From positions 3,456,001 through 3,520,000 of the forward strand of contig OZ255842.1 of the NCBI GenBank assembly GCA_965277805.1: 64,000 nucleotides of DNA. The letters are read 5' to 3'. The DNA comes from Candidatus Lustribacter sp. Lineage in GTDB: Bacteria > Vulcanimicrobiota > Vulcanimicrobiia > Vulcanimicrobiales > Vulcanimicrobiaceae. Shown here piece by piece: positions 1-64,000 of the stretch. Position 1 is the first letter of the stretch. Every line of letters begins with the position of its first letter. Under the pieces are notes generated by a model. That model worked only from the letters and a program-made list of their open reading frames with translations, was not told the origin of the DNA and did not search any database. The translations under genes were made by a program, and so were the position numbers.

Positions 1-511
1 CGTAGTCGTTGAGCTGAGCGGCCGGAATGTTCTTACCGCGCTTGCCGATGACGATCGCCACTTCGCCCTCGTAGTCGAAGTAGTCGGCGCGCGTCGGATA
101 GGGGACCTCGGTTCCCGGTCCCGCGGCTTCATCGAGAACCTTCCAGAAACCCCAGTTTCCGGAGGCGCGGATTTGCCCCGCCATCTTCTCAAGCGTGATG
201 TCTTTCGTTCCGCGATTGACCGCCATGCCGTACGAATGCTCGGCGTAGTTTCCGCCCGCACACGCAACGCGTTTTCCCGCCCACGGTGCGTGCAGCTGCA
301 CGCCGGCAGCCGCCAGCACCTTCGTGCCGTCGACCGCAGCCCCGCGTACTTGCGCCACCGCTTTGGCAATGCGGCCTTTGCCGTCAGCACCGAGTTCGAT
401 CAGCGGCAGCAGCGCCGCCGGCAGCTCAGCATCCGTGGCGTTGAGGTCGACGATGCGTTCCCCATCCAAAACGCCGGCACGGCGCGCGGGTCCGAAAACA
501 ACAATATTCAT
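1..511 (-). CDS. Fumarylacetoacetate hydrolase family protein (3' end runs off window)
   Basis: Not in ORF track. Manual translation from ATG 511 (GGAGAA RBS upstream) gives MNIVVFGPARRAGVLDGERIVDL...RVACAGGNYAEH...YFDYEGEVAIVIGKRGKNI, with the FAH motifs GxNYxxH and DYEGExAxVIGK. Confidence 0.88.
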   Translation of the reverse strand, partial: MNIVVFGPARRAGVLDGERIVDLNATDAELPAALLPLIELGADGKGRIAKAVAQVRGAAVDGTKVLAAAGVQLHAPWAGKRVACAGGNYAEHSYGMAVNRGTKDITLEKMAGQIRASGNWGFWKVLDEAAGPGTEVPYPTRADYFDYEGEVAIVIGKRGKNIPAAQLNDY

Positions 512-553
512 GCCGCCGCTTTCTCCCATCCACTTGCGGGGCCTTTTAGAGCG

Positions 554-1612
554 TTAGTCGGCGAGCGCGCCGATCGTGTGGTAGTGATGCTGCCCGGTCC
601 GCGACGGAAAGCCGCCGCGTACGGCACCGCCGCGTTGATCGCGATAGATGGTCGAGAACTGCGGGCTCAGCGTGCGGCTGTTCGGCACCGAGAGCCACAT
701 GCGTAAGAGATGCCGCCGCCGGTCTTCCTCAGGATAATCCTCGAATGACCGCCGCGAGTGAAAGCACGTGTGATTGCAGAGCAGCTGAATGTCGCCCGGT
801 TCGAACGACATCGACAGATGCACGTCGTCACGCCACGCGAGCTCATCGATGAGATCCATCGCTTCGATCTGACGTTGGGTCAAACGCGGCGCGTCACCGA
901 AGCGCTGGCTGTTCTTCACGTGATTGCGAATGTAGCGACAGGCGAACTTACCGTCGTAGAAGCTGAAGAGCGGCTGCAGGTACCAGCCGGGTTCGCCCGC
1001 TGCCTCTTGCCCCTGCCAACTCCACGGAAAGGGCTCGTACAGCACGTCGAGCAGATCGGGCCGCTGCTCGGCGATCCGGTTGTGGACGTACAGCGAACTG
1101 GCAATCATGCTCGTCCCGCCGCTCATCGCCGTCCGCAGCACCATGAGCCCGACCACGTCGGCGGAATCGGTGTGAAACGACAACTGCTGTTTGCTCTTAT
1201 AGCCGCGGCCTTCGGCGCTACCGACGTCGACCCCGAAATTGCGGACGTCGCCGAGCAAATCGCCGTCTTTGCTTTGCGAAACCGCAGTGCCGAGGTGACG
1301 CCCGATGCCCCAATAGATCAAACGCAGGTCGTCTTTACTGTAGGGTGCCGTCGGCAAACCGCGCAAGACGTAAATGCCGCGCTGATTTTCGATGAACTCG
1401 CGCGCGAACGCGAGCCGTTCGCCGAATGACTGCAGCGGAAATGTCTCACGCGTGAGCGTGTCCAGCGTGGCACCCGCCTCGCGGGCAGTCCGGAACGCAC
1501 GATCGACATCGGCCACGTCGGCAGCGGTCAGGTGATACACCCAGTCGGTGCTTTCGGCTAATTCCGGACCCCGCCAATCAGCGGGCGAATCGATCGAACG
1601 GCGAGTCTGCAC
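554..1612 (-). CDS. TauD/TfdA family Fe(II)/2-oxoglutarate dioxygenase
   Basis: HxD motif (FHTDSAD), distal HSR, RRHLLRMWL. Start moved from 1705 to GTG 1612 behind a GGAAGGAGGG RBS (352 aa). Confidence 0.9.
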   Translation of the reverse strand: MQTRRSIDSPADWRGPELAESTDWVYHLTAADVADVDRAFRTAREAGATLDTLTRETFPLQSFGERLAFAREFIENQRGIYVLRGLPTAPYSKDDLRLIYWGIGRHLGTAVSQSKDGDLLGDVRNFGVDVGSAEGRGYKSKQQLSFHTDSADVVGLMVLRTAMSGGTSMIASSLYVHNRIAEQRPDLLDVLYEPFPWSWQGQEAAGEPGWYLQPLFSFYDGKFACRYIRNHVKNSQRFGDAPRLTQRQIEAMDLIDELAWRDDVHLSMSFEPGDIQLLCNHTCFHSRRSFEDYPEEDRRRHLLRMWLSVPNSRTLSPQFSTIYRDQRGGAVRGGFPSRTGQHHYHTIGALAD

Positions 1613-1665
1613 AGAGACCCTCCTTCCGAGCGGCAACTGCCATTCCCGTCTCGAAGGCTGCGGCG

Positions 1666-2631
1666 ATGCGACGAATCGATTTCTGCCGGCGAGCCGGTAC
1701 CGCACTTGTTGCCGGCGTGGCCGGTGATCCGGCGAGCGTGCTTGCTCAGACAGCCTTGCAGCCGCTGCGGATCGTCACCGCGCCGACCGAGATCCCGATC
1801 AGCATGATCAACGCGCACGATCTGGGTTACTTCAAGGACGCCGGCATCGACGCGCAGATCATCTCGCTCAGCAATGGTCCGGCCGGCATCGCCGCGGTCC
1901 TGTCGGGTTCGGCCGACATCGGCTTCGCGAGTTCGCTCTCGCTCGTGATCGCTTACGACAAAGGCCTGCCCGTGACGCTGGTCATGGGCACTGACCTCCA
2001 CAGCGCAACGAATCCGGTCCAGGGCATTTTTTTGGCCGCCGCGTCCTCGCCGCTGCGCACAGGCAAAGACTTCAACGGCAAGACCATCAGCGTCCCGGGG
2101 CTCGGGGGTACGCAGAACTACGCCGTCCGGTCGTGGGTCGACGCCGGCGGCGGCGATTCGTCGACATTGCGCTTCGTTGAGATTCCCAACTCCTCGGTAC
2201 CGGCAGCGATCACTACCGGGCGTATCGACGCGGGCACGACCGACGCGCTAACGCTGCACTCAACCGAATCGCGCGCGCTGCGCGAAGTTGCCAACGTGTA
2301 CAATGCGATCGCACCGAAATTCCTCACCGGCGTCTGGTATGCGACGGCGCCGTGGGTCGAACAACATCGCGAACTCACGCAAACGTTCATCAAGGTGTTT
2401 CAGCGCTACTCGGCTTGGGCCAATAGCCACCCCGCCGACGAGGTCCGTTTCTATTCGAAACAAAGCGGCCTCTCGATCGACGATCTGCAAGCGACGCCGC
2501 GGGCCGTGTTCGCGCCCACCTTAACGCTCGAATCACTGCAGCCGGTCATCGACGTTGCCTTCCGCTACGGCGCGATCAAGCGCCGGTTTCCGGCCAACGA
2601 CTTACTGAGCCCCGCATCGCGCGCGAGATGA
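1666..2631 (+). CDS. ABC transporter substrate-binding protein (SsuA/NMT1-THI5-like)
   Basis: Tat-like N-terminus (MRRIDFCRR...ALVAG), GYFKDAGID, KDFNGKTI, GRIDAG motifs; 321 aa. Confidence 0.85.
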   Translation: MRRIDFCRRAGTALVAGVAGDPASVLAQTALQPLRIVTAPTEIPISMINAHDLGYFKDAGIDAQIISLSNGPAGIAAVLSGSADIGFASSLSLVIAYDKGLPVTLVMGTDLHSATNPVQGIFLAAASSPLRTGKDFNGKTISVPGLGGTQNYAVRSWVDAGGGDSSTLRFVEIPNSSVPAAITTGRIDAGTTDALTLHSTESRALREVANVYNAIAPKFLTGVWYATAPWVEQHRELTQTFIKVFQRYSAWANSHPADEVRFYSKQSGLSIDDLQATPRAVFAPTLTLESLQPVIDVAFRYGAIKRRFPANDLLSPASRAR

Positions 2632-2660
2632 CAATGCGGCACCTAGGCGAAGCAGTGAAA

Positions 2661-3173
2661 ATGCGATATTTTACGGCATTTTTGGTCTTTTGCGCGGCGC
2701 TGACGCAAGCCGCGACAGCTCAAACCCCTCCGCCCCAGAACGGCGGTCAAATCGCGATTACCGGCTGGCGCGTCGAGTGCGATTCGCAAGCCGCGGGCTT
2801 GAATTGCCGCGTCACGGATCAAGCAGCGCAACAGAGCACGAACGTCGTCGTTGCCGGACTCGGCGTCACGCTGGCCGCCGATACGAAGAAGCCCGTCCTG
2901 ACGATTCAAGTTCCGCTGCAGCTGGCGGTCTCCGATCCGATCACCGTGAGCAGCGATAACATGTCGGAACCGTTTCCCGCGCTGACGTGCGACCGCCCCG
3001 GTTGTTTTGCGCGCGCGCCGATCACCGACGGCTTGCTCGAGAAAATGCGTACGAGCAAACAGCCCCTGAAGATCGCCTACAACCTGATCAATCCCACCAC
3101 GCTGGCGAAACAAACGATCACGGTGTCGCTGCCGCTCGACGGCTTCGCCGCCTCGCTCGACAAAATCAAGTAA
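2661..3173 (+). CDS. ialB: Invasion-associated locus B (IalB) family secreted protein
   Basis: Signal peptide; W-x-V-x-C...C N-terminal motif (WRVECDSQAAGLNC), VPL, CxxxGC (CDRPGC), C-terminal LDGFAASLDKI. Start likely ATG 2661 rather than 2628. Confidence 0.75.
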   Translation: MRYFTAFLVFCAALTQAATAQTPPPQNGGQIAITGWRVECDSQAAGLNCRVTDQAAQQSTNVVVAGLGVTLAADTKKPVLTIQVPLQLAVSDPITVSSDNMSEPFPALTCDRPGCFARAPITDGLLEKMRTSKQPLKIAYNLINPTTLAKQTITVSLPLDGFAASLDKIK

Positions 3174-3175
3174 GC

Positions 3176-6100
3176 TTAGAAGCGCTGTTCCAGGTTGATT
3201 GAGGCCGTGAGGCCTTGCGAGCGCCCGGACACACGGTAGTCGCCGCTCAGGCGAACGTTCATCTGTCCGGGACGCTGGTTGGTCGACAGCGACGGCGCGA
3301 CGTCGAAGGCGGTTTTGTCGAACTTCGACGGCAGCTCGAAGTTCTGCACGCCCGCCGGAGCGCCGATCAGCGATCCGGCGACGGTCGTCTGCGGGTTGCC
3401 CAGCGACTGCGTCATCCCCAGGCGCAGCGACGGCGTGAAGCCGGTGTTGCCGATGCCGGCCCGCGGATCGATGTTGATGCCGGCCTGACCCGCGGTGAAC
3501 GTATCGCCGTGGCCGGCGAGATTTGCGGTTAGGAAGCCGGCGTTGCCGTGTTCCAGATCGTTCATCACATTGATGCGCGTCGCGCTGAGGTCAACGTACG
3601 GCGTGAATGCGGTCGTCGAGCGGTCGTACTCGTGCGCTAACCGCAGATGCGTGCCGATCACGCTCGACTGGAGCCGGCCCAGCGAGACGATCGACGGATC
3701 TGGATAGTTCACGTTGCGCTGCGTACTGTCGTCTTCCCAGCCGTAGGTAACGCCGGCGTTCACCGAGGTGCCGTGCGCCGTGCGGTGTCCGACGAACAAG
3801 CCGCCTTGCAGCAGATCGCCCGACGCCGACGCGACGCCGCCGTTGAGCGTCATCGAGTGCTGTTCGTACTGGATGCCGCCGCCCAGCGACCAGCCGCGGC
3901 CGATCGCCTGTTCGGAACCATAGTTGAACCCGGCCCCGAGCGATCCGACGCCGACGGTATTTGCCGTGACGGATTGGTTGAGCGCGAAGCTATCGAGGCT
4001 GCCCCATTCACACGAGCTCGCGATGTATCCGCAGCTCATCATTCTGTTGGCGAACTGCTGGCTCGAGGTCAGCGTGGTGAATTCGATCGGCGCGAGCGAT
4101 CCGGGACTGATGTGCGAGTACAAGTTCGCCAGCGTCGCACCGTCGGGGATCGCGAAGATCGAGGAGATCAAGTTACCGAACGCGGTGTTGCTGCCGGCGT
4201 TCTGGATGGCGGCAAGATAGTTGCCGAACATCGAGCGGGAGTAGCCGAGCGAGTCGCCGTCGAGGCCGAAGTTCGGCGAGTAGTTGATCGTCCACGTCAG
4301 GCGCAGATCGGTGTTGTTCACGGTGCTGAGCGCGTAGGTTGCGATCGCCGACACCGGCGCGTTCAGAACCACGTTCGGCGCGGTGAGGCCGCCTTGCGCC
4401 GTGACGATATCAAACTTGTACGTGCCCGGCAGCGCGGTCGGAATGTTCAGCAGCGTCAAGTCGATGTTGCCGCCGATTGAGGCGACCGCGTTCAGGTTGA
4501 GCTGGTCGGCGATCTTGTGGCTGAGGTCGAGATCGACGAGGCTGTCGCCGCCGAATTGCACGAAGCTGCCGGTCAGCGTCGTCACGCCGACGTTGCTCGT
4601 GCCGCCGACCGAGAACTGACCGAGGTTCGTGAACGTGCCGGTGCCCAGACCCAAGGTCGTGCCGGCAACGTAGCCCTTTGTGTTGGTGAGATCGCTCTTG
4701 CCCGTCCCGAGCGCGAGCGAACCGACGAGATAGCCGTTGTTCTGGATCGTGTTGTTGCCGTCGGTATCGGAGACGGCGGTGCCGTTCAGTCCGTCGGAGG
4801 TCATGATCGTGCCGTCGTTGATCAGCATGTTGTTCGCGCCGCCGACGAGCCGCACACCGACCGCACCCGGGCCGGCTTGAATCGTCGTGCCGTCGGTGAT
4901 CGTCACCGTGACGTTGCCGCTGTTGCTGGTTGCACTCGCGTCTTGCGGCGTTACCGTCGTGTTGTTGATGCCCACGCGCGAGCCTTGCACGGTGCGCACG
5001 TTGGTCGCGACCGATTGCGTGGCGGCGACCGTACCGCCGGTGCTCTGCGCGACGACGCCGTCCGAACCGGTGCCGAGCGCGACGACCGAACCGATCACGG
5101 TGACGTTGACGTTGCCGCCCTTGCCCTGACCGCCGACCGATTGCGCGAAGATGCCGTCGGCGTTCGCACCGCTCGTCGTGATGTTTCCGGTCTCGACGAC
5201 GTTCACGTCGCCGCCGGCGCCCGCCGCACCGGCGCTGCCCGCGAGTGCCAGCGCAGCAACTGCGGACGTCGCGGTCAAACTGTTGCCGCTGCTGCCCGCT
5301 ACGCCGCCGCCTCCGCCGATCGATTGCGCAAAGATGCCTTCCGCGCCCGCGCCCGCGGTAACGATGTCGCCGGTGTTGTTGACCGTGACTTTGCCGCCGT
5401 TGCCGCCGCCGCCGCCGGTGTTGCCGACCGCGATGCCCGAACCGAGGTCGAGCTTGCCGAGACCGCGATTGATGTTGCCGGCCGCACCGCCGCCGCCGCC
5501 GATCGATTGCGCAAACACGCCGTAGCCTGCGGCGCCGCCGGTCGTGATCATGCCGGTGTTCGTCACGGCCACGTCGCCGCCGTTGCCGGACGAGCCGCCG
5601 CTGCCGCCGATACCGATGCCGCCCTTGACGCCGGTCGAACCGGCACCGCCGACACCGCCGCCGCCGCCGACCGACTGCGCGAAGATCGCTTGCGCACCGT
5701 CGCCGGTCGCGAAGAGCGCACCGCTGTTGGTCACGTTGACGTCGGCGCCGTTACCGCTGCTGCCGCCGCTGCCGCCGACGTTGAGCTGCAAGTTCTGATA
5801 CACGCTCTGCTGTACGGATTGCGTTGCCGGCGCGGGCGTCGTTGCAGCTTCCGTTTGCGCACCGCCGACCGTTTGTTCGCTGCGGCGCGAACCATCCGAC
5901 GACGGCACACTGACGCCCGTGATGCCCACGAGCGCGTTGAGTGCCGGGCCGATCAAACCGTTGTTGCCGTCGCCACCGGTGCCGCCGCCGCCACCGACCG
6001 ATTGCGCGAAGATGTCGGCCGCGTCGCCGCCGCTCGTCGAGATCTGGCCGCCGTTGGTGACGGTGACCGCGCCGCCGTTGCTCGCGCCGGCACCGCTGCC

Positions 6101-9100
6101 GCCGATCGATGCAGCGAGATTCCAATTCTGCGTACCGCACGTCGTACTGCCCGCATCGCACTTCTTCGCATCGCTCAGTTGCGTGAACGCGCGCGAGCCG
6201 CCGCCGTTGCCGCCGCCGCCGCCGATCGATTGCGCGAAGATGCCCATCGCGCCGTCGCCGATCGTGACGATCTGACCGGTGTCGTGCGTGACCGTAACGG
6301 TGCCGCCGTCGTTGCCGGTGCCGCCGCCGCCGCCGACCGCCATCGCAACGCTGACGTTTGCGCCGCCTTTGTCGGTGTTGCGCAGCGACGAGCCGGCGAA
6401 CGAGAAACCGCCGTTGCCGCCGCCGCCGCCGATCGATTGCGCGAAGATGCCGTGCGCTTCGGCGCCGATCGTCAACACGTTGCCGTCGGCGTTGACGGCG
6501 ACGTTGCCGCCGGTGCCGCCGGCGCCGCCCGAACCGCCGACCGAGACGCCGATCTCAGCCTGTGCTTTGTTGCTGCCCGAACCCGCGCCGGCCGCGAACG
6601 ACATGCCGCCGTTACCGCCGCCGCCGCCGATCGATGTCGCCTCGATGCCGTACGACTTCGTGCCGGTGATGACGTCGGTCGTGGGATCGTAGCTGCCGGT
6701 GAGAACATCGCCGCTGTTGTTCACGGTCACGTCGCCGCCGTTGCCGGCGCCGCCGCCCGAACCGCCGAGCGCGACCGACATGTTCATGCCGCTGATGCCC
6801 GCCGCCACCGACAAACCGCCGCGACCGCCGCCGCCGCCGACCGACTCCGCATCGATGCCGGCCGCGTTGTCGCCGACCGTCGACACGGCGCCGGTGTTGT
6901 TCACGTTGACGTTGCCGGCGTTGTTGCCGGTGCCGCCGCTGCCGCCGAGGCTCAGCGAGAGATTCTTGTTCGCGGCATTGTTCGAAACGTCGGCCGTTAC
7001 CGAAACGCCGCCGTTGCCGCCGCCGCCGCCGATCGATTCCGCGTTGATGCCTTCGGCGTTATCCGTGTTGGTGATGACGTTGCCGGTATTCGTGACGTTG
7101 ACGTTGCCGCCGACGCCGCCGGTGCCGCCCGTTCCGCCGAGCGCAACCGAAACGTTCACCGCGCCCATCGTCGGCCCGATCGCGACGCCCAGCGCGAAGC
7201 CGGCGTCGCCGCCGCCGCCGCCGAGCGATTGCGCATAGATACCGGTCGACGCCGCGCCGCTGGTATAGACTTCGCCGTCGTTCTGCACGGTGACGTCGCC
7301 CGCCGCACCGCCGGTGCCGCCCGTTCCGCCGAGCGCAACCGCGACGTGCTTCGTGTCGGTGCCGGTGCCGGCAGCAAGCGTCGCCGCAAAACCGCCGGTA
7401 CCGCCGCCGCCGCCGACCGATTGCGCGTCGATGCCGTACGCGCCGTCACCAGAGGTCGAGATACCTCCGGTATCGTGGGTGACCGTCACGTCACCGCCGG
7501 TGTTGCCGGTGCCGCCCGAACCGCCGAGCGAGAGCGCGACCGTGTTCACGTCGGTCGTCGTCTTCGCGACCGAACCCGAGACGCTGCCGCCGCCGTTGCC
7601 GCCGCCGCCGCCGATCGACTGCGCGAAGATCGCGTGCGCGCCGTTGCCGCTGGTGACGACGTTGCCGCTGTCGTCGACGTTCACGTCGCCGCCGGTGCCG
7701 CCCGCAGCGCCGGTGCCGCCGACCGAAATCGCGACTTCCGCTTTCGCATCCGTGCTCGAACCGGCGTCGGCCGAAATTGCGAGGCCGCCGTTACCGCCGC
7801 CGCCGCCGAGCGATTCCGCGAAGATGCCGTACGAATTCGTGCCGGTGCCGTTCGTTGCATCACCGGTACCGACATCGCCCGTGTTGGTCACGCTGACGTT
7901 GCCGGCGTTGCCCGCATCGCCGCCGCTGCCGCCGAGGCCGAGCGCGATGTTCATGCCGCCGAGCGCACCCGACACCGCAAGCCCGCCGTTGCCGCCGCCG
8001 CCGCCTTGCGATTGCGCGGAGATGCCGATCGCGTTGTCGCCCGTCGTCACGACCGTACCGCTGTTGGTCACGGTGACGCCGGATGCATCGTTGCCGGTGC
8101 CGCCGCTGCCGCCGAGGCTGAGCGCGAGTTGCTTCGCGGTTTGCGAGGTCGAAATGCCGGCCGCAACCGCGAAGCCGCCGTTACCGCCGCCGCCGCCGAG
8201 CGACTGCGCGAAGATGCCGGTCGAATTATCCGTTGACGTCGAGACGATCCCGGTGTTGTTTACGGTGACGGTGCCGGCGCTGCCGCCGCTGCCGCCGTTG
8301 CCGCCGAACGACATCGATGCGTTCGTCGCGCCCGCGCCGTTGCTGAGATCCACGGCTAGTGCGAAGCCGCCGTCGCCGCCGCCGCCGCCCTGCGACTCGG
8401 CCACGATGCCGTTCGCCGCAGAACCGGTGGTCACGACGTTGCTCGTGTTCGAAACGCTGACGTTGCCGGCCGCGCCGCCGTCGCCGCCGGTGCCGCCGAT
8501 GTCGATCGCAACGTGCTTCGTGCTCGCACCGGTGCCGGCCGCGAGCGTGCCGCTGAAACCGCCGGTGCCGCCGCCGCCGCCGAGCGACTGCGCGTAGATG
8601 CCGTTCGCACCTTGACCGAGCGTGTCGATATCGCCGGTGTCGTGCGTGACCGTGACGTTGCCGGAATTCGTGCCGGCACCGCCGCCGCCGCCGAGCGCGA
8701 TGTCGAGCGCGTTGGCGTTCGACGTTCCGGCCGACGCGGCGAATCCGGCGCCGCCGTTACCGCCGCCGCCGCCGACCGACTGTGCGAAGATGCCGTGCGC
8801 GTCGGTGCCGTTGGTGATGATCACGCCGCTGTCGGCGACGGTGACGTCACCGCCGGTGCCCGCTGCGCCGCCGCTGCCGCCGATCGACAAACCGATTTGC
8901 GCGCTGCCGTTACCGGCGTCGGCGCCGATCGAGAGCCCGCCGTTGCCGCCGCCGCCGCCGAGCGATTGCGCGAACACGCCGTACGAGTTCGTGCCGCTGT
9001 TGGCCGTCGCGTTACCGGTCTCGATGTTGCCGGCGTTCGAGACGTTCACGTTGCCCGCGTTGCCCGCACCGGCACCGCTGCCGCCGAGTGCGAGGTTGAT

Positions 9101-12100
9101 GTTCGAACCGACGAGCGAACCCGAGATCGCCATGCCGCCGTTACCGCCGCCGCCGCCGAGCGACTCGGCCGCAATGGCCGCCGCAGCGTTGCCGGTGGTG
9201 ACGATCGTGCCGGCGTTCGTGACGCCAACCGTGCCCGCGTCGTTGCCGGTGCCGCCCGCGCCGCCGATGCTGACGCCGAGCTGCTTCGACGATGCCGCCG
9301 CGGTGATGTCCGCTGCAACCGAGAAGCCGCCGTTGCCGCCGCCGCCGCCGATCGATTCGGCCAGCACGCCGAGCGCGTTGTCGCCGGTCGTTGAAATCGT
9401 GCCGCTGTTCGTCACGTTGACGTCGCCGGCGGTACCGGCGCTACCGCCTTTGCCGCCGAGCGCGAGCGAAACGTTCGTCGAGCCGCTCGACGTGCCGAGA
9501 GCCATCGCGAGACCGAAGCCTGCGTTACCGCCGCCGCCGCCGATCGATTCCGCATCGACGCCGGTCGCCGCTTGTCCGGTGGTCACGATGTTGCCGGTAT
9601 TGCCGACCGTGACGTTGCCCGATGCGCTGCCGCTGCCGCCGGCGCCGCCGACGGTGATCGCGACGTTCTTCGCATCGGCGCCGGTGCCCGCAGCGAGCGT
9701 GCCGCTGAAGCCGCCGTTACCGCCGCCGCCACCGATCGATTGCGCGAGCACGCCTTCCGCGCCTTGACCGCTCGTCGCGATGTCGCCGCCGTGCGTCACG
9801 CTGACGTTGCCGCTGGTGTTGCCCGCGCCGCCGCCGCCGCCGATCGCAATCGTCAGCGCGATGTTCGCACCGCCGAGCGATGCATCGCCGGCGAACGACA
9901 TGCCGCCGTTGCCGCCGCCGCCGCCGAGCGATTGCGCGAAGATCGCGTGCGCGCCGGCGCCGGACGTCACGATCGTGCCGTTGTCGGTAACGCCGACGTC
10001 GCCGGCCGTGCCGCCGCCGCCCGCCGCGCCGCCGAGCGCGAGCGATGCTTGCACTTGATCGCTGCCGGCCGATGCCGCACCGGAGAACGATGCGCCGCCG
10101 TTACCGCCGCCGCCGCCGAGCGACTCGGCGAAGATGCCGTACGAATCGAGACCGGTGCCGTTCGCTGCATTGCCGGTGCCGATGTCGCCGGTGTTGTTCA
10201 CCGTGACCGCGCCCGCGTTGCCCGCATCGCCGCCGCTGCCGCCGAACGCGAGCGTGAGGTTCATGCCGCCGAGCGCGCCCGCGATCGCCATGCCGCCGCG
10301 ACCGCCGCCGCCGCCGATCGATTCCGCATCGATCGCCGCCGCGTTGTCGCCTTGCGTCACGATCGTGCCGCTGTTCGTTACGCCGACCGTACCGGAATCG
10401 TTGCCGGTGCCGCCGCTGCCGCCGAACGCGAGCGAAAGTTGACGCGCGCTCGTGACGACCGATGCATCGGCCGCGATCGACATGCCGCCGTCGCCGCCGC
10501 CGCCGCCGATCGACTGCGCGAGAATGCCGAGCGCGTTGTTGCCTTGCGTCGAGATGCCGCCGGTGTTGTTCACGCTGACGTTACCCGACGTGCCGCCGCC
10601 GCCGCCGCTGCCGCCGAATGCGAACGAAAGATTCGTCGAGCCCGACGACGGACCGATCGACGCCGCCAACCCGAAGCCGCCGTCACCGCCGCCGCCGCCG
10701 AGCGAAAGCGCATCGACGCCGGTGGCGGCGCTGCCGGTGGTGATGATGTCGCCGGTGTTCGTGACGCTGACGTCGCTCGACGCGCTGCCCGCACCGCCGG
10801 CGCCGCCGAACGTTGCGCTGATCGATTTCGATTCCGCACCGGTACCGGCCGCAAGCGCGCCGCTGAAGCCGCCGTTACCGCCGCCGCCTCCGATCGACTC
10901 CGCATCGATGCCGTACGCGCCGTCACCCGACGTTTGAATTCCACCTTGATGCAACACGGTGACCGTGCCGCTGGTATTGCCCGCGCCGCCGCTGCCGCCG
11001 AACGCGAGCGTCATCGTCGTATTCGCGCCGCCGGCACTGCCCGCGAGCAGCGAACCGGCGAACGTGAAGCCGCCGTTACCGCCGCCGCCGCCGAGCGATT
11101 GCGCGAAGATGCCGTGCGCCCCATCGCCGCTCGTCACGATGTTGCCGTTGTCGTTGACGTCGACGTTGCCCGCAGTGCCTGCGCCGCCGCCGGTGCCGCC
11201 GAGCGCGACGCTGATTTCCGCCGACGCATCGGAACCGGCGCCGGCCGATCCGGAGAACGCCATGCCGCCGTTACCGCCGCCACCGCCGAGCGACTGCGCG
11301 AAGATGCCGTACGACTGCGTGCCGCTCGTCGTGCTGCCGGTGCCGATGTCGCCGGTGTTCGTTACCGAAACGTTGCCGGCGTTACCCGCATCGCCGCCGC
11401 TGCCGCCGAGCGCAATGGTGAGATTCGTTCCGCCGATCGCGCCCGAAATCGCCATGCCGCCGTCGCCGCCGCCGCCGCCGAGCGATTCCGCATCGATGCC
11501 GCTCGCGGTGTTGCCCACGGTAACGATCGTGCCGGTGTTGGTGACGGAAACGTTGCCCGCGTCGTTGCCGCTGCCGCCGTTGCCGCCGAGCGTCACGCCG
11601 AGTTGTTTGCCGGTCGGCGAAACGCTGATCGCCGCGGAGATCGCCATGCCGCCGGTGCCGCCGCCGCCGCCGATCGATTGCGCTTGAATGCCGTTCGCGT
11701 TATCGCCGTACGTCGAAAGCGTGCCGGTGTTCGTGACGCCGACATCGCCGGCCGTGCCGCCGGTTCCGCCGCTGCCGCCGAGCGCAACCGACAGATCCGT
11801 TGCGCCGGTCGACACGCCGAGTTGCGCGCTGATGCCGTAACCGCCGTCGCCGCCGCCGCCGCCGATCGATTGTGCGACGATCGCCGATGCTGCGAGACCG
11901 TTCGTGTAGACTTGTCCGTCGTTGTTGACGGTGACGTCGCCGGATGCCGCACCGCTGCCGCCGCTGCCGCCGACGCTGATGCCGATGTTCTTCGCATCCG
12001 CACCCGCCGACGCTGCGAGCGTGCCGGAAAGCCCGCCGGTGCCGCCGCCGCCGCCGATCGATTGCGCGAGAATGCCGATCGCTTGATCGCCGGTCGTCGA

Positions 12101-15100
12101 GATAACGCCGCTATCGTGTTCGACCGTAACGGTCGAGCTCGTGTTACCGCTGCCGCCGGTGCCGCCGACTGCAACCGACAACGCAACGTTATCGCCGCCG
12201 GCGAGCAGCGATGCGCCGAACGCCATGCCGCCGTTACCGCCGCCGCCGCCGATCGATTGCGCGAAGATGCCGTTGCCTTGCGCGCCGCTGGTAAAGATGT
12301 TGCCGCTATCGCTGACGCTGACGGCGTTGCCGGTTCCGCCGCCCGCGCCGCTGCCGCCGACAGAGATGGAAAGTTGCGCGTTGCCGCCGACTCCGGCCGA
12401 ACCCGCGAACGCAAGTCCGCCGTTACCGCCGCCGCCGCCGAGCGACTGCGCGAAGATGCCGTACGATTGCGTGCCGGTGCCGGTGAGCGCGTTGCCGGTC
12501 GAAATGTCGCCGGCGTTCGTGACGGTGACGGTGCCCGCGTTGCCCGCGTCGCCGCCGCTGCCGCCGAGCGCAACGGTGAGATTCGTTCCGCCGATCGCAC
12601 CGGCGATCGACATGCCGCCGTTACCGCCGCCGCCGCCGATCGATTCCGCATCGACCGCGCTCGCTTTGTCGCCGGTCGTCACGATCGTGCCGGTGTTGTC
12701 GACGAGCACGTTGCCCGCGTTGTTGCCGGTGCCGCCGCTGCCGCCGAGCGAAATGCCGAGTTGTTTGCCGGTCGTCGAAACCGAAACGCCGGCCGAAACC
12801 GACATGCCGCCGTTACCGCCGCCGCCGCCGAGCGATTGCGCGAAGATGCCTTCGGCGTTGTTTGCGGTCGTCGAAATGATGCCGCTGTTCGAAGCGGTGA
12901 CGTCGCCGGCAACGCCGCCGCTGCCGCCGTGTCCGCCGAGTGCGACCGAAAGATCGACGGCGCCGGTGCTCGCGCCGAGATCGACCGCTAATCCGTAACC
13001 GCCGTCGCCGCCGCCGCCGCCGACCGATTGCGCGTACACCGCGGTGCCCGCAACGCCGGTCGTTTGAATTTCGCCGTTGTTCGCAACGGTCACGTTGCCG
13101 GCCGCGCCGCCGCTACCGCCAGTGCCGCCGATCGAAACGCTGACGTTCTTCGCATCGCTGCCGGTCGCAGCGGCGAGCGTTCCCGACAAACCACCGCTGC
13201 CGCCGCCGCCGCCCGCGCTTTGCGCGAACACGCCGTAGCTGTCGGTGCCGCCGGTCGTGATTTGTCCGGTGTTCGAAACGGTGACGTTGCCGGCGTTCGT
13301 GCCCGCACCGCCGCCGCCGCCGATCGCGACGTCGACCGAAGCCGCGTCAGCTGCCGACGGCGAACCGACCGAACCGGAAATCGCCAGACCGCCCGAACCG
13401 CCGCCGCCGCCGATCGATTGCGCCGCAATCGCCGCTGCGAGATCGCCGGTCGTCGTGATGCTGCTCTGATTGGTGACCGCGACGGCCTTGCCGGCGCCGG
13501 CGATGCCGCCGCTGCCGCCCATGCTGAACGCGATGCCGGTACCGTTATCCATCGTGCCCGCAACGCTCAAGCCGCCGTCGCCGCCGCCGCCGCCGATCGA
13601 TTGCGCGAGGATGCCGTCGGCGTGCAGGCCGCCGGTGAGGATCTCGCCGGTCGTCGGCGTCGCGCCGGAATTCAGCACGGTGACGGTGCCGGCGTCGCCG
13701 CCGGTGCCGCCCTTGCCGCCGAATGCGAGGCTCAGCGAACCGGTGCCGCTGAACGTGCCGTCGAGCGCGAAGCCGCCGCTGCCGCCGCCGCCGCCGAGCG
13801 ACTGCGCGAGAATGCCGTCCGACGTATCGCCGGCCGTCTGGATCGAACCGAGCTGCGTCACCGCGACATTGCCCGCGACGCCGCCGCCGCCGCCCGAACC
13901 GCCGAGCGTGAACGCGGTGTTCGCGGCCTTCGAAATGCTGCCCGAGACGGCCATGCCGCCGTCGCCGCCGCCGCCGCCGACCGATTGCGCGAGGATGCCG
14001 TCGGAATGATCGCCGGCGGTCGTGATCTGCGAGGTGCCGGTCACGCTGACGGCCGACGCGTTGCCGGCCGTGCCGCCCGAACCGCCGACGCCGATGTCGG
14101 CCGCGAGGCCGCTGCCCACGGTGCCGGTGATGGCCATGCCGCCGTCGCCGCCGCCGCCGCCGATCGATTGCGCCGCGATGCCGTGCGAATACTCTTGCTG
14201 GGTTGCGATCAGCGCGTTGTTCACGACGGTGACCGTGCCGGCGTTGCCGCCCGCGCCGCCGCTGCCGCCGAGGCTGAAGGCCGCTTGCGTGCCGACGCCG
14301 ATGCCGCCGCTGATCGCCATGCCGGCGTCGCCGCCGCCGCCGCCGACCGACTGCGCGAGGATGCCGTCCGAATGCGTGCCGGTGGTCGACGTGCCGGTCA
14401 GGATCTCGGTGCCGGTCACGTTCTGACCGGTGGTAACGGAAACAGCCGATGCATTTCCGCCCGCACCGCCGGCGCCGCCGAAGGCGAGGCCGATCTGGCC
14501 GCTGCCCGCGCTGATGCCGCCGGTCACGGCCATGCCTCCCGCACCACCGCCGCCGCCGATCGACTGCGCGAAGATGCCGTGCGAATCATTACCGTTGGTC
14601 TGGACGCTCGCGATGTCGTTCACCGCCACCGTGCCGCCCACACCGCCGCCCGCGCCGCTGCCGGCCATCGTCAAGCCCGCGCCGCCGGTGCCCGTCGAAA
14701 TCGTGCCGGCCACGGAGAACCCGCCGTCGCCGCCGCCGCCGCCGATCGATTGCGCCGAGATGCCGTCGGCGTGTTCGCCCGTGGTGACGATGTTGGCGGA
14801 GACCGTCACGCCGACGGCCTCGCCGTTGCTCGCGGTACCGCCGCCGCCGCCGATGGCGAAGCTGCCGGTGACCTTGTTGGAAGCGTTGCCCGAAATGCTG
14901 AGCCCGCCGGAGCCGCCACCGCCGCCGATCGACTGTGCGGCGATGCCCGCCGAGAAATCACCGGTGGTTGCGACCGCGCTCGAATCGGTGACGTTGACCG
15001 TGCCGGCCACACCGCCGCCTGCGCCGCTGCCGCCCATTGAGAAGCCGATCGACGCGCCGCTGCTGATGCCGCCCTGAACGCTCATGCCGCCGTCGCCGCC

Positions 15101-18100
15101 GCCGCCGCCGATCGACTGCGCCAGGATGCCGTCGGAATGGGCGCCCGTCGTCGTGAGGGCCGTCGCGGTGCTCGTGCCGCTGGTGACGTTGACCGCCGCC
15201 GCGCTGCCGCCGCCCGAGCCGTTTCCGCCGAAGGCCAAACCGATGTTGCCGCTGCCGGCCGTGATGCCGCCCGTGATCGCCATGCCGCCCGAACCGCCGC
15301 CGCCGCCGACCGATTCCGCAAAAATGCCGTTCGACTCATCGTCGAGGGTGCTGATGCTGTTGGTGCTGGTGACGCTGACCGCGCCGGCGTTGCCGCCGCC
15401 CGAGCCCGCGCCGCCCAGGCTGATGCCCGCGCCGTTGGCCGCCGTCAGCGCCGCTGCCACCGTGAAGCCGCCGTCGCCGCCGCCGCCGCCGACCGACTGC
15501 GCCTCGATGCCGTCGGAGTGCGCGCCGCCGGTCGAGATCAGGGCGCTGTTCGTCACGGTCACGGCGCCCGCGTTGCCGGCCGTACCGCCCGACCCGCCGA
15601 TGCCCATTGCGCCCGAGGTCTTGAGCGTGGCCGATGCCGCGATGCTGAACGCACCGTCGCCGCCGCCGCCGCCGATCGACTGCGCCATGATACCGGCCGA
15701 GTAATCGCCGAGCGTTCCGATGCCCGAATCGTTGGAGACCGTCACGGTCTTCGAATCGCCGCCCGTTCCACCGGTGCCGCCGATGCCGAGGTCGAGCGTT
15801 GCGCCGGTACCGGCCGAAGCCGCCGCGCCGAAGCCGCCCGCTCCGCCGCCGCCGCCGACCGACTGCGCGAGAATGCCGATGGAATTGAGGCCCGCAGTCG
15901 TGATGGTGGTCGTGCTGGTCGTCGTGCCGCTGTTCACGATCACGTCACCCGCGATGCCGCCGCTGCCGCCCGAGCCGCCGAGCGCGACCCGGAAACTGCT
16001 GCCGTCGCTGATGCCGCCGGCGACCGAGAACCCGCCGTTGCCGCCGCCGCCGCCGATCGACTGCGCTTCGATGCCGTGCGACCCGTCGAGAGCTGTTTGG
16101 ATCGAGGCCGTGTTGCTGACGGTGACGTCGCCCGCGCTGCCGCCGCCGCCGCCCGAACCGCCGAGCGTCAGGCCCGCCGATTGCGCGCCGTTCGAAATCG
16201 TGCCGGCGATAACGAAGCCGCCGTTGCCGCCGCCGCCGCCGATCGACTGCGCCGCGATGCCGACGCTCTGCATACCGGAGGTCGTGATGTTGCCGGAGTT
16301 GGTAACGGTGACGTCGTGGCCGTTGCTGGCCGCGCCGCCCGAGCCGCCGATCGCGACTTGGCCGGTGCGGCTGCCCGAGGCGATCGCCTGAATGGCGAAG
16401 CCGCCGTTACCGCCGCCGCCGCCCAGCGACTGCGCGAGGATGCCGTCGGAAATATCGTTGGTGGTGACGAGCATGCTCGAGTTCGTGACCGTGACGTTGC
16501 CCGAGTCGCCGCCGTTGCCGCCGGAGCCGCCCAAGCTGAAGCCGACCGCATACCCCGGCGTCGCACTGCCGGTGGCGACCAGCCCGCCGTTGCCGCCGCC
16601 GCCGCCGACCGATTGCGCCTCGATGCCGTTCGACGACGCGCCGGTCGTCATGATGAGCGCTCCCGTGCTCGTGACCGTGACGTCATCGGCGCCGCCGGCC
16701 GCGCCGCCGCTACGTCCGAGGCCGAGGCTGAGGGCGCTCGCCGCGCCGCCCGACGTCGTCCCGGCAAACTTGACCGTGATGCCGCCGTCACCGCCGCCGC
16801 CGCCGATCGATTGCGCCAAAATGCCGTTCGAGACGCTGCCCGTCGTGCCGATCGATCCGGTGCTCGTGACCGTGACCGTGCCGGCATTGCCGCCGGAGTC
16901 GGTACTGTTGCCGCCCATCAGGATGCCCATATCCGACTCGACGTCGCCGAGCACGCCGATACCGCCGTAGCCCCCGCCGCCGCCGATCGATTGCGCGAGG
17001 ATGCCGTCGGACTCATCACCGGTCGTCGTGATCTGCGAGAAGCTGCCGACCGTGACGGCCATGCTGTTGCCGCCGGCGCCGCCCGTGCCGAAGCCCATGC
17101 CGGCGCCGATGCCGGTCTTGGTGAGTTTGCCCTCGATGGCCATACCGGCGGCACCGCCGCCGCCGCCGATCGACTGCGCCGCCAGGCCCGCCGACTGATC
17201 GCCGGTCGTCGCGATCGTCGAATAGCTCTCGACGTCAACCGTGCCGCCGTCCTTGCCACCGCCGCCCGTCCCGCCTTCACTGAGGGGCACGACGCGCGTC
17301 GTCGCGAGGCCCGCCGCGACCGACATGCCGCCCGAGCCGCCGCCGCCGCCGATTGCCTGCGCGAGAATGCCGTCCGAGCCTTCGCCACCGGTGGTGATCG
17401 AGACGACACCGCCGGCCTGGCCGCTGTCGAGGATCACGTTGCCGGAATGCGCCCCGACGCCGCCCGCGCCGCCGAGTGAAATATCGGCGCTCGTGCCGTT
17501 GCTGACGCCGCCCGCTGCCGAAAAGCCGCCGTTACCGCCGCCGCCGCCGATCGATTGCGCCAGCAGGCCGACGCTCTGGTCGCCGCCGGTGCTGATCGAC
17601 TGCAAGCTGCTCAAGTCGACGTCGCCCGCGATCGCGCCGCCGCCGCCGCTGCCGCCCAGCGCGAGGGCGGCGCTCGATGCGTTCGAGACCGAACCCGAAA
17701 CCGCGAAACCGCCGTTACCGCCGCCGCCGCCGATCGACTGCGCCGCGATGCCCGCCGAAAACGCGTTGGTCGTTTGGACTTGGGTGTTCGCCGCAACCGT
17801 CACGTCGCCGGCCGCCCCGCCGAGCGCGCCGCTGCCGCCAAGCGTGACCGCGGCGTTGAAACCGCTCGACCCGGACGCGCCGACCGCGAAGCCGCCGTTG
17901 CCGCCGCCCCCGCCGATCGATTGCGCGAGGATCCCGTCGGCTTGCATGCCGCCGGTCACGATCGAATCGGCCACCGTCCCGTACCCGCTGATCACCGTGA
18001 CGTTGCCCGCATCGCTTGCGCCGCCGCCGCTGCCGCCCATCGTGACCGACGCGGCCTTGCCGGTGCTGCCGGCGCCCGCGACGCTGAAGCCGCCGTTGCC

Positions 18101-21100
18101 GCCGCCGCCGCCGATCGACTGCGCGAGGATGCCGTTGCTGAAATCGCCGGTGCCCGTATTGATGCCGGCGCCGGTGTTGGTCACGCTGACGTTGCCGGCC
18201 TTGGCCCCGCCGCCGCCCGAGCCGCCGAAGCTCAGCGCCGCGTCGCTGCCGTTCGCGAGCGTTCCGGCCACCGAGAAACCGCCGTTGCCGCCGCCGCCGC
18301 CGACCGATTGCGCCTCGATGCCGTTCGAGCTCGAACCGTTGGTGATAATCGTCGCGTCGCTCGTCACCGTGACGTCGTTGCCGGTGCTGCCCATGCCGCC
18401 GTTGCCGCCGAGGCTGACCGACGCGCCGGACCCGTTGCTCAGGTCGCCGGCCACGCTGAAGCCGCCGTTGCCGCCACCGCCCCCGAGCGATTGCGCGAGG
18501 ATACCATTGGAACTCGAACCGCCGGTCTGAATCGTCACCGCGGTCAGGCTGGTTACGCTCGCCGTGCCGGCTGCGCCGCCGGTGCCGCCCTTGCCGCCGA
18601 GCGAGATCGCCGCGCTCGTCCCGTTCGAGAGCGTTCCGGCCACGGAGAAACCGCCGTTACCGCCGCCGCCACCCAGCGACTGCGCGGCGATGCCGTCGGA
18701 CTCGTTGCCCATCGTCTGGATGTTGCCGGTGCTCGTGACCGCCACGTTACCCGATGCGCCCGCCGCGCCGCCCGTACCACCGGCGCTGATGCTGGCGGCG
18801 CTGCCGTTGGCGCCGGTTGCCGCGATGCTGAAACCGCCGTTGCCGCCGCCGCCGCCGATCGACTGTGCGAGAATGCCGTCGGACTGATCCAAGCGCGTGC
18901 TGATGTTCCCGACGCTGACGACCGTCACGGCGCCGGCCGTGGTGGAGGTGGCGCTGCCTCCGCTGCCGCCGAGGCTGAACGACGCCGAAGGAGCGTTGCT
19001 CGCGCCGCCGGCGATGCTGAAGCCGCCGTTACCGCCGCCTCCCGCGATCGATTGCGCCTGAATGCCGTCGGATTGGACGCCGCTCGTCGAGATGTCGCCG
19101 TAGTCGGTGACGCTGACCGCGCCCGACGACGCGCCGCCGCCGCCGCTTCCGCCGATGGAAAGGTTGATGCTGTTGCCGGCCGACAAGCCGCCCGCGACGC
19201 TGAAGCCGCCGTTGCCGCCGCCGCCGCCGATCGATTGCGCTTGGATCCCCGCCGCGCTGCTGCCGCCGGTCACGATGTCGACCGAACTCGTGGTCGAGCC
19301 GTTGGTGACGGTCACGGCGTCCGACGTGCCGCCGGCGGCGCCGCTGCCGCCCAGGCTGACGCCGATCGTGCGCCCGCTGCCCGAGATGTCGCCCACGACG
19401 CTGAAGCCGCCGTTGCCGCCGCCGCCGCCGACCGACTGCGCCTGGATGCCGACGGAACCGTTGCCGCCGGTGGTGATCGCCGTATTGCTGGTGACGGTGA
19501 CCATGCCTGCGGTGCCGCCGCTCGCGCCCGAACCGCCCAGCGCGACCGAAACGTTGGTGCCGTTGCCGATGCTGCCGCCGACGGCGAAGCCGCCGTTGCC
19601 GCCGCCGCCACCGATCGATTGCGCCTGGATGCCGGCCGAGCTGTTGCCGCCCGTGACGATCGCAGCGGCGCCGCCGTTGGCGCCTTGGCTTGCGACGGTG
19701 ACGTTCCCGGCCGTACCGCCGGCCGCGGCGCTGCCGCCGAGTGCGACCGACGCCGATGATCCGGTCGTCACGGTGCCGTCGACCGCGAAGCCGCCGTTGC
19801 CGCCGCCGCCGCCGATCGATTGCGCCTGAATGCCCGACGAGTCATCGCCGACCGTCATGATGATGCCGTCGTTGCCGGGCGCGGTGCTGGTCGTGGTGCT
19901 GTTGACGACGACGTTGCCGGCGTCGCCGCCCTGCGCACCGCCGCCGCCGAACGCCAATCCGGCTGCCGACCCGGTCGTCAGCGCGCCGTCGACAGCGAAG
20001 CCGCCGTTACCGCCGCCGCCGCCGATCGACTGCGCGAGAATGCCGGCCGAGTTGCTGTCGCCGGTCCCGATGTTGCCGGTGCTCGTCACCTTGACGAACT
20101 TGCCGTCGTCGCCCAAGCCGCCGTTGCCGGCAAATGCGACCGTGCCGGTCACGCCGGTCGTCAGAGCGCCGGCGACCGCGAAGCCGCCGTTGCCGCCGCC
20201 GCCGCCGATCGACTGCGCCGCGATACCATTCGATTCCACGCCGTCGGTCATGATCGAGCCGACGCTGGTGACCATGACCATACCGGCGTTCGAACCGGCG
20301 CCGCCCGTGCCGCCGAAGCTCGCGCCGAGGGCCGGACCGCCGGCGGCGACCGCGTCGACGCTGAAGCCGCCGTTGCCGCCGCCGCCGCCGATCGATTGGG
20401 CAAGGATGCCGTTCGAACGGTCGCCGTCGGTGATGATGTTGGAGATGACCGCCGAGCTGCCGCTGGTCACGAACACGTTGCCGGCGGTCGCGCCCGAGCC
20501 GCCTTTGCCGCCGAACGCGGCCGAGAGCGAACCGCTGCCGCTGAGCGAGCCCGTAATACTGAAGCCGCCGTTACCGCCGCCGCCGCCCAGCGATTGCGCG
20601 AGGATGCCGTTGGAATCGCTGCCGTCGGTCTCGATGCCGCCCAGGCTGTGCACCGTCACGGTCGAGGCGGTGCCGCCGTTGGAACCCGAACCGCCGAACG
20701 AAACCGACGCGGTGCCGCTGGTCGAGAGGCTGCCGGCGATCGCAAAGCCGCCGTTGCCGCCGCCGCCGCCGATCGATTGCGCCGCGATGCCGTCGGCATG
20801 CGAACCGTCAGTTTGGATCGTACCGGTGCTGGTCACGCTGACCGCCATGGCGTTGCCGCCGCCGCTGCCCGATCCGCCGAAACCCACCGAACCGGTGAGG
20901 CTCGTACCGGCAGAGGCCGCGATCGAGAAACCGCCGTTGCCGCCGCCGCCGCCGATCGATTGCGCTTGGATGCCGTCGGAGAAATCGCCGCTGCCGTCGG
21001 CGCCGGTATGGATGTTGGCCGCGCTGACGACCGTCACGGTGCCGGCGTCGGAACCGGTGCCGGCCTTGCCGCCGAAGCCGACCGCGATCGCCGGACCGCT

Positions 21101-24100
21101 GCCGGCCGATCCGGCCACGCTGAAGCCGCCGTCGCCGCCGCCGCCGCCGATCGACTGCGCTAAGATGCCGTCCGACCGCGAGCCGTCCGTCTGAATGATG
21201 GTGCCCGCCTCGGTAACCGAGACGTTGTTGGCGGCGCCACCGCCGGCGCCCTTACCGCCGAAGCCGAGACTCAACGCGGCGCCCGAACCGATGCTGCCGG
21301 CGATGCTGAAGCCGCCCGAACCGCCGCCGCCGCCGAGCGACTGCGCCTCGATGCCCGACGAGTCATCGCCGGTCGTGCCGATGCTGCCGGTGCTGCTGAC
21401 GGTCACCGTCGAGGCGGTGCCGCCCACCGAGCCGCTGCCGCCGAAGCTGAGGTTTGCGGTCGATCCCGCCGCCAGGCCGCCCGAGATCCCGAAGCCGCCG
21501 TCGCCGCCGCCGCCGCCGATCGACTGCGCCAAGATGCCGACGGAGTGCTCGCCGTCGGTCGTGATCTGTCCGGTACTGGCGACGAACACGGACAGGCCCG
21601 CTCCGCCGTCGCCGCCGCTGCCGCCGAAATTGACGTTGCCGCCCGCCGATAGCGTCGCCGAGGCCGCGACGCTGAAGCCGCCGTCGCCGCCGCTGCCGCC
21701 GATCGACTGGGCCCGAATGCCGTCGGAGTCGTCGTCCTGGCCGCTGCCCGTACCGGTTGCGATCGCGCCGTAGCTCTCCACGCTCACGGCAGCCGCATCC
21801 GAGCCGGCCGCTCCGGCGCCGCCGAAGCTCGCGCCGAGGGAGTAGCCGCCGCTCGCATTGGCCGCAACGCTGAAGCCGCCCGAGCCGCCGCCGCCGCCGA
21901 TGCTCAAGGCCGTGATGCCGTCCGACCGATCGCCCGACGTCGTAATGTTCGAGAGAACCGTATTGAGGTACGTGCCGGGGCCGGTCGATATCGTTCCGTT
22001 ATTGACGGTCACCGCCCCCGAGGTGGCGCCCGTTCCGCCCGCGCCGCCGAAGGACGCGCTCAGGCCGGCGTCGCCGGACGCTGTCCCGGCAATGCTGAAG
22101 CCGCCGCTGCCGCCGCCGCCGCCGACCGACTCCGCGTAGATACCCGATGAGTCATTGCCCAAGGTCGTGATGGAGCCGTAGGTGGCAACGGTGACCGCGC
22201 CGCCTTGCGCGCCGGTCCCGGCACCGCCGCCGAAGGTCAGGCTCGCCGATGCTCCGCCGCTGAGCGCACCCGCGGCGCTGAAGCCGCCGTTGCCGCCGCC
22301 GCCGCCGAGCGACTGCGCGAGGATGCCCGCCGAGTTGTCGCCGGCCGTGCCGATGTTGCCGACGCTGAACACCGAGACGCCCATGGCGACGCCGCCGCCC
22401 GACCCGTGTCCGCCGAAGCTCAGTGAACCGGACGCGTACGTGCTGGCGCTGCCGTCGATGCTGAAGCCGCCGTTACCGCCGCCGCCGCCGATCGACTGCG
22501 CGATGATCCCGCTCGAGGAGTTGTCGTCGGCGATGCCGTTGTCGACCAGCGCCGGAAGCGGGCCGCCCTCGAGCGACGTGGCGTACGGATTGTCGCCGGT
22601 ATAGATGTTGCTGTAGTTGGTGACCGTGACGGTACCGGCATTGCCGCCGGCCGCGCCGGAGCCGCCGAAGCTGCCGCTGATCGCGCCGTTCGCCACCGCG
22701 CCGGCCACGCTGAAGCCGCCGTTGCCGCCGCCGCCGCCGATCGATTGGGCGACGATGCCGGACGAACGCGAGCCGTCGGTCATGATCGTTCCCTCGAACG
22801 CCGTGCTGCCGTTGCCCGCGACGACGTTGCCGGCCGACGATCCCGTGCCGCCTGCACCGCCAAATGAAAGCGCTGCCGACGCGCCGGTGCTGAGGCCGCC
22901 GGCCACGCTGAACCCACCGTTTCCACCGGCGCCGCCGATGGATTGTGCAAGGATCGCGTCCGAATCGTCGCCGTAAGTGCCCATGTTGCCGACGTTGGTA
23001 GCGGTCACCGCCATGCCCTTACCGCCCGATGCGCCGCTGCCGCCCAGCGAGAGGCCGGCGCCGGCGTCGATGGTCAGGTTGCCGGCGATGCTGTAGCCGC
23101 CGTTGCCGCCGCCGCCGCCGATCGATTGCGCCTCGATGCCGTTGGCCTGCTCGCCCGCCGTGAAGATCGAACCGACGTTGGTGACGGTGACGATGCCGGC
23201 GTCGTCGCCGGAGCCGCCCTTACCGCCGATCGAGCCGGCAGCGCCGACCCCGAACGACGCGGATCCGGCGATGCTGAAGCCGCCCGAGCCGCCGCCGCCG
23301 CCGAGCGACTGCGCTTGAATGCCGTTGGAACTGTCGCCGTTGCCGGTGAACTTGCCGGTGGCCGGGTCGATGCCGGTCATGATGTTCGTGAAGCTCGTGA
23401 CCGTCACGTTGCCGGCGGTCGATCCGGTGCCGCCGCCGCCGCCGAGGGACGCGGCCAGCGACGCTTCACCCGAGCCGGCCGCGCCCACGCTGAAGCCGCC
23501 GTCGCCGCCGCCGCCGCCGATCGACTGCGCGAGGATACCGTCGGACCGCTGGCCCTCGGTGGCGATCATCGCTTCGCTGCCCGCGGTGCCGCTCGAAACG
23601 GTCACGGCACTACTAAATGAACCAGGACCGCCGGTGCCGCCGAACGAGGCGGCGAGTGCCGCACCCGCGCTCACCGCTGCCGAAATGCTGAAGCCGCCCT
23701 GACCGCCGCCGCCGCCGATCGATTGGGCGAGGATGCCGGCCGAGTCGTCGCCGGTCGTGATCACCGAGCCGGTGCTGCTAACGGTCACCGAGCTCGCCTG
23801 ATTACCCGTGCCGCCGGCGCCGGCGAAACTCAGGCTGCCGCCCGCCGCGGCCGCCAGCGAGCCGGCGACGGAGAATCCGCCGTTGCCGCCGCCGCCGCCG
23901 ATCGACTGGGCAGCGATGCCGTTGGCGCCCTCGCCGTTGGTCTTGACGGTGCCGTTGCTGTTCACCGTGACGTCGAGGCCCTTACCGCCGCCGCCGCCCG
24001 AACCGCCGAATCCGACTGCCGCGCCGGCCGTGGCCGAAAGATCGGCACCAACCGCGAAGCCGCCGTTGCCGCCGCCGCCGCCGATCGATTGCGCTAAAAT

Positions 24101-27046
24101 GCCGTCCGAGAAATTGCCCGAGCCGTCCTGGCCCGTCTCGACGTTGCCGTTGCTATAGACGTAGACGGAGCCCGCGTCGTTGCCCGAACCGCCCGCGCCG
24201 CCCATCGAAAGAGCGATGCTGGGACCGACCGAAGCCGCGCCGGCCACGCTGAACCCGCCGCTGCCGCCGCCGCCGCCGATCGACTGCGCGACGATGCCCG
24301 ACGCATACGCGCCGTTCGTCGTGATGTTCGCGGCCGAGCCGAGCCCGTTGTACACGGTGACGGACTGCGCGAATCCGCCGGCGGCGCCGCCGCCGCCGAT
24401 CGCAAACGACGCCGCGCTGCCGCCGCCGAGCGCCGCGCCGACGCTGAGCCCGCCGTTGCCGCCGCCGCCGCCCAGCGATTGGGCGAGGATGCCGTCCGAA
24501 TCGTCGCCGCGGGTCGTGATGCTGTTCGTGCTTTGAACGTAGACGTTATTTGAAGACGCGCCGCTGCCGCCGCTCCCGCCGACCGCGAGCGCCGCGCCCG
24601 ATCCGAACGAGAAGTTCCCGGCCACGCTCGCGCCGCCGTCGCCGCCGCCGCCGCCGATCGACTCCGCAACGATGCCCGAGGAGCGATTGCCGACCGTCGT
24701 GATCGCGCCGCCGCTGCTGAAAATCGTGACCGTGCTGGCCGTCTGGCCGCTGCCGCCCGATCCGCCGACGCCGACGGCCGCCGAGGCGCCCGCGCTGAAG
24801 TCGAGCGAGGCCGCCAGCCCGCCGGTCCCGCCGCCGCCCCCGACGGACTGCGCGAAGATGCCGTTCGAATCGTCACCCGTAGTGCCGATGCCGGCCGCGT
24901 TAAACACCGTGACCGATTGCCCGATGCCGCCCGCCGCTCCCGAACCGCCGTAGGCGAGGCCGGCCCCGACCGCCGAGATCGTGGCCGCAACGCTGAAGCC
25001 GCCGTTGCCGCCGCCGCCGCCGATCGATTGGGCGAGGATGCCGTTGGAGTCGGCGTTCGCGGTGTTGATTTGACCGCTGTTGTTAACGTAGACCGTGTTG
25101 CCGTCGCCGCCGTGCAGGCCGGATCCGCCGACCGCAAGTCCGCCCGCGGCGAGCCCGAGGCTGCCCGAAATCGCAAAGCCGCCCGAACCGCCGCCGCCGC
25201 CGATCGACTGCGCGAAGATGCCGTCGGACAACTGGCCGCTGGTGGAAATGGAATTACTGTTGATGACGTTGACCGTGCCGGAGTCGCCGCCGGCGCCGCC
25301 CGTCCCGCCGACGGAAATCGCGACGGCCGCCAAACCGACCGCAGCCGAGAAAGCGAAACCACCGTTGCCGCCGCCGCCGCCGACCGACTGCGCTTGGATG
25401 CCGCTCGAGCGGTCGCCGAACGTCTGGATGCTGGCCGAACCGGTCGTGTCGACGAACACGTTGCCGCCGACGCCGCCGGAACCGGCGTTGCCGCCGATCG
25501 CAATCGCGCCGCTAAACCCGGCGCTCGCGGCGCTTCCCCCATTGCCGCCGCCGCCGCCGACCGACTGCGCCAGAATCGCCGACGAATCGTTGGAACGGGT
25601 CTCGAGATTGCCGGAGTTCGTGACGTTGACGTTGCCGCCGTCGCCGCCTTCACCGCCGCCGCCGCCGACCGAGAACCAGCCGGTCGCGCTGCCGCCGTTG
25701 CCGCCGCCGCCGCCGACCGACTGTGCGAAAATAGCCTGAGCTCCGTACGTGGCCTGCTGGCCGTTGACGAACAGACTCGATCCCGTCGCCCAAGTCGTGA
25801 CGTTGGCGGAATTGGTGACGTTGACGGTGCCGGCGCCGCTCGTCGACGAGCCGGTGCCGCCGACCGCAAACGCGCCGCTGCCGTTGCCGCCGTCGCCGCC
25901 GCCGCCGCCGACCGACTGCGCGAAAATGCCCTTGGACGCCACGCCGTAGGTGACGATCGAACCTTGCGTGTTGACGACAACGTCGCCGCCCGCGCCGCCC
26001 GTTTGGGCCGCGCCGCCGAATCCGACCAAGCCGGAACCGCTGCCGCCGGAGCCGCCGCCGCCGCCGACCGATTGCGCCAAAATCCCGTACGAACCGTTGT
26101 TGGTCGTTTCGATGCTCGACCCGGCATCCATGATCGCCGTCGCGTTACCGCCCGAGCCGCCGTTGGCGCCGTTGCCGCCGAACGATGCGAGACCCGCAAC
26201 GCTGCCGCCGCTGCCGCCGAATCCGCCGACGCTCTGCACGAACATGCCGAAGGCGGAGACGCCCTCGGTCAAAATCGAACCGCCGGTCTGCAATTCGCCG
26301 GTGGCGCTGCCGCCAGACTGCGCGTTGCTGCCCGAACCGGCGCTTCCATAGAAGAGACCAAAGCCGCCGCCGCCGTTGCCGCCGCCGCCGCCGACCGACT
26401 CGATGAACATCCCGTGGGCGCCGTCGCCGTAGGTCTGGATGGCGGTCTGGACTTGGACGTTGATGCTGCCGCCGAGCCCGCCCGCCGCTCCGCCGCCGCC
26501 GTCGCCGACGAAGCCGTCACCATCGCCGCCGTTGCCGCCGACGCCGCCGTCGCTCGAGCCGAAAACGCCGTAGCCTTTCGTCCCGGTCGTCGTTATCCCG
26601 AGCAGGTTGCTCAAGTTGATCGTGGCCGTCAGCGAGCCGCCGTTGCCGCCCGATCCGCCGTCGGCACCGCCGCCGCCGAGATAGTACGTGCCGCCGCTGC
26701 CGCCGTTGCCGCCGTTGTCGAAGATCGCGAAACCGCTGCCCGACGACGTGAAAATTGCGGTGCCGGGATTGCCGCTGGAATAGTTGACCGGCGAGCCCGG
26801 CGATGCGCCGTTACCGCCGCCGCCGCCGCTGTCGGGCGAAACGAACAATGCGCCGTCGCGGCCGTTGCCGCCGTCGCCGCCGCTGTCGTTGATCGACTGC
26901 GCGCCGATGCATGAAATCGTGTAACCGTTCGGATTCGGCAGCGTCGAGCAGTCGGTTGGATTCGCTTGCGCAGCGCGCGGCGAACATGCTGCGATCAGCG
27001 TTGCAACGACGACCGCAACCGTTACCGCAAACGATTTATGTTTCAC
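3176..27046 (-). CDS. Giant (7956 aa) Gly-rich repeat autotransporter / adhesin
   Basis: Single 23.9-kb ORF with N-terminal signal peptide, >100 copies of a GIxAQS(I/V/L)GGGGGxGG repeat, and a ~290-aa C-terminal beta-barrel-like domain ending in ASINLEQRF (terminal Phe). Confidence 0.93.
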   Translation of the reverse strand: MKHKSFAVTVAVVVATLIAACSPRAAQANPTDCSTLPNPNGYTISCIGAQSINDSGGDGGNGRDGALFVSPDSGGGGGNGASPGSPVNYSSGNPGTAIFTSSGSGFAIFDNGGNGGSGGTYYLGGGGADGGSGGNGGSLTATINLSNLLGITTTGTKGYGVFGSSDGGVGGNGGDGDGFVGDGGGGAAGGLGGSINVQVQTAIQTYGDGAHGMFIESVGGGGGNGGGGFGLFYGSAGSGSNAQSGGSATGELQTGGSILTEGVSAFGMFVQSVGGFGGSGGSVAGLASFGGNGANGGSGGNATAIMDAGSSIETTNNGSYGILAQSVGGGGGSGGSGSGLVGFGGAAQTGGAGGDVVVNTQGSIVTYGVASKGIFAQSVGGGGGDGGNGSGAFAVGGTGSSTSGAGTVNVTNSANVTTWATGSSLFVNGQQATYGAQAIFAQSVGGGGGNGGSATGWFSVGGGGGEGGDGGNVNVTNSGNLETRSNDSSAILAQSVGGGGGNGGSAASAGFSGAIAIGGNAGSGGVGGNVFVDTTGSASIQTFGDRSSGIQAQSVGGGGGNGGFAFSAAVGLAAVAISVGGTGGAGGDSGTVNVINSNSISTSGQLSDGIFAQSIGGGGGSGGFAISGSLGLAAGGLAVGGSGLHGGDGNTVYVNNSGQINTANADSNGILAQSIGGGGGNGGFSVAATISAVGAGLAYGGSGAAGGIGQSVTVFNAAGIGTTGDDSNGIFAQSVGGGGGTGGLAASLDFSAGASAAVGVGGSGGSGQTASTVTIFSSGGAITTVGNRSSGIVAESIGGGGGDGGASVAGNFSFGSGAALAVGGSGGSGASSNNVYVQSTNSITTRGDDSDGILAQSLGGGGGNGGLSVGAALGGGSAASFAIGGGGAAGGFAQSVTVYNGLGSAANITTNGAYASGIVAQSIGGGGGSGGFSVAGAASVGPSIALSMGGAGGSGNDAGSVYVYSNGNVETGQDGSGNFSDGILAQSIGGGGGNGGFAVGADLSATAGAAVGFGGSGGGGGKGLDVTVNSNGTVKTNGEGANGIAAQSIGGGGGNGGFSVAGSLAAAAGGSLSFAGAGGTGNQASSVTVSSTGSVITTGDDSAGILAQSIGGGGGQGGFSISAAVSAGAALAASFGGTGGPGSFSSAVTVSSGTAGSEAMIATEGQRSDGILAQSIGGGGGDGGFSVGAAGSGEASLAASLGGGGGTGSTAGNVTVTSFTNIMTGIDPATGKFTGNGDSSNGIQAQSLGGGGGSGGFSIAGSASFGVGAAGSIGGKGGSGDDAGIVTVTNVGSIFTAGEQANGIEAQSIGGGGGNGGYSIAGNLTIDAGAGLSLGGSGASGGKGMAVTATNVGNMGTYGDDSDAILAQSIGGAGGNGGFSVAGGLSTGASAALSFGGAGGTGSSAGNVVAGNGSTAFEGTIMTDGSRSSGIVAQSIGGGGGNGGFSVAGAVANGAISGSFGGSGAAGGNAGTVTVTNYSNIYTGDNPYATSLEGGPLPALVDNGIADDNSSSGIIAQSIGGGGGNGGFSIDGSASTYASGSLSFGGHGSGGGVAMGVSVFSVGNIGTAGDNSAGILAQSLGGGGGNGGFSAAGALSGGASASLTFGGGAGTGAQGGAVTVATYGSITTLGNDSSGIYAESVGGGGGSGGFSIAGTASGDAGLSASFGGAGGTGATSGAVTVNNGTISTGPGTYLNTVLSNITTSGDRSDGITALSIGGGGGSGGFSVAANASGGYSLGASFGGAGAAGSDAAAVSVESYGAIATGTGSGQDDDSDGIRAQSIGGSGGDGGFSVAASATLSAGGNVNFGGSGGDGGAGLSVFVASTGQITTDGEHSVGILAQSIGGGGGDGGFGISGGLAAGSTANLSFGGSGSVGGTASTVTVSSTGSIGTTGDDSSGIEAQSLGGGGGSGGFSIAGSIGSGAALSLGFGGKGAGGGAANNVSVTEAGTIIQTDGSRSDGILAQSIGGGGGDGGFSVAGSAGSGPAIAVGFGGKAGTGSDAGTVTVVSAANIHTGADGSGDFSDGIQAQSIGGGGGNGGFSIAASAGTSLTGSVGFGGSGSGGGNAMAVSVTSTGTIQTDGSHADGIAAQSIGGGGGNGGFAIAGSLSTSGTASVSFGGSGSNGGTASTVTVHSLGGIETDGSDSNGILAQSLGGGGGNGGFSITGSLSGSGSLSAAFGGKGGSGATAGNVFVTSGSSAVISNIITDGDRSNGILAQSIGGGGGNGGFSVDAVAAGGPALGASFGGTGGAGSNAGMVMVTSVGSIMTDGVESNGIAAQSIGGGGGNGGFAVAGALTTGVTGTVAFAGNGGLGDDGKFVKVTSTGNIGTGDSNSAGILAQSIGGGGGNGGFAVDGALTTGSAAGLAFGGGGAQGGDAGNVVVNSTTTSTAPGNDGIIMTVGDDSSGIQAQSIGGGGGNGGFAVDGTVTTGSSASVALGGSAAAGGTAGNVTVASQGANGGAAAIVTGGNSSAGIQAQSIGGGGGNGGFAVGGSIGNGTNVSVALGGSGASGGTAGMVTVTSNTAITTGGNGSVGIQAQSVGGGGGNGGFSVVGDISGSGRTIGVSLGGSGAAGGTSDAVTVTNGSTTSSVDIVTGGSSAAGIQAQSIGGGGGNGGFSVAGGLSAGNSINLSIGGSGGGGASSGAVSVTDYGDISTSGVQSDGIQAQSIAGGGGNGGFSIAGGASNAPSASFSLGGSGGSATSTTAGAVTVVSVGNISTRLDQSDGILAQSIGGGGGNGGFSIAATGANGSAASISAGGTGGAAGASGNVAVTSTGNIQTMGNESDGIAAQSLGGGGGNGGFSVAGTLSNGTSAAISLGGKGGTGGAAGTASVTSLTAVTIQTGGSSSNGILAQSLGGGGGNGGFSVAGDLSNGSGASVSLGGNGGMGSTGNDVTVTSDATIITNGSSSNGIEAQSVGGGGGNGGFSVAGTLANGSDAALSFGGSGGGGAKAGNVSVTNTGAGINTGTGDFSNGILAQSIGGGGGNGGFSVAGAGSTGKAASVTMGGSGGGASDAGNVTVISGYGTVADSIVTGGMQADGILAQSIGGGGGNGGFAVGASGSSGFNAAVTLGGSGALGGAAGDVTVAANTQVQTTNAFSAGIAAQSIGGGGGNGGFAVSGSVSNASSAALALGGSGGGGAIAGDVDLSSLQSISTGGDQSVGLLAQSIGGGGGNGGFSAAGGVSNGTSADISLGGAGGVGAHSGNVILDSGQAGGVVSITTGGEGSDGILAQAIGGGGGSGGMSVAAGLATTRVVPLSEGGTGGGGKDGGTVDVESYSTIATTGDQSAGLAAQSIGGGGGAAGMAIEGKLTKTGIGAGMGFGTGGAGGNSMAVTVGSFSQITTTGDESDGILAQSIGGGGGYGGIGVLGDVESDMGILMGGNSTDSGGNAGTVTVTSTGSIGTTGSVSNGILAQSIGGGGGDGGITVKFAGTTSGGAASALSLGLGRSGGAAGGADDVTVTSTGALIMTTGASSNGIEAQSVGGGGGNGGLVATGSATPGYAVGFSLGGSGGNGGDSGNVTVTNSSMLVTTNDISDGILAQSLGGGGGNGGFAIQAIASGSRTGQVAIGGSGGAASNGHDVTVTNSGNITTSGMQSVGIAAQSIGGGGGNGGFVIAGTISNGAQSAGLTLGGSGGGGGSAGDVTVSNTASIQTALDGSHGIEAQSIGGGGGNGGFSVAGGISDGSSFRVALGGSGGSGGIAGDVIVNSGTTTSTTTITTAGLNSIGILAQSVGGGGGAGGFGAAASAGTGATLDLGIGGTGGTGGDSKTVTVSNDSGIGTLGDYSAGIMAQSIGGGGGDGAFSIAASATLKTSGAMGIGGSGGTAGNAGAVTVTNSALISTGGAHSDGIEAQSVGGGGGDGGFTVAAALTAANGAGISLGGAGSGGGNAGAVSVTSTNSISTLDDESNGIFAESVGGGGGSGGMAITGGITAGSGNIGLAFGGNGSGGGSAAAVNVTSGTSTATALTTTGAHSDGILAQSIGGGGGDGGMSVQGGISSGASIGFSMGGSGAGGGVAGTVNVTDSSAVATTGDFSAGIAAQSIGGGGGSGGLSISGNASNKVTGSFAIGGGGGTASNGEAVGVTVSANIVTTGEHADGISAQSIGGGGGDGGFSVAGTISTGTGGAGLTMAGSGAGGGVGGTVAVNDIASVQTNGNDSHGIFAQSIGGGGGAGGMAVTGGISAGSGQIGLAFGGAGGAGGNASAVSVTTGQNVTGTEILTGTSTTGTHSDGILAQSVGGGGGDAGMAISGGIGVGTQAAFSLGGSGGAGGNAGTVTVVNNALIATQQEYSHGIAAQSIGGGGGDGGMAITGTVGSGLAADIGVGGSGGTAGNASAVSVTGTSQITTAGDHSDGILAQSVGGGGGDGGMAVSGSISKAANTAFTLGGSGGGGGVAGNVAVTQLGSIQTAGDTSDGILAQSLGGGGGSGGFALDGTFSGTGSLSLAFGGKGGTGGDAGTVTVLNSGATPTTGEILTGGLHADGILAQSIGGGGGDGGLSVAGTMDNGTGIAFSMGGSGGIAGAGKAVAVTNQSSITTTGDLAAAIAAQSIGGGGGSGGLAISGSVGSPSAADAASVDVAIGGGGGAGTNAGNVTVSNTGQITTGGTDSYGVFAQSAGGGGGSGGLSGTLAAATGSDAKNVSVSIGGTGGSGGAAGNVTVANNGEIQTTGVAGTAVYAQSVGGGGGDGGYGLAVDLGASTGAVDLSVALGGHGGSGGVAGDVTASNSGIISTTANNAEGIFAQSLGGGGGNGGMSVSAGVSVSTTGKQLGISLGGSGGTGNNAGNVLVDNTGTIVTTGDKASAVDAESIGGGGGNGGMSIAGAIGGTNLTVALGGSGGDAGNAGTVTVTNAGDISTGNALTGTGTQSYGIFAQSLGGGGGNGGLAFAGSAGVGGNAQLSISVGGSGAGGGTGNAVSVSDSGNIFTSGAQGNGIFAQSIGGGGGNGGMAFGASLLAGGDNVALSVAVGGTGGSGNTSSTVTVEHDSGVISTTGDQAIGILAQSIGGGGGTGGLSGTLAASAGADAKNIGISVGGSGGSGAASGDVTVNNDGQVYTNGLAASAIVAQSIGGGGGDGGYGISAQLGVSTGATDLSVALGGSGGTGGTAGDVGVTNTGTLSTYGDNANGIQAQSIGGGGGTGGMAISAAISVSPTGKQLGVTLGGNGGSGNDAGNVSVTNTGTIVTVGNTASGIDAESLGGGGGDGGMAISGAIGGTNLTIALGGSGGDAGNAGNVSVTNTGDIGTGSTTSGTQSYGIFAQSLGGGGGNGGMAFSGSAGAGSDASAEISVALGGTGGGAGTAGNVDVNDNGNIVTSGDGAHGIFAQSLGGGGGNGGFTFAGSLLAGSAGGANTTMTLAFGGSGGAGNTSGTVTVLHQGGIQTSGDGAYGIDAESIGGGGGNGGFSGALAAGTGAESKSISATFGGAGGAGSASSDVSVTNTGDIITTGSAATGVDALSLGGGGGDGGFGLAASIGPSSGSTNLSFAFGGSGGGGGTSGNVSVNNTGGISTQGNNALGILAQSIGGGGGDGGMSIAADASVVTSARQLSLAFGGSGGTGNDSGTVGVTNSGTIVTQGDNAAAIDAESIGGGGGRGGMAIAGALGGMNLTLAFGGSGGDAGNAGAVTVNNTGDIGTGNAANGTGLDSYGIFAESLGGGGGNGGASFSGAASAGSDQVQASLALGGAAGGGGTAGDVGVTDNGTIVTSGAGAHAIFAQSLGGGGGNGGMSFAGDASLGGANIALTIAIGGGGGAGNTSGNVSVTHGGDIATSGQGAEGVLAQSIGGGGGNGGFSGTLAAGTGADAKNVAITVGGAGGSGSASGNVTVGNTGNIVTTGQAATGVDAESIGGGGGNAGFGLAMALGTSSGSTNVSLALGGKGGSAGTAGDVNVTNSGTISTTGDNALGVLAESIGGGGGNGGFSVAADITAAASSKQLGVSIGGAGGTGNDAGTVGVTNAGTIVTTGNAAAAIAAESLGGGGGNGGMAISGSLVGSNINLALGGSGAGAGNAGNVNVSNAGNIETGNATANSGTNSYGVFAQSLGGGGGNGGLSIGADAGNGSAQIGLSIGGSGGAAGTGGDVTVADSGVIITNGTDAHGIFAQSVGGGGGNGGAGFAASAGTSNANALDIALGGGGGAGTNSGNVTVTHDTGDIDTLGQGANGIYAQSLGGGGGTGGFSGTLAAGTGASTKHVAIDIGGTGGDGGAAGNVSVSNTSNVVTTGSAANGIVAESQGGGGGDGGFALAVDLSNGAGATNASMSFGGNGGSGGSAGTVTVNNTGIVSTSTDNSTGIFAQSLGGGGGNGGFAVAAGISTSQTAKQLALSLGGSGGTGNDASGVTVTNSGTVVTTGDNAIGISAQSQGGGGGNGGLAVSGALGGMNIALGLGGSGGDAGNAGNVSVTNTGDVGTGDATNGTGTNSYGIFAESLGGGGGNGGLAISADAGSSTDAKAEVAISVGGTGAAGGTGGDVNVDDSGNVVTSGNGAHAIFAQSIGGGGGNGGGSVSGSVAKTTTDVNTVALSLGGSGGTGNTGGDVTVTHDTGGISTSGDGAYGIDAQSVGGGGGTGGFAATLAAGTGTDTKHVAVALGGTGGTGGAAGDVTVQNDGEVYTSGAASTGIYAQSLGGGGGDAGFALGVAIGPTMGAVNVSVALGGTGGTGGVGGNVNVTNTGNVITNTDNAEGINAESIGGGGGNGGVSVTADVSNNAANKNLSLSLGGSGGTGNNAGNVNVNNTGAVSTVGDNAAGIDAESVGGGGGRGGLSVAAGISGMNMSVALGGSGGGAGNGGDVTVNNSGDVLTGSYDPTTDVITGTKSYGIEATSIGGGGGNGGMSFAAGAGSGSNKAQAEIGVSVGGSGGAGGTGGNVAVNADGNVLTIGAEAHGIFAQSIGGGGGNGGFSFAGSSLRNTDKGGANVSVAMAVGGGGGTGNDGGTVTVTHDTGQIVTIGDGAMGIFAQSIGGGGGNGGGSRAFTQLSDAKKCDAGSTTCGTQNWNLAASIGGSGAGASNGGAVTVTNGGQISTSGGDAADIFAQSVGGGGGTGGDGNNGLIGPALNALVGITGVSVPSSDGSRRSEQTVGGAQTEAATTPAPATQSVQQSVYQNLQLNVGGSGGSSGNGADVNVTNSGALFATGDGAQAIFAQSVGGGGGVGGAGSTGVKGGIGIGGSGGSSGNGGDVAVTNTGMITTGGAAGYGVFAQSIGGGGGAAGNINRGLGKLDLGSGIAVGNTGGGGGNGGKVTVNNTGDIVTAGAGAEGIFAQSIGGGGGVAGSSGNSLTATSAVAALALAGSAGAAGAGGDVNVVETGNITTSGANADGIFAQSVGGQGKGGNVNVTVIGSVVALGTGSDGVVAQSTGGTVAATQSVATNVRTVQGSRVGINNTTVTPQDASATSNSGNVTVTITDGTTIQAGPGAVGVRLVGGANNMLINDGTIMTSDGLNGTAVSDTDGNNTIQNNGYLVGSLALGTGKSDLTNTKGYVAGTTLGLGTGTFTNLGQFSVGGTSNVGVTTLTGSFVQFGGDSLVDLDLSHKIADQLNLNAVASIGGNIDLTLLNIPTALPGTYKFDIVTAQGGLTAPNVVLNAPVSAIATYALSTVNNTDLRLTWTINYSPNFGLDGDSLGYSRSMFGNYLAAIQNAGSNTAFGNLISSIFAIPDGATLANLYSHISPGSLAPIEFTTLTSSQQFANRMMSCGYIASSCEWGSLDSFALNQSVTANTVGVGSLGAGFNYGSEQAIGRGWSLGGGIQYEQHSMTLNGGVASASGDLLQGGLFVGHRTAHGTSVNAGVTYGWEDDSTQRNVNYPDPSIVSLGRLQSSVIGTHLRLAHEYDRSTTAFTPYVDLSATRINVMNDLEHGNAGFLTANLAGHGDTFTAGQAGINIDPRAGIGNTGFTPSLRLGMTQSLGNPQTTVAGSLIGAPAGVQNFELPSKFDKTAFDVAPSLSTNQRPGQMNVRLSGDYRVSGRSQGLTASINLEQRF
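5030..26600 (-). repeat. Coding tandem repeat array, ~62-65 aa units (AQSIGGGGG repeat)
   Basis: Recurrent gccgccgccgccgatcga(t/c)tgcgc on the plus strand every ~185-195 bp; about 110-115 units estimated from the period, not counted exactly. Confidence 0.95.
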
Positions 27047-30000
27047 GGCGTCACGACGATGTTGATCGGCAACGTATGCGCGACGCCGCTCGGTCCGGTT
27101 GCAACGAGGCTGATGTTATACGTGCCCTGTTGCGTGTTGCCCGACGGTCCCGACGACGTTCCGGGCACGAGCGTACCGGCAATGACCGTGCCCGGCGCAA
27201 TTGCCGACGGCGTCACGACGCCGGCCGGCAGCTGATTCGTCGAGACCGCGCCGACTTGCCCCGTACCGGCGACGATGTCGCCCGTGCCGTTTTGCAGATT
27301 CGGTGTGCCTTGACCGGGGCCGGGCGTTCCGCCGTTGCCGCCGGTTGCCGGCGTCGGCGTCGGGAGCGACGGACCGCTGCTGCCGAAACCATTACCGCTG
27401 CCGACACCGGGCAACGTGCTTCCGCCACCACCGCCGCCGCACGCCGCCAATACGGCGACGCTCAAGATCGCTGCGCCCATCGCAACTTTGCGATTGCGGC
27501 GCCACAAGAATGCGAACAGCGTGAAGATGCCGCCGGCAATCGGAAGCGCGGCATGGCGAATCGCGCGTGCCATCGGCGTGACGGAACCGCTGTTCGATCC
27601 CGTCGTCGTCAGCGTCACGTTCACGCTCACGGGCGTCGTACCGGAAACCGTGACCGGCGATGACGTGCACACGGCTCCCGTCGGCAGTCCGGAACACGTG
27701 ACCGTTACCGTACCGTTGAATGAAGACGCGCCCGTCAACGTGACCGGAATCGTCATGCTCTGTCCGGCGCCCAGCGTTTGCTGGTTCGCGATCGTCGAAC
27801 CGATGGCGAAATCCGTGACGTTGCCGTTGGTGACGTTGAACGTAACACCCGACGACATCGACGATTGATTTTCGGAATCGCCACCGTAATTTGCGGTGAT
27901 CGTATGCGATCCGGCAGCTAGCGACGTGGTGGTCAACGTTGCGCGCGCGTGCCCGTCGAGCGACGCCGTGCCGATCGTCGTGCCGCCGTCCTTATATGTA
28001 ACGGTGCCGGTCGGGACATCGGGGACGCTGCCGGAGATCGCCGCAGTGAACGTTACCGGCGATCCGAGTGCAGCGCTGCTCGACGTCGCCGAAAGCGCCG
28101 TCGTCGTTGCGAACTGTGCAACCACGAACCCGACGATCGCTGAAGTGCTCGCACCATCATTGCTGTCGCCGCCGTACGTCGCGGTCAAATTGTGCGTGCC
28201 CGCTCCGCTGAACTGCGTGGTAATCGCTGCCGAGCCGCTGGCGAGCGTTTGCGTCGAGCCGATCTGCGTGCCGCCGTCGAAAAACTTGACGGTGCCTCCA
28301 TTGGGAGGCGATGAGCCCGTAACCGTCGCCGTTAGCACGACGTTCTGGGTCGGCGCAGCGGACGACGGTGCAACGCTCAATCCGGTCGAGCTCAAGCTCG
28401 TGCCGACGTTCTCGATCACGGATCCCTGAGCGGCCGTATTGTTCGTGTCACCGCTATACGCGGCGGTAATCGTGTACTGACCCGTGTTGAGGGTCGACAG
28501 CGACACGCTGGCCGAGTTGCCCGAGAGCGCCGGCGTCCCGAGCGGCGTTCCGCCGGGATTTTTCGTGAACGCAACCGTTCCCGTAGGCGACGCGCCGGTA
28601 CTCGTCACCGTCGCGGTGAAGGTGACGTTCGTGAACGGCGTCGTCGGGTTCGGGACCGCAACAACGTTCGTCGTTGCCGTCGCTTTCGAAGCGGTGAAGG
28701 TCGCAGTCGCCGTTGACCCGCCGTCTGCGCCACTATACGTTGCAACGATCGTGTGCGACGTGCCGGACAGATTGCTCACCGTCACCGATGCTTGGCCGCC
28801 CGAGAGGGCCGGGTTTCCGATGCCGCTGCTGTTGTCGGTGAACTGTACGTTGCCGGTCGGCGTCGAGCCGTCCGAAGCGGTGACGACGGCGGTGTAGGTC
28901 GGATTCGTTCCGAGGAACGGCGTCGCCGGCGAAATCGTCAGTGCGGTCGTCGTCGACGCGTTGCCGACGACCACGGTCTGCGCCGATGACCCCGAGCCGT
29001 TGAAACTCGTCGTCGCAGCGTAGGTCGCGGTGATGCTGTGACTGCCGGTCGGCGTCGCGGTCCAATTGTAGGTCGCTTGCCCGGCGCCGTTGACCGGTCC
29101 GGTACCCAGCGTCGTCGCGCCGTCGGAGAACGTCACCGTTCCGGTCGTCACGGGTGTCGTCGTCCCACTTATGGAGACCGTGGCCGTCAGCAGGTCCGGG
29201 GAGTTCAACCCGGGCGCCGTCGTTGCTGCGGCGAGCGTCGTCGCCGTATTGGCGGGCGTGATGGTGAACGCGCCCATCGTGCCGTGCGATGCGGCGAAGT
29301 TGATCGAACTCGAATAGCAGGCGGTGATCGTGTGCGAACCCGCGCCGAGTTGCGTCGTGACCAGCGTCGCCGTTCCGTTGGCGAGCGGCGCATTTCCAAG
29401 TACGTTCGACGAGCAATTGCTCGAGCCGTCGGCGAACGCAACGCTGCCGCCGGGGACGCCCGCCGATGACGTCACGCTCGCCGTGAGCGAAACGTTGGAA
29501 CCGGCCGTCGTCGTCGGAGGCGGCGTGCCGGCCGTCGTCGTGGTCGCCGCCTGGTTGATGGTCACGGTGAATGGCGACGCGGCGCTGGACGCGGAAAACT
29601 GCGAGACCATCGGCGGCACGTACGTCGCCGTGATCGAGTGCGTCCCGCCGCCGAGTGCGGTCGTCGCTACCGAAGCGCTGCCGGCGCTAAGCGGGCCCGA
29701 TGCGATGACCGTGACATTCGGACTCGTGCCTTCAGTAAAGTTGACGGTGCCGCTCGGCGTGCCGCCCGAGCTCGTCACGGTCGACGAGAGCGTCACGCTG
29801 CTTCCGAACGTCTGCGTTGTCGGATTCGCGCTGCCGGTGGTCGTGGTGCCCGTTCCAACCGTCACGTTGATCGTGGTCGCAAACACGTACGGCGAGCCGT
29901 CGGAGTATTGGAACGCAATTGCGTGAACGCCGGCTTGCGAAATGCCGGTCGTCGTGAACGTCATGACGCCGCCGGCTCCCACCGCGACACCGGTCGAGAG

Positions 30001-30615
30001 CGTCGTGCTGGTGAGGTTGTCGAAAATCGAAATGTTTCCGGTGGCCACGGCGGCGCCGGTTGCGGGCGACGTCGCGTGACACGTCAACGTTACGCTTTGC
30101 GACGGCGCGATCGTCGAGGATGACGCCGAACATGCGATGTTCACCGGCATGTCGACCGTATAGCTGATCGACGTGGAGCTGGCGGCGTTGTTCGCGTCGC
30201 CGGCATACGACGCCGTGATCGTGTGCGCTTCGGAGATCAGCGTCGTGGGCGGATTCGATGCGCTCGGAGCCGGCTGCGTGCCGGCCGACAAACTCGTTGT
30301 CGCGGGCGTCGTGAAGACGCCGCTGGCGACCGCGCCCGACCCGAGCGTCGTCGACGTCGTCGTGTCGGTAATCGTCGTCGTGGCCGTTCCGGTAACGACG
30401 ACGCCGGTCGACGTGACCTTGGTCGTCGCGGTGAACTTGACCGACGTGCCGTAGCCGTCGGGCGATCCCGGAGTGGCGGTGAGCGTCGTGGTGGTGGGGA
30501 CCGCCGCTGCCGAAGCGATTGCCGTCTGCGAGAGGCACGCTAGGGTGAGCGCAAACAAAACCCTGCATAGAGTTTCGCAAAACCGCGTAAGCGATTGCGT
30601 CGAAACCAAGAACAC
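27043..30615 (-). CDS. Secreted Ig-like domain (Big_3) repeat protein with C-terminal membrane hairpin and lipobox
   Basis: Signal peptide; about nine ~90-aa repeats (VTxTATV...PTGxVxFxDG...GxHxITAxYxGD); tail TM-RRNRK-hydrophobic-LAAC-GGGGGG; stop overlaps the GTG start of the autotransporter (GTGA). Confidence 0.9.
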   Translation of the reverse strand: MFLVSTQSLTRFCETLCRVLFALTLACLSQTAIASAAAVPTTTTLTATPGSPDGYGTSVKFTATTKVTSTGVVVTGTATTTITDTTTSTTLGSGAVASGVFTTPATTSLSAGTQPAPSASNPPTTLISEAHTITASYAGDANNAASSTSISYTVDMPVNIACSASSSTIAPSQSVTLTCHATSPATGAAVATGNISIFDNLTSTTLSTGVAVGAGGVMTFTTTGISQAGVHAIAFQYSDGSPYVFATTINVTVGTGTTTTGSANPTTQTFGSSVTLSSTVTSSGGTPSGTVNFTEGTSPNVTVIASGPLSAGSASVATTALGGGTHSITATYVPPMVSQFSASSAASPFTVTINQAATTTTAGTPPPTTTAGSNVSLTASVTSSAGVPGGSVAFADGSSNCSSNVLGNAPLANGTATLVTTQLGAGSHTITACYSSSINFAASHGTMGAFTITPANTATTLAAATTAPGLNSPDLLTATVSISGTTTPVTTGTVTFSDGATTLGTGPVNGAGQATYNWTATPTGSHSITATYAATTSFNGSGSSAQTVVVGNASTTTALTISPATPFLGTNPTYTAVVTASDGSTPTGNVQFTDNSSGIGNPALSGGQASVTVSNLSGTSHTIVATYSGADGGSTATATFTASKATATTNVVAVPNPTTPFTNVTFTATVTSTGASPTGTVAFTKNPGGTPLGTPALSGNSASVSLSTLNTGQYTITAAYSGDTNNTAAQGSVIENVGTSLSSTGLSVAPSSAAPTQNVVLTATVTGSSPPNGGTVKFFDGGTQIGSTQTLASGSAAITTQFSGAGTHNLTATYGGDSNDGASTSAIVGFVVAQFATTTALSATSSSAALGSPVTFTAAISGSVPDVPTGTVTYKDGGTTIGTASLDGHARATLTTTSLAAGSHTITANYGGDSENQSSMSSGVTFNVTNGNVTDFAIGSTIANQQTLGAGQSMTIPVTLTGASSFNGTVTVTCSGLPTGAVCTSSPVTVSGTTPVSVNVTLTTTGSNSGSVTPMARAIRHAALPIAGGIFTLFAFLWRRNRKVAMGAAILSVAVLAACGGGGGGSTLPGVGSGNGFGSSGPSLPTPTPATGGNGGTPGPGQGTPNLQNGTGDIVAGTGQVGAVSTNQLPAGVVTPSAIAPGTVIAGTLVPGTSSGPSGNTQQGTYNISLVATGPSGVAHTLPINIVVTP

Positions 30616-30732
30616 CCTCTCGAATTAACGCACGAAAATGGGCGCCGCATTGAACCGAATGTCGTGGGTATCGTGCTGCGCCCGCTATCGTGTTAGGTTG
30701 CCTTCGGACCAAAGCCTTTGAGCTTTGTAAGC

Positions 30733-30758
30733 GTAGTGTAAGAGGTTTGTTACACTAC
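30733..30758. promoter_or_regulatory. 9-bp inverted repeat, putative transcription-factor site upstream of the adhesin operon
   Basis: GTAGTGTAA-N8-TTACACTAC, ~120 bp upstream of the Big_3 start. Confidence 0.55.
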
Positions 30759-30939
30759 CGATCCTGTATTTTGGCTGGCAAGTAACCGTGAGGGAACCTT
30801 GTACTCTCAGGGAAAAAATCAATGACGGATATCACCTTTTTCGCGAACGACGCAGCGCGCGGTCTCGATATACGCGCGTAAAAAGGGTTCATCCAGATAC
30901 GTCCTGTCGTAGGGATACTCTTCAGCGAACGCGCTGCGG

Positions 30940-32121
30940 CTATTTTTTAATCGGCACGCCGCCGGGCTTGCTCACGCTGAACCAATCGCTCTTGACCGGG
31001 TCCCAGCGGACCATGATGACGCCGCTTTCGCCGAGGCCGCGCTGCGGATAGGTCTTGAAATCGTAGCGGCCGTTCACGCCGGTGAAGTTTTGCAAATTCG
31101 CCAGGTAATCGTGCACTTGCGCGGCGGTCGCATTCGTGCCGAGTGTGCGCAGCGCTTGGATCACCTGAAGGCCCGGATCCCACGGCGTGCTCTGGGTGAC
31201 GTCGGGCTTGACGCCGATCACCGCCATTGCATCGAAGAACGCCTTTTGCGCGTTCTTCGTCGGACCGTCGGTTACGCCGTCGACCGCGGCGATTTCCGGG
31301 TTCGGGAAATACAGCTCCTTCGGTAGGAACGCCGCGTACTGTTTCATCTGCACGTGGGTCGAGTTCGCGTTCGAGGTGACGACCGGGATGTTGAGCGCGA
31401 CGTCTTGGATGCCGCGGAGAACCGTTGCGGCCGGCGTTCCCGCAGCCCATGCGATCAAGGCTTGCGGTTGCGCGGCCTTGATCCGCGCCAGTTGCGCGGT
31501 CACGCTCAGGTCGGCCGGGTTGAAGTGCTCGCGTGCGACGAGCGCGCCGCCGGTCGCGGCGAACGCCGCATCGATCGCGCGATCGGCTTCCTGACCGCTC
31601 GCATCGGTCGTCGTGATCGCGGCGATGCGCGAGAGACCGAGCGCCCGCAGATATTTGATCGAAACGGCGACGGTGTCGGTGATGCCGGTGCTGGCCGAGA
31701 ACACGTAGCTGCCCGGCGGCGGACGCAGCGCGGGCGAGAGGCAGTAGTCGACCGGTCCGTCTTTCGCGACGATCGGCAAGATGGCGCCGCACGTCGAACC
31801 GAACGACCCGCCGAAAATTACCGCCGGCTTCTTCGCGATCGCGTCGTTGGCGAGCTGTACCGCCGTCTGCGGGTTGGTCTGATCGTCTTCAAAGACGAAT
31901 TTCACCGGCTGGCCGTTGATGCCGCCGTTCTTGTTCACGTAAAGCTCGAGCGCTTGCAGTCCCTGTTGCGTCGTCGTGCCCACGAAGGCGCCGACCCCGG
32001 TAAGCGAGACGATGGCCGTCAATTCATACGGGTCCGCAGCGCTGCTCTGCCGCGGGCCCAGGACCGTGGCGCACAGGACGGCGGCCAACACAACGCGAGA
32101 AAAGGCGCGAAAGCGAAGCAT
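30940..32121 (-). CDS. ABC substrate-binding protein (LivJ/branched-chain type, Peripla_BP_6)
   Basis: SLTGVGAFVG, NKNGGINGQP, DDQTNPQTAVQ motifs; start ATG 32121 with GGAGGG RBS. Confidence 0.88.
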   Translation of the reverse strand: MLRFRAFSRVVLAAVLCATVLGPRQSSAADPYELTAIVSLTGVGAFVGTTTQQGLQALELYVNKNGGINGQPVKFVFEDDQTNPQTAVQLANDAIAKKPAVIFGGSFGSTCGAILPIVAKDGPVDYCLSPALRPPPGSYVFSASTGITDTVAVSIKYLRALGLSRIAAITTTDASGQEADRAIDAAFAATGGALVAREHFNPADLSVTAQLARIKAAQPQALIAWAAGTPAATVLRGIQDVALNIPVVTSNANSTHVQMKQYAAFLPKELYFPNPEIAAVDGVTDGPTKNAQKAFFDAMAVIGVKPDVTQSTPWDPGLQVIQALRTLGTNATAAQVHDYLANLQNFTGVNGRYDFKTYPQRGLGESGVIMVRWDPVKSDWFSVSKPGGVPIKK

Positions 32122-32215
32122 GCATTTCCCTCCGGCAAACTGCGGGTAGCTTCCGGAGGAGGGAATTTTCACCCGCCGGAACGTTTCAGGCTCGGAGTCT
32201 TTAGGAGGCAGCACC

Positions 32216-33442
32216 ATGGCCATGACCGCGGAAGAAAACGAGCGCCTGACGCAAGTCGGCCCCGGAACGCCGGGCGGCGAACTCTTGCGGCGCTACTGGC
32301 AGCCGGTCGCGGCCGCGCTCGAACTTGCCGAGAATCCGGTGAAGCTGGTGCGGTTGCTGGGCGAAGATCTCGTCCTCTACCGGACCCGCTCGGGCGAGTT
32401 CGGGCTGATCGACACGACGTGCCCGCATCGCTGCGCCTCATTAGAGTACGGCGTCCCCGAGCCGCACGGACTCCGCTGCGGATACCACGGCTGGCTCTTC
32501 GACTTGGGCGGCAAGTGCGTCGAAGCGCCGTTCGAAGACCGGATGCATCCCGAGGCCCGGTTCAGAGACAAGGTCTCGATCAAGGCGTATCCGGTCGAAG
32601 AACTCGGCGGCCTGCTCTTCGCCTACCTCGGGCCGCAGCCGGCACCGCTGTTGCCGCGCTGGGATTTGCTCGTGCGCGACGACATCGACCGGGCAATCGA
32701 AGTTCACCCACTGCCGTGCAACTGGCTGCAGTGCATGGACAACTCCGCCGATCCGGTGCACTTCGAGTTCTTGCACGCCTACTGGGGAAACTACGAGCTC
32801 GAGCGCATGGGCTTGCCGCCCTCGATGAAGCAGGCGAAGCACCTCAAGATCGAGTTCGACGTGTTCCGCTACGGGATGATGAAGCGGCGCCTGGCCGAGG
32901 GCGAGAGCGAAGATTCGACCGAGTGGCGGATCGGGCACCCGTTGCTCTTTCCGAACATCCTGGCCGTCGGCGACAAAGCGCACGCGCATCTGCAGTTCCG
33001 CGTCCCGATCGACGACGTCAATTCGCGTAACTACACGTACTGGACCTCGCCGCGCGAGCCCGGGGCCCAACCCGCGCCCACCGTCTTCAAGCTGACCGAG
33101 ATGTTCGATCAGAACCGGCGCCTGATCGGAAAACTGGATTGTGTGGGCAATCAGGATATGGTCGCCTGGGTCGGCCAAGGACCGGTCTCCGACCGCACGC
33201 GCGAACATCTGGGCGCGAGCGATCGCGGCGTGATTCTCTACCACAAGATGCTCTTCGAAAACATGGACCGCGTCGAACGCGGCGAGGAGCCGATCGCCGT
33301 CATCCGCGATCGGGCTGAGAACGAGCCGATGATCAACATCGAGCGCGGCCGCGAGCTCAGCTCGCACGAAGCGTTCGAGTACGACCGCGACTTCGGACAC
33401 AACTACAAACAGACCGTAGCCGGCGCGACCGCGGCGCGGTGA
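32216..33442 (+). CDS. Rieske non-heme iron oxygenase alpha subunit (phthalate 4,5-dioxygenase/LigXa-like)
   Basis: ENERLTQVGPGTPGGELLRRYW; Rieske CPH...CGYHGW; mononuclear Fe motif DNSADPVHFEFLH; AGGAGG RBS. Confidence 0.92.
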   Translation: MAMTAEENERLTQVGPGTPGGELLRRYWQPVAAALELAENPVKLVRLLGEDLVLYRTRSGEFGLIDTTCPHRCASLEYGVPEPHGLRCGYHGWLFDLGGKCVEAPFEDRMHPEARFRDKVSIKAYPVEELGGLLFAYLGPQPAPLLPRWDLLVRDDIDRAIEVHPLPCNWLQCMDNSADPVHFEFLHAYWGNYELERMGLPPSMKQAKHLKIEFDVFRYGMMKRRLAEGESEDSTEWRIGHPLLFPNILAVGDKAHAHLQFRVPIDDVNSRNYTYWTSPREPGAQPAPTVFKLTEMFDQNRRLIGKLDCVGNQDMVAWVGQGPVSDRTREHLGASDRGVILYHKMLFENMDRVERGEEPIAVIRDRAENEPMINIERGRELSSHEAFEYDRDFGHNYKQTVAGATAAR

Positions 33443-34629
33443 AGCTGCGCCTGGGCTTTGCCGGTCTCGGCGTCGGGACCGGCATGTTCTTGCGCAGCAT
33501 CGACCAGGAACCCAACGTCGAGATCGTCGCGGCCGCGGAAGTGCGGCCGCAAGCGCTCGAAACGTTCGCGCAACGTTACGGCGGCCGCACGTACGACAGC
33601 GTCGAGGCGTTGTGCGCTGATCCGGACGTCGACGTCGTTTGGATTGCGACACCGAACCACATGCACCGCGAACATACCCTGCTCGCGGCGGCGCATCGCA
33701 AGCACATCATCTGCACGAAACCGATGGCGCTGACCGTCGAAGAGTGCGCGGCGATGTGCGAGGCCGCCGAGCGCAACGGCGTTGCGCTCTTGTGCGGACA
33801 AACCTATAGCATGGCCTCGGACATTCAGGCGATGGCGCAGGTCGTCGCGTCCGGCCGGCTCGGCCGCGTCATCGCGATCACGATGGCGATGTCCGCCGAC
33901 TGGCTCTTGAAACCGCGCGTGCCCGAAGAGCTCGACGAATCGCTCGGCGGCGGTGTGCTCTATCGCCACGGCCCGCATCTCGTCGATACCGCGCGCGTAC
34001 TTGCCGGCAAGCGGCTGCGCAGCGTTCGCGGTTCGGTCGGCCGCTGGATGCCCGAACGCCCGTGCGCCGGTAACTTCTCGGCGTTTCTGTCGTTCGAGGA
34101 CGGGACGCCGGCGACCATCTCTTACAACGGTTACGGCTACTTCGATACCTCGGAGTTGACGTGGGGGATCGGGAACCGCCAATACTCCGACGCCGAGCGC
34201 GTCACCGTGCGGCGCGAGTTGCGCGGCGGCACCTCCGATGGCGCGGGCGGCAAAGAAGCGATGCGCTTCGGCGCGGCCGGGGAAGCGCCGCTGCTCGACG
34301 ATCCGAACGACGTGAACAAAATCTCACCGTGGTTCGGTTTGACCGTCGTCAGCTGCGAGCGTGGCGACATCCGCCAATCACCGCACGGCATCTTCATCTA
34401 CGACGACGACGGGCGGCACGAAGTCCCGGTAAAGCTCGACCCGATCGGTCTCCCCGACGTCAAAGAGCTCTACGACCATTTGACGCATGGCAAACCGCTG
34501 ACGCACGACGGCCGCTATGCGCTCGCGACGCTCGAGGCCTGCACCGCGATCTTGCGGTCATCCGACGAAGGACGCGAAATCGTTCTCGAGCACCAGGGTG
34601 CTTATTCGGCGGGTCGACCGCCGGGATAA
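33439..34629 (+). CDS. Gfo/Idh/MocA oxidoreductase (dihydrodiol dehydrogenase-like)
   Basis: GFAGLG NAD fold, VDVVWIATPNHMH, KPMA, GGGVLYRHGPHLVD; GTGA overlap with the Rieske gene. Confidence 0.88.
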   Translation: MKLRLGFAGLGVGTGMFLRSIDQEPNVEIVAAAEVRPQALETFAQRYGGRTYDSVEALCADPDVDVVWIATPNHMHREHTLLAAAHRKHIICTKPMALTVEECAAMCEAAERNGVALLCGQTYSMASDIQAMAQVVASGRLGRVIAITMAMSADWLLKPRVPEELDESLGGGVLYRHGPHLVDTARVLAGKRLRSVRGSVGRWMPERPCAGNFSAFLSFEDGTPATISYNGYGYFDTSELTWGIGNRQYSDAERVTVRRELRGGTSDGAGGKEAMRFGAAGEAPLLDDPNDVNKISPWFGLTVVSCERGDIRQSPHGIFIYDDDGRHEVPVKLDPIGLPDVKELYDHLTHGKPLTHDGRYALATLEACTAILRSSDEGREIVLEHQGAYSAGRPPG

Positions 34630-35783
34630 CTGACCGGCCGGAACTGGCCGTGCGCCGCGTCCCAGCGCGAAACGATGTCGCTCTGCAGCGCGCCGCTCTG
34701 CTGCCCGAAGCGGAAATCGTAGATCACGTTTGCGCCCGGAAAGTTGTAGAGGTGTGCGATGTAGTAGCGGACTTCTTGCGCGGTCGGATTCTCCGGCACG
34801 TGCCGCAGCGCGTCGATGAGCACCAACGTGATGTCCCACGTCGCCGCATAGCCGCCGTTCGTCGGCAATCCCGCGGCGCTCAAATACTTCCGCAAGATCT
34901 CTTGCTGCTTGAGGACGGCGGCCGGCTCGTGCGCACCGACGACCCACGACGCGCCGCCGATGAAATTGATGTCGCGCGGCAAGACATCCGCGCTCTGCTG
35001 CATTTGGTCGGCCGTCTCGTTGACGCTGTTCGATACCACCGGGACGTTGATGCCGGCGTCGTGCAGCGCTCGGAGCGTTAGCCCGAACGGCGCCCCAACG
35101 CTCCAGGTCACGATCGCATCGGGATTGGAGGCCTTGATCTGCGATGCCTGAGCCGTCAGCGTGATGTCGGAGGGCGAAAACCGGATGTGCGCGACCTGAT
35201 GCAGCGAGGCGAACTCTTTCAGGCCGAATGCCTGCTCGAAGCCGCCGTCGGCAGCCTGACTGCTGGCGTCGGTTGCGTCGAGCACCGCGATGCGTTTGAG
35301 CCCGCGGCCTTTCAGAAAACGCAGCCCGGTGATCGCAATATCGAGTGCCGAGCCCTGCTGCATGAACATGTAGCCGCCACGCGGCGAGTTCACGAACGGC
35401 GAGTCGCAGTACGCCACGGGTCCGCTTTTGGAGATGAGCGGAATGACGGCTTCGCACGATGCGGTGAGCTCGGGCCCGATGAACGCTGGGATCTTTTGCG
35501 CCATCAGCCCGTTGACGAGTTGCACGGCGACCTGCGGGCTCGACTGATCGTCGAGTACCGTCACCTTGAGCGGGCGCCCGTGAATTCCGCCGGTGGCGTT
35601 GATGTACGACTCCATCGCGACCATCGATTTTGCCGCCGCCTGGCCGACGAAGGCGCCGGCGCCGGTCTCCGAGAGCACGGCCGTCAACGCGTACGGCGTT
35701 GGTTGCTGCGCACCGACGGGCAGGCCGAAGGCTAGGACGCACGCCGCCAGCAGTGCCGGTGCGGCGTTTCTCGCGCGCTTCAA
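34602..35783 (-). CDS. ABC substrate-binding protein (LivJ type)
   Basis: Signal peptide, SETGAGAFVG, NATGGIHGRPL, DDQSSPQVAVQ; TTG start overlaps the upstream LLM stop. Confidence 0.87.
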   Translation of the reverse strand: MKRARNAAPALLAACVLAFGLPVGAQQPTPYALTAVLSETGAGAFVGQAAAKSMVAMESYINATGGIHGRPLKVTVLDDQSSPQVAVQLVNGLMAQKIPAFIGPELTASCEAVIPLISKSGPVAYCDSPFVNSPRGGYMFMQQGSALDIAITGLRFLKGRGLKRIAVLDATDASSQAADGGFEQAFGLKEFASLHQVAHIRFSPSDITLTAQASQIKASNPDAIVTWSVGAPFGLTLRALHDAGINVPVVSNSVNETADQMQQSADVLPRDINFIGGASWVVGAHEPAAVLKQQEILRKYLSAAGLPTNGGYAATWDITLVLIDALRHVPENPTAQEVRYYIAHLYNFPGANVIYDFRFGQQSGALQSDIVSRWDAAHGQFRPVSYPGGRPAE

Positions 35784-36826
35784 TGGCTCGCCGTCGCGGG
35801 CGTATAGTCCACGAGATCCGGAAAGACGCTGCTCGCGAGCAAGTCCAACGTACGTTTCGACTGCTCGAACGTGAGATCGCCGAATGCGATCCGGCAGTTG
35901 AGATAATTGATACCCGACTCCTCGATGTACTTGATCAAGCCGTCGCGCACGGTCGCCGGGCTGCCGGCAAAGACGATTCCCAGCCGTACGGCTTCATCGA
36001 AGTCCTCGACCGCCGCGCGATTCTTCGGCACGTTGAACTGACGAGGCAGCAGCGTGTTGTGATAAATCCAACGCCCGTGCGCCGGCCGCGCAAGCGCGCG
36101 CGCTTCTTCATCTGTATCGGCCACGACGATGTGCTTCGACGTTCCGAAGAACGGCATGTCCGCCGGGTCCTTTTTGGCCACCGCCCACTCTTGCACGAAG
36201 CGATCGTGCAGCACGCGGGCCGCTGCGGCCGTATGGTTGGTGAGCAAGTTGACGTTGTGTTCCGTTGCCCACACGGCCGTATCCGGTGAACCGATCCCAT
36301 ACCAGAGCGGCGGCCGCGGCTTCTGATACGGTTCGAGCACGACCGGAAGGTTCGTATACCGGTAGTGACGGCCTTGGAACGTCATCGTCGCGCCGCTCTC
36401 GGCGGCGGCAAAGCACCGCATGATGACCTCGAGCGCCTCCGCATACATCTCGTTGGCGTCCTCGAGCGGCACGCCCATGAAGCCGAGTTCGATCGGCGAG
36501 ATACCGCGGCCGATACCGAGCTGCATGCGCCCATGGCTCATCTGATCGAGCATGCAGATCTCGTCGTAGAGCCGGTACGGGTTGTACATCGCGAGCGTAA
36601 AGACGGAGGTACCGATGTTGACCGTCTTCGTCCGCTGCGCGAGCGCCGCCAGAAAGAGGGACGGCGACGGCGCCATCCCGAGCGGGGTGGCGTGGTGCTC
36701 GTTGATGTGAACGCAATAGATCCAGCCCGACTTATCGCACTCTTCGTACAGGCGCAAGCGGTCATCGTATTGCTGTGACAACGGTACCGCAGCGCGGTCC
36801 ATATGGTCCGTGACGCCGAATTTCAT
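35780..36826 (-). CDS. Luciferase-like (LLM class) flavin-dependent monooxygenase
   Basis: MKFGVTDHMD, EHHATPLGMAPSP, CMLDQMSHGRMQLGIGRG, PYQKPRPPLW; start moved to ATG 36826. Confidence 0.9.
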   Translation of the reverse strand: MKFGVTDHMDRAAVPLSQQYDDRLRLYEECDKSGWIYCVHINEHHATPLGMAPSPSLFLAALAQRTKTVNIGTSVFTLAMYNPYRLYDEICMLDQMSHGRMQLGIGRGISPIELGFMGVPLEDANEMYAEALEVIMRCFAAAESGATMTFQGRHYRYTNLPVVLEPYQKPRPPLWYGIGSPDTAVWATEHNVNLLTNHTAAAARVLHDRFVQEWAVAKKDPADMPFFGTSKHIVVADTDEEARALARPAHGRWIYHNTLLPRQFNVPKNRAAVEDFDEAVRLGIVFAGSPATVRDGLIKYIEESGINYLNCRIAFGDLTFEQSKRTLDLLASSVFPDLVDYTPATASH

Positions 36827-37028
36827 CGTGAGACGATCGTTCCAGCCGAGGTGTTTTATGCCCCGCTCCTGGGACGAGCAGACCAGCTCACCTCGCGGCC
36901 AGCTTCGTGAAACCCACAGCGTTCGAGGACCCGGCGCGATGCGGCATTGTCTCCTGCGACCCATGCCCAGAGAGGCCGGTCTTCATCCCGCCGCCCACGC
37001 AAGATAACGGTTTCACGTGGAAGGCTGC

Positions 37029-37418
37029 TCACTTTTTCCGGATCATTTCTTCAGCTTCGGCCAATAGCGCAGCAACGTCGACGTCCACATTGTGCACGAA
37101 GCCGCGGATGTTCGGCTCGCGCTTTTCTCGCCCGTTCACGACGCGAACGCGAATCGCGTTGCCCCAAATGGTGTAGCGCGTCGCGGCTGGTGCATTACGG
37201 CCGTGAAGCCAGGCGCGCACGCGGTCCGTTAGCTCCGCGGCCGTTTTGCCCGGCACGCGAATCGGCGCGGTTACGGTAAAAAGCAGCGTCATACCATCCG
37301 GGACGTCATCGCGCAACGCATTCTGCATAGCGGCAATGAGCCCAAGCGCAACCTTGTCAAAGCGCAGTCCTCGCTTCGAACTCAACTGCGTTTTAGCTGC
37401 CTGTCCGGTTTCTGGCAT
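37029..37418 (-). CDS. Hypothetical protein (129 aa)
   Basis: Plausible globular composition (LRFDKVAL...TVTAPIRVPGKT); fills the gap between co-oriented genes. Confidence 0.6.
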   Translation of the reverse strand: MPETGQAAKTQLSSKRGLRFDKVALGLIAAMQNALRDDVPDGMTLLFTVTAPIRVPGKTAAELTDRVRAWLHGRNAPAATRYTIWGNAIRVRVVNGREKREPNIRGFVHNVDVDVAALLAEAEEMIRKK

Positions 37419-37463
37419 CTATCAGCCGTTCCGGGTTGGGACACGTACCGCTTTGCAGGCGAG

Positions 37464-38666
37464 CTAGCGGTTTGCGGTCGGACCCGCCTTCCCGCCGATT
37501 TCGCTTACGGTCGACCACGCGTTCTTCGCAGGATTCCAACGGACGAGGACCACGGACGACAAGCCGACACCGCGTTGGCTGCCGTCGCGGAAATCGAATA
37601 TCCCAACGGTCCCGGCGTAACCATGAAAGGTTTCGAGGTAATCGCGTAAGTCTTTCGCCGTCGCGGTGGTGCCGAGCTTGCGCAGCGCCTCCACGAGAAT
37701 CAATGCCGGGTCCCATGAAAGGCTGTGAGGGGCGTCCGGTTCGATGCCCTTTGCGCGCAACTTCTCGTAAAAGACGCGCTGCGCATCGCGCACGGGCCCT
37801 TTGTTTGAAACATCGTACGTCACAAATCGCGGCGCGGTGAGGTAGAAGTGCTCCGGTACGTATGACGCATATTGGGCGAGCTGCGCGTGCACGAGGTTAC
37901 CAAAATTCGTCATGACGGGGACCTTCTCGAGTCCCGCATCCTTGAGCGCGTGCAGAGCCGTTCCGAGCGGCGTCCCAACGCACGTGATGATGATCGCGTC
38001 GGGATCGGTGCTTTTCAGTCGAGCGGCTTGCGCTGAAAGCGACACGTCGCCGATTCCGAAGTGCTCGCGGCCCACGATGTGAACCGCTCCGTACGTGGCC
38101 ATGCCCGACACGATGTCGATCTGCTGATCCTGATCTTGACCGGCCGCATCCGTAGACGAGAGCACCGCGATCCGCTTCCATCCCAAGGACTGAGCGAAAT
38201 TGAACCAGGCCCGCGTTTGGTCGAGCGTGGACACCGAGGTTGAGAAGGCATAGCTGCCGGCCGGCGGATGAATTGCCGGCGCGAGGCAATACATCAGCGG
38301 TCCGTTGCGAACGAGCGGCAGAATCGACAGGCACGAGGCGATGTAGCTCGGCCCGATGATGATGGGCACGTTCTTCGCGATGATGCCGTTCGCGAGTTGT
38401 ACGGCGGTCGCGGGCTGCGACTGATCGTCGGCAATGACGAATCGAATCGGCTGTCCATGGATGCCGCCCGACTTGTTGACGACGTCCTGAACCGTGAGCA
38501 GCGATGCCTGTTCACCGGCGCCGAGGAGTGCTAACGGCCCCGTAAGCGAGAGGATTGCATTGATCTCGTACGGTTCCGCAGCGTTCGCCCGCGGAGCGGT
38601 CGTGACGAGCAGCGCCGCCATTGCCATGACGGCGAGGCACTTTGCAACCGAATTAGACTTCTGCAC
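37464..38666 (-). CDS. ABC substrate-binding protein (LivJ type)
   Basis: SLTGPLALLG, NKSGGIHGQP, DDQSQPATAVQ; paralogous to 30940 and 34602; GTG 38666 with GGAGG RBS. Confidence 0.87.
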   Translation of the reverse strand: MQKSNSVAKCLAVMAMAALLVTTAPRANAAEPYEINAILSLTGPLALLGAGEQASLLTVQDVVNKSGGIHGQPIRFVIADDQSQPATAVQLANGIIAKNVPIIIGPSYIASCLSILPLVRNGPLMYCLAPAIHPPAGSYAFSTSVSTLDQTRAWFNFAQSLGWKRIAVLSSTDAAGQDQDQQIDIVSGMATYGAVHIVGREHFGIGDVSLSAQAARLKSTDPDAIIITCVGTPLGTALHALKDAGLEKVPVMTNFGNLVHAQLAQYASYVPEHFYLTAPRFVTYDVSNKGPVRDAQRVFYEKLRAKGIEPDAPHSLSWDPALILVEALRKLGTTATAKDLRDYLETFHGYAGTVGIFDFRDGSQRGVGLSSVVLVRWNPAKNAWSTVSEIGGKAGPTANR

Positions 38667-38691
38667 GGACTGCCTCCAGGGTGGCCGGCGC

Positions 38692-39849
38692 TTACGCAAC
38701 GAGCGGCTCGTTGAGGTGACGCAGTTTGGGAATCACGTCGCTTGCAAAAAGACGCAAGCTATTCTCCGTTAGATCGTGCGGCAGCGTCCCGAAATGAAAG
38801 ACGCCGACGTGCGTGTCGAAGCCCCATTCGAGCGCGTTGCGCTCGAGCTGTTGGCGGACCGTGTCGGGACTTCCGCACAGGATGACGCCGTGCTGCATGA
38901 GGTTCTCGAACGTTTGCTCGCCAAAAATCGGCGTCTTGTCCTGGGCGATCCGGCGCTGCGATTCGAGCGACGTATAGCCCGGCGGGAAGAAACGATGTCC
39001 CGGCATTCGGAAGAACGTGTTGTACATGTTCTCGATATGCGGCTTCATCTCGCGATGGGCGCGCTCGTCCGTGTCGGCGACGTAGATCGGACAGCCCCAG
39101 CCAAGCTGCTCCGGGCCGGCCGTCCAGCCCGCCTCGTTCGCGACTTCCCGGTAGAGATCCATGTACTTCTTGCAAGCGGCGGCCGTGCTCAGGTTTTGCA
39201 GGTACTTGTAGCGATGGTCATCACGAGCGGCCCACGCCACCGTTTCGCTGCTGCCGTTGGTTGGGATCCATATCGGCGGATGAGGTTTTTGATACGGCCG
39301 CGGCCAGATGTTGACCCACGGAATGTGATAGTGTTTGCCTTCGAAGGCGAACGGTTCTTTCGCGGTCCAAGCGCGAACGATTAACTCCTGCGATTCGTGG
39401 GCGCGTTCGTGCGAATCGGCAGGGTTAACGCCCCACACTAAGTACTCGATCCCAATCCCACGCACGAAGCCGCTAATGAGCCGGCCGCCCATGATATTGT
39501 CGAGCATCGCCAGTTCTTCGGCCACCATGAGCGGGTGGTCGCGCAGCGGCGTTGCGTTCCCGAGGATGGCGATCTTGATGCGCTTCGTTCGGCGCGCAAG
39601 CGTCGCCGCAATGAGGTTCGGCGAGGGCATCAGGCCGTATGCCGTCATGTGGTGTTCGTTGAGGACGACGCCGTCGAAATCGAGCTCTTCCGTTAACTCG
39701 AGTTCGTCGAGGTAGCGATTGTAGAGCGCGTGGCCCTCTTCGGGGTCGTAGGCCGAATTCGGCAAGACCATCCAAGCGGAATCGTAGCGCGCGCGAATCT
39801 CCGGATCGAGCGGCGCGTACGGCATGAGGTGAAAGAAGAAAAATTTCAT
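38692..39849 (-). CDS. Luciferase-like (LLM class) flavin-dependent monooxygenase
   Basis: MKFFFFHLMPY, NEHHMTAYGLMPSPN, GGRLISGFVRG, PRPYQKPHPPIW; ATG 39849 overlaps the upstream stop (ATGA). Confidence 0.9.
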   Translation of the reverse strand: MKFFFFHLMPYAPLDPEIRARYDSAWMVLPNSAYDPEEGHALYNRYLDELELTEELDFDGVVLNEHHMTAYGLMPSPNLIAATLARRTKRIKIAILGNATPLRDHPLMVAEELAMLDNIMGGRLISGFVRGIGIEYLVWGVNPADSHERAHESQELIVRAWTAKEPFAFEGKHYHIPWVNIWPRPYQKPHPPIWIPTNGSSETVAWAARDDHRYKYLQNLSTAAACKKYMDLYREVANEAGWTAGPEQLGWGCPIYVADTDERAHREMKPHIENMYNTFFRMPGHRFFPPGYTSLESQRRIAQDKTPIFGEQTFENLMQHGVILCGSPDTVRQQLERNALEWGFDTHVGVFHFGTLPHDLTENSLRLFASDVIPKLRHLNEPLVA

Positions 39850-40622
39850 CCGATAGCCTCGACGAATGAGGAGTTGATCGCGTGTTGGAGGCGTTCGGGC
39901 TGCTCGATGTGGGCATAGTGCCCGCAGTTTTCGAGGATCGTGGTCCGCGCGTTGGGGAGCAATGCCGCAAGTGCATGCGCGTACGCAATCGGAAACAGGC
40001 GATCGGTGTCGCCCCAGATCAGGTGCACCGGCATGCTGACGCGATGCAGCCACTTCTCGAGCTGCGGATTGAAGAGCGGCGGCTGCCAGGCGACTCGAGC
40101 AACGGCGTTCCGATTCTTGTTGAAAGCAAACTCTGCTTCCGGCGAGGAATGGACCTTCGCGACCTGCGCGTCACCCAGGGCCGAATCGGCGAACATGCTG
40201 CGGAGTACGACATCGGGCGCGCGCATGAACAGGTCGCCCTTTGGAACGCCGATCACGTGAATGCCGGCCGAGGCGACGAGCGTAAGCGTTGGAAAGCGCT
40301 GCGGATAGCGGATGGCAAGTTCCAAGGCAACCCACCCGCCCAGCGAATGCCCAACCAGATGCACGCGGTCGAGCCCGAGTCGATCGAGTAGCTCCAGCTG
40401 AAAGTACGCGAGGTCGTCGATCCGCGTGAGCCAGTCCGGCATGTCGGATTCGCCGAACCCGGGCTGTTCCGGCACAACAACGTCGAACGCCGACCCGAGG
40501 CCTTCGGCCAGCGGCAACGCCGGCCGCGCTCCGTCGAGCCCGTGCAGATACAGCAGCGGTTCGCCGCGTCCCGTGCGATGCAGCGCGAAACGGTTTCCGC
40601 GGTAATCGATCGTCGATGTCAT
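39846..40622 (-). CDS. Alpha/beta fold hydrolase
   Basis: LHG oxyanion, PGFGES, nucleophile GHSLGG, WGDTD, C-terminal GH; start ATG 40622. Confidence 0.88.
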   Translation of the reverse strand: MTSTIDYRGNRFALHRTGRGEPLLYLHGLDGARPALPLAEGLGSAFDVVVPEQPGFGESDMPDWLTRIDDLAYFQLELLDRLGLDRVHLVGHSLGGWVALELAIRYPQRFPTLTLVASAGIHVIGVPKGDLFMRAPDVVLRSMFADSALGDAQVAKVHSSPEAEFAFNKNRNAVARVAWQPPLFNPQLEKWLHRVSMPVHLIWGDTDRLFPIAYAHALAALLPNARTTILENCGHYAHIEQPERLQHAINSSFVEAIG

Positions 40623-40629
40623 CCTTGCG

Positions 40630-41115
40630 CTAGCTGCGCGGTGCGTTCGCGGGTTCCGCACCCTCCAGCTTCAGCTGGCGAATGGCGGCGAGCGTGGCAT
40701 CGAGCGCACTCAAATATTCTAAACGCATGTCCCGCGCGTAGGCCGCTTCTTCTTCGCTGCCCGCCGCAACGCCCGGAAGCTCGAGGTCGAATGTGAAGCG
40801 CAACAAGAGCTCTCCGCGCTCGTCTTCGTCGATGAGGTTGCGGATGACGCCGACCGACTTGCCCGTCAAGCGTTCGAACGTGACGCCGTGCAGCGGATCG
40901 AGCGTGACGCGCTGCCTTGCGCGGTCACCCTTAAAGATGATTTCGCGAAAGAAGACGTTCTCCGACTCTTCGCTGAGCACAACGCAGTGCGTCATCGCCG
41001 GAATGAACGGCAACGCGTTGCGCGCCTTCAGTTCGAGACCACGCCAAACATCGGCCCGCGTTAGTGGGACCTTTCCCTCTTCGTTGACCACCACCGCTTC
41101 ATTCACGCTGAACAT
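40630..41115 (-). CDS. SRPBCC/AtaL-like (DUF1857) protein
   Basis: LTRADVWRGLELKARNALPFIPAMTHC N-terminal motif; 161 aa. Confidence 0.75.
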   Translation of the reverse strand: MFSVNEAVVVNEEGKVPLTRADVWRGLELKARNALPFIPAMTHCVVLSEESENVFFREIIFKGDRARQRVTLDPLHGVTFERLTGKSVGVIRNLIDEDERGELLLRFTFDLELPGVAAGSEEEAAYARDMRLEYLSALDATLAAIRQLKLEGAEPANAPRS

Positions 41116-41158
41116 GCCGCACCTCTGGAACCGGTAGAAACTGCCCGCGGAATTTGAT

Positions 41159-41179
41159 ATACTTATTGTCAGTAAGTAT
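41159..41179. promoter_or_regulatory. Putative MarR operator palindrome
   Basis: ATACTTATTGTCAGTAAGTAT (ATACTTA-N7-TAAGTAT) between the divergent marR gene and the catabolic operon. Confidence 0.7.
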
Positions 41180-41226
41180 TAGCGTACTTCGAGCCCCGTG
41201 TCAACGGTACTCTCAGGAGGGGTAGA

Positions 41227-41697
41227 TTGCACGCTCCGTTTCGGCGGGTCAACATCGCCGCGAAGATTCGCGATGCCTCCGACCTTTACGTAAAATCGAT
41301 CCGCGCTCGGGTGCGGCCCTACGGATTAAGCCTCAACCAATTCCGGCTGCTGCGCGAGCTGTGGGAGGAAGAGGGCGTCACGCAACGGGTGATCGCGCAA
41401 CGGATGCACGTTTCGGAACCGGCGACGGTAGCGACAATCGATTCGCTCGTCGAGGCCGCACTCGTGCGGCGCGGGCGAGTCGAAGGCGACAAACGGAAGT
41501 CGTCAATTTTGCTGACCGCTCGCGGCGAGCGGCTGCGCGATGCCATTCTGCACGAGAACGGCGCACTCAACGCGCTCGCGCTAGAAGGCTTGTCCGCCCA
41601 GGAGCGTGAGACGCTTTCGGCACTCCTCGACCGCGTCATCGGCAACCTGACGGATGCAGCCGAAGCCGACGGGGTTGACCGCAACCACAGGCACTGA
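41227..41697 (+). CDS. MarR family transcriptional regulator
   Basis: GLSLNQFRLL, wHTH TQRVIA, DKRKSSILLTARG; TTG start after AGGAGG. Confidence 0.88.
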   Translation: MHAPFRRVNIAAKIRDASDLYVKSIRARVRPYGLSLNQFRLLRELWEEEGVTQRVIAQRMHVSEPATVATIDSLVEAALVRRGRVEGDKRKSSILLTARGERLRDAILHENGALNALALEGLSAQERETLSALLDRVIGNLTDAAEADGVDRNHRH

Positions 41698-41710
41698 GGA
41701 CGAGAATTTG

Positions 41711-42550
41711 CTAGACCGCCAACCTCTCGAGCCCCGGCTGAGGATCCCGCACGCCAACCGCATCTACCAACTGGAACTCCAATAGCTCGAGCTGTGCGCC
41801 AAAGTATGCCTTCCGGAAAGCGTCTTGCGACTCGAATGTTGATTGCGCCAAACGACGCACCGGCACCGCAATGCGCAAAGCCGGAACGTCGAAAGGATAC
41901 GGATCGAGGGATACCGTCTTAGCGTCGAGCGGCGTCATGCTGAGCCTCACCCCGTCCTTTTCGCCGTCGTTGTAGCTGACGGGAACGGGTTCGAATGCAT
42001 CCGCCTCAGGAGCGTGCAGCGAAAAAGCGAGGCTCAAGAGATCCCAGACTTGCAGCAAGCGGTAATTGATCCAAAGCTGCTGCGGGTCGAAATTGTGCTG
42101 CGCGATGAGCTGCGGACGTAGCGCCTCTTGCCGGTCGATGAACGCTTCGACTTCAGGCTTTTGCTTTCGTACGTCTTGGATGGCTGACGAGATCGTTTTA
42201 TAGCGCTGTCGCCATAATCCGGTACGATGCATGCTCACAAGCAAGCCGGCATATGGGTCGAGCGCCAATAGCCAATCGAAACACCATCGATATTCTTCTA
42301 AGCGACGCTCATCGGTGAGCACATTCCGGAACATCGGCGTACCGCCCGTCGCTTCGTCGTATGCCGGCGCCGTCTCGTAGCGCAGATAACCGAAATCGTG
42401 AAACGCGGCCGCGCGTGCGACGGACTCGTACGGGGTTAGTGAGGCGAACTCCGCGTTACCCCAATGCGCTGCGAACTGGCCCGCCAACCGCGAATGATCG
42501 GTTTGAGCGAGCAAGAGCATTTCGCCGTTGGCTTCTTTGCGGACAATCAT
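41711..42550 (-). CDS. DUF3891 family protein (HD-like)
   Basis: MIVR...QTDHSRLAGQFAAHWGN...HDFG...YAGLLVSMH...LLQVWDLLSL. Confidence 0.8.
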   Translation of the reverse strand: MIVRKEANGEMLLLAQTDHSRLAGQFAAHWGNAEFASLTPYESVARAAAFHDFGYLRYETAPAYDEATGGTPMFRNVLTDERRLEEYRWCFDWLLALDPYAGLLVSMHRTGLWRQRYKTISSAIQDVRKQKPEVEAFIDRQEALRPQLIAQHNFDPQQLWINYRLLQVWDLLSLAFSLHAPEADAFEPVPVSYNDGEKDGVRLSMTPLDAKTVSLDPYPFDVPALRIAVPVRRLAQSTFESQDAFRKAYFGAQLELLEFQLVDAVGVRDPQPGLERLAV

Positions 42551-42734
42551 GTCATGATCTCACTAACCTGACGAGAGTAGCCTCAGCTCGGCGCAACCTT
42601 TTCTGAAACCCTGCAAGGAAACCTGGCCGCTAAAAGGTCGTCAGCCTACCCTCACTGTAGAGCAACCGGCGGTCAGCGATACATTCGGCGCCGAATGGGC
42701 AGATACGTCCTCATGAACGGACCACGTTGATTTC

Positions 42735-43055
42735 ATGCCGAAATTTCTTACGATCGGGTACGGCGACGAAGCCGGCTACAATCGCACACCAGCCCCCATT
42801 CGTGACGCCGCACACCGCCATGACGCACTGTTGCGAGAAGCGGGTGCAATCGTCGGGATCGCGAGAACTCCGGTGCAAGTCCGCAATCCTGAGGGGCACG
42901 GCGTCCAGACGACCGCGGGCGCTTTTATGCGCTCAGACTTGCCGCTCGCGGGCTTCGCTTTGATCGATGCCGAGAACATCGAGGACGCGATCAACCAGGT
43001 CGCCCAGACGCCCTGCGCTGTGGCATACGGCGTTGTGGAGATTTGGCCACTTTGA
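42735..43055 (+). CDS. YciI-related protein
   Basis: GAF...LAGFALIDAENIEDAI...PCAVAYGVVEIWP; 106 aa. Confidence 0.75.
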   Translation: MPKFLTIGYGDEAGYNRTPAPIRDAAHRHDALLREAGAIVGIARTPVQVRNPEGHGVQTTAGAFMRSDLPLAGFALIDAENIEDAINQVAQTPCAVAYGVVEIWPL

Positions 43056-43085
43056 GCGACCTGATGTTGACGCCCGTAGCGCAAA

Positions 43086-44018
43086 TTATGCCTTGAACAC
43101 GATCTCGTCGATTGGAAAGCGCGGCAGGTTTCCGTACTTTGCGCTCATGTCAATGACCGCTTGGGCTTCGGCCGGAACCCACTTCTCGGCGAACGCAGAT
43201 CGGATCATCGTGCGTGCGGCAGACTCCGGAAGCTTTGTATACTTTATGAGGATCTCGGCGGTCTTGTCGGTATTGTGATTCGCCCACACCGCTGCTTCGG
43301 CATTGGCGCGTTGAAATCGCCGAACGGTATCGCGATTGGCCTGAGCCCAGTCACGCGTGGCAATGAAGACGTCGACCAGGAAGCGCGGCGCACAAGCATC
43401 GAGCGGAGCGCCGATGGAGCGCGCGATCGCCATCGCCGGTACGAGGAACGGTTCCGAAACCATGGCCGCATCGACGCGGCCGGCCGCGAGCGCGTCCTGC
43501 ATCTGCGCGAAACCTAACTCGACGATCTTCACGCTCGACGAATCGACGCCGTTCTTGTCGAGCCATGCGCGGATGCAAAAGTCTTGAATGCCGCCGACGC
43601 CGTTGCAGCCGATCGTCTTGCCGGCGAGGTCCCGCGGCCCGTTGAGCGCTGACGCCTTGGCGACAGCCATCACCGTGGTGGGAGCGGAGGCCAGATAGAG
43701 CCCGCCCGGCGCGAGGATCACAAACGGCAGCCCCTTGGGATGCGCTTGCGCGATCGAGACAAGACTCGTGGCCCCAATGTCGAGCGACCCGCCGGCGATT
43801 CCGGCCGCGATGGCGGCACCGGTATTAAATGCCTGAATTTCGACCCGCAGCCCGGCTTTTTTGAAGAATCCGCCGTCCTGGGCGTAATACGGCTGGGCCG
43901 TGGCGTCAATGTTGATCGTACCCATCCGCAGCGGGAGGTCGTCTGCGAGGGCAATCCCGGGTATCGTCGTCGCCGCGGCGACGCCGCACAAAGAACGGAG
44001 GGCGCTCGATCGTTTCAC
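43086..44018 (-). CDS. ABC substrate-binding protein (SsuA/NMT1-like)
   Basis: MKRSSAL signal, GFFKKAGL, DLAGKTIG, GRVDAAMVSEP; GTG 44018 overlaps the upstream stop. Confidence 0.87.
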   Translation of the reverse strand: MKRSSALRSLCGVAAATTIPGIALADDLPLRMGTINIDATAQPYYAQDGGFFKKAGLRVEIQAFNTGAAIAAGIAGGSLDIGATSLVSIAQAHPKGLPFVILAPGGLYLASAPTTVMAVAKASALNGPRDLAGKTIGCNGVGGIQDFCIRAWLDKNGVDSSSVKIVELGFAQMQDALAAGRVDAAMVSEPFLVPAMAIARSIGAPLDACAPRFLVDVFIATRDWAQANRDTVRRFQRANAEAAVWANHNTDKTAEILIKYTKLPESAARTMIRSAFAEKWVPAEAQAVIDMSAKYGNLPRFPIDEIVFKA

Positions 44019-44953
44019 TGGCTCGCTCCTACGTACAGATCGCCGGCTGGGAACGTCGGGAAGTTGCTGTATTTCGCGGTGAGGTCGATCAGCGGCTGCG
44101 CGTCGGCGGCGTTCCACGCCTCTGCAAACGGTGCCCGGCGCATCGTATGAACCGTCGCCTCCGGCAGCTTCGTATACTCCGTGAGCATGGCTGCGGTTTT
44201 GTCATGATTCCTGTTGGCCCAAGCAGCCGTCTTGTACATCGCGCCTTGAAAACGTTTTACCGTGTCGCGATTCGCCGCGGCCCACTGCGGCGTGGAAATA
44301 TAGACGGACAACAAGAAGCGCGATCCGCACGCGTCAAAAGGAAGCCCGATCGCGCGTCCGGTTGTCTTCGCTTCGGTGATGAAGGGCTCGGTTACACACG
44401 CCGCATCGAGGCGCGAAGCGCCGAGCGCGTCCATCATCTGCGCGAAGTTCATCTCGACGACCTTGACCGTCGATGAGTTGCCGCCGTTTTTATCCACCCA
44501 CGCACGAACGCAATATTCCGGAATTCCGTTGATGCCGTTCATGCCGATCGTCTTGCCTTCCAGATCCTTCGGCCCATTGATGGGCGAATTCTTCGGGACC
44601 ATCATCGACGTCGTCGGAGCGGACGAAAGATACAGTGCCGCCGGCGCGATGATCGAAAACTGCACGTTGCGGTTGCGCGCCTGCGCGAGCGCGACCGGAT
44701 TGGAGACCGCAATGTCGAGCGCCCCACCGAGGACGGCCGCTGCAATCGCTTGACCGTTGTTGAACTGCTGGAATTCGGCCCGCAGTCCGGCACCTTTGAA
44801 GAAACCCGCCTCCTGCGCATAAAACGGCTCGAGCCCGCTGTCGATGTTGATCATCGCCATCCGGACCAGCGAATCTTCCGCACGTACCATGCGCGGAGCC
44901 AGCGGAGCGATGGCGGCCGCCGAGAGTAGACCAAGAGCAGACGAACGCTTCAC
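44015..44953 (-). CDS. ABC substrate-binding protein (SsuA/NMT1-like), tandem paralogue
   Basis: MKRSSAL signal, GFFKGAGL, DLEGKTIG; closely similar to the downstream gene. Confidence 0.87.
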   Translation of the reverse strand: MKRSSALGLLSAAAIAPLAPRMVRAEDSLVRMAMINIDSGLEPFYAQEAGFFKGAGLRAEFQQFNNGQAIAAAVLGGALDIAVSNPVALAQARNRNVQFSIIAPAALYLSSAPTTSMMVPKNSPINGPKDLEGKTIGMNGINGIPEYCVRAWVDKNGGNSSTVKVVEMNFAQMMDALGASRLDAACVTEPFITEAKTTGRAIGLPFDACGSRFLLSVYISTPQWAAANRDTVKRFQGAMYKTAAWANRNHDKTAAMLTEYTKLPEATVHTMRRAPFAEAWNAADAQPLIDLTAKYSNFPTFPAGDLYVGASQ

Positions 44954-44977
44954 GCGGGTTTCCCTCCGTTGTCGTGA

Positions 44978-46123
44978 CTAAAGGTGCTTAATCAGCAAGC
45001 TTTCGATCTCGGCTGCGGCGTTCTTTGCACCGTCCACGCTCCCCAATTGAACGGAAATCGCCCGAGCTTTCTCGCGATACGTTGCGTTGGAGAGAACCTC
45101 TTGCACGGCCTTACGCATCGTTTCGGCGCTCGCGTCCGCGGGCAGCGAGCGCCCGACGCCCCACTGCTGTGCGGCCGCGGCGTTCGGCGCCTGATCGTGC
45201 GCCATGCCCGGGATGAGGACCATCGGCAAGCCATGCGTGAGCGCGCGCATGAACGTCCCATGACCGCCATGCGTCACGACGAGCGCTGCCCGGTGCATGA
45301 GGGCGTCATGATCGGCCGTCGCGAAAACCACGACATTTGGGGCACTCTTGAGCGTCGCAGGATCGACACTATCGCCGACGGTCACCACACCGTGGACCGG
45401 AAGTGCGGCGAGCGCATCGATCGCGTTTTGAAATTTGGCCGGCGAGCCTTGTTCCGGCATCGTACTGAAGCTGACGAGAACGAGCGGCACGGGATCGTCG
45501 TCGCGCCAGGGGAGTTCGACGCGCGCACCGTGCCGTTCGCGTTCCAAAATCGGTCCCACGTGACGGACTTTGTCGGCATGGGCGAGGCTGTTCGGCGCGT
45601 CGTCAAGGGCTTTGAGCGTCGAGACCAGCAGCAGGTCCCGCGACATCCACAGCGTGTCCAGGTCGGCGGATAGCGGTGGGAAACCGGCTTCCGTGCGCAG
45701 CCCGACGATGGATTCCAATTGCTTTCGCCAGAATTCGATGATGCGGAGGACAGCAGTGTGACACATGGCCACAGTCGGACAATCGAAATGCGCCGCCTCC
45801 GTCAGGGCCGCCGGGAACATCGCATCGATGATCACGAGATCCGGCTCTTCCAATGCCATCACAGTGCGAATTTCTTCGGACGTCGCCGGCGAAGTGAGAA
45901 AACTCGCGGCCTTTGGAAGCCACTTCTGCGGATATCGTTCGGCTTGCTCGTAGGCGCGCGTCAGCTCGATCGCGCGAAAGCCCGCCCGCTGCACCCGCGG
46001 AACCATCTCTGGCCGCCCGGCGAAAGAGACCTCGTGACGCCGCTCCGTCAACTCGCGCGCGATGCCGAGACTCGGAGGCAGATTTCCGCCGCCGGACCAA
46101 TTCAGCCACAACACCTTCGACAT
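44978..46123 (-). CDS. GT1/MGT family UDP-glycosyltransferase
   Basis: GGGNLPP N-terminus, VTHGGHGT, HDQ nucleotide-sugar binding motif. Confidence 0.88.
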   Translation of the reverse strand: MSKVLWLNWSGGGNLPPSLGIARELTERRHEVSFAGRPEMVPRVQRAGFRAIELTRAYEQAERYPQKWLPKAASFLTSPATSEEIRTVMALEEPDLVIIDAMFPAALTEAAHFDCPTVAMCHTAVLRIIEFWRKQLESIVGLRTEAGFPPLSADLDTLWMSRDLLLVSTLKALDDAPNSLAHADKVRHVGPILERERHGARVELPWRDDDPVPLVLVSFSTMPEQGSPAKFQNAIDALAALPVHGVVTVGDSVDPATLKSAPNVVVFATADHDALMHRAALVVTHGGHGTFMRALTHGLPMVLIPGMAHDQAPNAAAAQQWGVGRSLPADASAETMRKAVQEVLSNATYREKARAISVQLGSVDGAKNAAAEIESLLIKHL

Positions 46124-46467
46124 GCGTTCTCATTTCGGCCGAACGGCATTAACCCCTGATGCCCATCCTAGGAACGGGAAACCCAGGTCACCGACGGGTC
46201 GCCGTCGTCGACCCGGGTAAGGCGAACGCCTGCAGCAACACGGGCGAGGAGCACAGCGATGCCACTGATCGCGGTCTCGAAATACGAGCGATTCTTTAGA
46301 GAAGCATCGACAAGGACGTCGCGTTGGGGCCGATCCTCGATCAGGAGGTCGCCCGGCCGCCACTCGATTTCCGCTATAGCGAAACTGGAAAGGCGCAATG
46401 CAAATCTTCAACCTGCTGCTCTAACGATCTGCCGTGCGAAGCAACGCATAGATCGGAGAACGAGTTC

Positions 46468-46851
46468 ATGGTCATCGATCCACTAACGGTAATTGCGCGA
46501 TGGCAAGCAGCCGTGTCTGCTTCAGACTTCAAAGGCCTCCGCGCCCTGTCGACTGACGACATTGAGATTGTGGGCTCACGGGGTCCCGGTCGCGGCATCG
46601 CCTTCGCCGAGGAGTGGGTGCGCAAGACGGGTATCGGCCTGCAGACGATGCGCGCCTTCGCGCGCGGCGATGTGGTTGTTGTTGAGCAAACGGCACGCTG
46701 GGCGGCCGGCGCAGACAGCACCGAAGCTCCGGAGCGCATTATCGCAACGGTGTTTACTGTTCGCGACGAACGGATCGCGCGCGCGGTGCGCTACGAGGAT
46801 CTCGCGAGCGCGCTGGCGGCTGCCGGCATGCCCGCTAACATCGGAAGCTAG
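46468..46851 (+). CDS. SnoaL-like / NTF2 family protein
   Basis: DDIEIVGSRG, GDVVVVE, VFTVRDERIAR; ATG 46468 after GGAG. Confidence 0.75.
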   Translation: MVIDPLTVIARWQAAVSASDFKGLRALSTDDIEIVGSRGPGRGIAFAEEWVRKTGIGLQTMRAFARGDVVVVEQTARWAAGADSTEAPERIIATVFTVRDERIARAVRYEDLASALAAAGMPANIGS

Positions 46852-47956
46852 CCGACGCCCGCTGTTTCGAGCGTCCGGTAGTCCGTGTAGCCGCGTTCGT
46901 CCCCGCCGAAGCAGTGGTCCCAATCGACATCGTTGAGCGGGCCCCAACGCGTAGCCGCTCGACGAGATCAGGGTTCGCCACGAACGCCCGCCCGAAGGCG
47001 ACCAGATCCGCGTGGCCGGATGCGAGGGTTTCGGTCGCGAGCTCGCGCGTATAGCCGTTGTTTACCATCCACGGACCGTCGAAGCTCTCGCGGAGCTTCA
47101 CGAAATCGAATCCGTGGAAATCACGCGGGCCCTGCGTGTGCCCTTCGATCACGTGGCAGTAGGCGAGACGGAAGCCGTTGAGCTCGCTCACCAGGGGAAA
47201 AAAGACGGCCTGCGGATCACTGTCGAACACGCCCCCAGCGGGCGAGACCGGCGAGATACGGATCCCGGTGCGATCGGCGCCGACCGCAGCGACCACGGCC
47301 GCGGTCACCTCGAGCGTCAGGCGGATGCGGTTCGCGACGGAGCCGCCGTATCGGTCCGACCGACGGTTGCTGCCGTCACGCATGAACTGGTCGAGCAGAT
47401 ATCCGTTGGCAGCATGAATTTCAACGCCGTCGAATCCCGCGGCGATTGACTTCGTCGCCGCGTCGGCGTAGTCGTCGATGAGGCCAGGCAACTCGACGAG
47501 CTCAAGCGCACGCGGCGTCTCGACGTCGGCGAAATCCCCGCTCTCTAGAAACGTGCGCGCGCCTTGCGGAGCGATCGCCGACGGAGCGACGGGCAGGAGG
47601 CCGCCGGGCTGCAGCGAGGTGTGCGAGAAGCGGCCGACATGCCAAAGCTGTAGGTAGATGGTTCCGCCTTCAGCGTGAACCGCGTCGGTCACGCTTTTCC
47701 AGCCGGCAACCTGTTCGGGTGAATAGATCCCCGGTGTGAAGGCGTAGCCTTTGCCATACGGAGAGATCTGCGTCGCTTCGGCGATGATCAAGCCGGCACT
47801 CGCACGCTGTCGATAGTACTCGACGTTGAGCGCGTTCGGCGCGTCGGTTCCGGGCGTCGCGCGATTGCGCGTCAGCGGTGCCATGACGACGCGATTGCGG
47901 AGCCGCGAGCGACCCAGCTCGAACGGCGTAAACAGTACGGCCGACGGATTCTCCAT
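46848..47956 (-). pseudogene. nemA: Alkene reductase (old yellow enzyme, NemA-like) with a 1-nt frameshift near the 3' end
   Basis: NRVVMAPLTRNRA, QLWHVGR, EIHAANGYLLDQF, GRAFVANPDL. The conserved tail PLN...FGGDERGYTDY lies in a different frame after ~46940. Could be an assembly error. Confidence 0.7.
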
Positions 47957-48097
47957 GATGCGCGTTGACACGTCTGCCCGCCAAATGTTTGCAGCGCGCA
48001 TCGCTGGCGTGAAGCACGCGATAACGCATAATACGACACATACGATAATGCGTTAACATTCCGCGTAAACGCAGTAGCCCGCGGGTAGACGAACTCC

Positions 48098-48658
48098 ATG
48101 AGCAATGAACTGTCCGGAAAAAAAGTCGCCATCCTCGCAACCGAAGGTTTCGAATACGTCGAACTGACGGAACCACGGAAGGCCCTCGACCAAGCCGGCG
48201 CAAGCACGTACGTTGTTTCGCCGGAAAGCGGGCAAATTCGGGGTTTCAATCATCACGATCCAGGCGATTCCGTTCCAGTGGATCGCACGCTAGATCAAAC
48301 CAGTCCCAACGATTACGACGCACTGCTCCTGCCGGGCGGCGTGATGAATCCCGACGCGTTACGGATGGACCCCCACGCTGTCGCGTTCGTCAAAGCATTC
48401 GCCGACGCGAACAAACCAATCGCGGTCATTTGTCACGGACCGTGGACACTGGTGGAAGCCGACGTCGTGCGCGGGCGGCGAATTGCGTCATGGCCTTCCC
48501 TAAAGACCGATTTGAAGAACGCCGGCGCGACTTGGGTCGACCAGCCGAGCGTCACCGACGGCAACATCACCTCAAGCCGCAAGCCTGACGACATCCCGCA
48601 GTTCAACCGGGCGATGATCGAGTTATTCGCGCAGCAGAAAGCGGCCGCGAAGACTTAG
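48098..48658 (+). CDS. pfpI: PfpI/DJ-1 family protein (type 1 glutamine amidotransferase-like)
   Basis: GFEYVELTEP, LPGGVMNPDALR, ICHGPW, SRKPDDIP. Confidence 0.92.
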   Translation: MSNELSGKKVAILATEGFEYVELTEPRKALDQAGASTYVVSPESGQIRGFNHHDPGDSVPVDRTLDQTSPNDYDALLLPGGVMNPDALRMDPHAVAFVKAFADANKPIAVICHGPWTLVEADVVRGRRIASWPSLKTDLKNAGATWVDQPSVTDGNITSSRKPDDIPQFNRAMIELFAQQKAAAKT

Positions 48659-49287
48659 ATACGCCGCCGCGAGCGCAACACCGCGTCGTGCACGATTACG
48701 GCGGCGCCGCTTGCGTCGGTGACGTCGCGGGGACGCGCCGCTTGGACGAGCGTCTCCCATGCCTGCGGATGGAGTAGCCCCGCGATTTCCTCTGCCGTGT
48801 ACAGCACGCCCGGCATGCGCGGCCGGCGCACCGTCGTTTCGAGATCGCTGGGATGATGCCCGACGATCAGCAGCGTGCCGCCAATAGCCACCGCCGCAGC
48901 GAGACGCCGAAATACGGCGTCGCGCAGCGGCGGGGCAAGCTGCATGAACTGCGCCGACACGAGATCGTATGACCGTTCGGGCGTCCACGTCGCTATGTCG
49001 CCTTGCCGCCAGTCGATCCGCTCCGAGACGGGGGCATTCGTAGCGGCTTTGCGCGCGCGCTCCAACGCCACGCCGGAAATATCGATCGCCGTGACGTGCC
49101 AGCCGCGCTCGGCGAGCCACACTGCGTCGGCACCCTCGCCGCAGCCGACGTCGAGCGCGGTTCCGGGCATGAGCCCGGAAACCTCGGCAACCAGCTGCGG
49201 GTTCGGATCGCCGGACCAGATCTCGTCGGCTGAACGATAGCGTTTGTCCCAAAAGCTCGCGTCGGACACAGCGTCAGATTGCGTCAT
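48655..49287 (-). CDS. Class I SAM-dependent methyltransferase
   Basis: FWDKRY, WSGDPN, ALDVGCGEGADA motif I. Confidence 0.9.
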   Translation of the reverse strand: MTQSDAVSDASFWDKRYRSADEIWSGDPNPQLVAEVSGLMPGTALDVGCGEGADAVWLAERGWHVTAIDISGVALERARKAATNAPVSERIDWRQGDIATWTPERSYDLVSAQFMQLAPPLRDAVFRRLAAAVAIGGTLLIVGHHPSDLETTVRRPRMPGVLYTAEEIAGLLHPQAWETLVQAARPRDVTDASGAAVIVHDAVLRSRRRI

Positions 49288-49383
49288 CGTCGCACGACAG
49301 TCCGCTCACGGAGCGTCTCATCGCGACAAGATCCAGGTTCGGCTCCGCCGCACGCATAACGATTGCTGCCGGAGGGATGTCGC

Positions 49384-50319
49384 ATGAAGAGACCCGCATT
49401 CCTTGCCGGCACTTTGGCAGCGTGCACTGCGTCGGCGCTCGCCACCGACCTGACGACCGTGCGCGTCGCCGGGACTCCCGATACGGACATCACCGGCACC
49501 CTGTGGGGCGTGCGCTCCGGAATCTTCGAGCGCGCCGGGCTGAACGTGCAAGTACAGCGGTTGAACAGCGGCTCCGCAACCGTCTCGGGGGTCATCGGCG
49601 AGTCGATCGACATCGGTAAGTCGAGCGTCTTCGGCCTGATCGCGGCGTACAACAAAGGCGTGCCGCTGGTCCTCGAAGCCGTGGCCGACATCTACGACGC
49701 GAACGCACCCAATACAGCGTTCGTCGTAGGGAAAAATAGCCCGATCGGCGGGCCGCGTGATTTAGCCGGAAAGACGATCGCTAGCCCGTCCCTCGGCGAT
49801 CTGTTCTCGACGGTCAGCGCCGCCTGGATCGACGCGAACGGCGGCAATTCGAAGGCCAGCAACTTCATCGAACTTCCGATCCCCCTGATCGCAAACGCGA
49901 TTTCGGCCGGACGCGTCGACGGCGCGATGCTCGTCGATCCGTACTATCATGAGGCGACCGATGCCGGTTGCCGCACCCTCGGCTACGCGTTCAACGTCAT
50001 TGCGAAGCGCTTCGGGGTGACGTATTATTTTTGCGCCAAATCGTACGCCCAAGCGAATGCCGACATCCTCGCGCGCTTCCGCCGCGGCCTCGCCGAGGCG
50101 ACGACTTATGCGCTCGCGCACCCGAGCGAGGTGGTCCCGGTGATCGCCGACTACACCAAGTTGGACCGGGCGCTGATCGAGAAGATGCCGCTCGACATCG
50201 GCGTCGGGATCGACCGAGCCCCCTTGCAGGCTGTGATCGACTTCGCCGCGCGCATCAAATCGATTCCGGCGCCCTTCCCGGCCGCGCAAATCATCGACCC
50301 GGCCGCGCTCCGCGCCTAG
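49384..50319 (+). CDS. ABC substrate-binding protein (SsuA/NMT1-like)
   Basis: MKRPAFLAG signal, GIFERAGL, DLAGKTIA, GRVDGA; GGAGGG RBS. Confidence 0.86.
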   Translation: MKRPAFLAGTLAACTASALATDLTTVRVAGTPDTDITGTLWGVRSGIFERAGLNVQVQRLNSGSATVSGVIGESIDIGKSSVFGLIAAYNKGVPLVLEAVADIYDANAPNTAFVVGKNSPIGGPRDLAGKTIASPSLGDLFSTVSAAWIDANGGNSKASNFIELPIPLIANAISAGRVDGAMLVDPYYHEATDAGCRTLGYAFNVIAKRFGVTYYFCAKSYAQANADILARFRRGLAEATTYALAHPSEVVPVIADYTKLDRALIEKMPLDIGVGIDRAPLQAVIDFAARIKSIPAPFPAAQIIDPAALRA

Positions 50320-50333
50320 GTCTATTGATAGGG

Positions 50334-52064
50334 TTACTTGACGTACGTCATCGCGACGGCACCGCCGGCCGGCGTGAGCGTTTGTGTCAAGGTGCCGGTT
50401 GGACCGTAGATCTTGACGCTCGTTCCGTTGAGTGCGAAAACGTCGCCGCTAGAATCCGCGCCGATCATATTGGCTGTAAAGCCCACCGTCACCTGAACGC
50501 TCGCGCTCTCGTTCGTGGTGAATGGTGCTGAATATTTGCGCAGGCTCACGTCGTTGAGTTGCGCCCAGAGGTTTCCGTTGGAATCGAATGTGACACCGCC
50601 GTCCGGTTGAGAGCCGCCGAGCGAAATCAGAGTTGGAGCTCCGTACGGAACGGAGAAAACCGCCAATTCGTATGGCGTCGGAAGCGTGCCGACCGCGACC
50701 GTGCCCCCTGGTGAAACGGCGATCCAACCGCCGATTCCCGTCGCAAGCATTGTCGGCGCCGAGAATGCCGGCTGCCCGAATGAGAGGGTCGTCGCGCTAG
50801 GATATGTCTCAGTCGTCACCGCGTTGCCGAACGAATCAATGACGATCCCGAACGCGTTCACTCCGCTTGCAACCGTCATTGGCGAAGCCGTATACGGTGC
50901 CGCGAGTTCCTTGAGATTTCCGGAATCCTGGAAGAGCAGATTACCCGAAGCCGTCATCGCGGGAGCGGTCGGCAGACCGACGTTCGTATTTCTCACCGGT
51001 GCACCGGAATAGGGCGGCACGAAGATCGAGATGCTTGCCGGCGAGCCGGGCGGGGGAAACGGCGGCGAGCCCGCGTCGAGCACGATTGCGTCACCGTTCG
51101 GTGCGTACGTCACCCCTTCCGGATCCGAGACGGTGCCGGTGCTTGACGCCGCGAGCGTCCACGTCACATCGTCCGGCGACGTGTACGCTGCAAAGCCGTG
51201 GAAGCCGGCCACGAATAACTTATGCGGCGGAGTCGAGATGGCGACACTCGCACTGCAAACGACGCCGCTACTCGTACACGAGAATCCACCGGTGGATGGT
51301 GCGGCTGTGACCGTGAGGGTGCTGCTGCCCGCGGCGGATGCTGCGAGCAGAACCTGGTTCGGCGTGCCGGCCTGCGGTTGCGTGACGCTAAAATTGTTGC
51401 CCGTCGTGCCGGCGATGAATGTGGGTGCGCCCGCACCCATGATAATGTTCGAAGCGGCGTCGAGCGCTTCGACGGTGAGCGCTTGCGCTGTATACCCCAC
51501 GACAAATCCAGCACCCGTCTGTGTACCGGTGATGGTCGATCCGGATGCCGGTGCGATGACGATCGACGCGGGCACGCCGTCGAGTGTGATCGCGACGAGG
51601 TTCGTTTGGCCGGCGACGGCGACCATCGGGATACTCTGTCCACTCGATAGCACCGCGCCCGTCGCGGCTCCGCTCACAACAGGCCCCGCGTAGGTGACAA
51701 ATGTCCCCGTGTACGAGCCGGCCGCGAGTCCGAGCAGCACGGTGCACGTCGTGGCTCCGGCGGAAACCGAGCAGTTCGCCGGATTGCTAGCAACGGTCAA
51801 CCCAACGGCTTGCTGCAGCACCGTGGCCGCGCCCGCTTGCACGACGACCGACAACGATTGTGTCGATGGCGAGACGTAGGTCGGGCGAAGCCGTCCAGCC
51901 GCCATCCGCGGTGCAGGCACAATGACCGTCAATTCAAGGCTCGTCTTCGCGAGCGTCGTGGAAACAGGCGGAGCAACGTTGCCGCTGCTGCTGGCCCCGC
52001 CGCTGCATGCAGCCAATGCTAAGACGTTGACGATCAGCGCGAGCCGCAGACGTTGCGTTTGCAT
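50334..52064 (-). CDS. Surface lipoprotein with Ig-like N-half and probable beta-propeller C-half
   Basis: Lipobox LAAC-SGG, RLRPTYVSPSTQS motif, C-terminal NHL-like repeats (DSFGN, FDSNGNLW, ADSSGDVF); start ATG 52064 or 52082. Confidence 0.72.
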   Translation of the reverse strand: MQTQRLRLALIVNVLALAACSGGASSSGNVAPPVSTTLAKTSLELTVIVPAPRMAAGRLRPTYVSPSTQSLSVVVQAGAATVLQQAVGLTVASNPANCSVSAGATTCTVLLGLAAGSYTGTFVTYAGPVVSGAATGAVLSSGQSIPMVAVAGQTNLVAITLDGVPASIVIAPASGSTITGTQTGAGFVVGYTAQALTVEALDAASNIIMGAGAPTFIAGTTGNNFSVTQPQAGTPNQVLLAASAAGSSTLTVTAAPSTGGFSCTSSGVVCSASVAISTPPHKLFVAGFHGFAAYTSPDDVTWTLAASSTGTVSDPEGVTYAPNGDAIVLDAGSPPFPPPGSPASISIFVPPYSGAPVRNTNVGLPTAPAMTASGNLLFQDSGNLKELAAPYTASPMTVASGVNAFGIVIDSFGNAVTTETYPSATTLSFGQPAFSAPTMLATGIGGWIAVSPGGTVAVGTLPTPYELAVFSVPYGAPTLISLGGSQPDGGVTFDSNGNLWAQLNDVSLRKYSAPFTTNESASVQVTVGFTANMIGADSSGDVFALNGTSVKIYGPTGTLTQTLTPAGGAVAMTYVK

Positions 52065-52078
52065 TATGCGCACCTCTC

Positions 52079-53098
52079 TCATCTGTGGCCCAACGATTGA
52101 ATGACGGCATTGGTCTGGGTGACGGTCACCGTAAACGGCGCAGCCGTGCCGCCGGCACTGCTGGAGATCGACCCGGTGCAGGTCCCCGCTGCCGGCGAGA
52201 GTGCAGACACTGCAACGGAAAACATCACCGGCGCTCCGGGTGCAGAAGCGGTGGACGAACCGACGGCGGCAATTGTTGCGACAGTGCCCGGGAGACTATT
52301 CGCTCCTATGGTACACGCCATTGTTGGAATGAACGTCGGCGCGAAGCCGCTCTGTGTCACGGTTAGCGTCTGCGCCGTCGGCGAGCCGCCGATCACGAGC
52401 GCTGCACTATTTGGCGTGATGCTCACCGCTACGGTCGCAGGAGCGGCGGTTGGGCTAGGCGCCGGTGAAGCTGTCGCGGTAAATCGCAGCAGAGCAAAAT
52501 TTGCCGGGACGTTTGCCGCAAGAGCAAACGGCAATCCGCTCGATGCGAACGTCAACGTCGATGCAACGATCGTTGCCGGGCCTGCCCAGGTCAGATTCCA
52601 GCCCGTTACAGGATCATAGAACGCGAGCATGTACGTCGCCCCCGCAACAATCGTGTTCGCCGGCAACTCAAGTGTGAACACCGGCGCCGCGCCGAACGAG
52701 ATCGTTGCCGAAGACGTAACGATGATCGAGGAGACGGTGTCGATGTTCGCGAGGCCGAGCGGCTTTCGTGTCAGCGCGGAACTACTGATCGGAAGGGACG
52801 GCAACGTTTTTACCGGCGACGGCTGCACCGTCACCACGAACCTTACGCCGGCGAGCCCGAGCAGCGGCGCCGGGGCCGCGATCGTACCCGAGAGAATCTC
52901 TTGCGTCGGGGGCAACGTGAGAGCGAATGTGCTACCGCCACCGCCCGAGGCTTGCGTCGCAGAAAACGGAAGGGCAGGGGTAATCGGCGTCGTTTGGACC
53001 GTCGAAGGTGCGCAACTCACCATTGCCTGCGCGACTGTCATCAGAAGAAAAAAGCGTATCGCGCAACCGCGTCGCAAAAGGTGATGCATAGAACTCAC
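52079..53098 (-). CDS. Putative lipoprotein / secreted beta-rich protein
   Basis: Basic N-terminus, hydrophobic stretch, MVSC-APS weak lipobox; T/S/A/P-rich; ATGA overlap with the next ORF. Confidence 0.65.
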   Translation of the reverse strand: MSSMHHLLRRGCAIRFFLLMTVAQAMVSCAPSTVQTTPITPALPFSATQASGGGGSTFALTLPPTQEILSGTIAAPAPLLGLAGVRFVVTVQPSPVKTLPSLPISSSALTRKPLGLANIDTVSSIIVTSSATISFGAAPVFTLELPANTIVAGATYMLAFYDPVTGWNLTWAGPATIVASTLTFASSGLPFALAANVPANFALLRFTATASPAPSPTAAPATVAVSITPNSAALVIGGSPTAQTLTVTQSGFAPTFIPTMACTIGANSLPGTVATIAAVGSSTASAPGAPVMFSVAVSALSPAAGTCTGSISSSAGGTAAPFTVTVTQTNAVIQSLGHR

Positions 53099-53214
53099 GT
53101 CCTGTTGTCATCGGCCGGGACAATCCACAACGTGAGGCCGTTCTTACGTTCGGCCGACGACAGCGCCGAACTTTAGGCATGAAAACAATCAGGTCGAGAT
53201 AAACAAACAAGAAT

Positions 53215-53973
53215 CTACACGCCGCCGTACCGTTCGGTGTGGATGAGCCCGGAGGGCACGCCGGCGGCGACGGCGCCGTCCGCACCCGCGTTAACGAATG
53301 AGTTCGTGCCGCAGACGAAGACGGCTTTTGGCGGTGCCGGCAGTTGACTGAGAAGTTCACGAACGATCGTCCCGTCGATTCGGCGCATGTAGTCGCCGGG
53401 ACGCTGCGCCGGTTCACGCGTAATCGCGAACACCAGCTTGAACGTCGGATCGTCGTTAGCATATTGCAGGAGCTCTCCGCGGAAAGGAATGTCGCTCCAC
53501 GTTCGGGCCGACACGAGTAATAGCGCCGGCACGAGCGACTTCTTCGCACGGCGATGACGCAGCATCGACATGAGCGGCACCGTGCCTGAGCCGCCGCCGA
53601 TGAGAAGGAGTGGCCCTCCGTCCGCGACGTCCCAGACAAAGTAGCCGCCGATTGGTCCGCGGAGTTCGATGATGTCGCCCGCCCTTGCGACATCATGGAA
53701 GAACGACGAGACCTCGCCGTTATCGACCTTCTCGATTGCAAGTTCGAGATCGCCCTTGTCTTCCGGCCCGGATGCGATCGAGTAACTCCGTTCAGCCCGG
53801 TAGCCATCGGCCGCCGTGAGGCGGATGTCGACGTGTTGCCCCGCTTGGATCCGAAGCGACTGCGGCAGGCGAAAGAAAAAGCTCTTGATGCGTGGGGTGT
53901 TCTCGACGATTCTCGTAATGGTGGCGTCCTGCCAGCGCAGTGTGACAGGCGCAACTCGCGGTGCATCAGTCAC
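53215..53973 (-). CDS. FAD/NAD(P)-binding oxidoreductase (ferredoxin reductase-like)
   Basis: RSYSIAS, GEVS, GGGSGTVP, CG; no 2Fe-2S domain. Confidence 0.9.
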   Translation of the reverse strand: MTDAPRVAPVTLRWQDATITRIVENTPRIKSFFFRLPQSLRIQAGQHVDIRLTAADGYRAERSYSIASGPEDKGDLELAIEKVDNGEVSSFFHDVARAGDIIELRGPIGGYFVWDVADGGPLLLIGGGSGTVPLMSMLRHRRAKKSLVPALLLVSARTWSDIPFRGELLQYANDDPTFKLVFAITREPAQRPGDYMRRIDGTIVRELLSQLPAPPKAVFVCGTNSFVNAGADGAVAAGVPSGLIHTERYGGV

Positions 53974-54568
53974 CGCTGTAGCGTTCCTCTTTCCACGGAT
54001 CGCCGTGGTCGTTGTAACCGCGCGTCTCCCAAAAGCCGGGTGTGTCTTTCGAAATGAATTGAATCGCGTTCACCCATTTGGCCGATTTCCAGAAGTAGAG
54101 GTGCGGAACAAGGAGCCGAGCGGGGCCACCGTGGTCGGGTGGAATCGGCATACCATCGTATTTAAGGGCGACCATCGCCTTGCCGTTGCTCACGTCGGAT
54201 GTGGGCAGATTAGTCGAGTACCCGTCGTAGGAATGCGCAAGCAAAAAGGGGAGCGGATCAGTTAACCCGGCGTCCCGCAGCAGATCGTCGACAGCGACGC
54301 CTTGCCACTTTGTGTTGAACTTTGTCCACGTTGTAACACAGTGGATATCGCGAATGACGCTCGTTTGCGGCAACGCGTTGAACTCGGCCCACGTCCACGT
54401 CTTAATGGGCCTGGGCCCAACGCGAAGCGCGAACGTCCATTTGTCGAGTTGAACTTTGGGCGTGGGGCCCAACGAGAGCACGGGGAAGTCTTGGGTCAGG
54501 TGCTGTCCCGGGGGGAGCCGTCCGCCCGAATCCTCCGAGCGGCGGCCGACAAAGCCGCGTGTTGGCAT
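53966..54568 (-). CDS. Sulfite oxidase-like molybdopterin-binding oxidoreductase
   Basis: RLPPGQ, DIHCVTTW (Mo-ligand Cys), HGGPARLLVPHLYFWKSAKWV, GFWE. Confidence 0.92.
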   Translation of the reverse strand: MPTRGFVGRRSEDSGGRLPPGQHLTQDFPVLSLGPTPKVQLDKWTFALRVGPRPIKTWTWAEFNALPQTSVIRDIHCVTTWTKFNTKWQGVAVDDLLRDAGLTDPLPFLLAHSYDGYSTNLPTSDVSNGKAMVALKYDGMPIPPDHGGPARLLVPHLYFWKSAKWVNAIQFISKDTPGFWETRGYNDHGDPWKEERYSGD

Positions 54569-54674
54569 GCATCGATCTCCTATAGGGAGCGGATTTCCCC
54601 GCCTTCTATCCGGATCGTTGTACCCGTAAGCCAGCGGGGCAGGATCGAGGCATCGGCACCAACGGGCCGCTGAC

Positions 54675-55502
54675 TTATTTAACCGTCAGGTTGAACACGA
54701 CGGGAGCAAAGAGACCCTTGATGCTATCCACCGTTATGGTGAGTGGGCCGTTTCCGTTCGTTATGACCAACGGGCTTTGCGCACCGCTCGGCGTTAAGAT
54801 GAACATCGGGAGATCGGCTTTCCCTGAGGAATCCGTGAAGGTCATCTCCGCGTTCTGGCTGATGAGACCGCCGACTTCCGGTAATTTCATGTCGCAATGC
54901 ATCGCGCGATTCGGCATCAGACACTCCCACATCACCTGGACATTCGGCACCGGATTACCGGCGCGGTCGACGATTTGCACTTCCATGCCCGAGAAATATG
55001 CTTCGCCGCCCGTTTGAAGTTGTGGGTTCGCCGGCCAAACGGCGGTTTGATTATTCCCGAACACGATCTTCGCGACGTACGCCGGCGGAGGGGGCGTCGT
55101 CACCGTTAGACTGAACGACTCGTGCGGTTCGACGTTCGCGGGAATGTTCGAGGGCCCGGTAACATTCACCAAACACGTGCCGGCGGCGGAGGCCGTCACC
55201 GAAATGGTGGACTGGATGGGCGAAAGCGCATCAACGACCGGCGTTATTTTGCACTGAGCCGAATCGTTGGCAGCATCGACCGACCAAACGACGTTTCTCG
55301 AACCCTCGACGCCGAGCGGCGTCTGCACCAGTAATTTCGCCGACAACGTATTTGGGAACGTCGCCGGGAATTTGGTGACGTTCATCTTCTGCGCGTCACC
55401 GCTCACTTTTTGAATCGAAACGGGGCTGGCAGCAAGACTGGGCGTCATGCCGAGACAAATCCAAGCCAAGCTGACAACCAAGACGAATGAACGTTTGACC
55501 AT
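54675..55502 (-). CDS. Secreted hypothetical protein with Ig-like (Big_1-like) domain
   Basis: Signal peptide; VSGDAQ/VFGNNQ, VDRAGNPVPNVQV, TDSSGKA motifs. Confidence 0.65.
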   Translation of the reverse strand: MVKRSFVLVVSLAWICLGMTPSLAASPVSIQKVSGDAQKMNVTKFPATFPNTLSAKLLVQTPLGVEGSRNVVWSVDAANDSAQCKITPVVDALSPIQSTISVTASAAGTCLVNVTGPSNIPANVEPHESFSLTVTTPPPPAYVAKIVFGNNQTAVWPANPQLQTGGEAYFSGMEVQIVDRAGNPVPNVQVMWECLMPNRAMHCDMKLPEVGGLISQNAEMTFTDSSGKADLPMFILTPSGAQSPLVITNGNGPLTITVDSIKGLFAPVVFNLTVK

Positions 55503-55598
55503 ACGATCTCAATCGGCAGCTTGTTCCACGAAAGTGAGGCGTCGCTTTGCCGCCTACTAACGCAAAGGAGCCTTCAATGGCGCGCTTGGGGATGCAGA

Positions 55599-56537
55599 TC
55601 ACACGCCGGGCGCGCGCAGTTCCGCGGCCGAAAACGGCTGCGGAATGAACCCGTAGCGAGCCATGACGTTGATGACCGGCTGAATGAGGCTCGGGTCGAT
55701 CTTCGTCGCAAAGACCGTGCGCGGATACGAAGCGATCACTGCCGGGTCGATCTTCGTCAGCTGCGCTAAGAGCACCGCGACCTCGGCGTGGTTGCCGTTC
55801 GTCCAGTTTGCCGTCTTCAGCAGCGCAGCGGCAACACGGCGCGTGAGCTCCGGATTCTGCGTAGCCCATTCCTTGTTGCTGATTGCGCCGGTCGTCTGGA
55901 ACGGCTTTCCGTCGTTGACGGCCTCGTAGGGGAAGCCGATCGTCTTCACTTTGTCTTTGATCGCGCTATAGCCCGGCTCGACGATCACCGCGGCGTCAAG
56001 ACGTCCCGCCAAGATCGCCGGCCCCATCTGCACCATCGGAATCTCGAAAAATTTCGACGCGTGCGAATCACCCCCACGCTTGTCGATCCAGGCCATCGCG
56101 GCGGCTTGCACCATGTCGCTGAGCGTCGTGACGCCGATCGTCTTGCCGGCGAGACCCTTGGCATCGTCGATCGGGGAGTTGGGCGCGACGATCATGTGCG
56201 CCAGCGGTGCGCTCGGCGAGTAGAGCCCTCCTGGTCCGATCACATAGATGGGCAAGCCGCGCACGTGTGCCGATGAGAGCGAGCCGCTGTTCGTCACGCC
56301 GACGTTGAGCGTGCCGTTGATCACCGCCGTCGTTACCAGGCCGCCGCCGTTGAACAGCGCCACATCGACGTCGAGACCGGCGTCACGGAAAAAGCCCTTT
56401 TGCACCGCGTAATATGGCAGCGCGAATTCCTCGACCGGGCCGGTTCCGGCGTGCAGGCTCGGAGCGGCCGCACGAACGACGGCAGGGATGAACGCAGCTG
56501 CTGAACCTGCCACGCGAACAAAGTGCGATCGTTTCAT
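55599..56537 (-). CDS. ABC substrate-binding protein (SsuA/NMT1-like)
   Basis: MKRSHFV signal, GFFRDAGLDV, LAGKTIG, GRLDAAVIVEP; start ATG 56537. Confidence 0.87.
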   Translation of the reverse strand: MKRSHFVRVAGSAAAFIPAVVRAAAPSLHAGTGPVEEFALPYYAVQKGFFRDAGLDVDVALFNGGGLVTTAVINGTLNVGVTNSGSLSSAHVRGLPIYVIGPGGLYSPSAPLAHMIVAPNSPIDDAKGLAGKTIGVTTLSDMVQAAAMAWIDKRGGDSHASKFFEIPMVQMGPAILAGRLDAAVIVEPGYSAIKDKVKTIGFPYEAVNDGKPFQTTGAISNKEWATQNPELTRRVAAALLKTANWTNGNHAEVAVLLAQLTKIDPAVIASYPRTVFATKIDPSLIQPVINVMARYGFIPQPFSAAELRAPGV

Positions 56538-56592
56538 CGGATGGTCTCCAGAGATCCTCGAGTTCGGAAGGAAGGCCATTTGGGGACAGATA

Positions 56593-56606
56593 ATTTGGTA
56601 CCAAAT
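56593..56606. promoter_or_regulatory. Perfect 14-bp palindrome, putative MarR operator
   Basis: ATTTGGTACCAAAT overlapping the marR ATG and a GATAAT -10-like hexamer. Confidence 0.7.
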
Positions 56607-57072
56607 GACTTTACCGGCGCTTTCGCCGCGTTCTCGACAGATTCCGTCCGCAGGCGGCCCCGGTCATCTCATTCGTCGCGCGCATCGCGCCGTCGCGAGC
56701 ACGATGGGTGAGGTACTGTCCGAACTCGGCATCGCGGTGAACCACTATTTTTATCTGCGAGCGTTGTTCGAACAGGACGGCTTGACGCCGGCAGAACTGA
56801 GCGCGCGCATTGGTATGGACCGCGCTACCGTGACAAACGTGCTCGACACGATGCAGGCCCAGGACCTCGTGCGCCGCGCGCCACATCCGCATGACCGCCG
56901 GCGTGTCTGCATCTTTCTGACGGCTCGCGGCGAGGGGCTGCGTGAACCGGTGCTCGACGCGATGGCCACGGTTAACGCAACGGCAGTCGAGGGCATTTCG
57001 GCAGCCGAATTCGAGCACTTCCGAACGACGATCGAAAAGATCATCGCCAACCTCACGAGTCAACCATGCTGA
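56605..57072 (+). CDS. MarR family transcriptional regulator
   Basis: GHLIRRAHR, GLTPAELS...MDRATVT, DRRRVCIFLTARG; start ATG 56605. Confidence 0.88.
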   Translation: MTLPALSPRSRQIPSAGGPGHLIRRAHRAVASTMGEVLSELGIAVNHYFYLRALFEQDGLTPAELSARIGMDRATVTNVLDTMQAQDLVRRAPHPHDRRRVCIFLTARGEGLREPVLDAMATVNATAVEGISAAEFEHFRTTIEKIIANLTSQPC

Positions 57073-58388
57073 GCAAAGAAGACAACGAACTCCTCACCCG
57101 CATCGGACCCGGCACGCCGATGGGCAACCTGCTACGCTGCTACTGGTTCCCGTTTCTCCTCAGTCGCGACGTGCATGCCGACGGCAAGCCGGAACGGTTG
57201 CAACTGCTTGGTGAAGATCTGCTGGCCTTTCGCGACACGAACGGCGCGGTGGGCTTAGTCGCCGAACGCTGCCCGCACCGGCGCGCAAGTTTGTATTTCG
57301 GCCGCAACGAGCAGTGTGGAATTCGTTGTATCTACCACGGTTGGAAATTCGACGTCCACGGAACCTGCATCGATCAGCCGAGTGAGCCGGAAGGCAGCTC
57401 GTTCAAAGATAAGATTCGCATCGCGTCCTATCCCTGTGTCGAGCGCGGCGGTTTCGTTTGGACGTACATGGGCGTACTGCCAGCCCCGCCGCTGCCGCGA
57501 TTCGAATGGATGGAACTTCCCGAAGAGCGGCTGATCGCCTCAATGCGCGTGCAGTGCTCGAATTGGGCACAAGCACTCGAAGGGGATTTCGACCAGAGCC
57601 ACGTTTCATTTTTGCACAGTCGGCTCGACGTGAGCGATGCAGAAAACGCGACCATCACGACCTCGCTCGTCGACCGCATCCGGGCCGAGGATCGCCACCC
57701 CGTCTTCGAGGTCGAGTCAACGCCGTACGGCACGTGCATCGCAGCAGGCCGCAGGGCTCCCGGCGGCCAGCGCTATTGGCGTCTCACCCAGCATCTGATG
57801 CCGAACTATTCGATGACCGGCCCATACGGTCCCAATCCGAAGCGCTTTTGGCGGGTGTGGGTGCCGATGGACGATCATACCGTGGTCGTGCTCGGCGTCA
57901 TGTACCATCCGCTGCGGGCGCTCACCGACGAGGAGCGAGCGCTCGAGCTGACCCGTTCATCGGTCTCCAATATAGCGCCGGAGTTTCGCGCGCCGGCCAC
58001 CTCAAAGCCGTTCGGACGATATCGCGCGCTGGCGTCGATCGATAATGACTTTTTCCAAGACCGCGAGCTACAGCAGACTCGCTCGTACTCGGGTATTCCG
58101 GAGTTTTGGGCGCAGGATGCAGCGATGCAGGTCAGCATGGGTGCCATCTGCGAGCGCAACCTCGAGCACCTCGGCACGAGTGACTCGGCGATCATTGCAG
58201 TTCGTAAACGCTTGCTGACGGCCGCCAAAGAGTTGCGCGATCGCGAGACCGTGCCGGGCGAGATCGCTGACCCGGATTGCTACTACACGCGCTCGGACGC
58301 GATACTGCTACCGGCCGACGCGCCCTGGTTCGCCGCAACCGCCGAGCGCCGCGCGATCGCAGCCGGCATCAACCCCGACTGCCCCTGA
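57066..58388 (+). CDS. Rieske non-heme iron oxygenase alpha subunit (phthalate 4,5-dioxygenase-like)
   Basis: MLSKEDNELLTRIGPGTPMG, CPHRRASL...CIYHGWKFD, EGDFDQSHVSFLH, QDAAMQVSMG. Confidence 0.92.
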   Translation: MLSKEDNELLTRIGPGTPMGNLLRCYWFPFLLSRDVHADGKPERLQLLGEDLLAFRDTNGAVGLVAERCPHRRASLYFGRNEQCGIRCIYHGWKFDVHGTCIDQPSEPEGSSFKDKIRIASYPCVERGGFVWTYMGVLPAPPLPRFEWMELPEERLIASMRVQCSNWAQALEGDFDQSHVSFLHSRLDVSDAENATITTSLVDRIRAEDRHPVFEVESTPYGTCIAAGRRAPGGQRYWRLTQHLMPNYSMTGPYGPNPKRFWRVWVPMDDHTVVVLGVMYHPLRALTDEERALELTRSSVSNIAPEFRAPATSKPFGRYRALASIDNDFFQDRELQQTRSYSGIPEFWAQDAAMQVSMGAICERNLEHLGTSDSAIIAVRKRLLTAAKELRDRETVPGEIADPDCYYTRSDAILLPADAPWFAATAERRAIAAGINPDCP

Positions 58389-58451
58389 CCGCTCGCAGGT
58401 TCTCCCAATTTCACCATTTCGTGAAGACGCGCTCATAACGCGGCCGACGCC

Positions 58452-58751
58452 TTAGCGTTTTGCGCTGCGCTTCACGGCGCCGGCATTCATGAGCGTGATC
58501 GAGAGATACGCGCCGATCCAGGAACCGATCGCTGCGAAAATGACGTACACCCAGTTTCGGGTGTAGCTGATGACCGCAAACGAGGAGAGCAAATACCACG
58601 CACTGCTCCAGCTTGCCGCGGCGATGCGGTTGCGGCTCGAAACCGCTGCCGTAAATGCAACGTACACGGCATCGGTTGTCGCAGTACTTACGATCACACC
58701 CAGCGCAAGCCACGGCTGGATCAGCGCGAGTTGCCCGAGCAGCGCATTCAT
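58452..58751 (-). CDS. Small integral membrane protein (99 aa)
   Basis: About three hydrophobic segments and a basic C-terminus. Confidence 0.65.
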   Translation of the reverse strand: MNALLGQLALIQPWLALGVIVSTATTDAVYVAFTAAVSSRNRIAAASWSSAWYLLSSFAVISYTRNWVYVIFAAIGSWIGAYLSITLMNAGAVKRSAKR

Positions 58752-58829
58752 CCGGCTTGAAGCGAAATCGGGCAGCCCGAAAGCAGCGTCTTCTGAGTCT
58801 CCATGACAGTATCAGTGTGCAGCACCGCG

Positions 58830-60740
58830 TTAAAGCCTGCCGCGTGGCTTCGTCTCGGGACCGGGCACCGGTGCCGCCTGCATCGGGTCTTGCGGCGCCG
58901 GCCTTAATTTGAGCCAGCCGCCAGTCACTGCCACAACGCGTAAAAGCCGCTGACCGAGCCTCGCCTGCGCAGCCGATGCCCAAGGAAACGGCTTCATCGC
59001 CCCCGCCATCGTCTGCTCATATGGTGCGACCGAGGTTGCGTCATGGACCGCGCGCGCGTACTCGTCGAACACGACGAGTGTGGAGCGTAGGCGCGTTACA
59101 CGCTGCTCTTCCCACCTCGTCGTCGGAGCCTGTAACGGAGGCGCGAAGAACTGTTGGATCAATTCATCGCCGGCTTGCGCTCCGTCTTGCATGAGCGTCT
59201 TGATCGTTGTGTCCGCCATGGCAAGATTGAGGCCGCCCTGAGTCGCGTCGAGTTGGATCTCGACGACGCGCTCGCGGTAACCCGATAGCTGCATGAGTAT
59301 ATTGTCATTCCAGTTCTGCATTGCGTCCAGAACCGCGGCCAGGAACGAGGGAAGACGATTGCCTCCCGACTCCGAAACTTCGTTGACGTCAGGGGCATTC
59401 GCGTCGGCCATTGCCACTCGCTTTGCGGAACCAGGTACGACGTTGCGCAAATTGAGAGCAAATGTCGGCCAACGCGGCAGCGGATTGTCGAAGAACTGGA
59501 TCGGTAGGTTGCTCGAAATTCCGCCATCGCTGAACCAACACTTTTGGGGCGGCGTCTGCTGCGGATTAGCAGCTTTGGGAACCGCATAGAGGGGAATTGC
59601 GCTGAAGAGAAGCGGAAACGACAGGCTCATCCGCGCCGCCATGACCACGGGAAAGTCTTCAGGGGGTGGCAGCGGGTCCAACACGACGGCTTGCTTCGTT
59701 TCGGGATCGGTGTAACGTTCTTGCGGAAGCCCCGCGTTCTTCGAAGTAACGAGCAAGTGCTGCACAACTTGCGGCGGAAACAGATCTGCCATCTCACGCT
59801 GATCGAAATAGTACGTGTACAGGTTGAGCGGGCTAAACGGCAATCGATAAGGTCGCCCGATCGTCACATTCGTCGTCACCATTTCGAGGTTGATCGACCG
59901 GCAACCGCGGTTTTGGAGATCGTCCAAGTAATCGTTGCCCGTTGTCGTGCATTCTGACATGACGCCACCCGGCAGCCACGGTGCTTTCGCCCCCCAAAGG
60001 TCACCGAACGTCAGGGGCGCCGGCCCGGGAAGATTTGCGTATGCGTTGATCTTTTGGTAGAGCCACGTCGTCAGCGGAAGCGGCTTTCCGCGCTGTTGCG
60101 AAATACCAGTGCACATCCCGAAGTAATTTTCCGGAACCCTCGTCCGTATTGTACGCCAGAGGCCGAACGAGACACCGAGCGTCGCCGCTAGGCCGGCAAA
60201 GGGCACCGTCAGCAGGAGCGCCCATGAGAATGCCGCGGGCGAGTTAAGGAGGCTTCTCTGAATCGGAAACGCCAGTGCTTCCGTTAGGAGGACCAGACCG
60301 ACCGACCACGGCCAATACGATCGGAAAGCCCGAAGAACGATCGCGGGTATCGGTCGATTCTGGGTTGCAGCGAGTAGCGCGTCAAATAGCGGCTTTGTCG
60401 CCATCGACGGTTGAAATAAATTCAGTAAGCCGTTGTTCTGCGCGAGAAAAATCGGCAGCGCCGCGAGCTGCTTAAACCCGTCGCCACCGGCACGTCGGCT
60501 ATACTCTGCCGCGGCCCCCAACGCAGCGGCGATGGCACCGGCGGACGTCCCGCCGATATTCCGGAACAAATAGCGTTGCGCGAGCCGGCAAATGGCAAGC
60601 GGATACACTACGCCACTCGTGACCCCCCCTTTCATTACGACGTCGCAGAACGGGGTGTCTGGCGAGTTGGGATACGTCGCGTCGATGTACGGCTGCGCGA
60701 TCTGCTCGGGTGACAGTTGCGCCGCGTCTACCAGTTCCAC
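58830..60740 (-). CDS. Patatin-like phospholipase with internal transmembrane hairpin
   Basis: DVVMKGGVTSG, GTSAG nucleophile, ARMSLSFP, DGG catalytic Asp; two hydrophobic segments mid-protein; start likely GTG 60740 overlapping the upstream gene end. Confidence 0.88.
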   Translation of the reverse strand: MELVDAAQLSPEQIAQPYIDATYPNSPDTPFCDVVMKGGVTSGVVYPLAICRLAQRYLFRNIGGTSAGAIAAALGAAAEYSRRAGGDGFKQLAALPIFLAQNNGLLNLFQPSMATKPLFDALLAATQNRPIPAIVLRAFRSYWPWSVGLVLLTEALAFPIQRSLLNSPAAFSWALLLTVPFAGLAATLGVSFGLWRTIRTRVPENYFGMCTGISQQRGKPLPLTTWLYQKINAYANLPGPAPLTFGDLWGAKAPWLPGGVMSECTTTGNDYLDDLQNRGCRSINLEMVTTNVTIGRPYRLPFSPLNLYTYYFDQREMADLFPPQVVQHLLVTSKNAGLPQERYTDPETKQAVVLDPLPPPEDFPVVMAARMSLSFPLLFSAIPLYAVPKAANPQQTPPQKCWFSDGGISSNLPIQFFDNPLPRWPTFALNLRNVVPGSAKRVAMADANAPDVNEVSESGGNRLPSFLAAVLDAMQNWNDNILMQLSGYRERVVEIQLDATQGGLNLAMADTTIKTLMQDGAQAGDELIQQFFAPPLQAPTTRWEEQRVTRLRSTLVVFDEYARAVHDATSVAPYEQTMAGAMKPFPWASAAQARLGQRLLRVVAVTGGWLKLRPAPQDPMQAAPVPGPETKPRGRL

Positions 60741-62542
60741 TGGTCCACAACCTCGTTCGACGGCAAGCCGAGTTCCGCGCACAGCCAGAGCGCTGCCTGA
60801 GCCCGCGTCATGCTCGCGCTCGGCCACGGGAGCACCTTTCCGGCGTGATCGTTCACGGCGTCACGTTCGCTCTGCGTTATGGGATCGGAGGGACGGAAGT
60901 GCAGCGAGTTCGGGTCGCTCAGAAAGCCACGCACACCCAGCAGATGCGCTGCTGCAAACGTCTTCGGATCGTCAAACGTAACGTCGTCCCACCAGAAAAT
61001 CGGCGTTCCGTATTCGAGAAGACGCAGCTGCAACGCGGCAAGGCGAGCAGTGTTTCCGTGCGCATCGGCCGGCATAACGCCTTGACCAACACAGTATGCG
61101 GCCAAGGTACCGGCAGCTTCCCCGATGGCCCATTCTCCCGGATGAACGCGATATGCCCCGCTCGTGATGTGCGTGGCTCCGATATTCTTGCACGCTGCGA
61201 TCACATTGGATGCGTCGGTTGGGATAAGGGAGCCCAGGGGAATCTGGAACGGCCTGACGCTGATGCCGCCCACCCACGGTGTTCCGGGCGGCCCGTAACA
61301 TTGATGCACGTCAATGCCGTAATAGCAGATCCCGCATGAATCCGCGAAGTTCATCGGCGCACGGGCAAGTGGAGACTTGCTGTCTTCCACGGAAATGTGC
61401 TGCTCGAGGACGCGGACGATGGGGTGCGCGAGGCGGCGTGACTCGCGGATGTACGCCTGCGGAGCCGTTCCATCTTCGCGACCGAAGATATCGGTCCGCA
61501 CTTTTAGATTCGGGTAGCCCTTCCCCGGGCTTCCATCGTCGTGTGGCGCTTCGGTTTGCAGCCAGTACAGATACGCCAGCGAAGCGCCGCGCGCGGCCTC
61601 GACGATGGCGGCATCGGCGGCATCATCTCCAGTGGGGATGACGGCCGCTTGGTAATCGTTGCAGCCGACATTGATGACGCTCCGGTCGTTCGGGTAGTCC
61701 GCGTCGGCAAAATTTGCGTGATCGAGATACTGACGATAATTGAATATCGTTTCCCACTCCGGATGATCGGAATGTGCCGACGAGAGCACACCGCCGATGT
61801 AGCCGTTGCGATTGTCGTACATCTGAAAGTCCTGTGCCTCGATCAGCTCCGGCGTGTAGGCGCCCGGCTTCGCGATCACATGATTCTCACCGGCCGGACA
61901 GCGTTCGACGGCAATGGACACGGTGATTGGCTGAATGTGGCCCGGATTCGGGGTCGGCTCCGCGTGCGGCTCGTCCGTGTCGCTTTTTGCTTCTGCGCCG
62001 ATGACCCAGCTGATGCCGGCTTTCGGAAGGAGTCGACCGAGGTCGGTCGCATCGACGAAGATTTTGCCGCTCATCGTATCGCCGTTTGACAGTACGAGCG
62101 AGGTTACGTGCCCGTCGTTGACGTTGACCGTCGCCACATCCGTACGAAGCATCACCGTAACGTTCGAAGCCACGTCCTTCAGCAATTGCTCCAACACTGT
62201 TTGGGTGACGTTGCAATCAGCTGAAAACGGATGGCCCGAGCTAGAGAAACCGGGGTTGAACTCCTGGCCGTTGACGCCGGCCGCAAGAACTGCGTTCGAG
62301 CGATACCAGCCCCTAATGTCGTCTTTCAGTAACTGATACGATTTTGAGCTTCCGTACCTGTTCGGCGAACTGATCTCCGCCGTTTCGTCCCAGCGTGTCA
62401 ATCCTTGCGTCGTCGCCTGCCCACCCACGCCTTCGCCGGAATCAACAAGAACAATACTCTTGCCGTAACGCGCACCGGCAAGAGCGGCCGATACGCCGCC
62501 AAAGCTGGCGCCGAGGATCACGATATCGTATTCGCGCGTCAT
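60728..62542 (-). CDS. FAD-dependent oxidoreductase (PF12831-like) with C-terminal SLH-like segment
   Basis: YDIVILGASFGGVSAA, VGGQATTQG, FVDATDLG, YIRESRR, PFQIPLGSLIP, KNIGATHITSGAYRVHP; start ATG 62542 (ATGA overlap). Confidence 0.88.
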   Translation of the reverse strand: MTREYDIVILGASFGGVSAALAGARYGKSIVLVDSGEGVGGQATTQGLTRWDETAEISSPNRYGSSKSYQLLKDDIRGWYRSNAVLAAGVNGQEFNPGFSSSGHPFSADCNVTQTVLEQLLKDVASNVTVMLRTDVATVNVNDGHVTSLVLSNGDTMSGKIFVDATDLGRLLPKAGISWVIGAEAKSDTDEPHAEPTPNPGHIQPITVSIAVERCPAGENHVIAKPGAYTPELIEAQDFQMYDNRNGYIGGVLSSAHSDHPEWETIFNYRQYLDHANFADADYPNDRSVINVGCNDYQAAVIPTGDDAADAAIVEAARGASLAYLYWLQTEAPHDDGSPGKGYPNLKVRTDIFGREDGTAPQAYIRESRRLAHPIVRVLEQHISVEDSKSPLARAPMNFADSCGICYYGIDVHQCYGPPGTPWVGGISVRPFQIPLGSLIPTDASNVIAACKNIGATHITSGAYRVHPGEWAIGEAAGTLAAYCVGQGVMPADAHGNTARLAALQLRLLEYGTPIFWWDDVTFDDPKTFAAAHLLGVRGFLSDPNSLHFRPSDPITQSERDAVNDHAGKVLPWPSASMTRAQAALWLCAELGLPSNEVVDQWNW

Positions 62543-63522
62543 CGTGGTGGCTGATCGGTGCGTTTGGGCTTGCGCCCGGCCGCCCGGACGTTGGCAAGCG
62601 AAGAAAGGGCCTCGAACCAGAACGGGCCGCCAAGCCATACGGCTAGCCACGTCAAGGCGAGTCCGGGCCAGCGCAGGGAACCACTGCTCCAAGCCCAGTT
62701 ATTCCAAAAATCCGGACGTGGGCTCGCGAATTGCGTCATGTCGAAAGGCGAGGCTCCGAGGTTGACGCTCAATCCGGCTGATGTGGCCAACTTGGCCAAC
62801 GAGTCCGGATCCGTTGCGGAGAGCACTTTGACGACCGCGATGCTATCCACGCCGGAAACAGACACGAGCAGCAGAGCGATGAAGAACAGAATGGTTTTCG
62901 TCCGACGTTTATACCACCCCGACACGCGGTCCATTTGGGCGCTGAACCAGGAATCCGTCGTGCGCAGAAGCTTTTCGTAATCGTCCCCGCCGGCTGTTAT
63001 GAGTGCAAGCAAACTCTTTTGTACTGGGCTCGGATGCATGTCGGCGACCGTACTCTTCAACGCGGTTATCGCCGCAGTCGGATTAGCGATTGCAACGAGC
63101 TGCGCGAGCTCACTCGATTGCTGTGCTGCTGCGTCGGGGGTATTCGGGCCGCTGGGCGCCTTGGCCGCAGTATAGACCACTTGCCAGAATGCAAGTGAAA
63201 AGTTCCGCGCGTCCAAGTATGACGGCGGACCGCTGCCGACAACGTTCAGGAAGCGCCGGAAGCCGTTGACGTCGGGAGTTTCAGCGACTTTTAGCTGTGG
63301 CTTCGGCGAGGTATTGAGAACGAGTGGGTGATTAAAGATTTTGGCCGCGATATCGTCGCCGCCGGCAAGCGCGGAGACGCCGCGAAACAAATCCCATCCG
63401 CGCAACGCCAATCGGGACGCGATCCATTCGTGAATCCACGAAGAAACGCAAGCCAACGACGCATATATTGCGAATAACACGATCGCAATGTCGAGTACCT
63501 GGTTCAAAGATAGCGCGCCCAC
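62539..63522 (-). CDS. Hypothetical membrane protein
   Basis: LDIAIVL...EWIASRLALRG, PSYL, WFSAQMDRVSGWYKRR, LGGPFWFEAL...NVRAAG; about three TM segments. Confidence 0.78.
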   Translation of the reverse strand: MGALSLNQVLDIAIVLFAIYASLACVSSWIHEWIASRLALRGWDLFRGVSALAGGDDIAAKIFNHPLVLNTSPKPQLKVAETPDVNGFRRFLNVVGSGPPSYLDARNFSLAFWQVVYTAAKAPSGPNTPDAAAQQSSELAQLVAIANPTAAITALKSTVADMHPSPVQKSLLALITAGGDDYEKLLRTTDSWFSAQMDRVSGWYKRRTKTILFFIALLLVSVSGVDSIAVVKVLSATDPDSLAKLATSAGLSVNLGASPFDMTQFASPRPDFWNNWAWSSGSLRWPGLALTWLAVWLGGPFWFEALSSLANVRAAGRKPKRTDQPPR

Positions 63523-63747
63523 CGCACACCCCCAGCCAGGGTTGATCTGAGCTACCGCGGCCCCTTATCTGACGCCATTTGCTTTCCTGCAAAGCTGGGG
63601 CAACCAAGCGTTGCTTCAGGAGATCCGGTCCCGACGGTATCGTAACCCCAACGCTGACCGCGCTAGGCTTAGGGTCCGAAGAGGGCGGAACCCCGTCACG
63701 GTGGTACCTACCGGATGACGTTTCTCATTCCGTCCCGGAGGAAATCC

Positions 63748-64000
63748 ATGCGCATTGCATCTCCGTCGGCTCTTGGTACGCTTTCCGAGAACAACACGGT
63801 GACTCTCGACAATACGTGCGTGAGCCTGTCCGGCGACGATGCCCGCGTTTGGGCGTTGTGCGACGGCCAGCGCTCGCTAGAGGAGCTTCGCCTAGCCCTC
63901 GCCCTCGACGCGGAGGCGATCTTTGCTGCGCTCGACCGCCTTGCAGACCTCGGCCTGGTTAACCGCCGCGTGACGCCCCCCGCCGGCTCCTCCTCGATGT
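63748..64000 (+). CDS. PqqD/RiPP recognition element (RRE)-like protein (runs off window)
   Basis: Not in ORF track. GGAGG RBS then ATG 63748: MRIASPSALG...LSGDDARVWALCDGQRSLEEL...ALDRLADLGLVNRRVTPPAG. Confidence 0.72.
   Translation, partial: MRIASPSALGTLSENNTVTLDNTCVSLSGDDARVWALCDGQRSLEELRLALALDAEAIFAALDRLADLGLVNRRVTPPAGSSSM

Follow-up and report, generated by a model that had tools for sequence, protein, structure and literature searches.

A predicted lipobox-bearing membrane hairpin within the last Ig-like domain of an exported repeat protein from a soil Eremiobacterota bacterium

Does a lipoprotein signal near the C-terminus of an exported repeat protein mark a polyprotein yielding two products, or is it part of a single structural unit? 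The question is raised by a 1190-aa protein encoded in the 64,000-nucleotide window analysed here, from the 5.53-Mb genome of a soil Eremiobacterota bacterium (Table 1). The original prediction of about ten Ig-like domains is a fair count, since Pfam finds eight Big_3_5 (PF16640) stretches (371 bits). At their N-termini, where this protein has its Sec-type signal peptide, orthologues also carry a hydrophobic stretch and then A-x-A. The stop codon (TGA, 27043-27045) overlaps the GTG start of the downstream gene (GTGA), whose product has its own lipoprotein signal and a PF03797 Autotransporter beta-domain on its final 500 aa (69.4 bits).

Table 1. Coordinates of the Ig-repeat protein gene, its C-terminal element and the adjoining gene.
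Feature	Position	Strand	Basis
Gene of 1190-aa exported Ig-repeat protein	27043..30615	-	ORF list, translation
N-terminal Sec-type signal peptide, residues 1-36, ending TAIASA before AAV	30508..30615	-	Inferred from sequence
N-terminal part of putative last, split Ig-like domain (strands A-E, residues 935-1006)	27598..27813	-	
Spacer SNSGSVTPMARAIRH, Ig-like domain to helix 1	27553..27597	-	Sequence, alignment
Helix 1 (AALPIAGGIFTLFAFLW), presumed stop-transfer segment	27502..27552	-	AF2 helix, model residues 98-110
Basic loop RRNRK, presumed cytoplasmic	27487..27501	-	Alignment
Helix 2 (equivalent of a lipoprotein-signal h-region) and lipobox L-A-A-C	27439..27486	-	
GGGGGG and 95-aa conserved G/T/P-rich tether, 101 aa in total	27136..27438	-	Predicted disordered
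Final strands F and G of putative split Ig-like domain, last 30 residues	27046..27135	-	
Translationally coupled downstream gene, 7956-aa glycine-rich autotransporter	3176..27046	-	

The order originally described, helix AALPIAGGIFTLFAFLW, RRNRK, then VAMGAAILSVAVLAAC followed by GGGGGG, is exact in the translation of 27046-27573 (minus strand), the last 176 residues, and is continued by the G/T/P-rich tether and two beta-strands, the protein ending in GTYNISLVATGPSGVAHTLPINIVVTP. The alignment shows a conserved motif at the start of helix 1, R-x-A-[LI]-P-x-[AG]-G. In the basic loop, tail residues R25 and R26 do not vary (5/5 aligned tails), and the lipobox Cys (residue 1059, codon 27439-27441) and the Ala directly before it are invariant as well. 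The helix 2/lipobox stretch matches N-terminal lipoprotein signals of this and related genomes in sequence, and VAMGAAILSVAVLAAC with its GGGGGG is of textbook lipoprotein-signal type. The mature tail past the cleavage site (132 aa) is 25% G, 14% T and 12% P, with zero K, R or E. Because the Sec-type signal is N-terminal and RRNRK separates one helix from the other, the Cys would sit on the outer face, as had been proposed. The genome encodes Lgt, LspA and Lnt, and we infer that Cys1059 may be lipidated and the chain cleaved by Lgt/LspA.

Three observations argue that this element is beyond chance. A regex scan for helix-basic-helix-lipobox lying over 150 aa into the frame, covering all open frames of at least 150 aa in the genome, gave six matches. 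Only the one described here falls on an exported repeat protein and has a G-run following its Cys; the remaining five resemble polytopic membrane proteins. The element is in frame, without stop or frameshift, in all nine family sequences spanning it, five of them full-length orthologues (P0004-P0008), which across the C-terminal 261 aa are 94, 85, 62, 55 and 54% identical to this protein. Tail codons differ from those of a 93%-identical relative at 14 synonymous and 3 non-synonymous positions. The expected conservation of the Cys was borne out in 9/9 family sequences covering it and in 115/115 canonical tails of the kind discussed below. By identity to orthologues, the tether (57-85%, vs 42-80% for the Ig repeats) is the most conserved portion of the protein.

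In the AF2 model, the last ~27 residues share one beta-sandwich with the 72 residues preceding the hairpin: strands A-E fall at model residues 7-74 (pLDDT 57-72) and strands F and G at 235-244 and 250-260 (pLDDT 71-77), while the tether is at pLDDT 28-36. A fold search matched model residues 1-261 as a single ~100-aa sandwich (Z 12.0, rmsd 2.3, 104 aligned), and trans-docking of the final strands was weakly supportive of a joint Ig fold. Model and fold search together argue for a split Ig-like domain, into which the membrane hairpin with its lipobox Cys would be inserted; these results agree with the suggestion that the protein's last strands complete the Ig fold ahead of them. A polyprotein with two autonomous products, also proposed, is opposed both by the shared sandwich and by the lack of a free-standing tail homologue among 1.84 billion representatives or in the bacterium's own genome.

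The C-terminal element is not the possible novel signal first suggested, since NCBIfam NF058595 ('invert_tail', "lipo-invert" putative C-terminal anchor) already models the same architecture, although this copy scores 20.4 bits, below the 37-bit cut-off. The architecture recurs in Acidobacteria, whereas this copy belongs to a different phylum, Eremiobacterota. Strands A-E align to positions 5-90 of a profile built from canonical tails, and F and G are in register with positions 154-188. The Cys-to-end distance is 131 aa, in contrast to 38-55 aa in the 115 canonical tails, and a tail profile search of the same 1.84 billion representatives matched only 8 sequences. The tail compared here is an unusual, long-tethered version of the catalogued, uncharacterised NF058595-type anchor.

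The Ig-repeat protein is encoded by a single open frame of 1190 codons and contains eight stretches matching Pfam Big_3_5 (371 bits), preceded by an N-terminal hydrophobic segment ending in TAIASA-AAV that reads as a putative Sec signal. Its C-terminal region is organised quite differently from the repeats, as an Ig-like half-domain followed by two hydrophobic segments that flank a short basic loop, a lipobox Cys, and a long glycine-rich extension that ends in two further strands. Cys1059 is 131 aa from the C-terminus, a distance of 130-132 aa in intact orthologues. The original prediction, which placed an internal lipoprotein signal near the C-terminus, had quoted the sequence of this region, and translation of the window frame reproduces that quotation exactly. 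When every open frame of at least 150 aa in the 5.53-Mb genome of the organism was scanned by regex, six matches to a helix-basic-helix-lipobox order inside a frame were obtained, and only in the tail of the Ig-repeat protein is this order combined with an exported repeat protein and with a run of Gly after the Cys.

Positions of the Ig-repeat gene, the elements of its C-terminal tail and the gene downstream
Feature	Position	Strand	Basis or remark
Ig-repeat protein, open frame	27043-30615	(-)	sequence
Ig-like half-domain	residues 935-1006	(-)	sequence
Spacer SNSGSVTPMARAIRH	residues 1007-1021	(-)	sequence
Helix 1 AALPIAGGIFTLFAFLW	residues 1022-1038	(-)	sequence
Basic loop RRNRK	between helix 1 and helix 2	(-)	sequence
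Helix 2 and lipobox VAMGAAILSVAV-LAAC	ends at Cys1059	(-)	sequence
GGGGGG, then 95-aa G/T/P-rich stretch	after Cys1059	(-)	sequence
Final 30 residues TQQGTYNISLVATGPSGVAHTLPINIVVTP	end of Ig-repeat protein	(-)	sequence
7956-aa gene	3176-27046	(-)	translationally coupled, immediately downstream of Ig-repeat gene

The structure of the last Ig domain together with the tail, which the original prediction had proposed to model, is predicted as one split sandwich. An AlphaFold2 model of the last 261 aa, built from a six-row alignment and poor as a whole (mean pLDDT 49.6), has strands at model residues 7-74 (pLDDT 57-72), helices at 98-110 and 116-127 that correspond to the two hydrophobic segments, a disordered tether (pLDDT 28-36), and terminal strands at 235-244 and 250-260 (pLDDT 71-77). 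When compared with 48,161 chains using VIA-align, model range 3-261 fits single beta-sandwich domains of approximately 100-113 residues, with 8jmw_A as the top row (Z 12.0, rmsd 2.3, 104 aligned, chain 589-701) and 1eut_A also matched (Z 11.9, rmsd 2.1, 97 aligned). Alignments of 97-104 residues imply that the N-terminal part (72 residues) and the last ~27 residues are both needed in one domain. Docking of the last 47 aa onto the N-terminal part as separate chains gave an ipSAE of 0.53 compared with 0.00 for the best control, a result classed as 'weak support', with at least 86% of contacts agreeing between runs and a partner pLDDT of at least 61. Of 157 solved complexes 116 reach the mark used, as do 2 of 215 mismatches, and among those that pass only 18 of the complexes, but both mismatches, score 0.60 or under; as the docking used a custom alignment these calibration counts are only a rough guide, and two halves of a single domain tend to pass because of their likeness. 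In the predicted arrangement the hairpin interrupts the last Ig-like domain, whose final two strands come after the Cys. The observation behind the original prediction is confirmed, and its interpretation is supported in part, as regards the architecture and the predicted split domain.

With residues 935-1190 as query, a word-indexed search across 5.8 billion proteins recovered five more full-length proteins at 100% query coverage, with identities over the C-terminal 261 aa of 94, 85, 62, 55 and 54%. A sixth match, P0009, is a canonical lipo-invert tail of another family and was not retained as an orthologue. The frame and every element of the tail are present in all five full-length orthologues, in which the Cys, the preceding Ala, the six Gly and the T-L-P that follows are invariant, and A-C-GGGG is also found in three partial sequences recovered by exhaustive search. 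Loss of the Cys among relatives, which would have counted against the original prediction, was not seen, as all nine family sequences that cover the position have it. Across 176 tail codons, comparison with the same-genus relative showed 14 synonymous and 3 non-synonymous differences, which implies that the reading frame of the tail, including the apparent 'linker', is under purifying selection. On this sequence evidence the tail element is not the product of chance or artefact.

The long-tethered tail is rare. A profile search of 1.84 billion representatives at E<=1e-3 returned eight matches, seven of them family members or fragments; the eighth, P0015, proved to be an unrelated lipoprotein signal plus linker. 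Among 61 genomes of relatives the full tail is present in two, that of the organism itself (G000) and that of the same-genus relative (G003, a 93%-identity orthologue by genome search), while 14 others match the lipoprotein-signal part only. Scanning of genome contigs identified a single locus (L034, 94% identity) in a Candidatus Eremiobacteraeota MAG, and two scans of metagenome contigs, with alignment A1 and the orthologue P0005 as queries, found no relative. Each orthologue is a singleton cluster from a single contig. No paralogue of the tail was detected in the organism's own genome, in which tblastn gave no second match at E<1 and the regex scan no similar architecture. Searching the ESM Atlas with the mature tail gave no usable match, and Pfam and NCBIfam models run on the tail alone matched nothing but the SslE signal peptide, at 13.6 bits. 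We note that one metagenomic protein of 332 aa, P0010, has the tail from RAIRHAALPIAG onward after ~160 residues that by eye resemble a cytoplasmic acyl-CoA-synthetase-type enzyme, and has neither signal peptide nor half-domain; the probable explanation is a chimeric contig or a remnant of rearrangement.

The segment RRNRK-VAMGAAILSVAV-LAAC has the form of a type II signal, that is, [LVI][ASTVI][GAS]C after a basic n-region and an h-region, whereas a signal of this type is expected at the precursor N-terminus and the Cys here is residue 1059 of 1190. Fourteen other related genomes encode N-terminal lipoprotein signals that match helix 2, a likeness that is independent of the one example of a lipoprotein signal taken from genome G035. 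Gly is the commonest +1 residue among the 136 candidate lipoprotein signals identified by regex in the organism's own genome (43/136), and 37 of the 136 have at least three Gly among the six residues after the Cys, as in ...AVLAACGGGGGGGTASLP. To judge from these likenesses, helix 2 is probably a working lipoprotein signal. LspA (117.5 bits), Lgt (198.6 bits) and Lnt (255.1 bits) are all encoded in the genome with scores above their cut-offs, as is Omp85/BamA. Lgt and LspA act on lipoprotein signals whatever lies upstream, and would by extension do so here. LolA was not found in this genome and LolCE scored below cut-off, and for this reason the lipid is assumed to stay in the cytoplasmic membrane; bridging of the inner and outer membranes through Lol sorting of the lipidated tail was considered and not adopted on the same grounds.

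Across orthologues the 101-aa tether that links the lipobox to the final strands has 57-85% identity, where the Ig repeats have 42-80% and the hairpin 43-79%. By alignment the tether is the best-conserved part of the Ig-repeat protein, although its low complexity may inflate identity somewhat. It contains no K, R or E. Approximately 85 of its conserved residues are additional to those of canonical lipo-invert tails, and a separate role is probable for them, such as binding a partner or acting as a spacer. Immediately downstream, the TGA of the Ig-repeat gene overlaps the GTG start of the 7956-aa gene (GTGA). The product of this gene has its own lipoprotein signal MKHKSFAVTVAVVVATLIAAC, is 29% Gly, contains 49 QSIGGGGG motifs with repeats spaced ~60-66 aa or multiples thereof, and ends in ...INLEQRF. 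Recognition of an Autotransporter beta-domain (PF03797, 69.4 bits) required a scan restricted to the last 500 aa, and scanning the protein in 2000-aa pieces gave no Pfam match. The same gene order is found in the close, same-genus relative (L013, G003:C9:336000-355900). There the counterpart of the 7956-aa gene is broken into many frames and the Ig-protein orthologue reads out of frame over its first ~115 residues, and these breaks are either assembly indels or decay. The further neighbours of the Ig-repeat gene are transport and oxidoreductase genes, with no protease gene among them. In the upstream region at 30940-40053 a Peripla_BP_6 binding protein and a luciferase-like monooxygenase are each encoded twice, together with a Rieske/LigXa-like oxygenase and a GFO/IDH/MocA oxidoreductase; the region has the look of a catabolic cluster with no relation to the tail.

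We favour, with moderate confidence, the interpretation that the tail is a divergent, long-tethered lipo-invert anchor, with its hairpin in the E-F loop of the last Ig-like domain and with helix 2 as a genuine type II signal. The N-terminal Sec signal would export the Ig stalk of ~1000 aa until helix 1 acted as a stop-transfer segment, with RRNRK, by the positive-inside rule, remaining cytoplasmic, and helix 2 would then restart export of the last 132 residues. Cys1059 would receive diacylglycerol from Lgt, LspA would cut before it and Lnt would add a third acyl chain, after which the last two strands would enter the preceding five-strand half-domain. In this way a lipidated strand-donor peptide would keep the stalk attached to the outer side of the cytoplasmic membrane, either alongside the hairpin or, after further proteolysis, in its place. 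Such a route would amount to a C-terminal lipid anchor made by Lgt and LspA on an internal signal, with the pieces joined by beta-strand complementation, and no description of it was found in the literature listings and abstract openings covered. The 260-aa C-terminal fragment offers a compact test substrate. The low score of the tail on the NCBIfam lipo-invert model (NF058595, 20.4 bits), the poor quality of the AlphaFold2 model as a whole and the weakness of the docking result count against this interpretation, as do three further points. LspA cleavage would leave the stalk covalently joined to the hairpin, which makes the lipid look redundant unless there is a second cut; at 17 and 15 residues the two helices are short for a stable hairpin; and a tether of 101 aa, compared with a spacer of 15 aa on the other arm, is without obvious geometric rationale.

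It is rather unlikely that the two helices simply anchor an uncut chain, with the Cys unmodified or lipidated without cleavage and helix 2 resembling a signal only because it serves in export. A hairpin would by itself be enough for anchoring, both arms are still joined to one domain in the AlphaFold2 model, and the listings and abstract openings hold no record of processing for any tail found. However, a mere export helix would not need a Cys that is invariant here (9/9) and in canonical tails (115/115), nor the G, A or S that nearly always precedes it or the G-run that follows, and the 15-residue h-region is like that of a signal rather than a TM segment. The element is also indistinguishable from the lipoprotein signals of the same genome, on which Lgt and LspA would be expected to act. 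The redundancy of the lipid would in turn be accounted for if a second protease (a rhomboid, site-2 or signal-peptide peptidase) cut at or before helix 1, near R-x-A-L-P-x-A-G, and so removed the hairpin to leave the stalk held solely by the lipidated strand-donor peptide as a true C-terminal lipid anchor, which we regard as unlikely. The conserved motif at the outer end of helix 1 contains Pro and Gly, many canonical tails have a similar A-R-[SG]-x-L-P-P after the last strand (61/115 match one of two loose regexes), and the lipoprotein signal-peptide remnants of Firmicutes are known substrates of site-2 proteases. The motif is nevertheless loose, and the co-occurring proteases that the original prediction had looked to are missing from the neighbourhood, where transport and oxidoreductase genes lie instead, and no exosortase was found in the genome; two rhomboid genes are encoded there, but rhomboids occur in 14/14 control genomes and their presence says little.

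A more elaborate form of this idea, that of a GPI-like C-terminal anchoring achieved via the lipoprotein pathway, would have both helices removed to leave a two-chain Ig domain with the lipidated strand-donor peptide as sole anchor, and its conserved, uncharged 100-aa tether might dock or space the coupled 7956-aa autotransporter; this we regard as distinctly unlikely. The least probable alternative by far, and one that is largely refuted, is that two genes have been read as one, either because a small lipoprotein gene was fused through a lost stop or an assembly error or because a separate start lies just before RRNRK: adjacent lipoprotein genes are common in the genome and TTG (Leu1037) right before W-RRNRK would yield a perfect lipoprotein precursor, but there is no stop or frameshift in 5/5 full-length orthologues, no Shine-Dalgarno-like sequence upstream by eye, no free-standing tail homologue in the genome or in 1.84 billion representatives, and nothing but low-complexity or signal-peptide matches in 401 genomes of the phylum, and the sole folded part of the tail is predicted to be two strands that require the upstream half-domain. 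The residue aligned with Leu1037 is L, L, L, F, M and M in the six rows, and because Phe (in the orthologue P0006) is not encoded by ATG, GTG or TTG, an internal start at codon 1037 is not conserved, an argument for which the orthologue DNA is that of the closest relative only. Frames of 196 aa in two genomes of the phylum, taken up as candidate tail homologues, are low-complexity matches, the one inspected being unrelated.

In common with classical lipoproteins processed by Lgt, LspA and Lnt, the tail has a basic n-region, a 15-residue h-region, L-A-A-C and a Gly run from +1 as in lipoproteins of the same genome. In contrast, the signal here lies 1030 residues inside an exported protein, behind a putative stop-transfer helix, and the mature 'lipoprotein' would consist of a tether and two strands of another unit's domain. 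The PEP-CTERM/exosortase, GlyGly-CTERM/rhombosortase and LPXTG/sortase systems likewise place a short motif, a hydrophobic helix and a basic cluster past the last folded domain. Unlike these tripartite signals, however, the elements of the Ig-repeat tail are not at the extreme C-terminus, as 152 residues come after RRNRK. No NCBIfam sorting-signal model matched the Ig-repeat protein or its tail, and exosortase (PF09721) was not found in the organism's genome (95% complete), so that the tail does not qualify as PEP-CTERM.

The closest likeness is to the lipo-invert tail catalogued as NCBIfam NF058595 ('invert_tail'), a model of 113 positions with a 37-bit cut-off. In a six-frame search of the organism's genome the Ig-repeat tail scored 20.4 bits over model positions 2-85, below that cut-off, and hmmscan gave nothing for the Ig-repeat protein or four orthologues even at E<=10, compared with 92.8 bits for P0009 as positive control. 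Sub-threshold scores on this model are uninformative, because two adjacent lipoprotein genes ~12 kb before the start of the window (L014, G000:C1:3443433-3443744) outscore the real tail with 24 bits across a stop codon. In L014 an Ig-like C-terminus is followed by a TGA stop and by the LAAC-type signal of the next gene, a pair that could show how such a fusion originates. The sub-threshold matches elsewhere in the genome and phylum were rejected as ordinary N-terminal lipoprotein signals, one of them spanning a stop codon, and none of 201 genomes of the phylum Eremiobacterota has a match above cut-off. The listings and abstract openings covered yielded nothing on lipo-invert, NF058595 or invert_tail, or on internal lipobox tails.

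A search with the P0009 tail collected 115 canonical tails, of which 108 passed the filter, and the six with a taxon name are all Acidobacteriota. From the last Cys to the end they have 38-55 residues (38-54 with a median of 44 in the 108, and 39-55 in the other 7), and the Cys is invariant (115/115), with Gly at +1 in 105/108. A profile of their last 190 residues is co-linear with the Ig-repeat family at 58-78 bits over positions 5-154/161, a stretch that covers the half-domain, helix 1, basic loop, helix 2 and C-GGG. The last 36 aa match canonical profile positions 154-188 (GTpaGTYtltVtat...h...ltV) without a shift in register, and at 11-15 bits this match is weak by itself. Both kinds of tail stand at the C-terminus of a large exported protein, with the same point of insertion in the domain, and run in the order of half Ig-like domain, helix, basic cluster, helix with lipobox Cys, G-rich start and final strands, the last of these sharing GT(P/Q)(A/Q)GTY...V-A-T...H...V. 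The two helices split by a basic cluster, with the second ending in lipobox Cys and Gly, are thus present here, and some canonical members also have Big_3_5 passengers. The tails differ in that the Cys-to-end distance of 131 aa is far outside the canonical 38-55 aa, in that the tether is conserved, G/T/P-rich and free of K, R and E where canonical tails have a short poly-Pro run, in that helix 1 begins right at the ALP motif without a Pro-rich arm of 20-30 aa, and in that the phylum is Eremiobacterota rather than Acidobacteriota.

By sequence, the Ig-repeat tail is a variant built like a lipo-invert tail and is not a member by the NCBI cut-off. Lipo-invert itself is already catalogued, and what is new here is a long-tethered, out-of-phylum variant of that anchoring tail. 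It adds a second phylum, Eremiobacterota, to a design catalogued from Acidobacteria, and since NF058595 misses such variants the family is wider than its cut-off suggests. Tether length is variable in this design (131 aa here compared with ~44 aa in canonical tails), and the tether itself can be under strong constraint.
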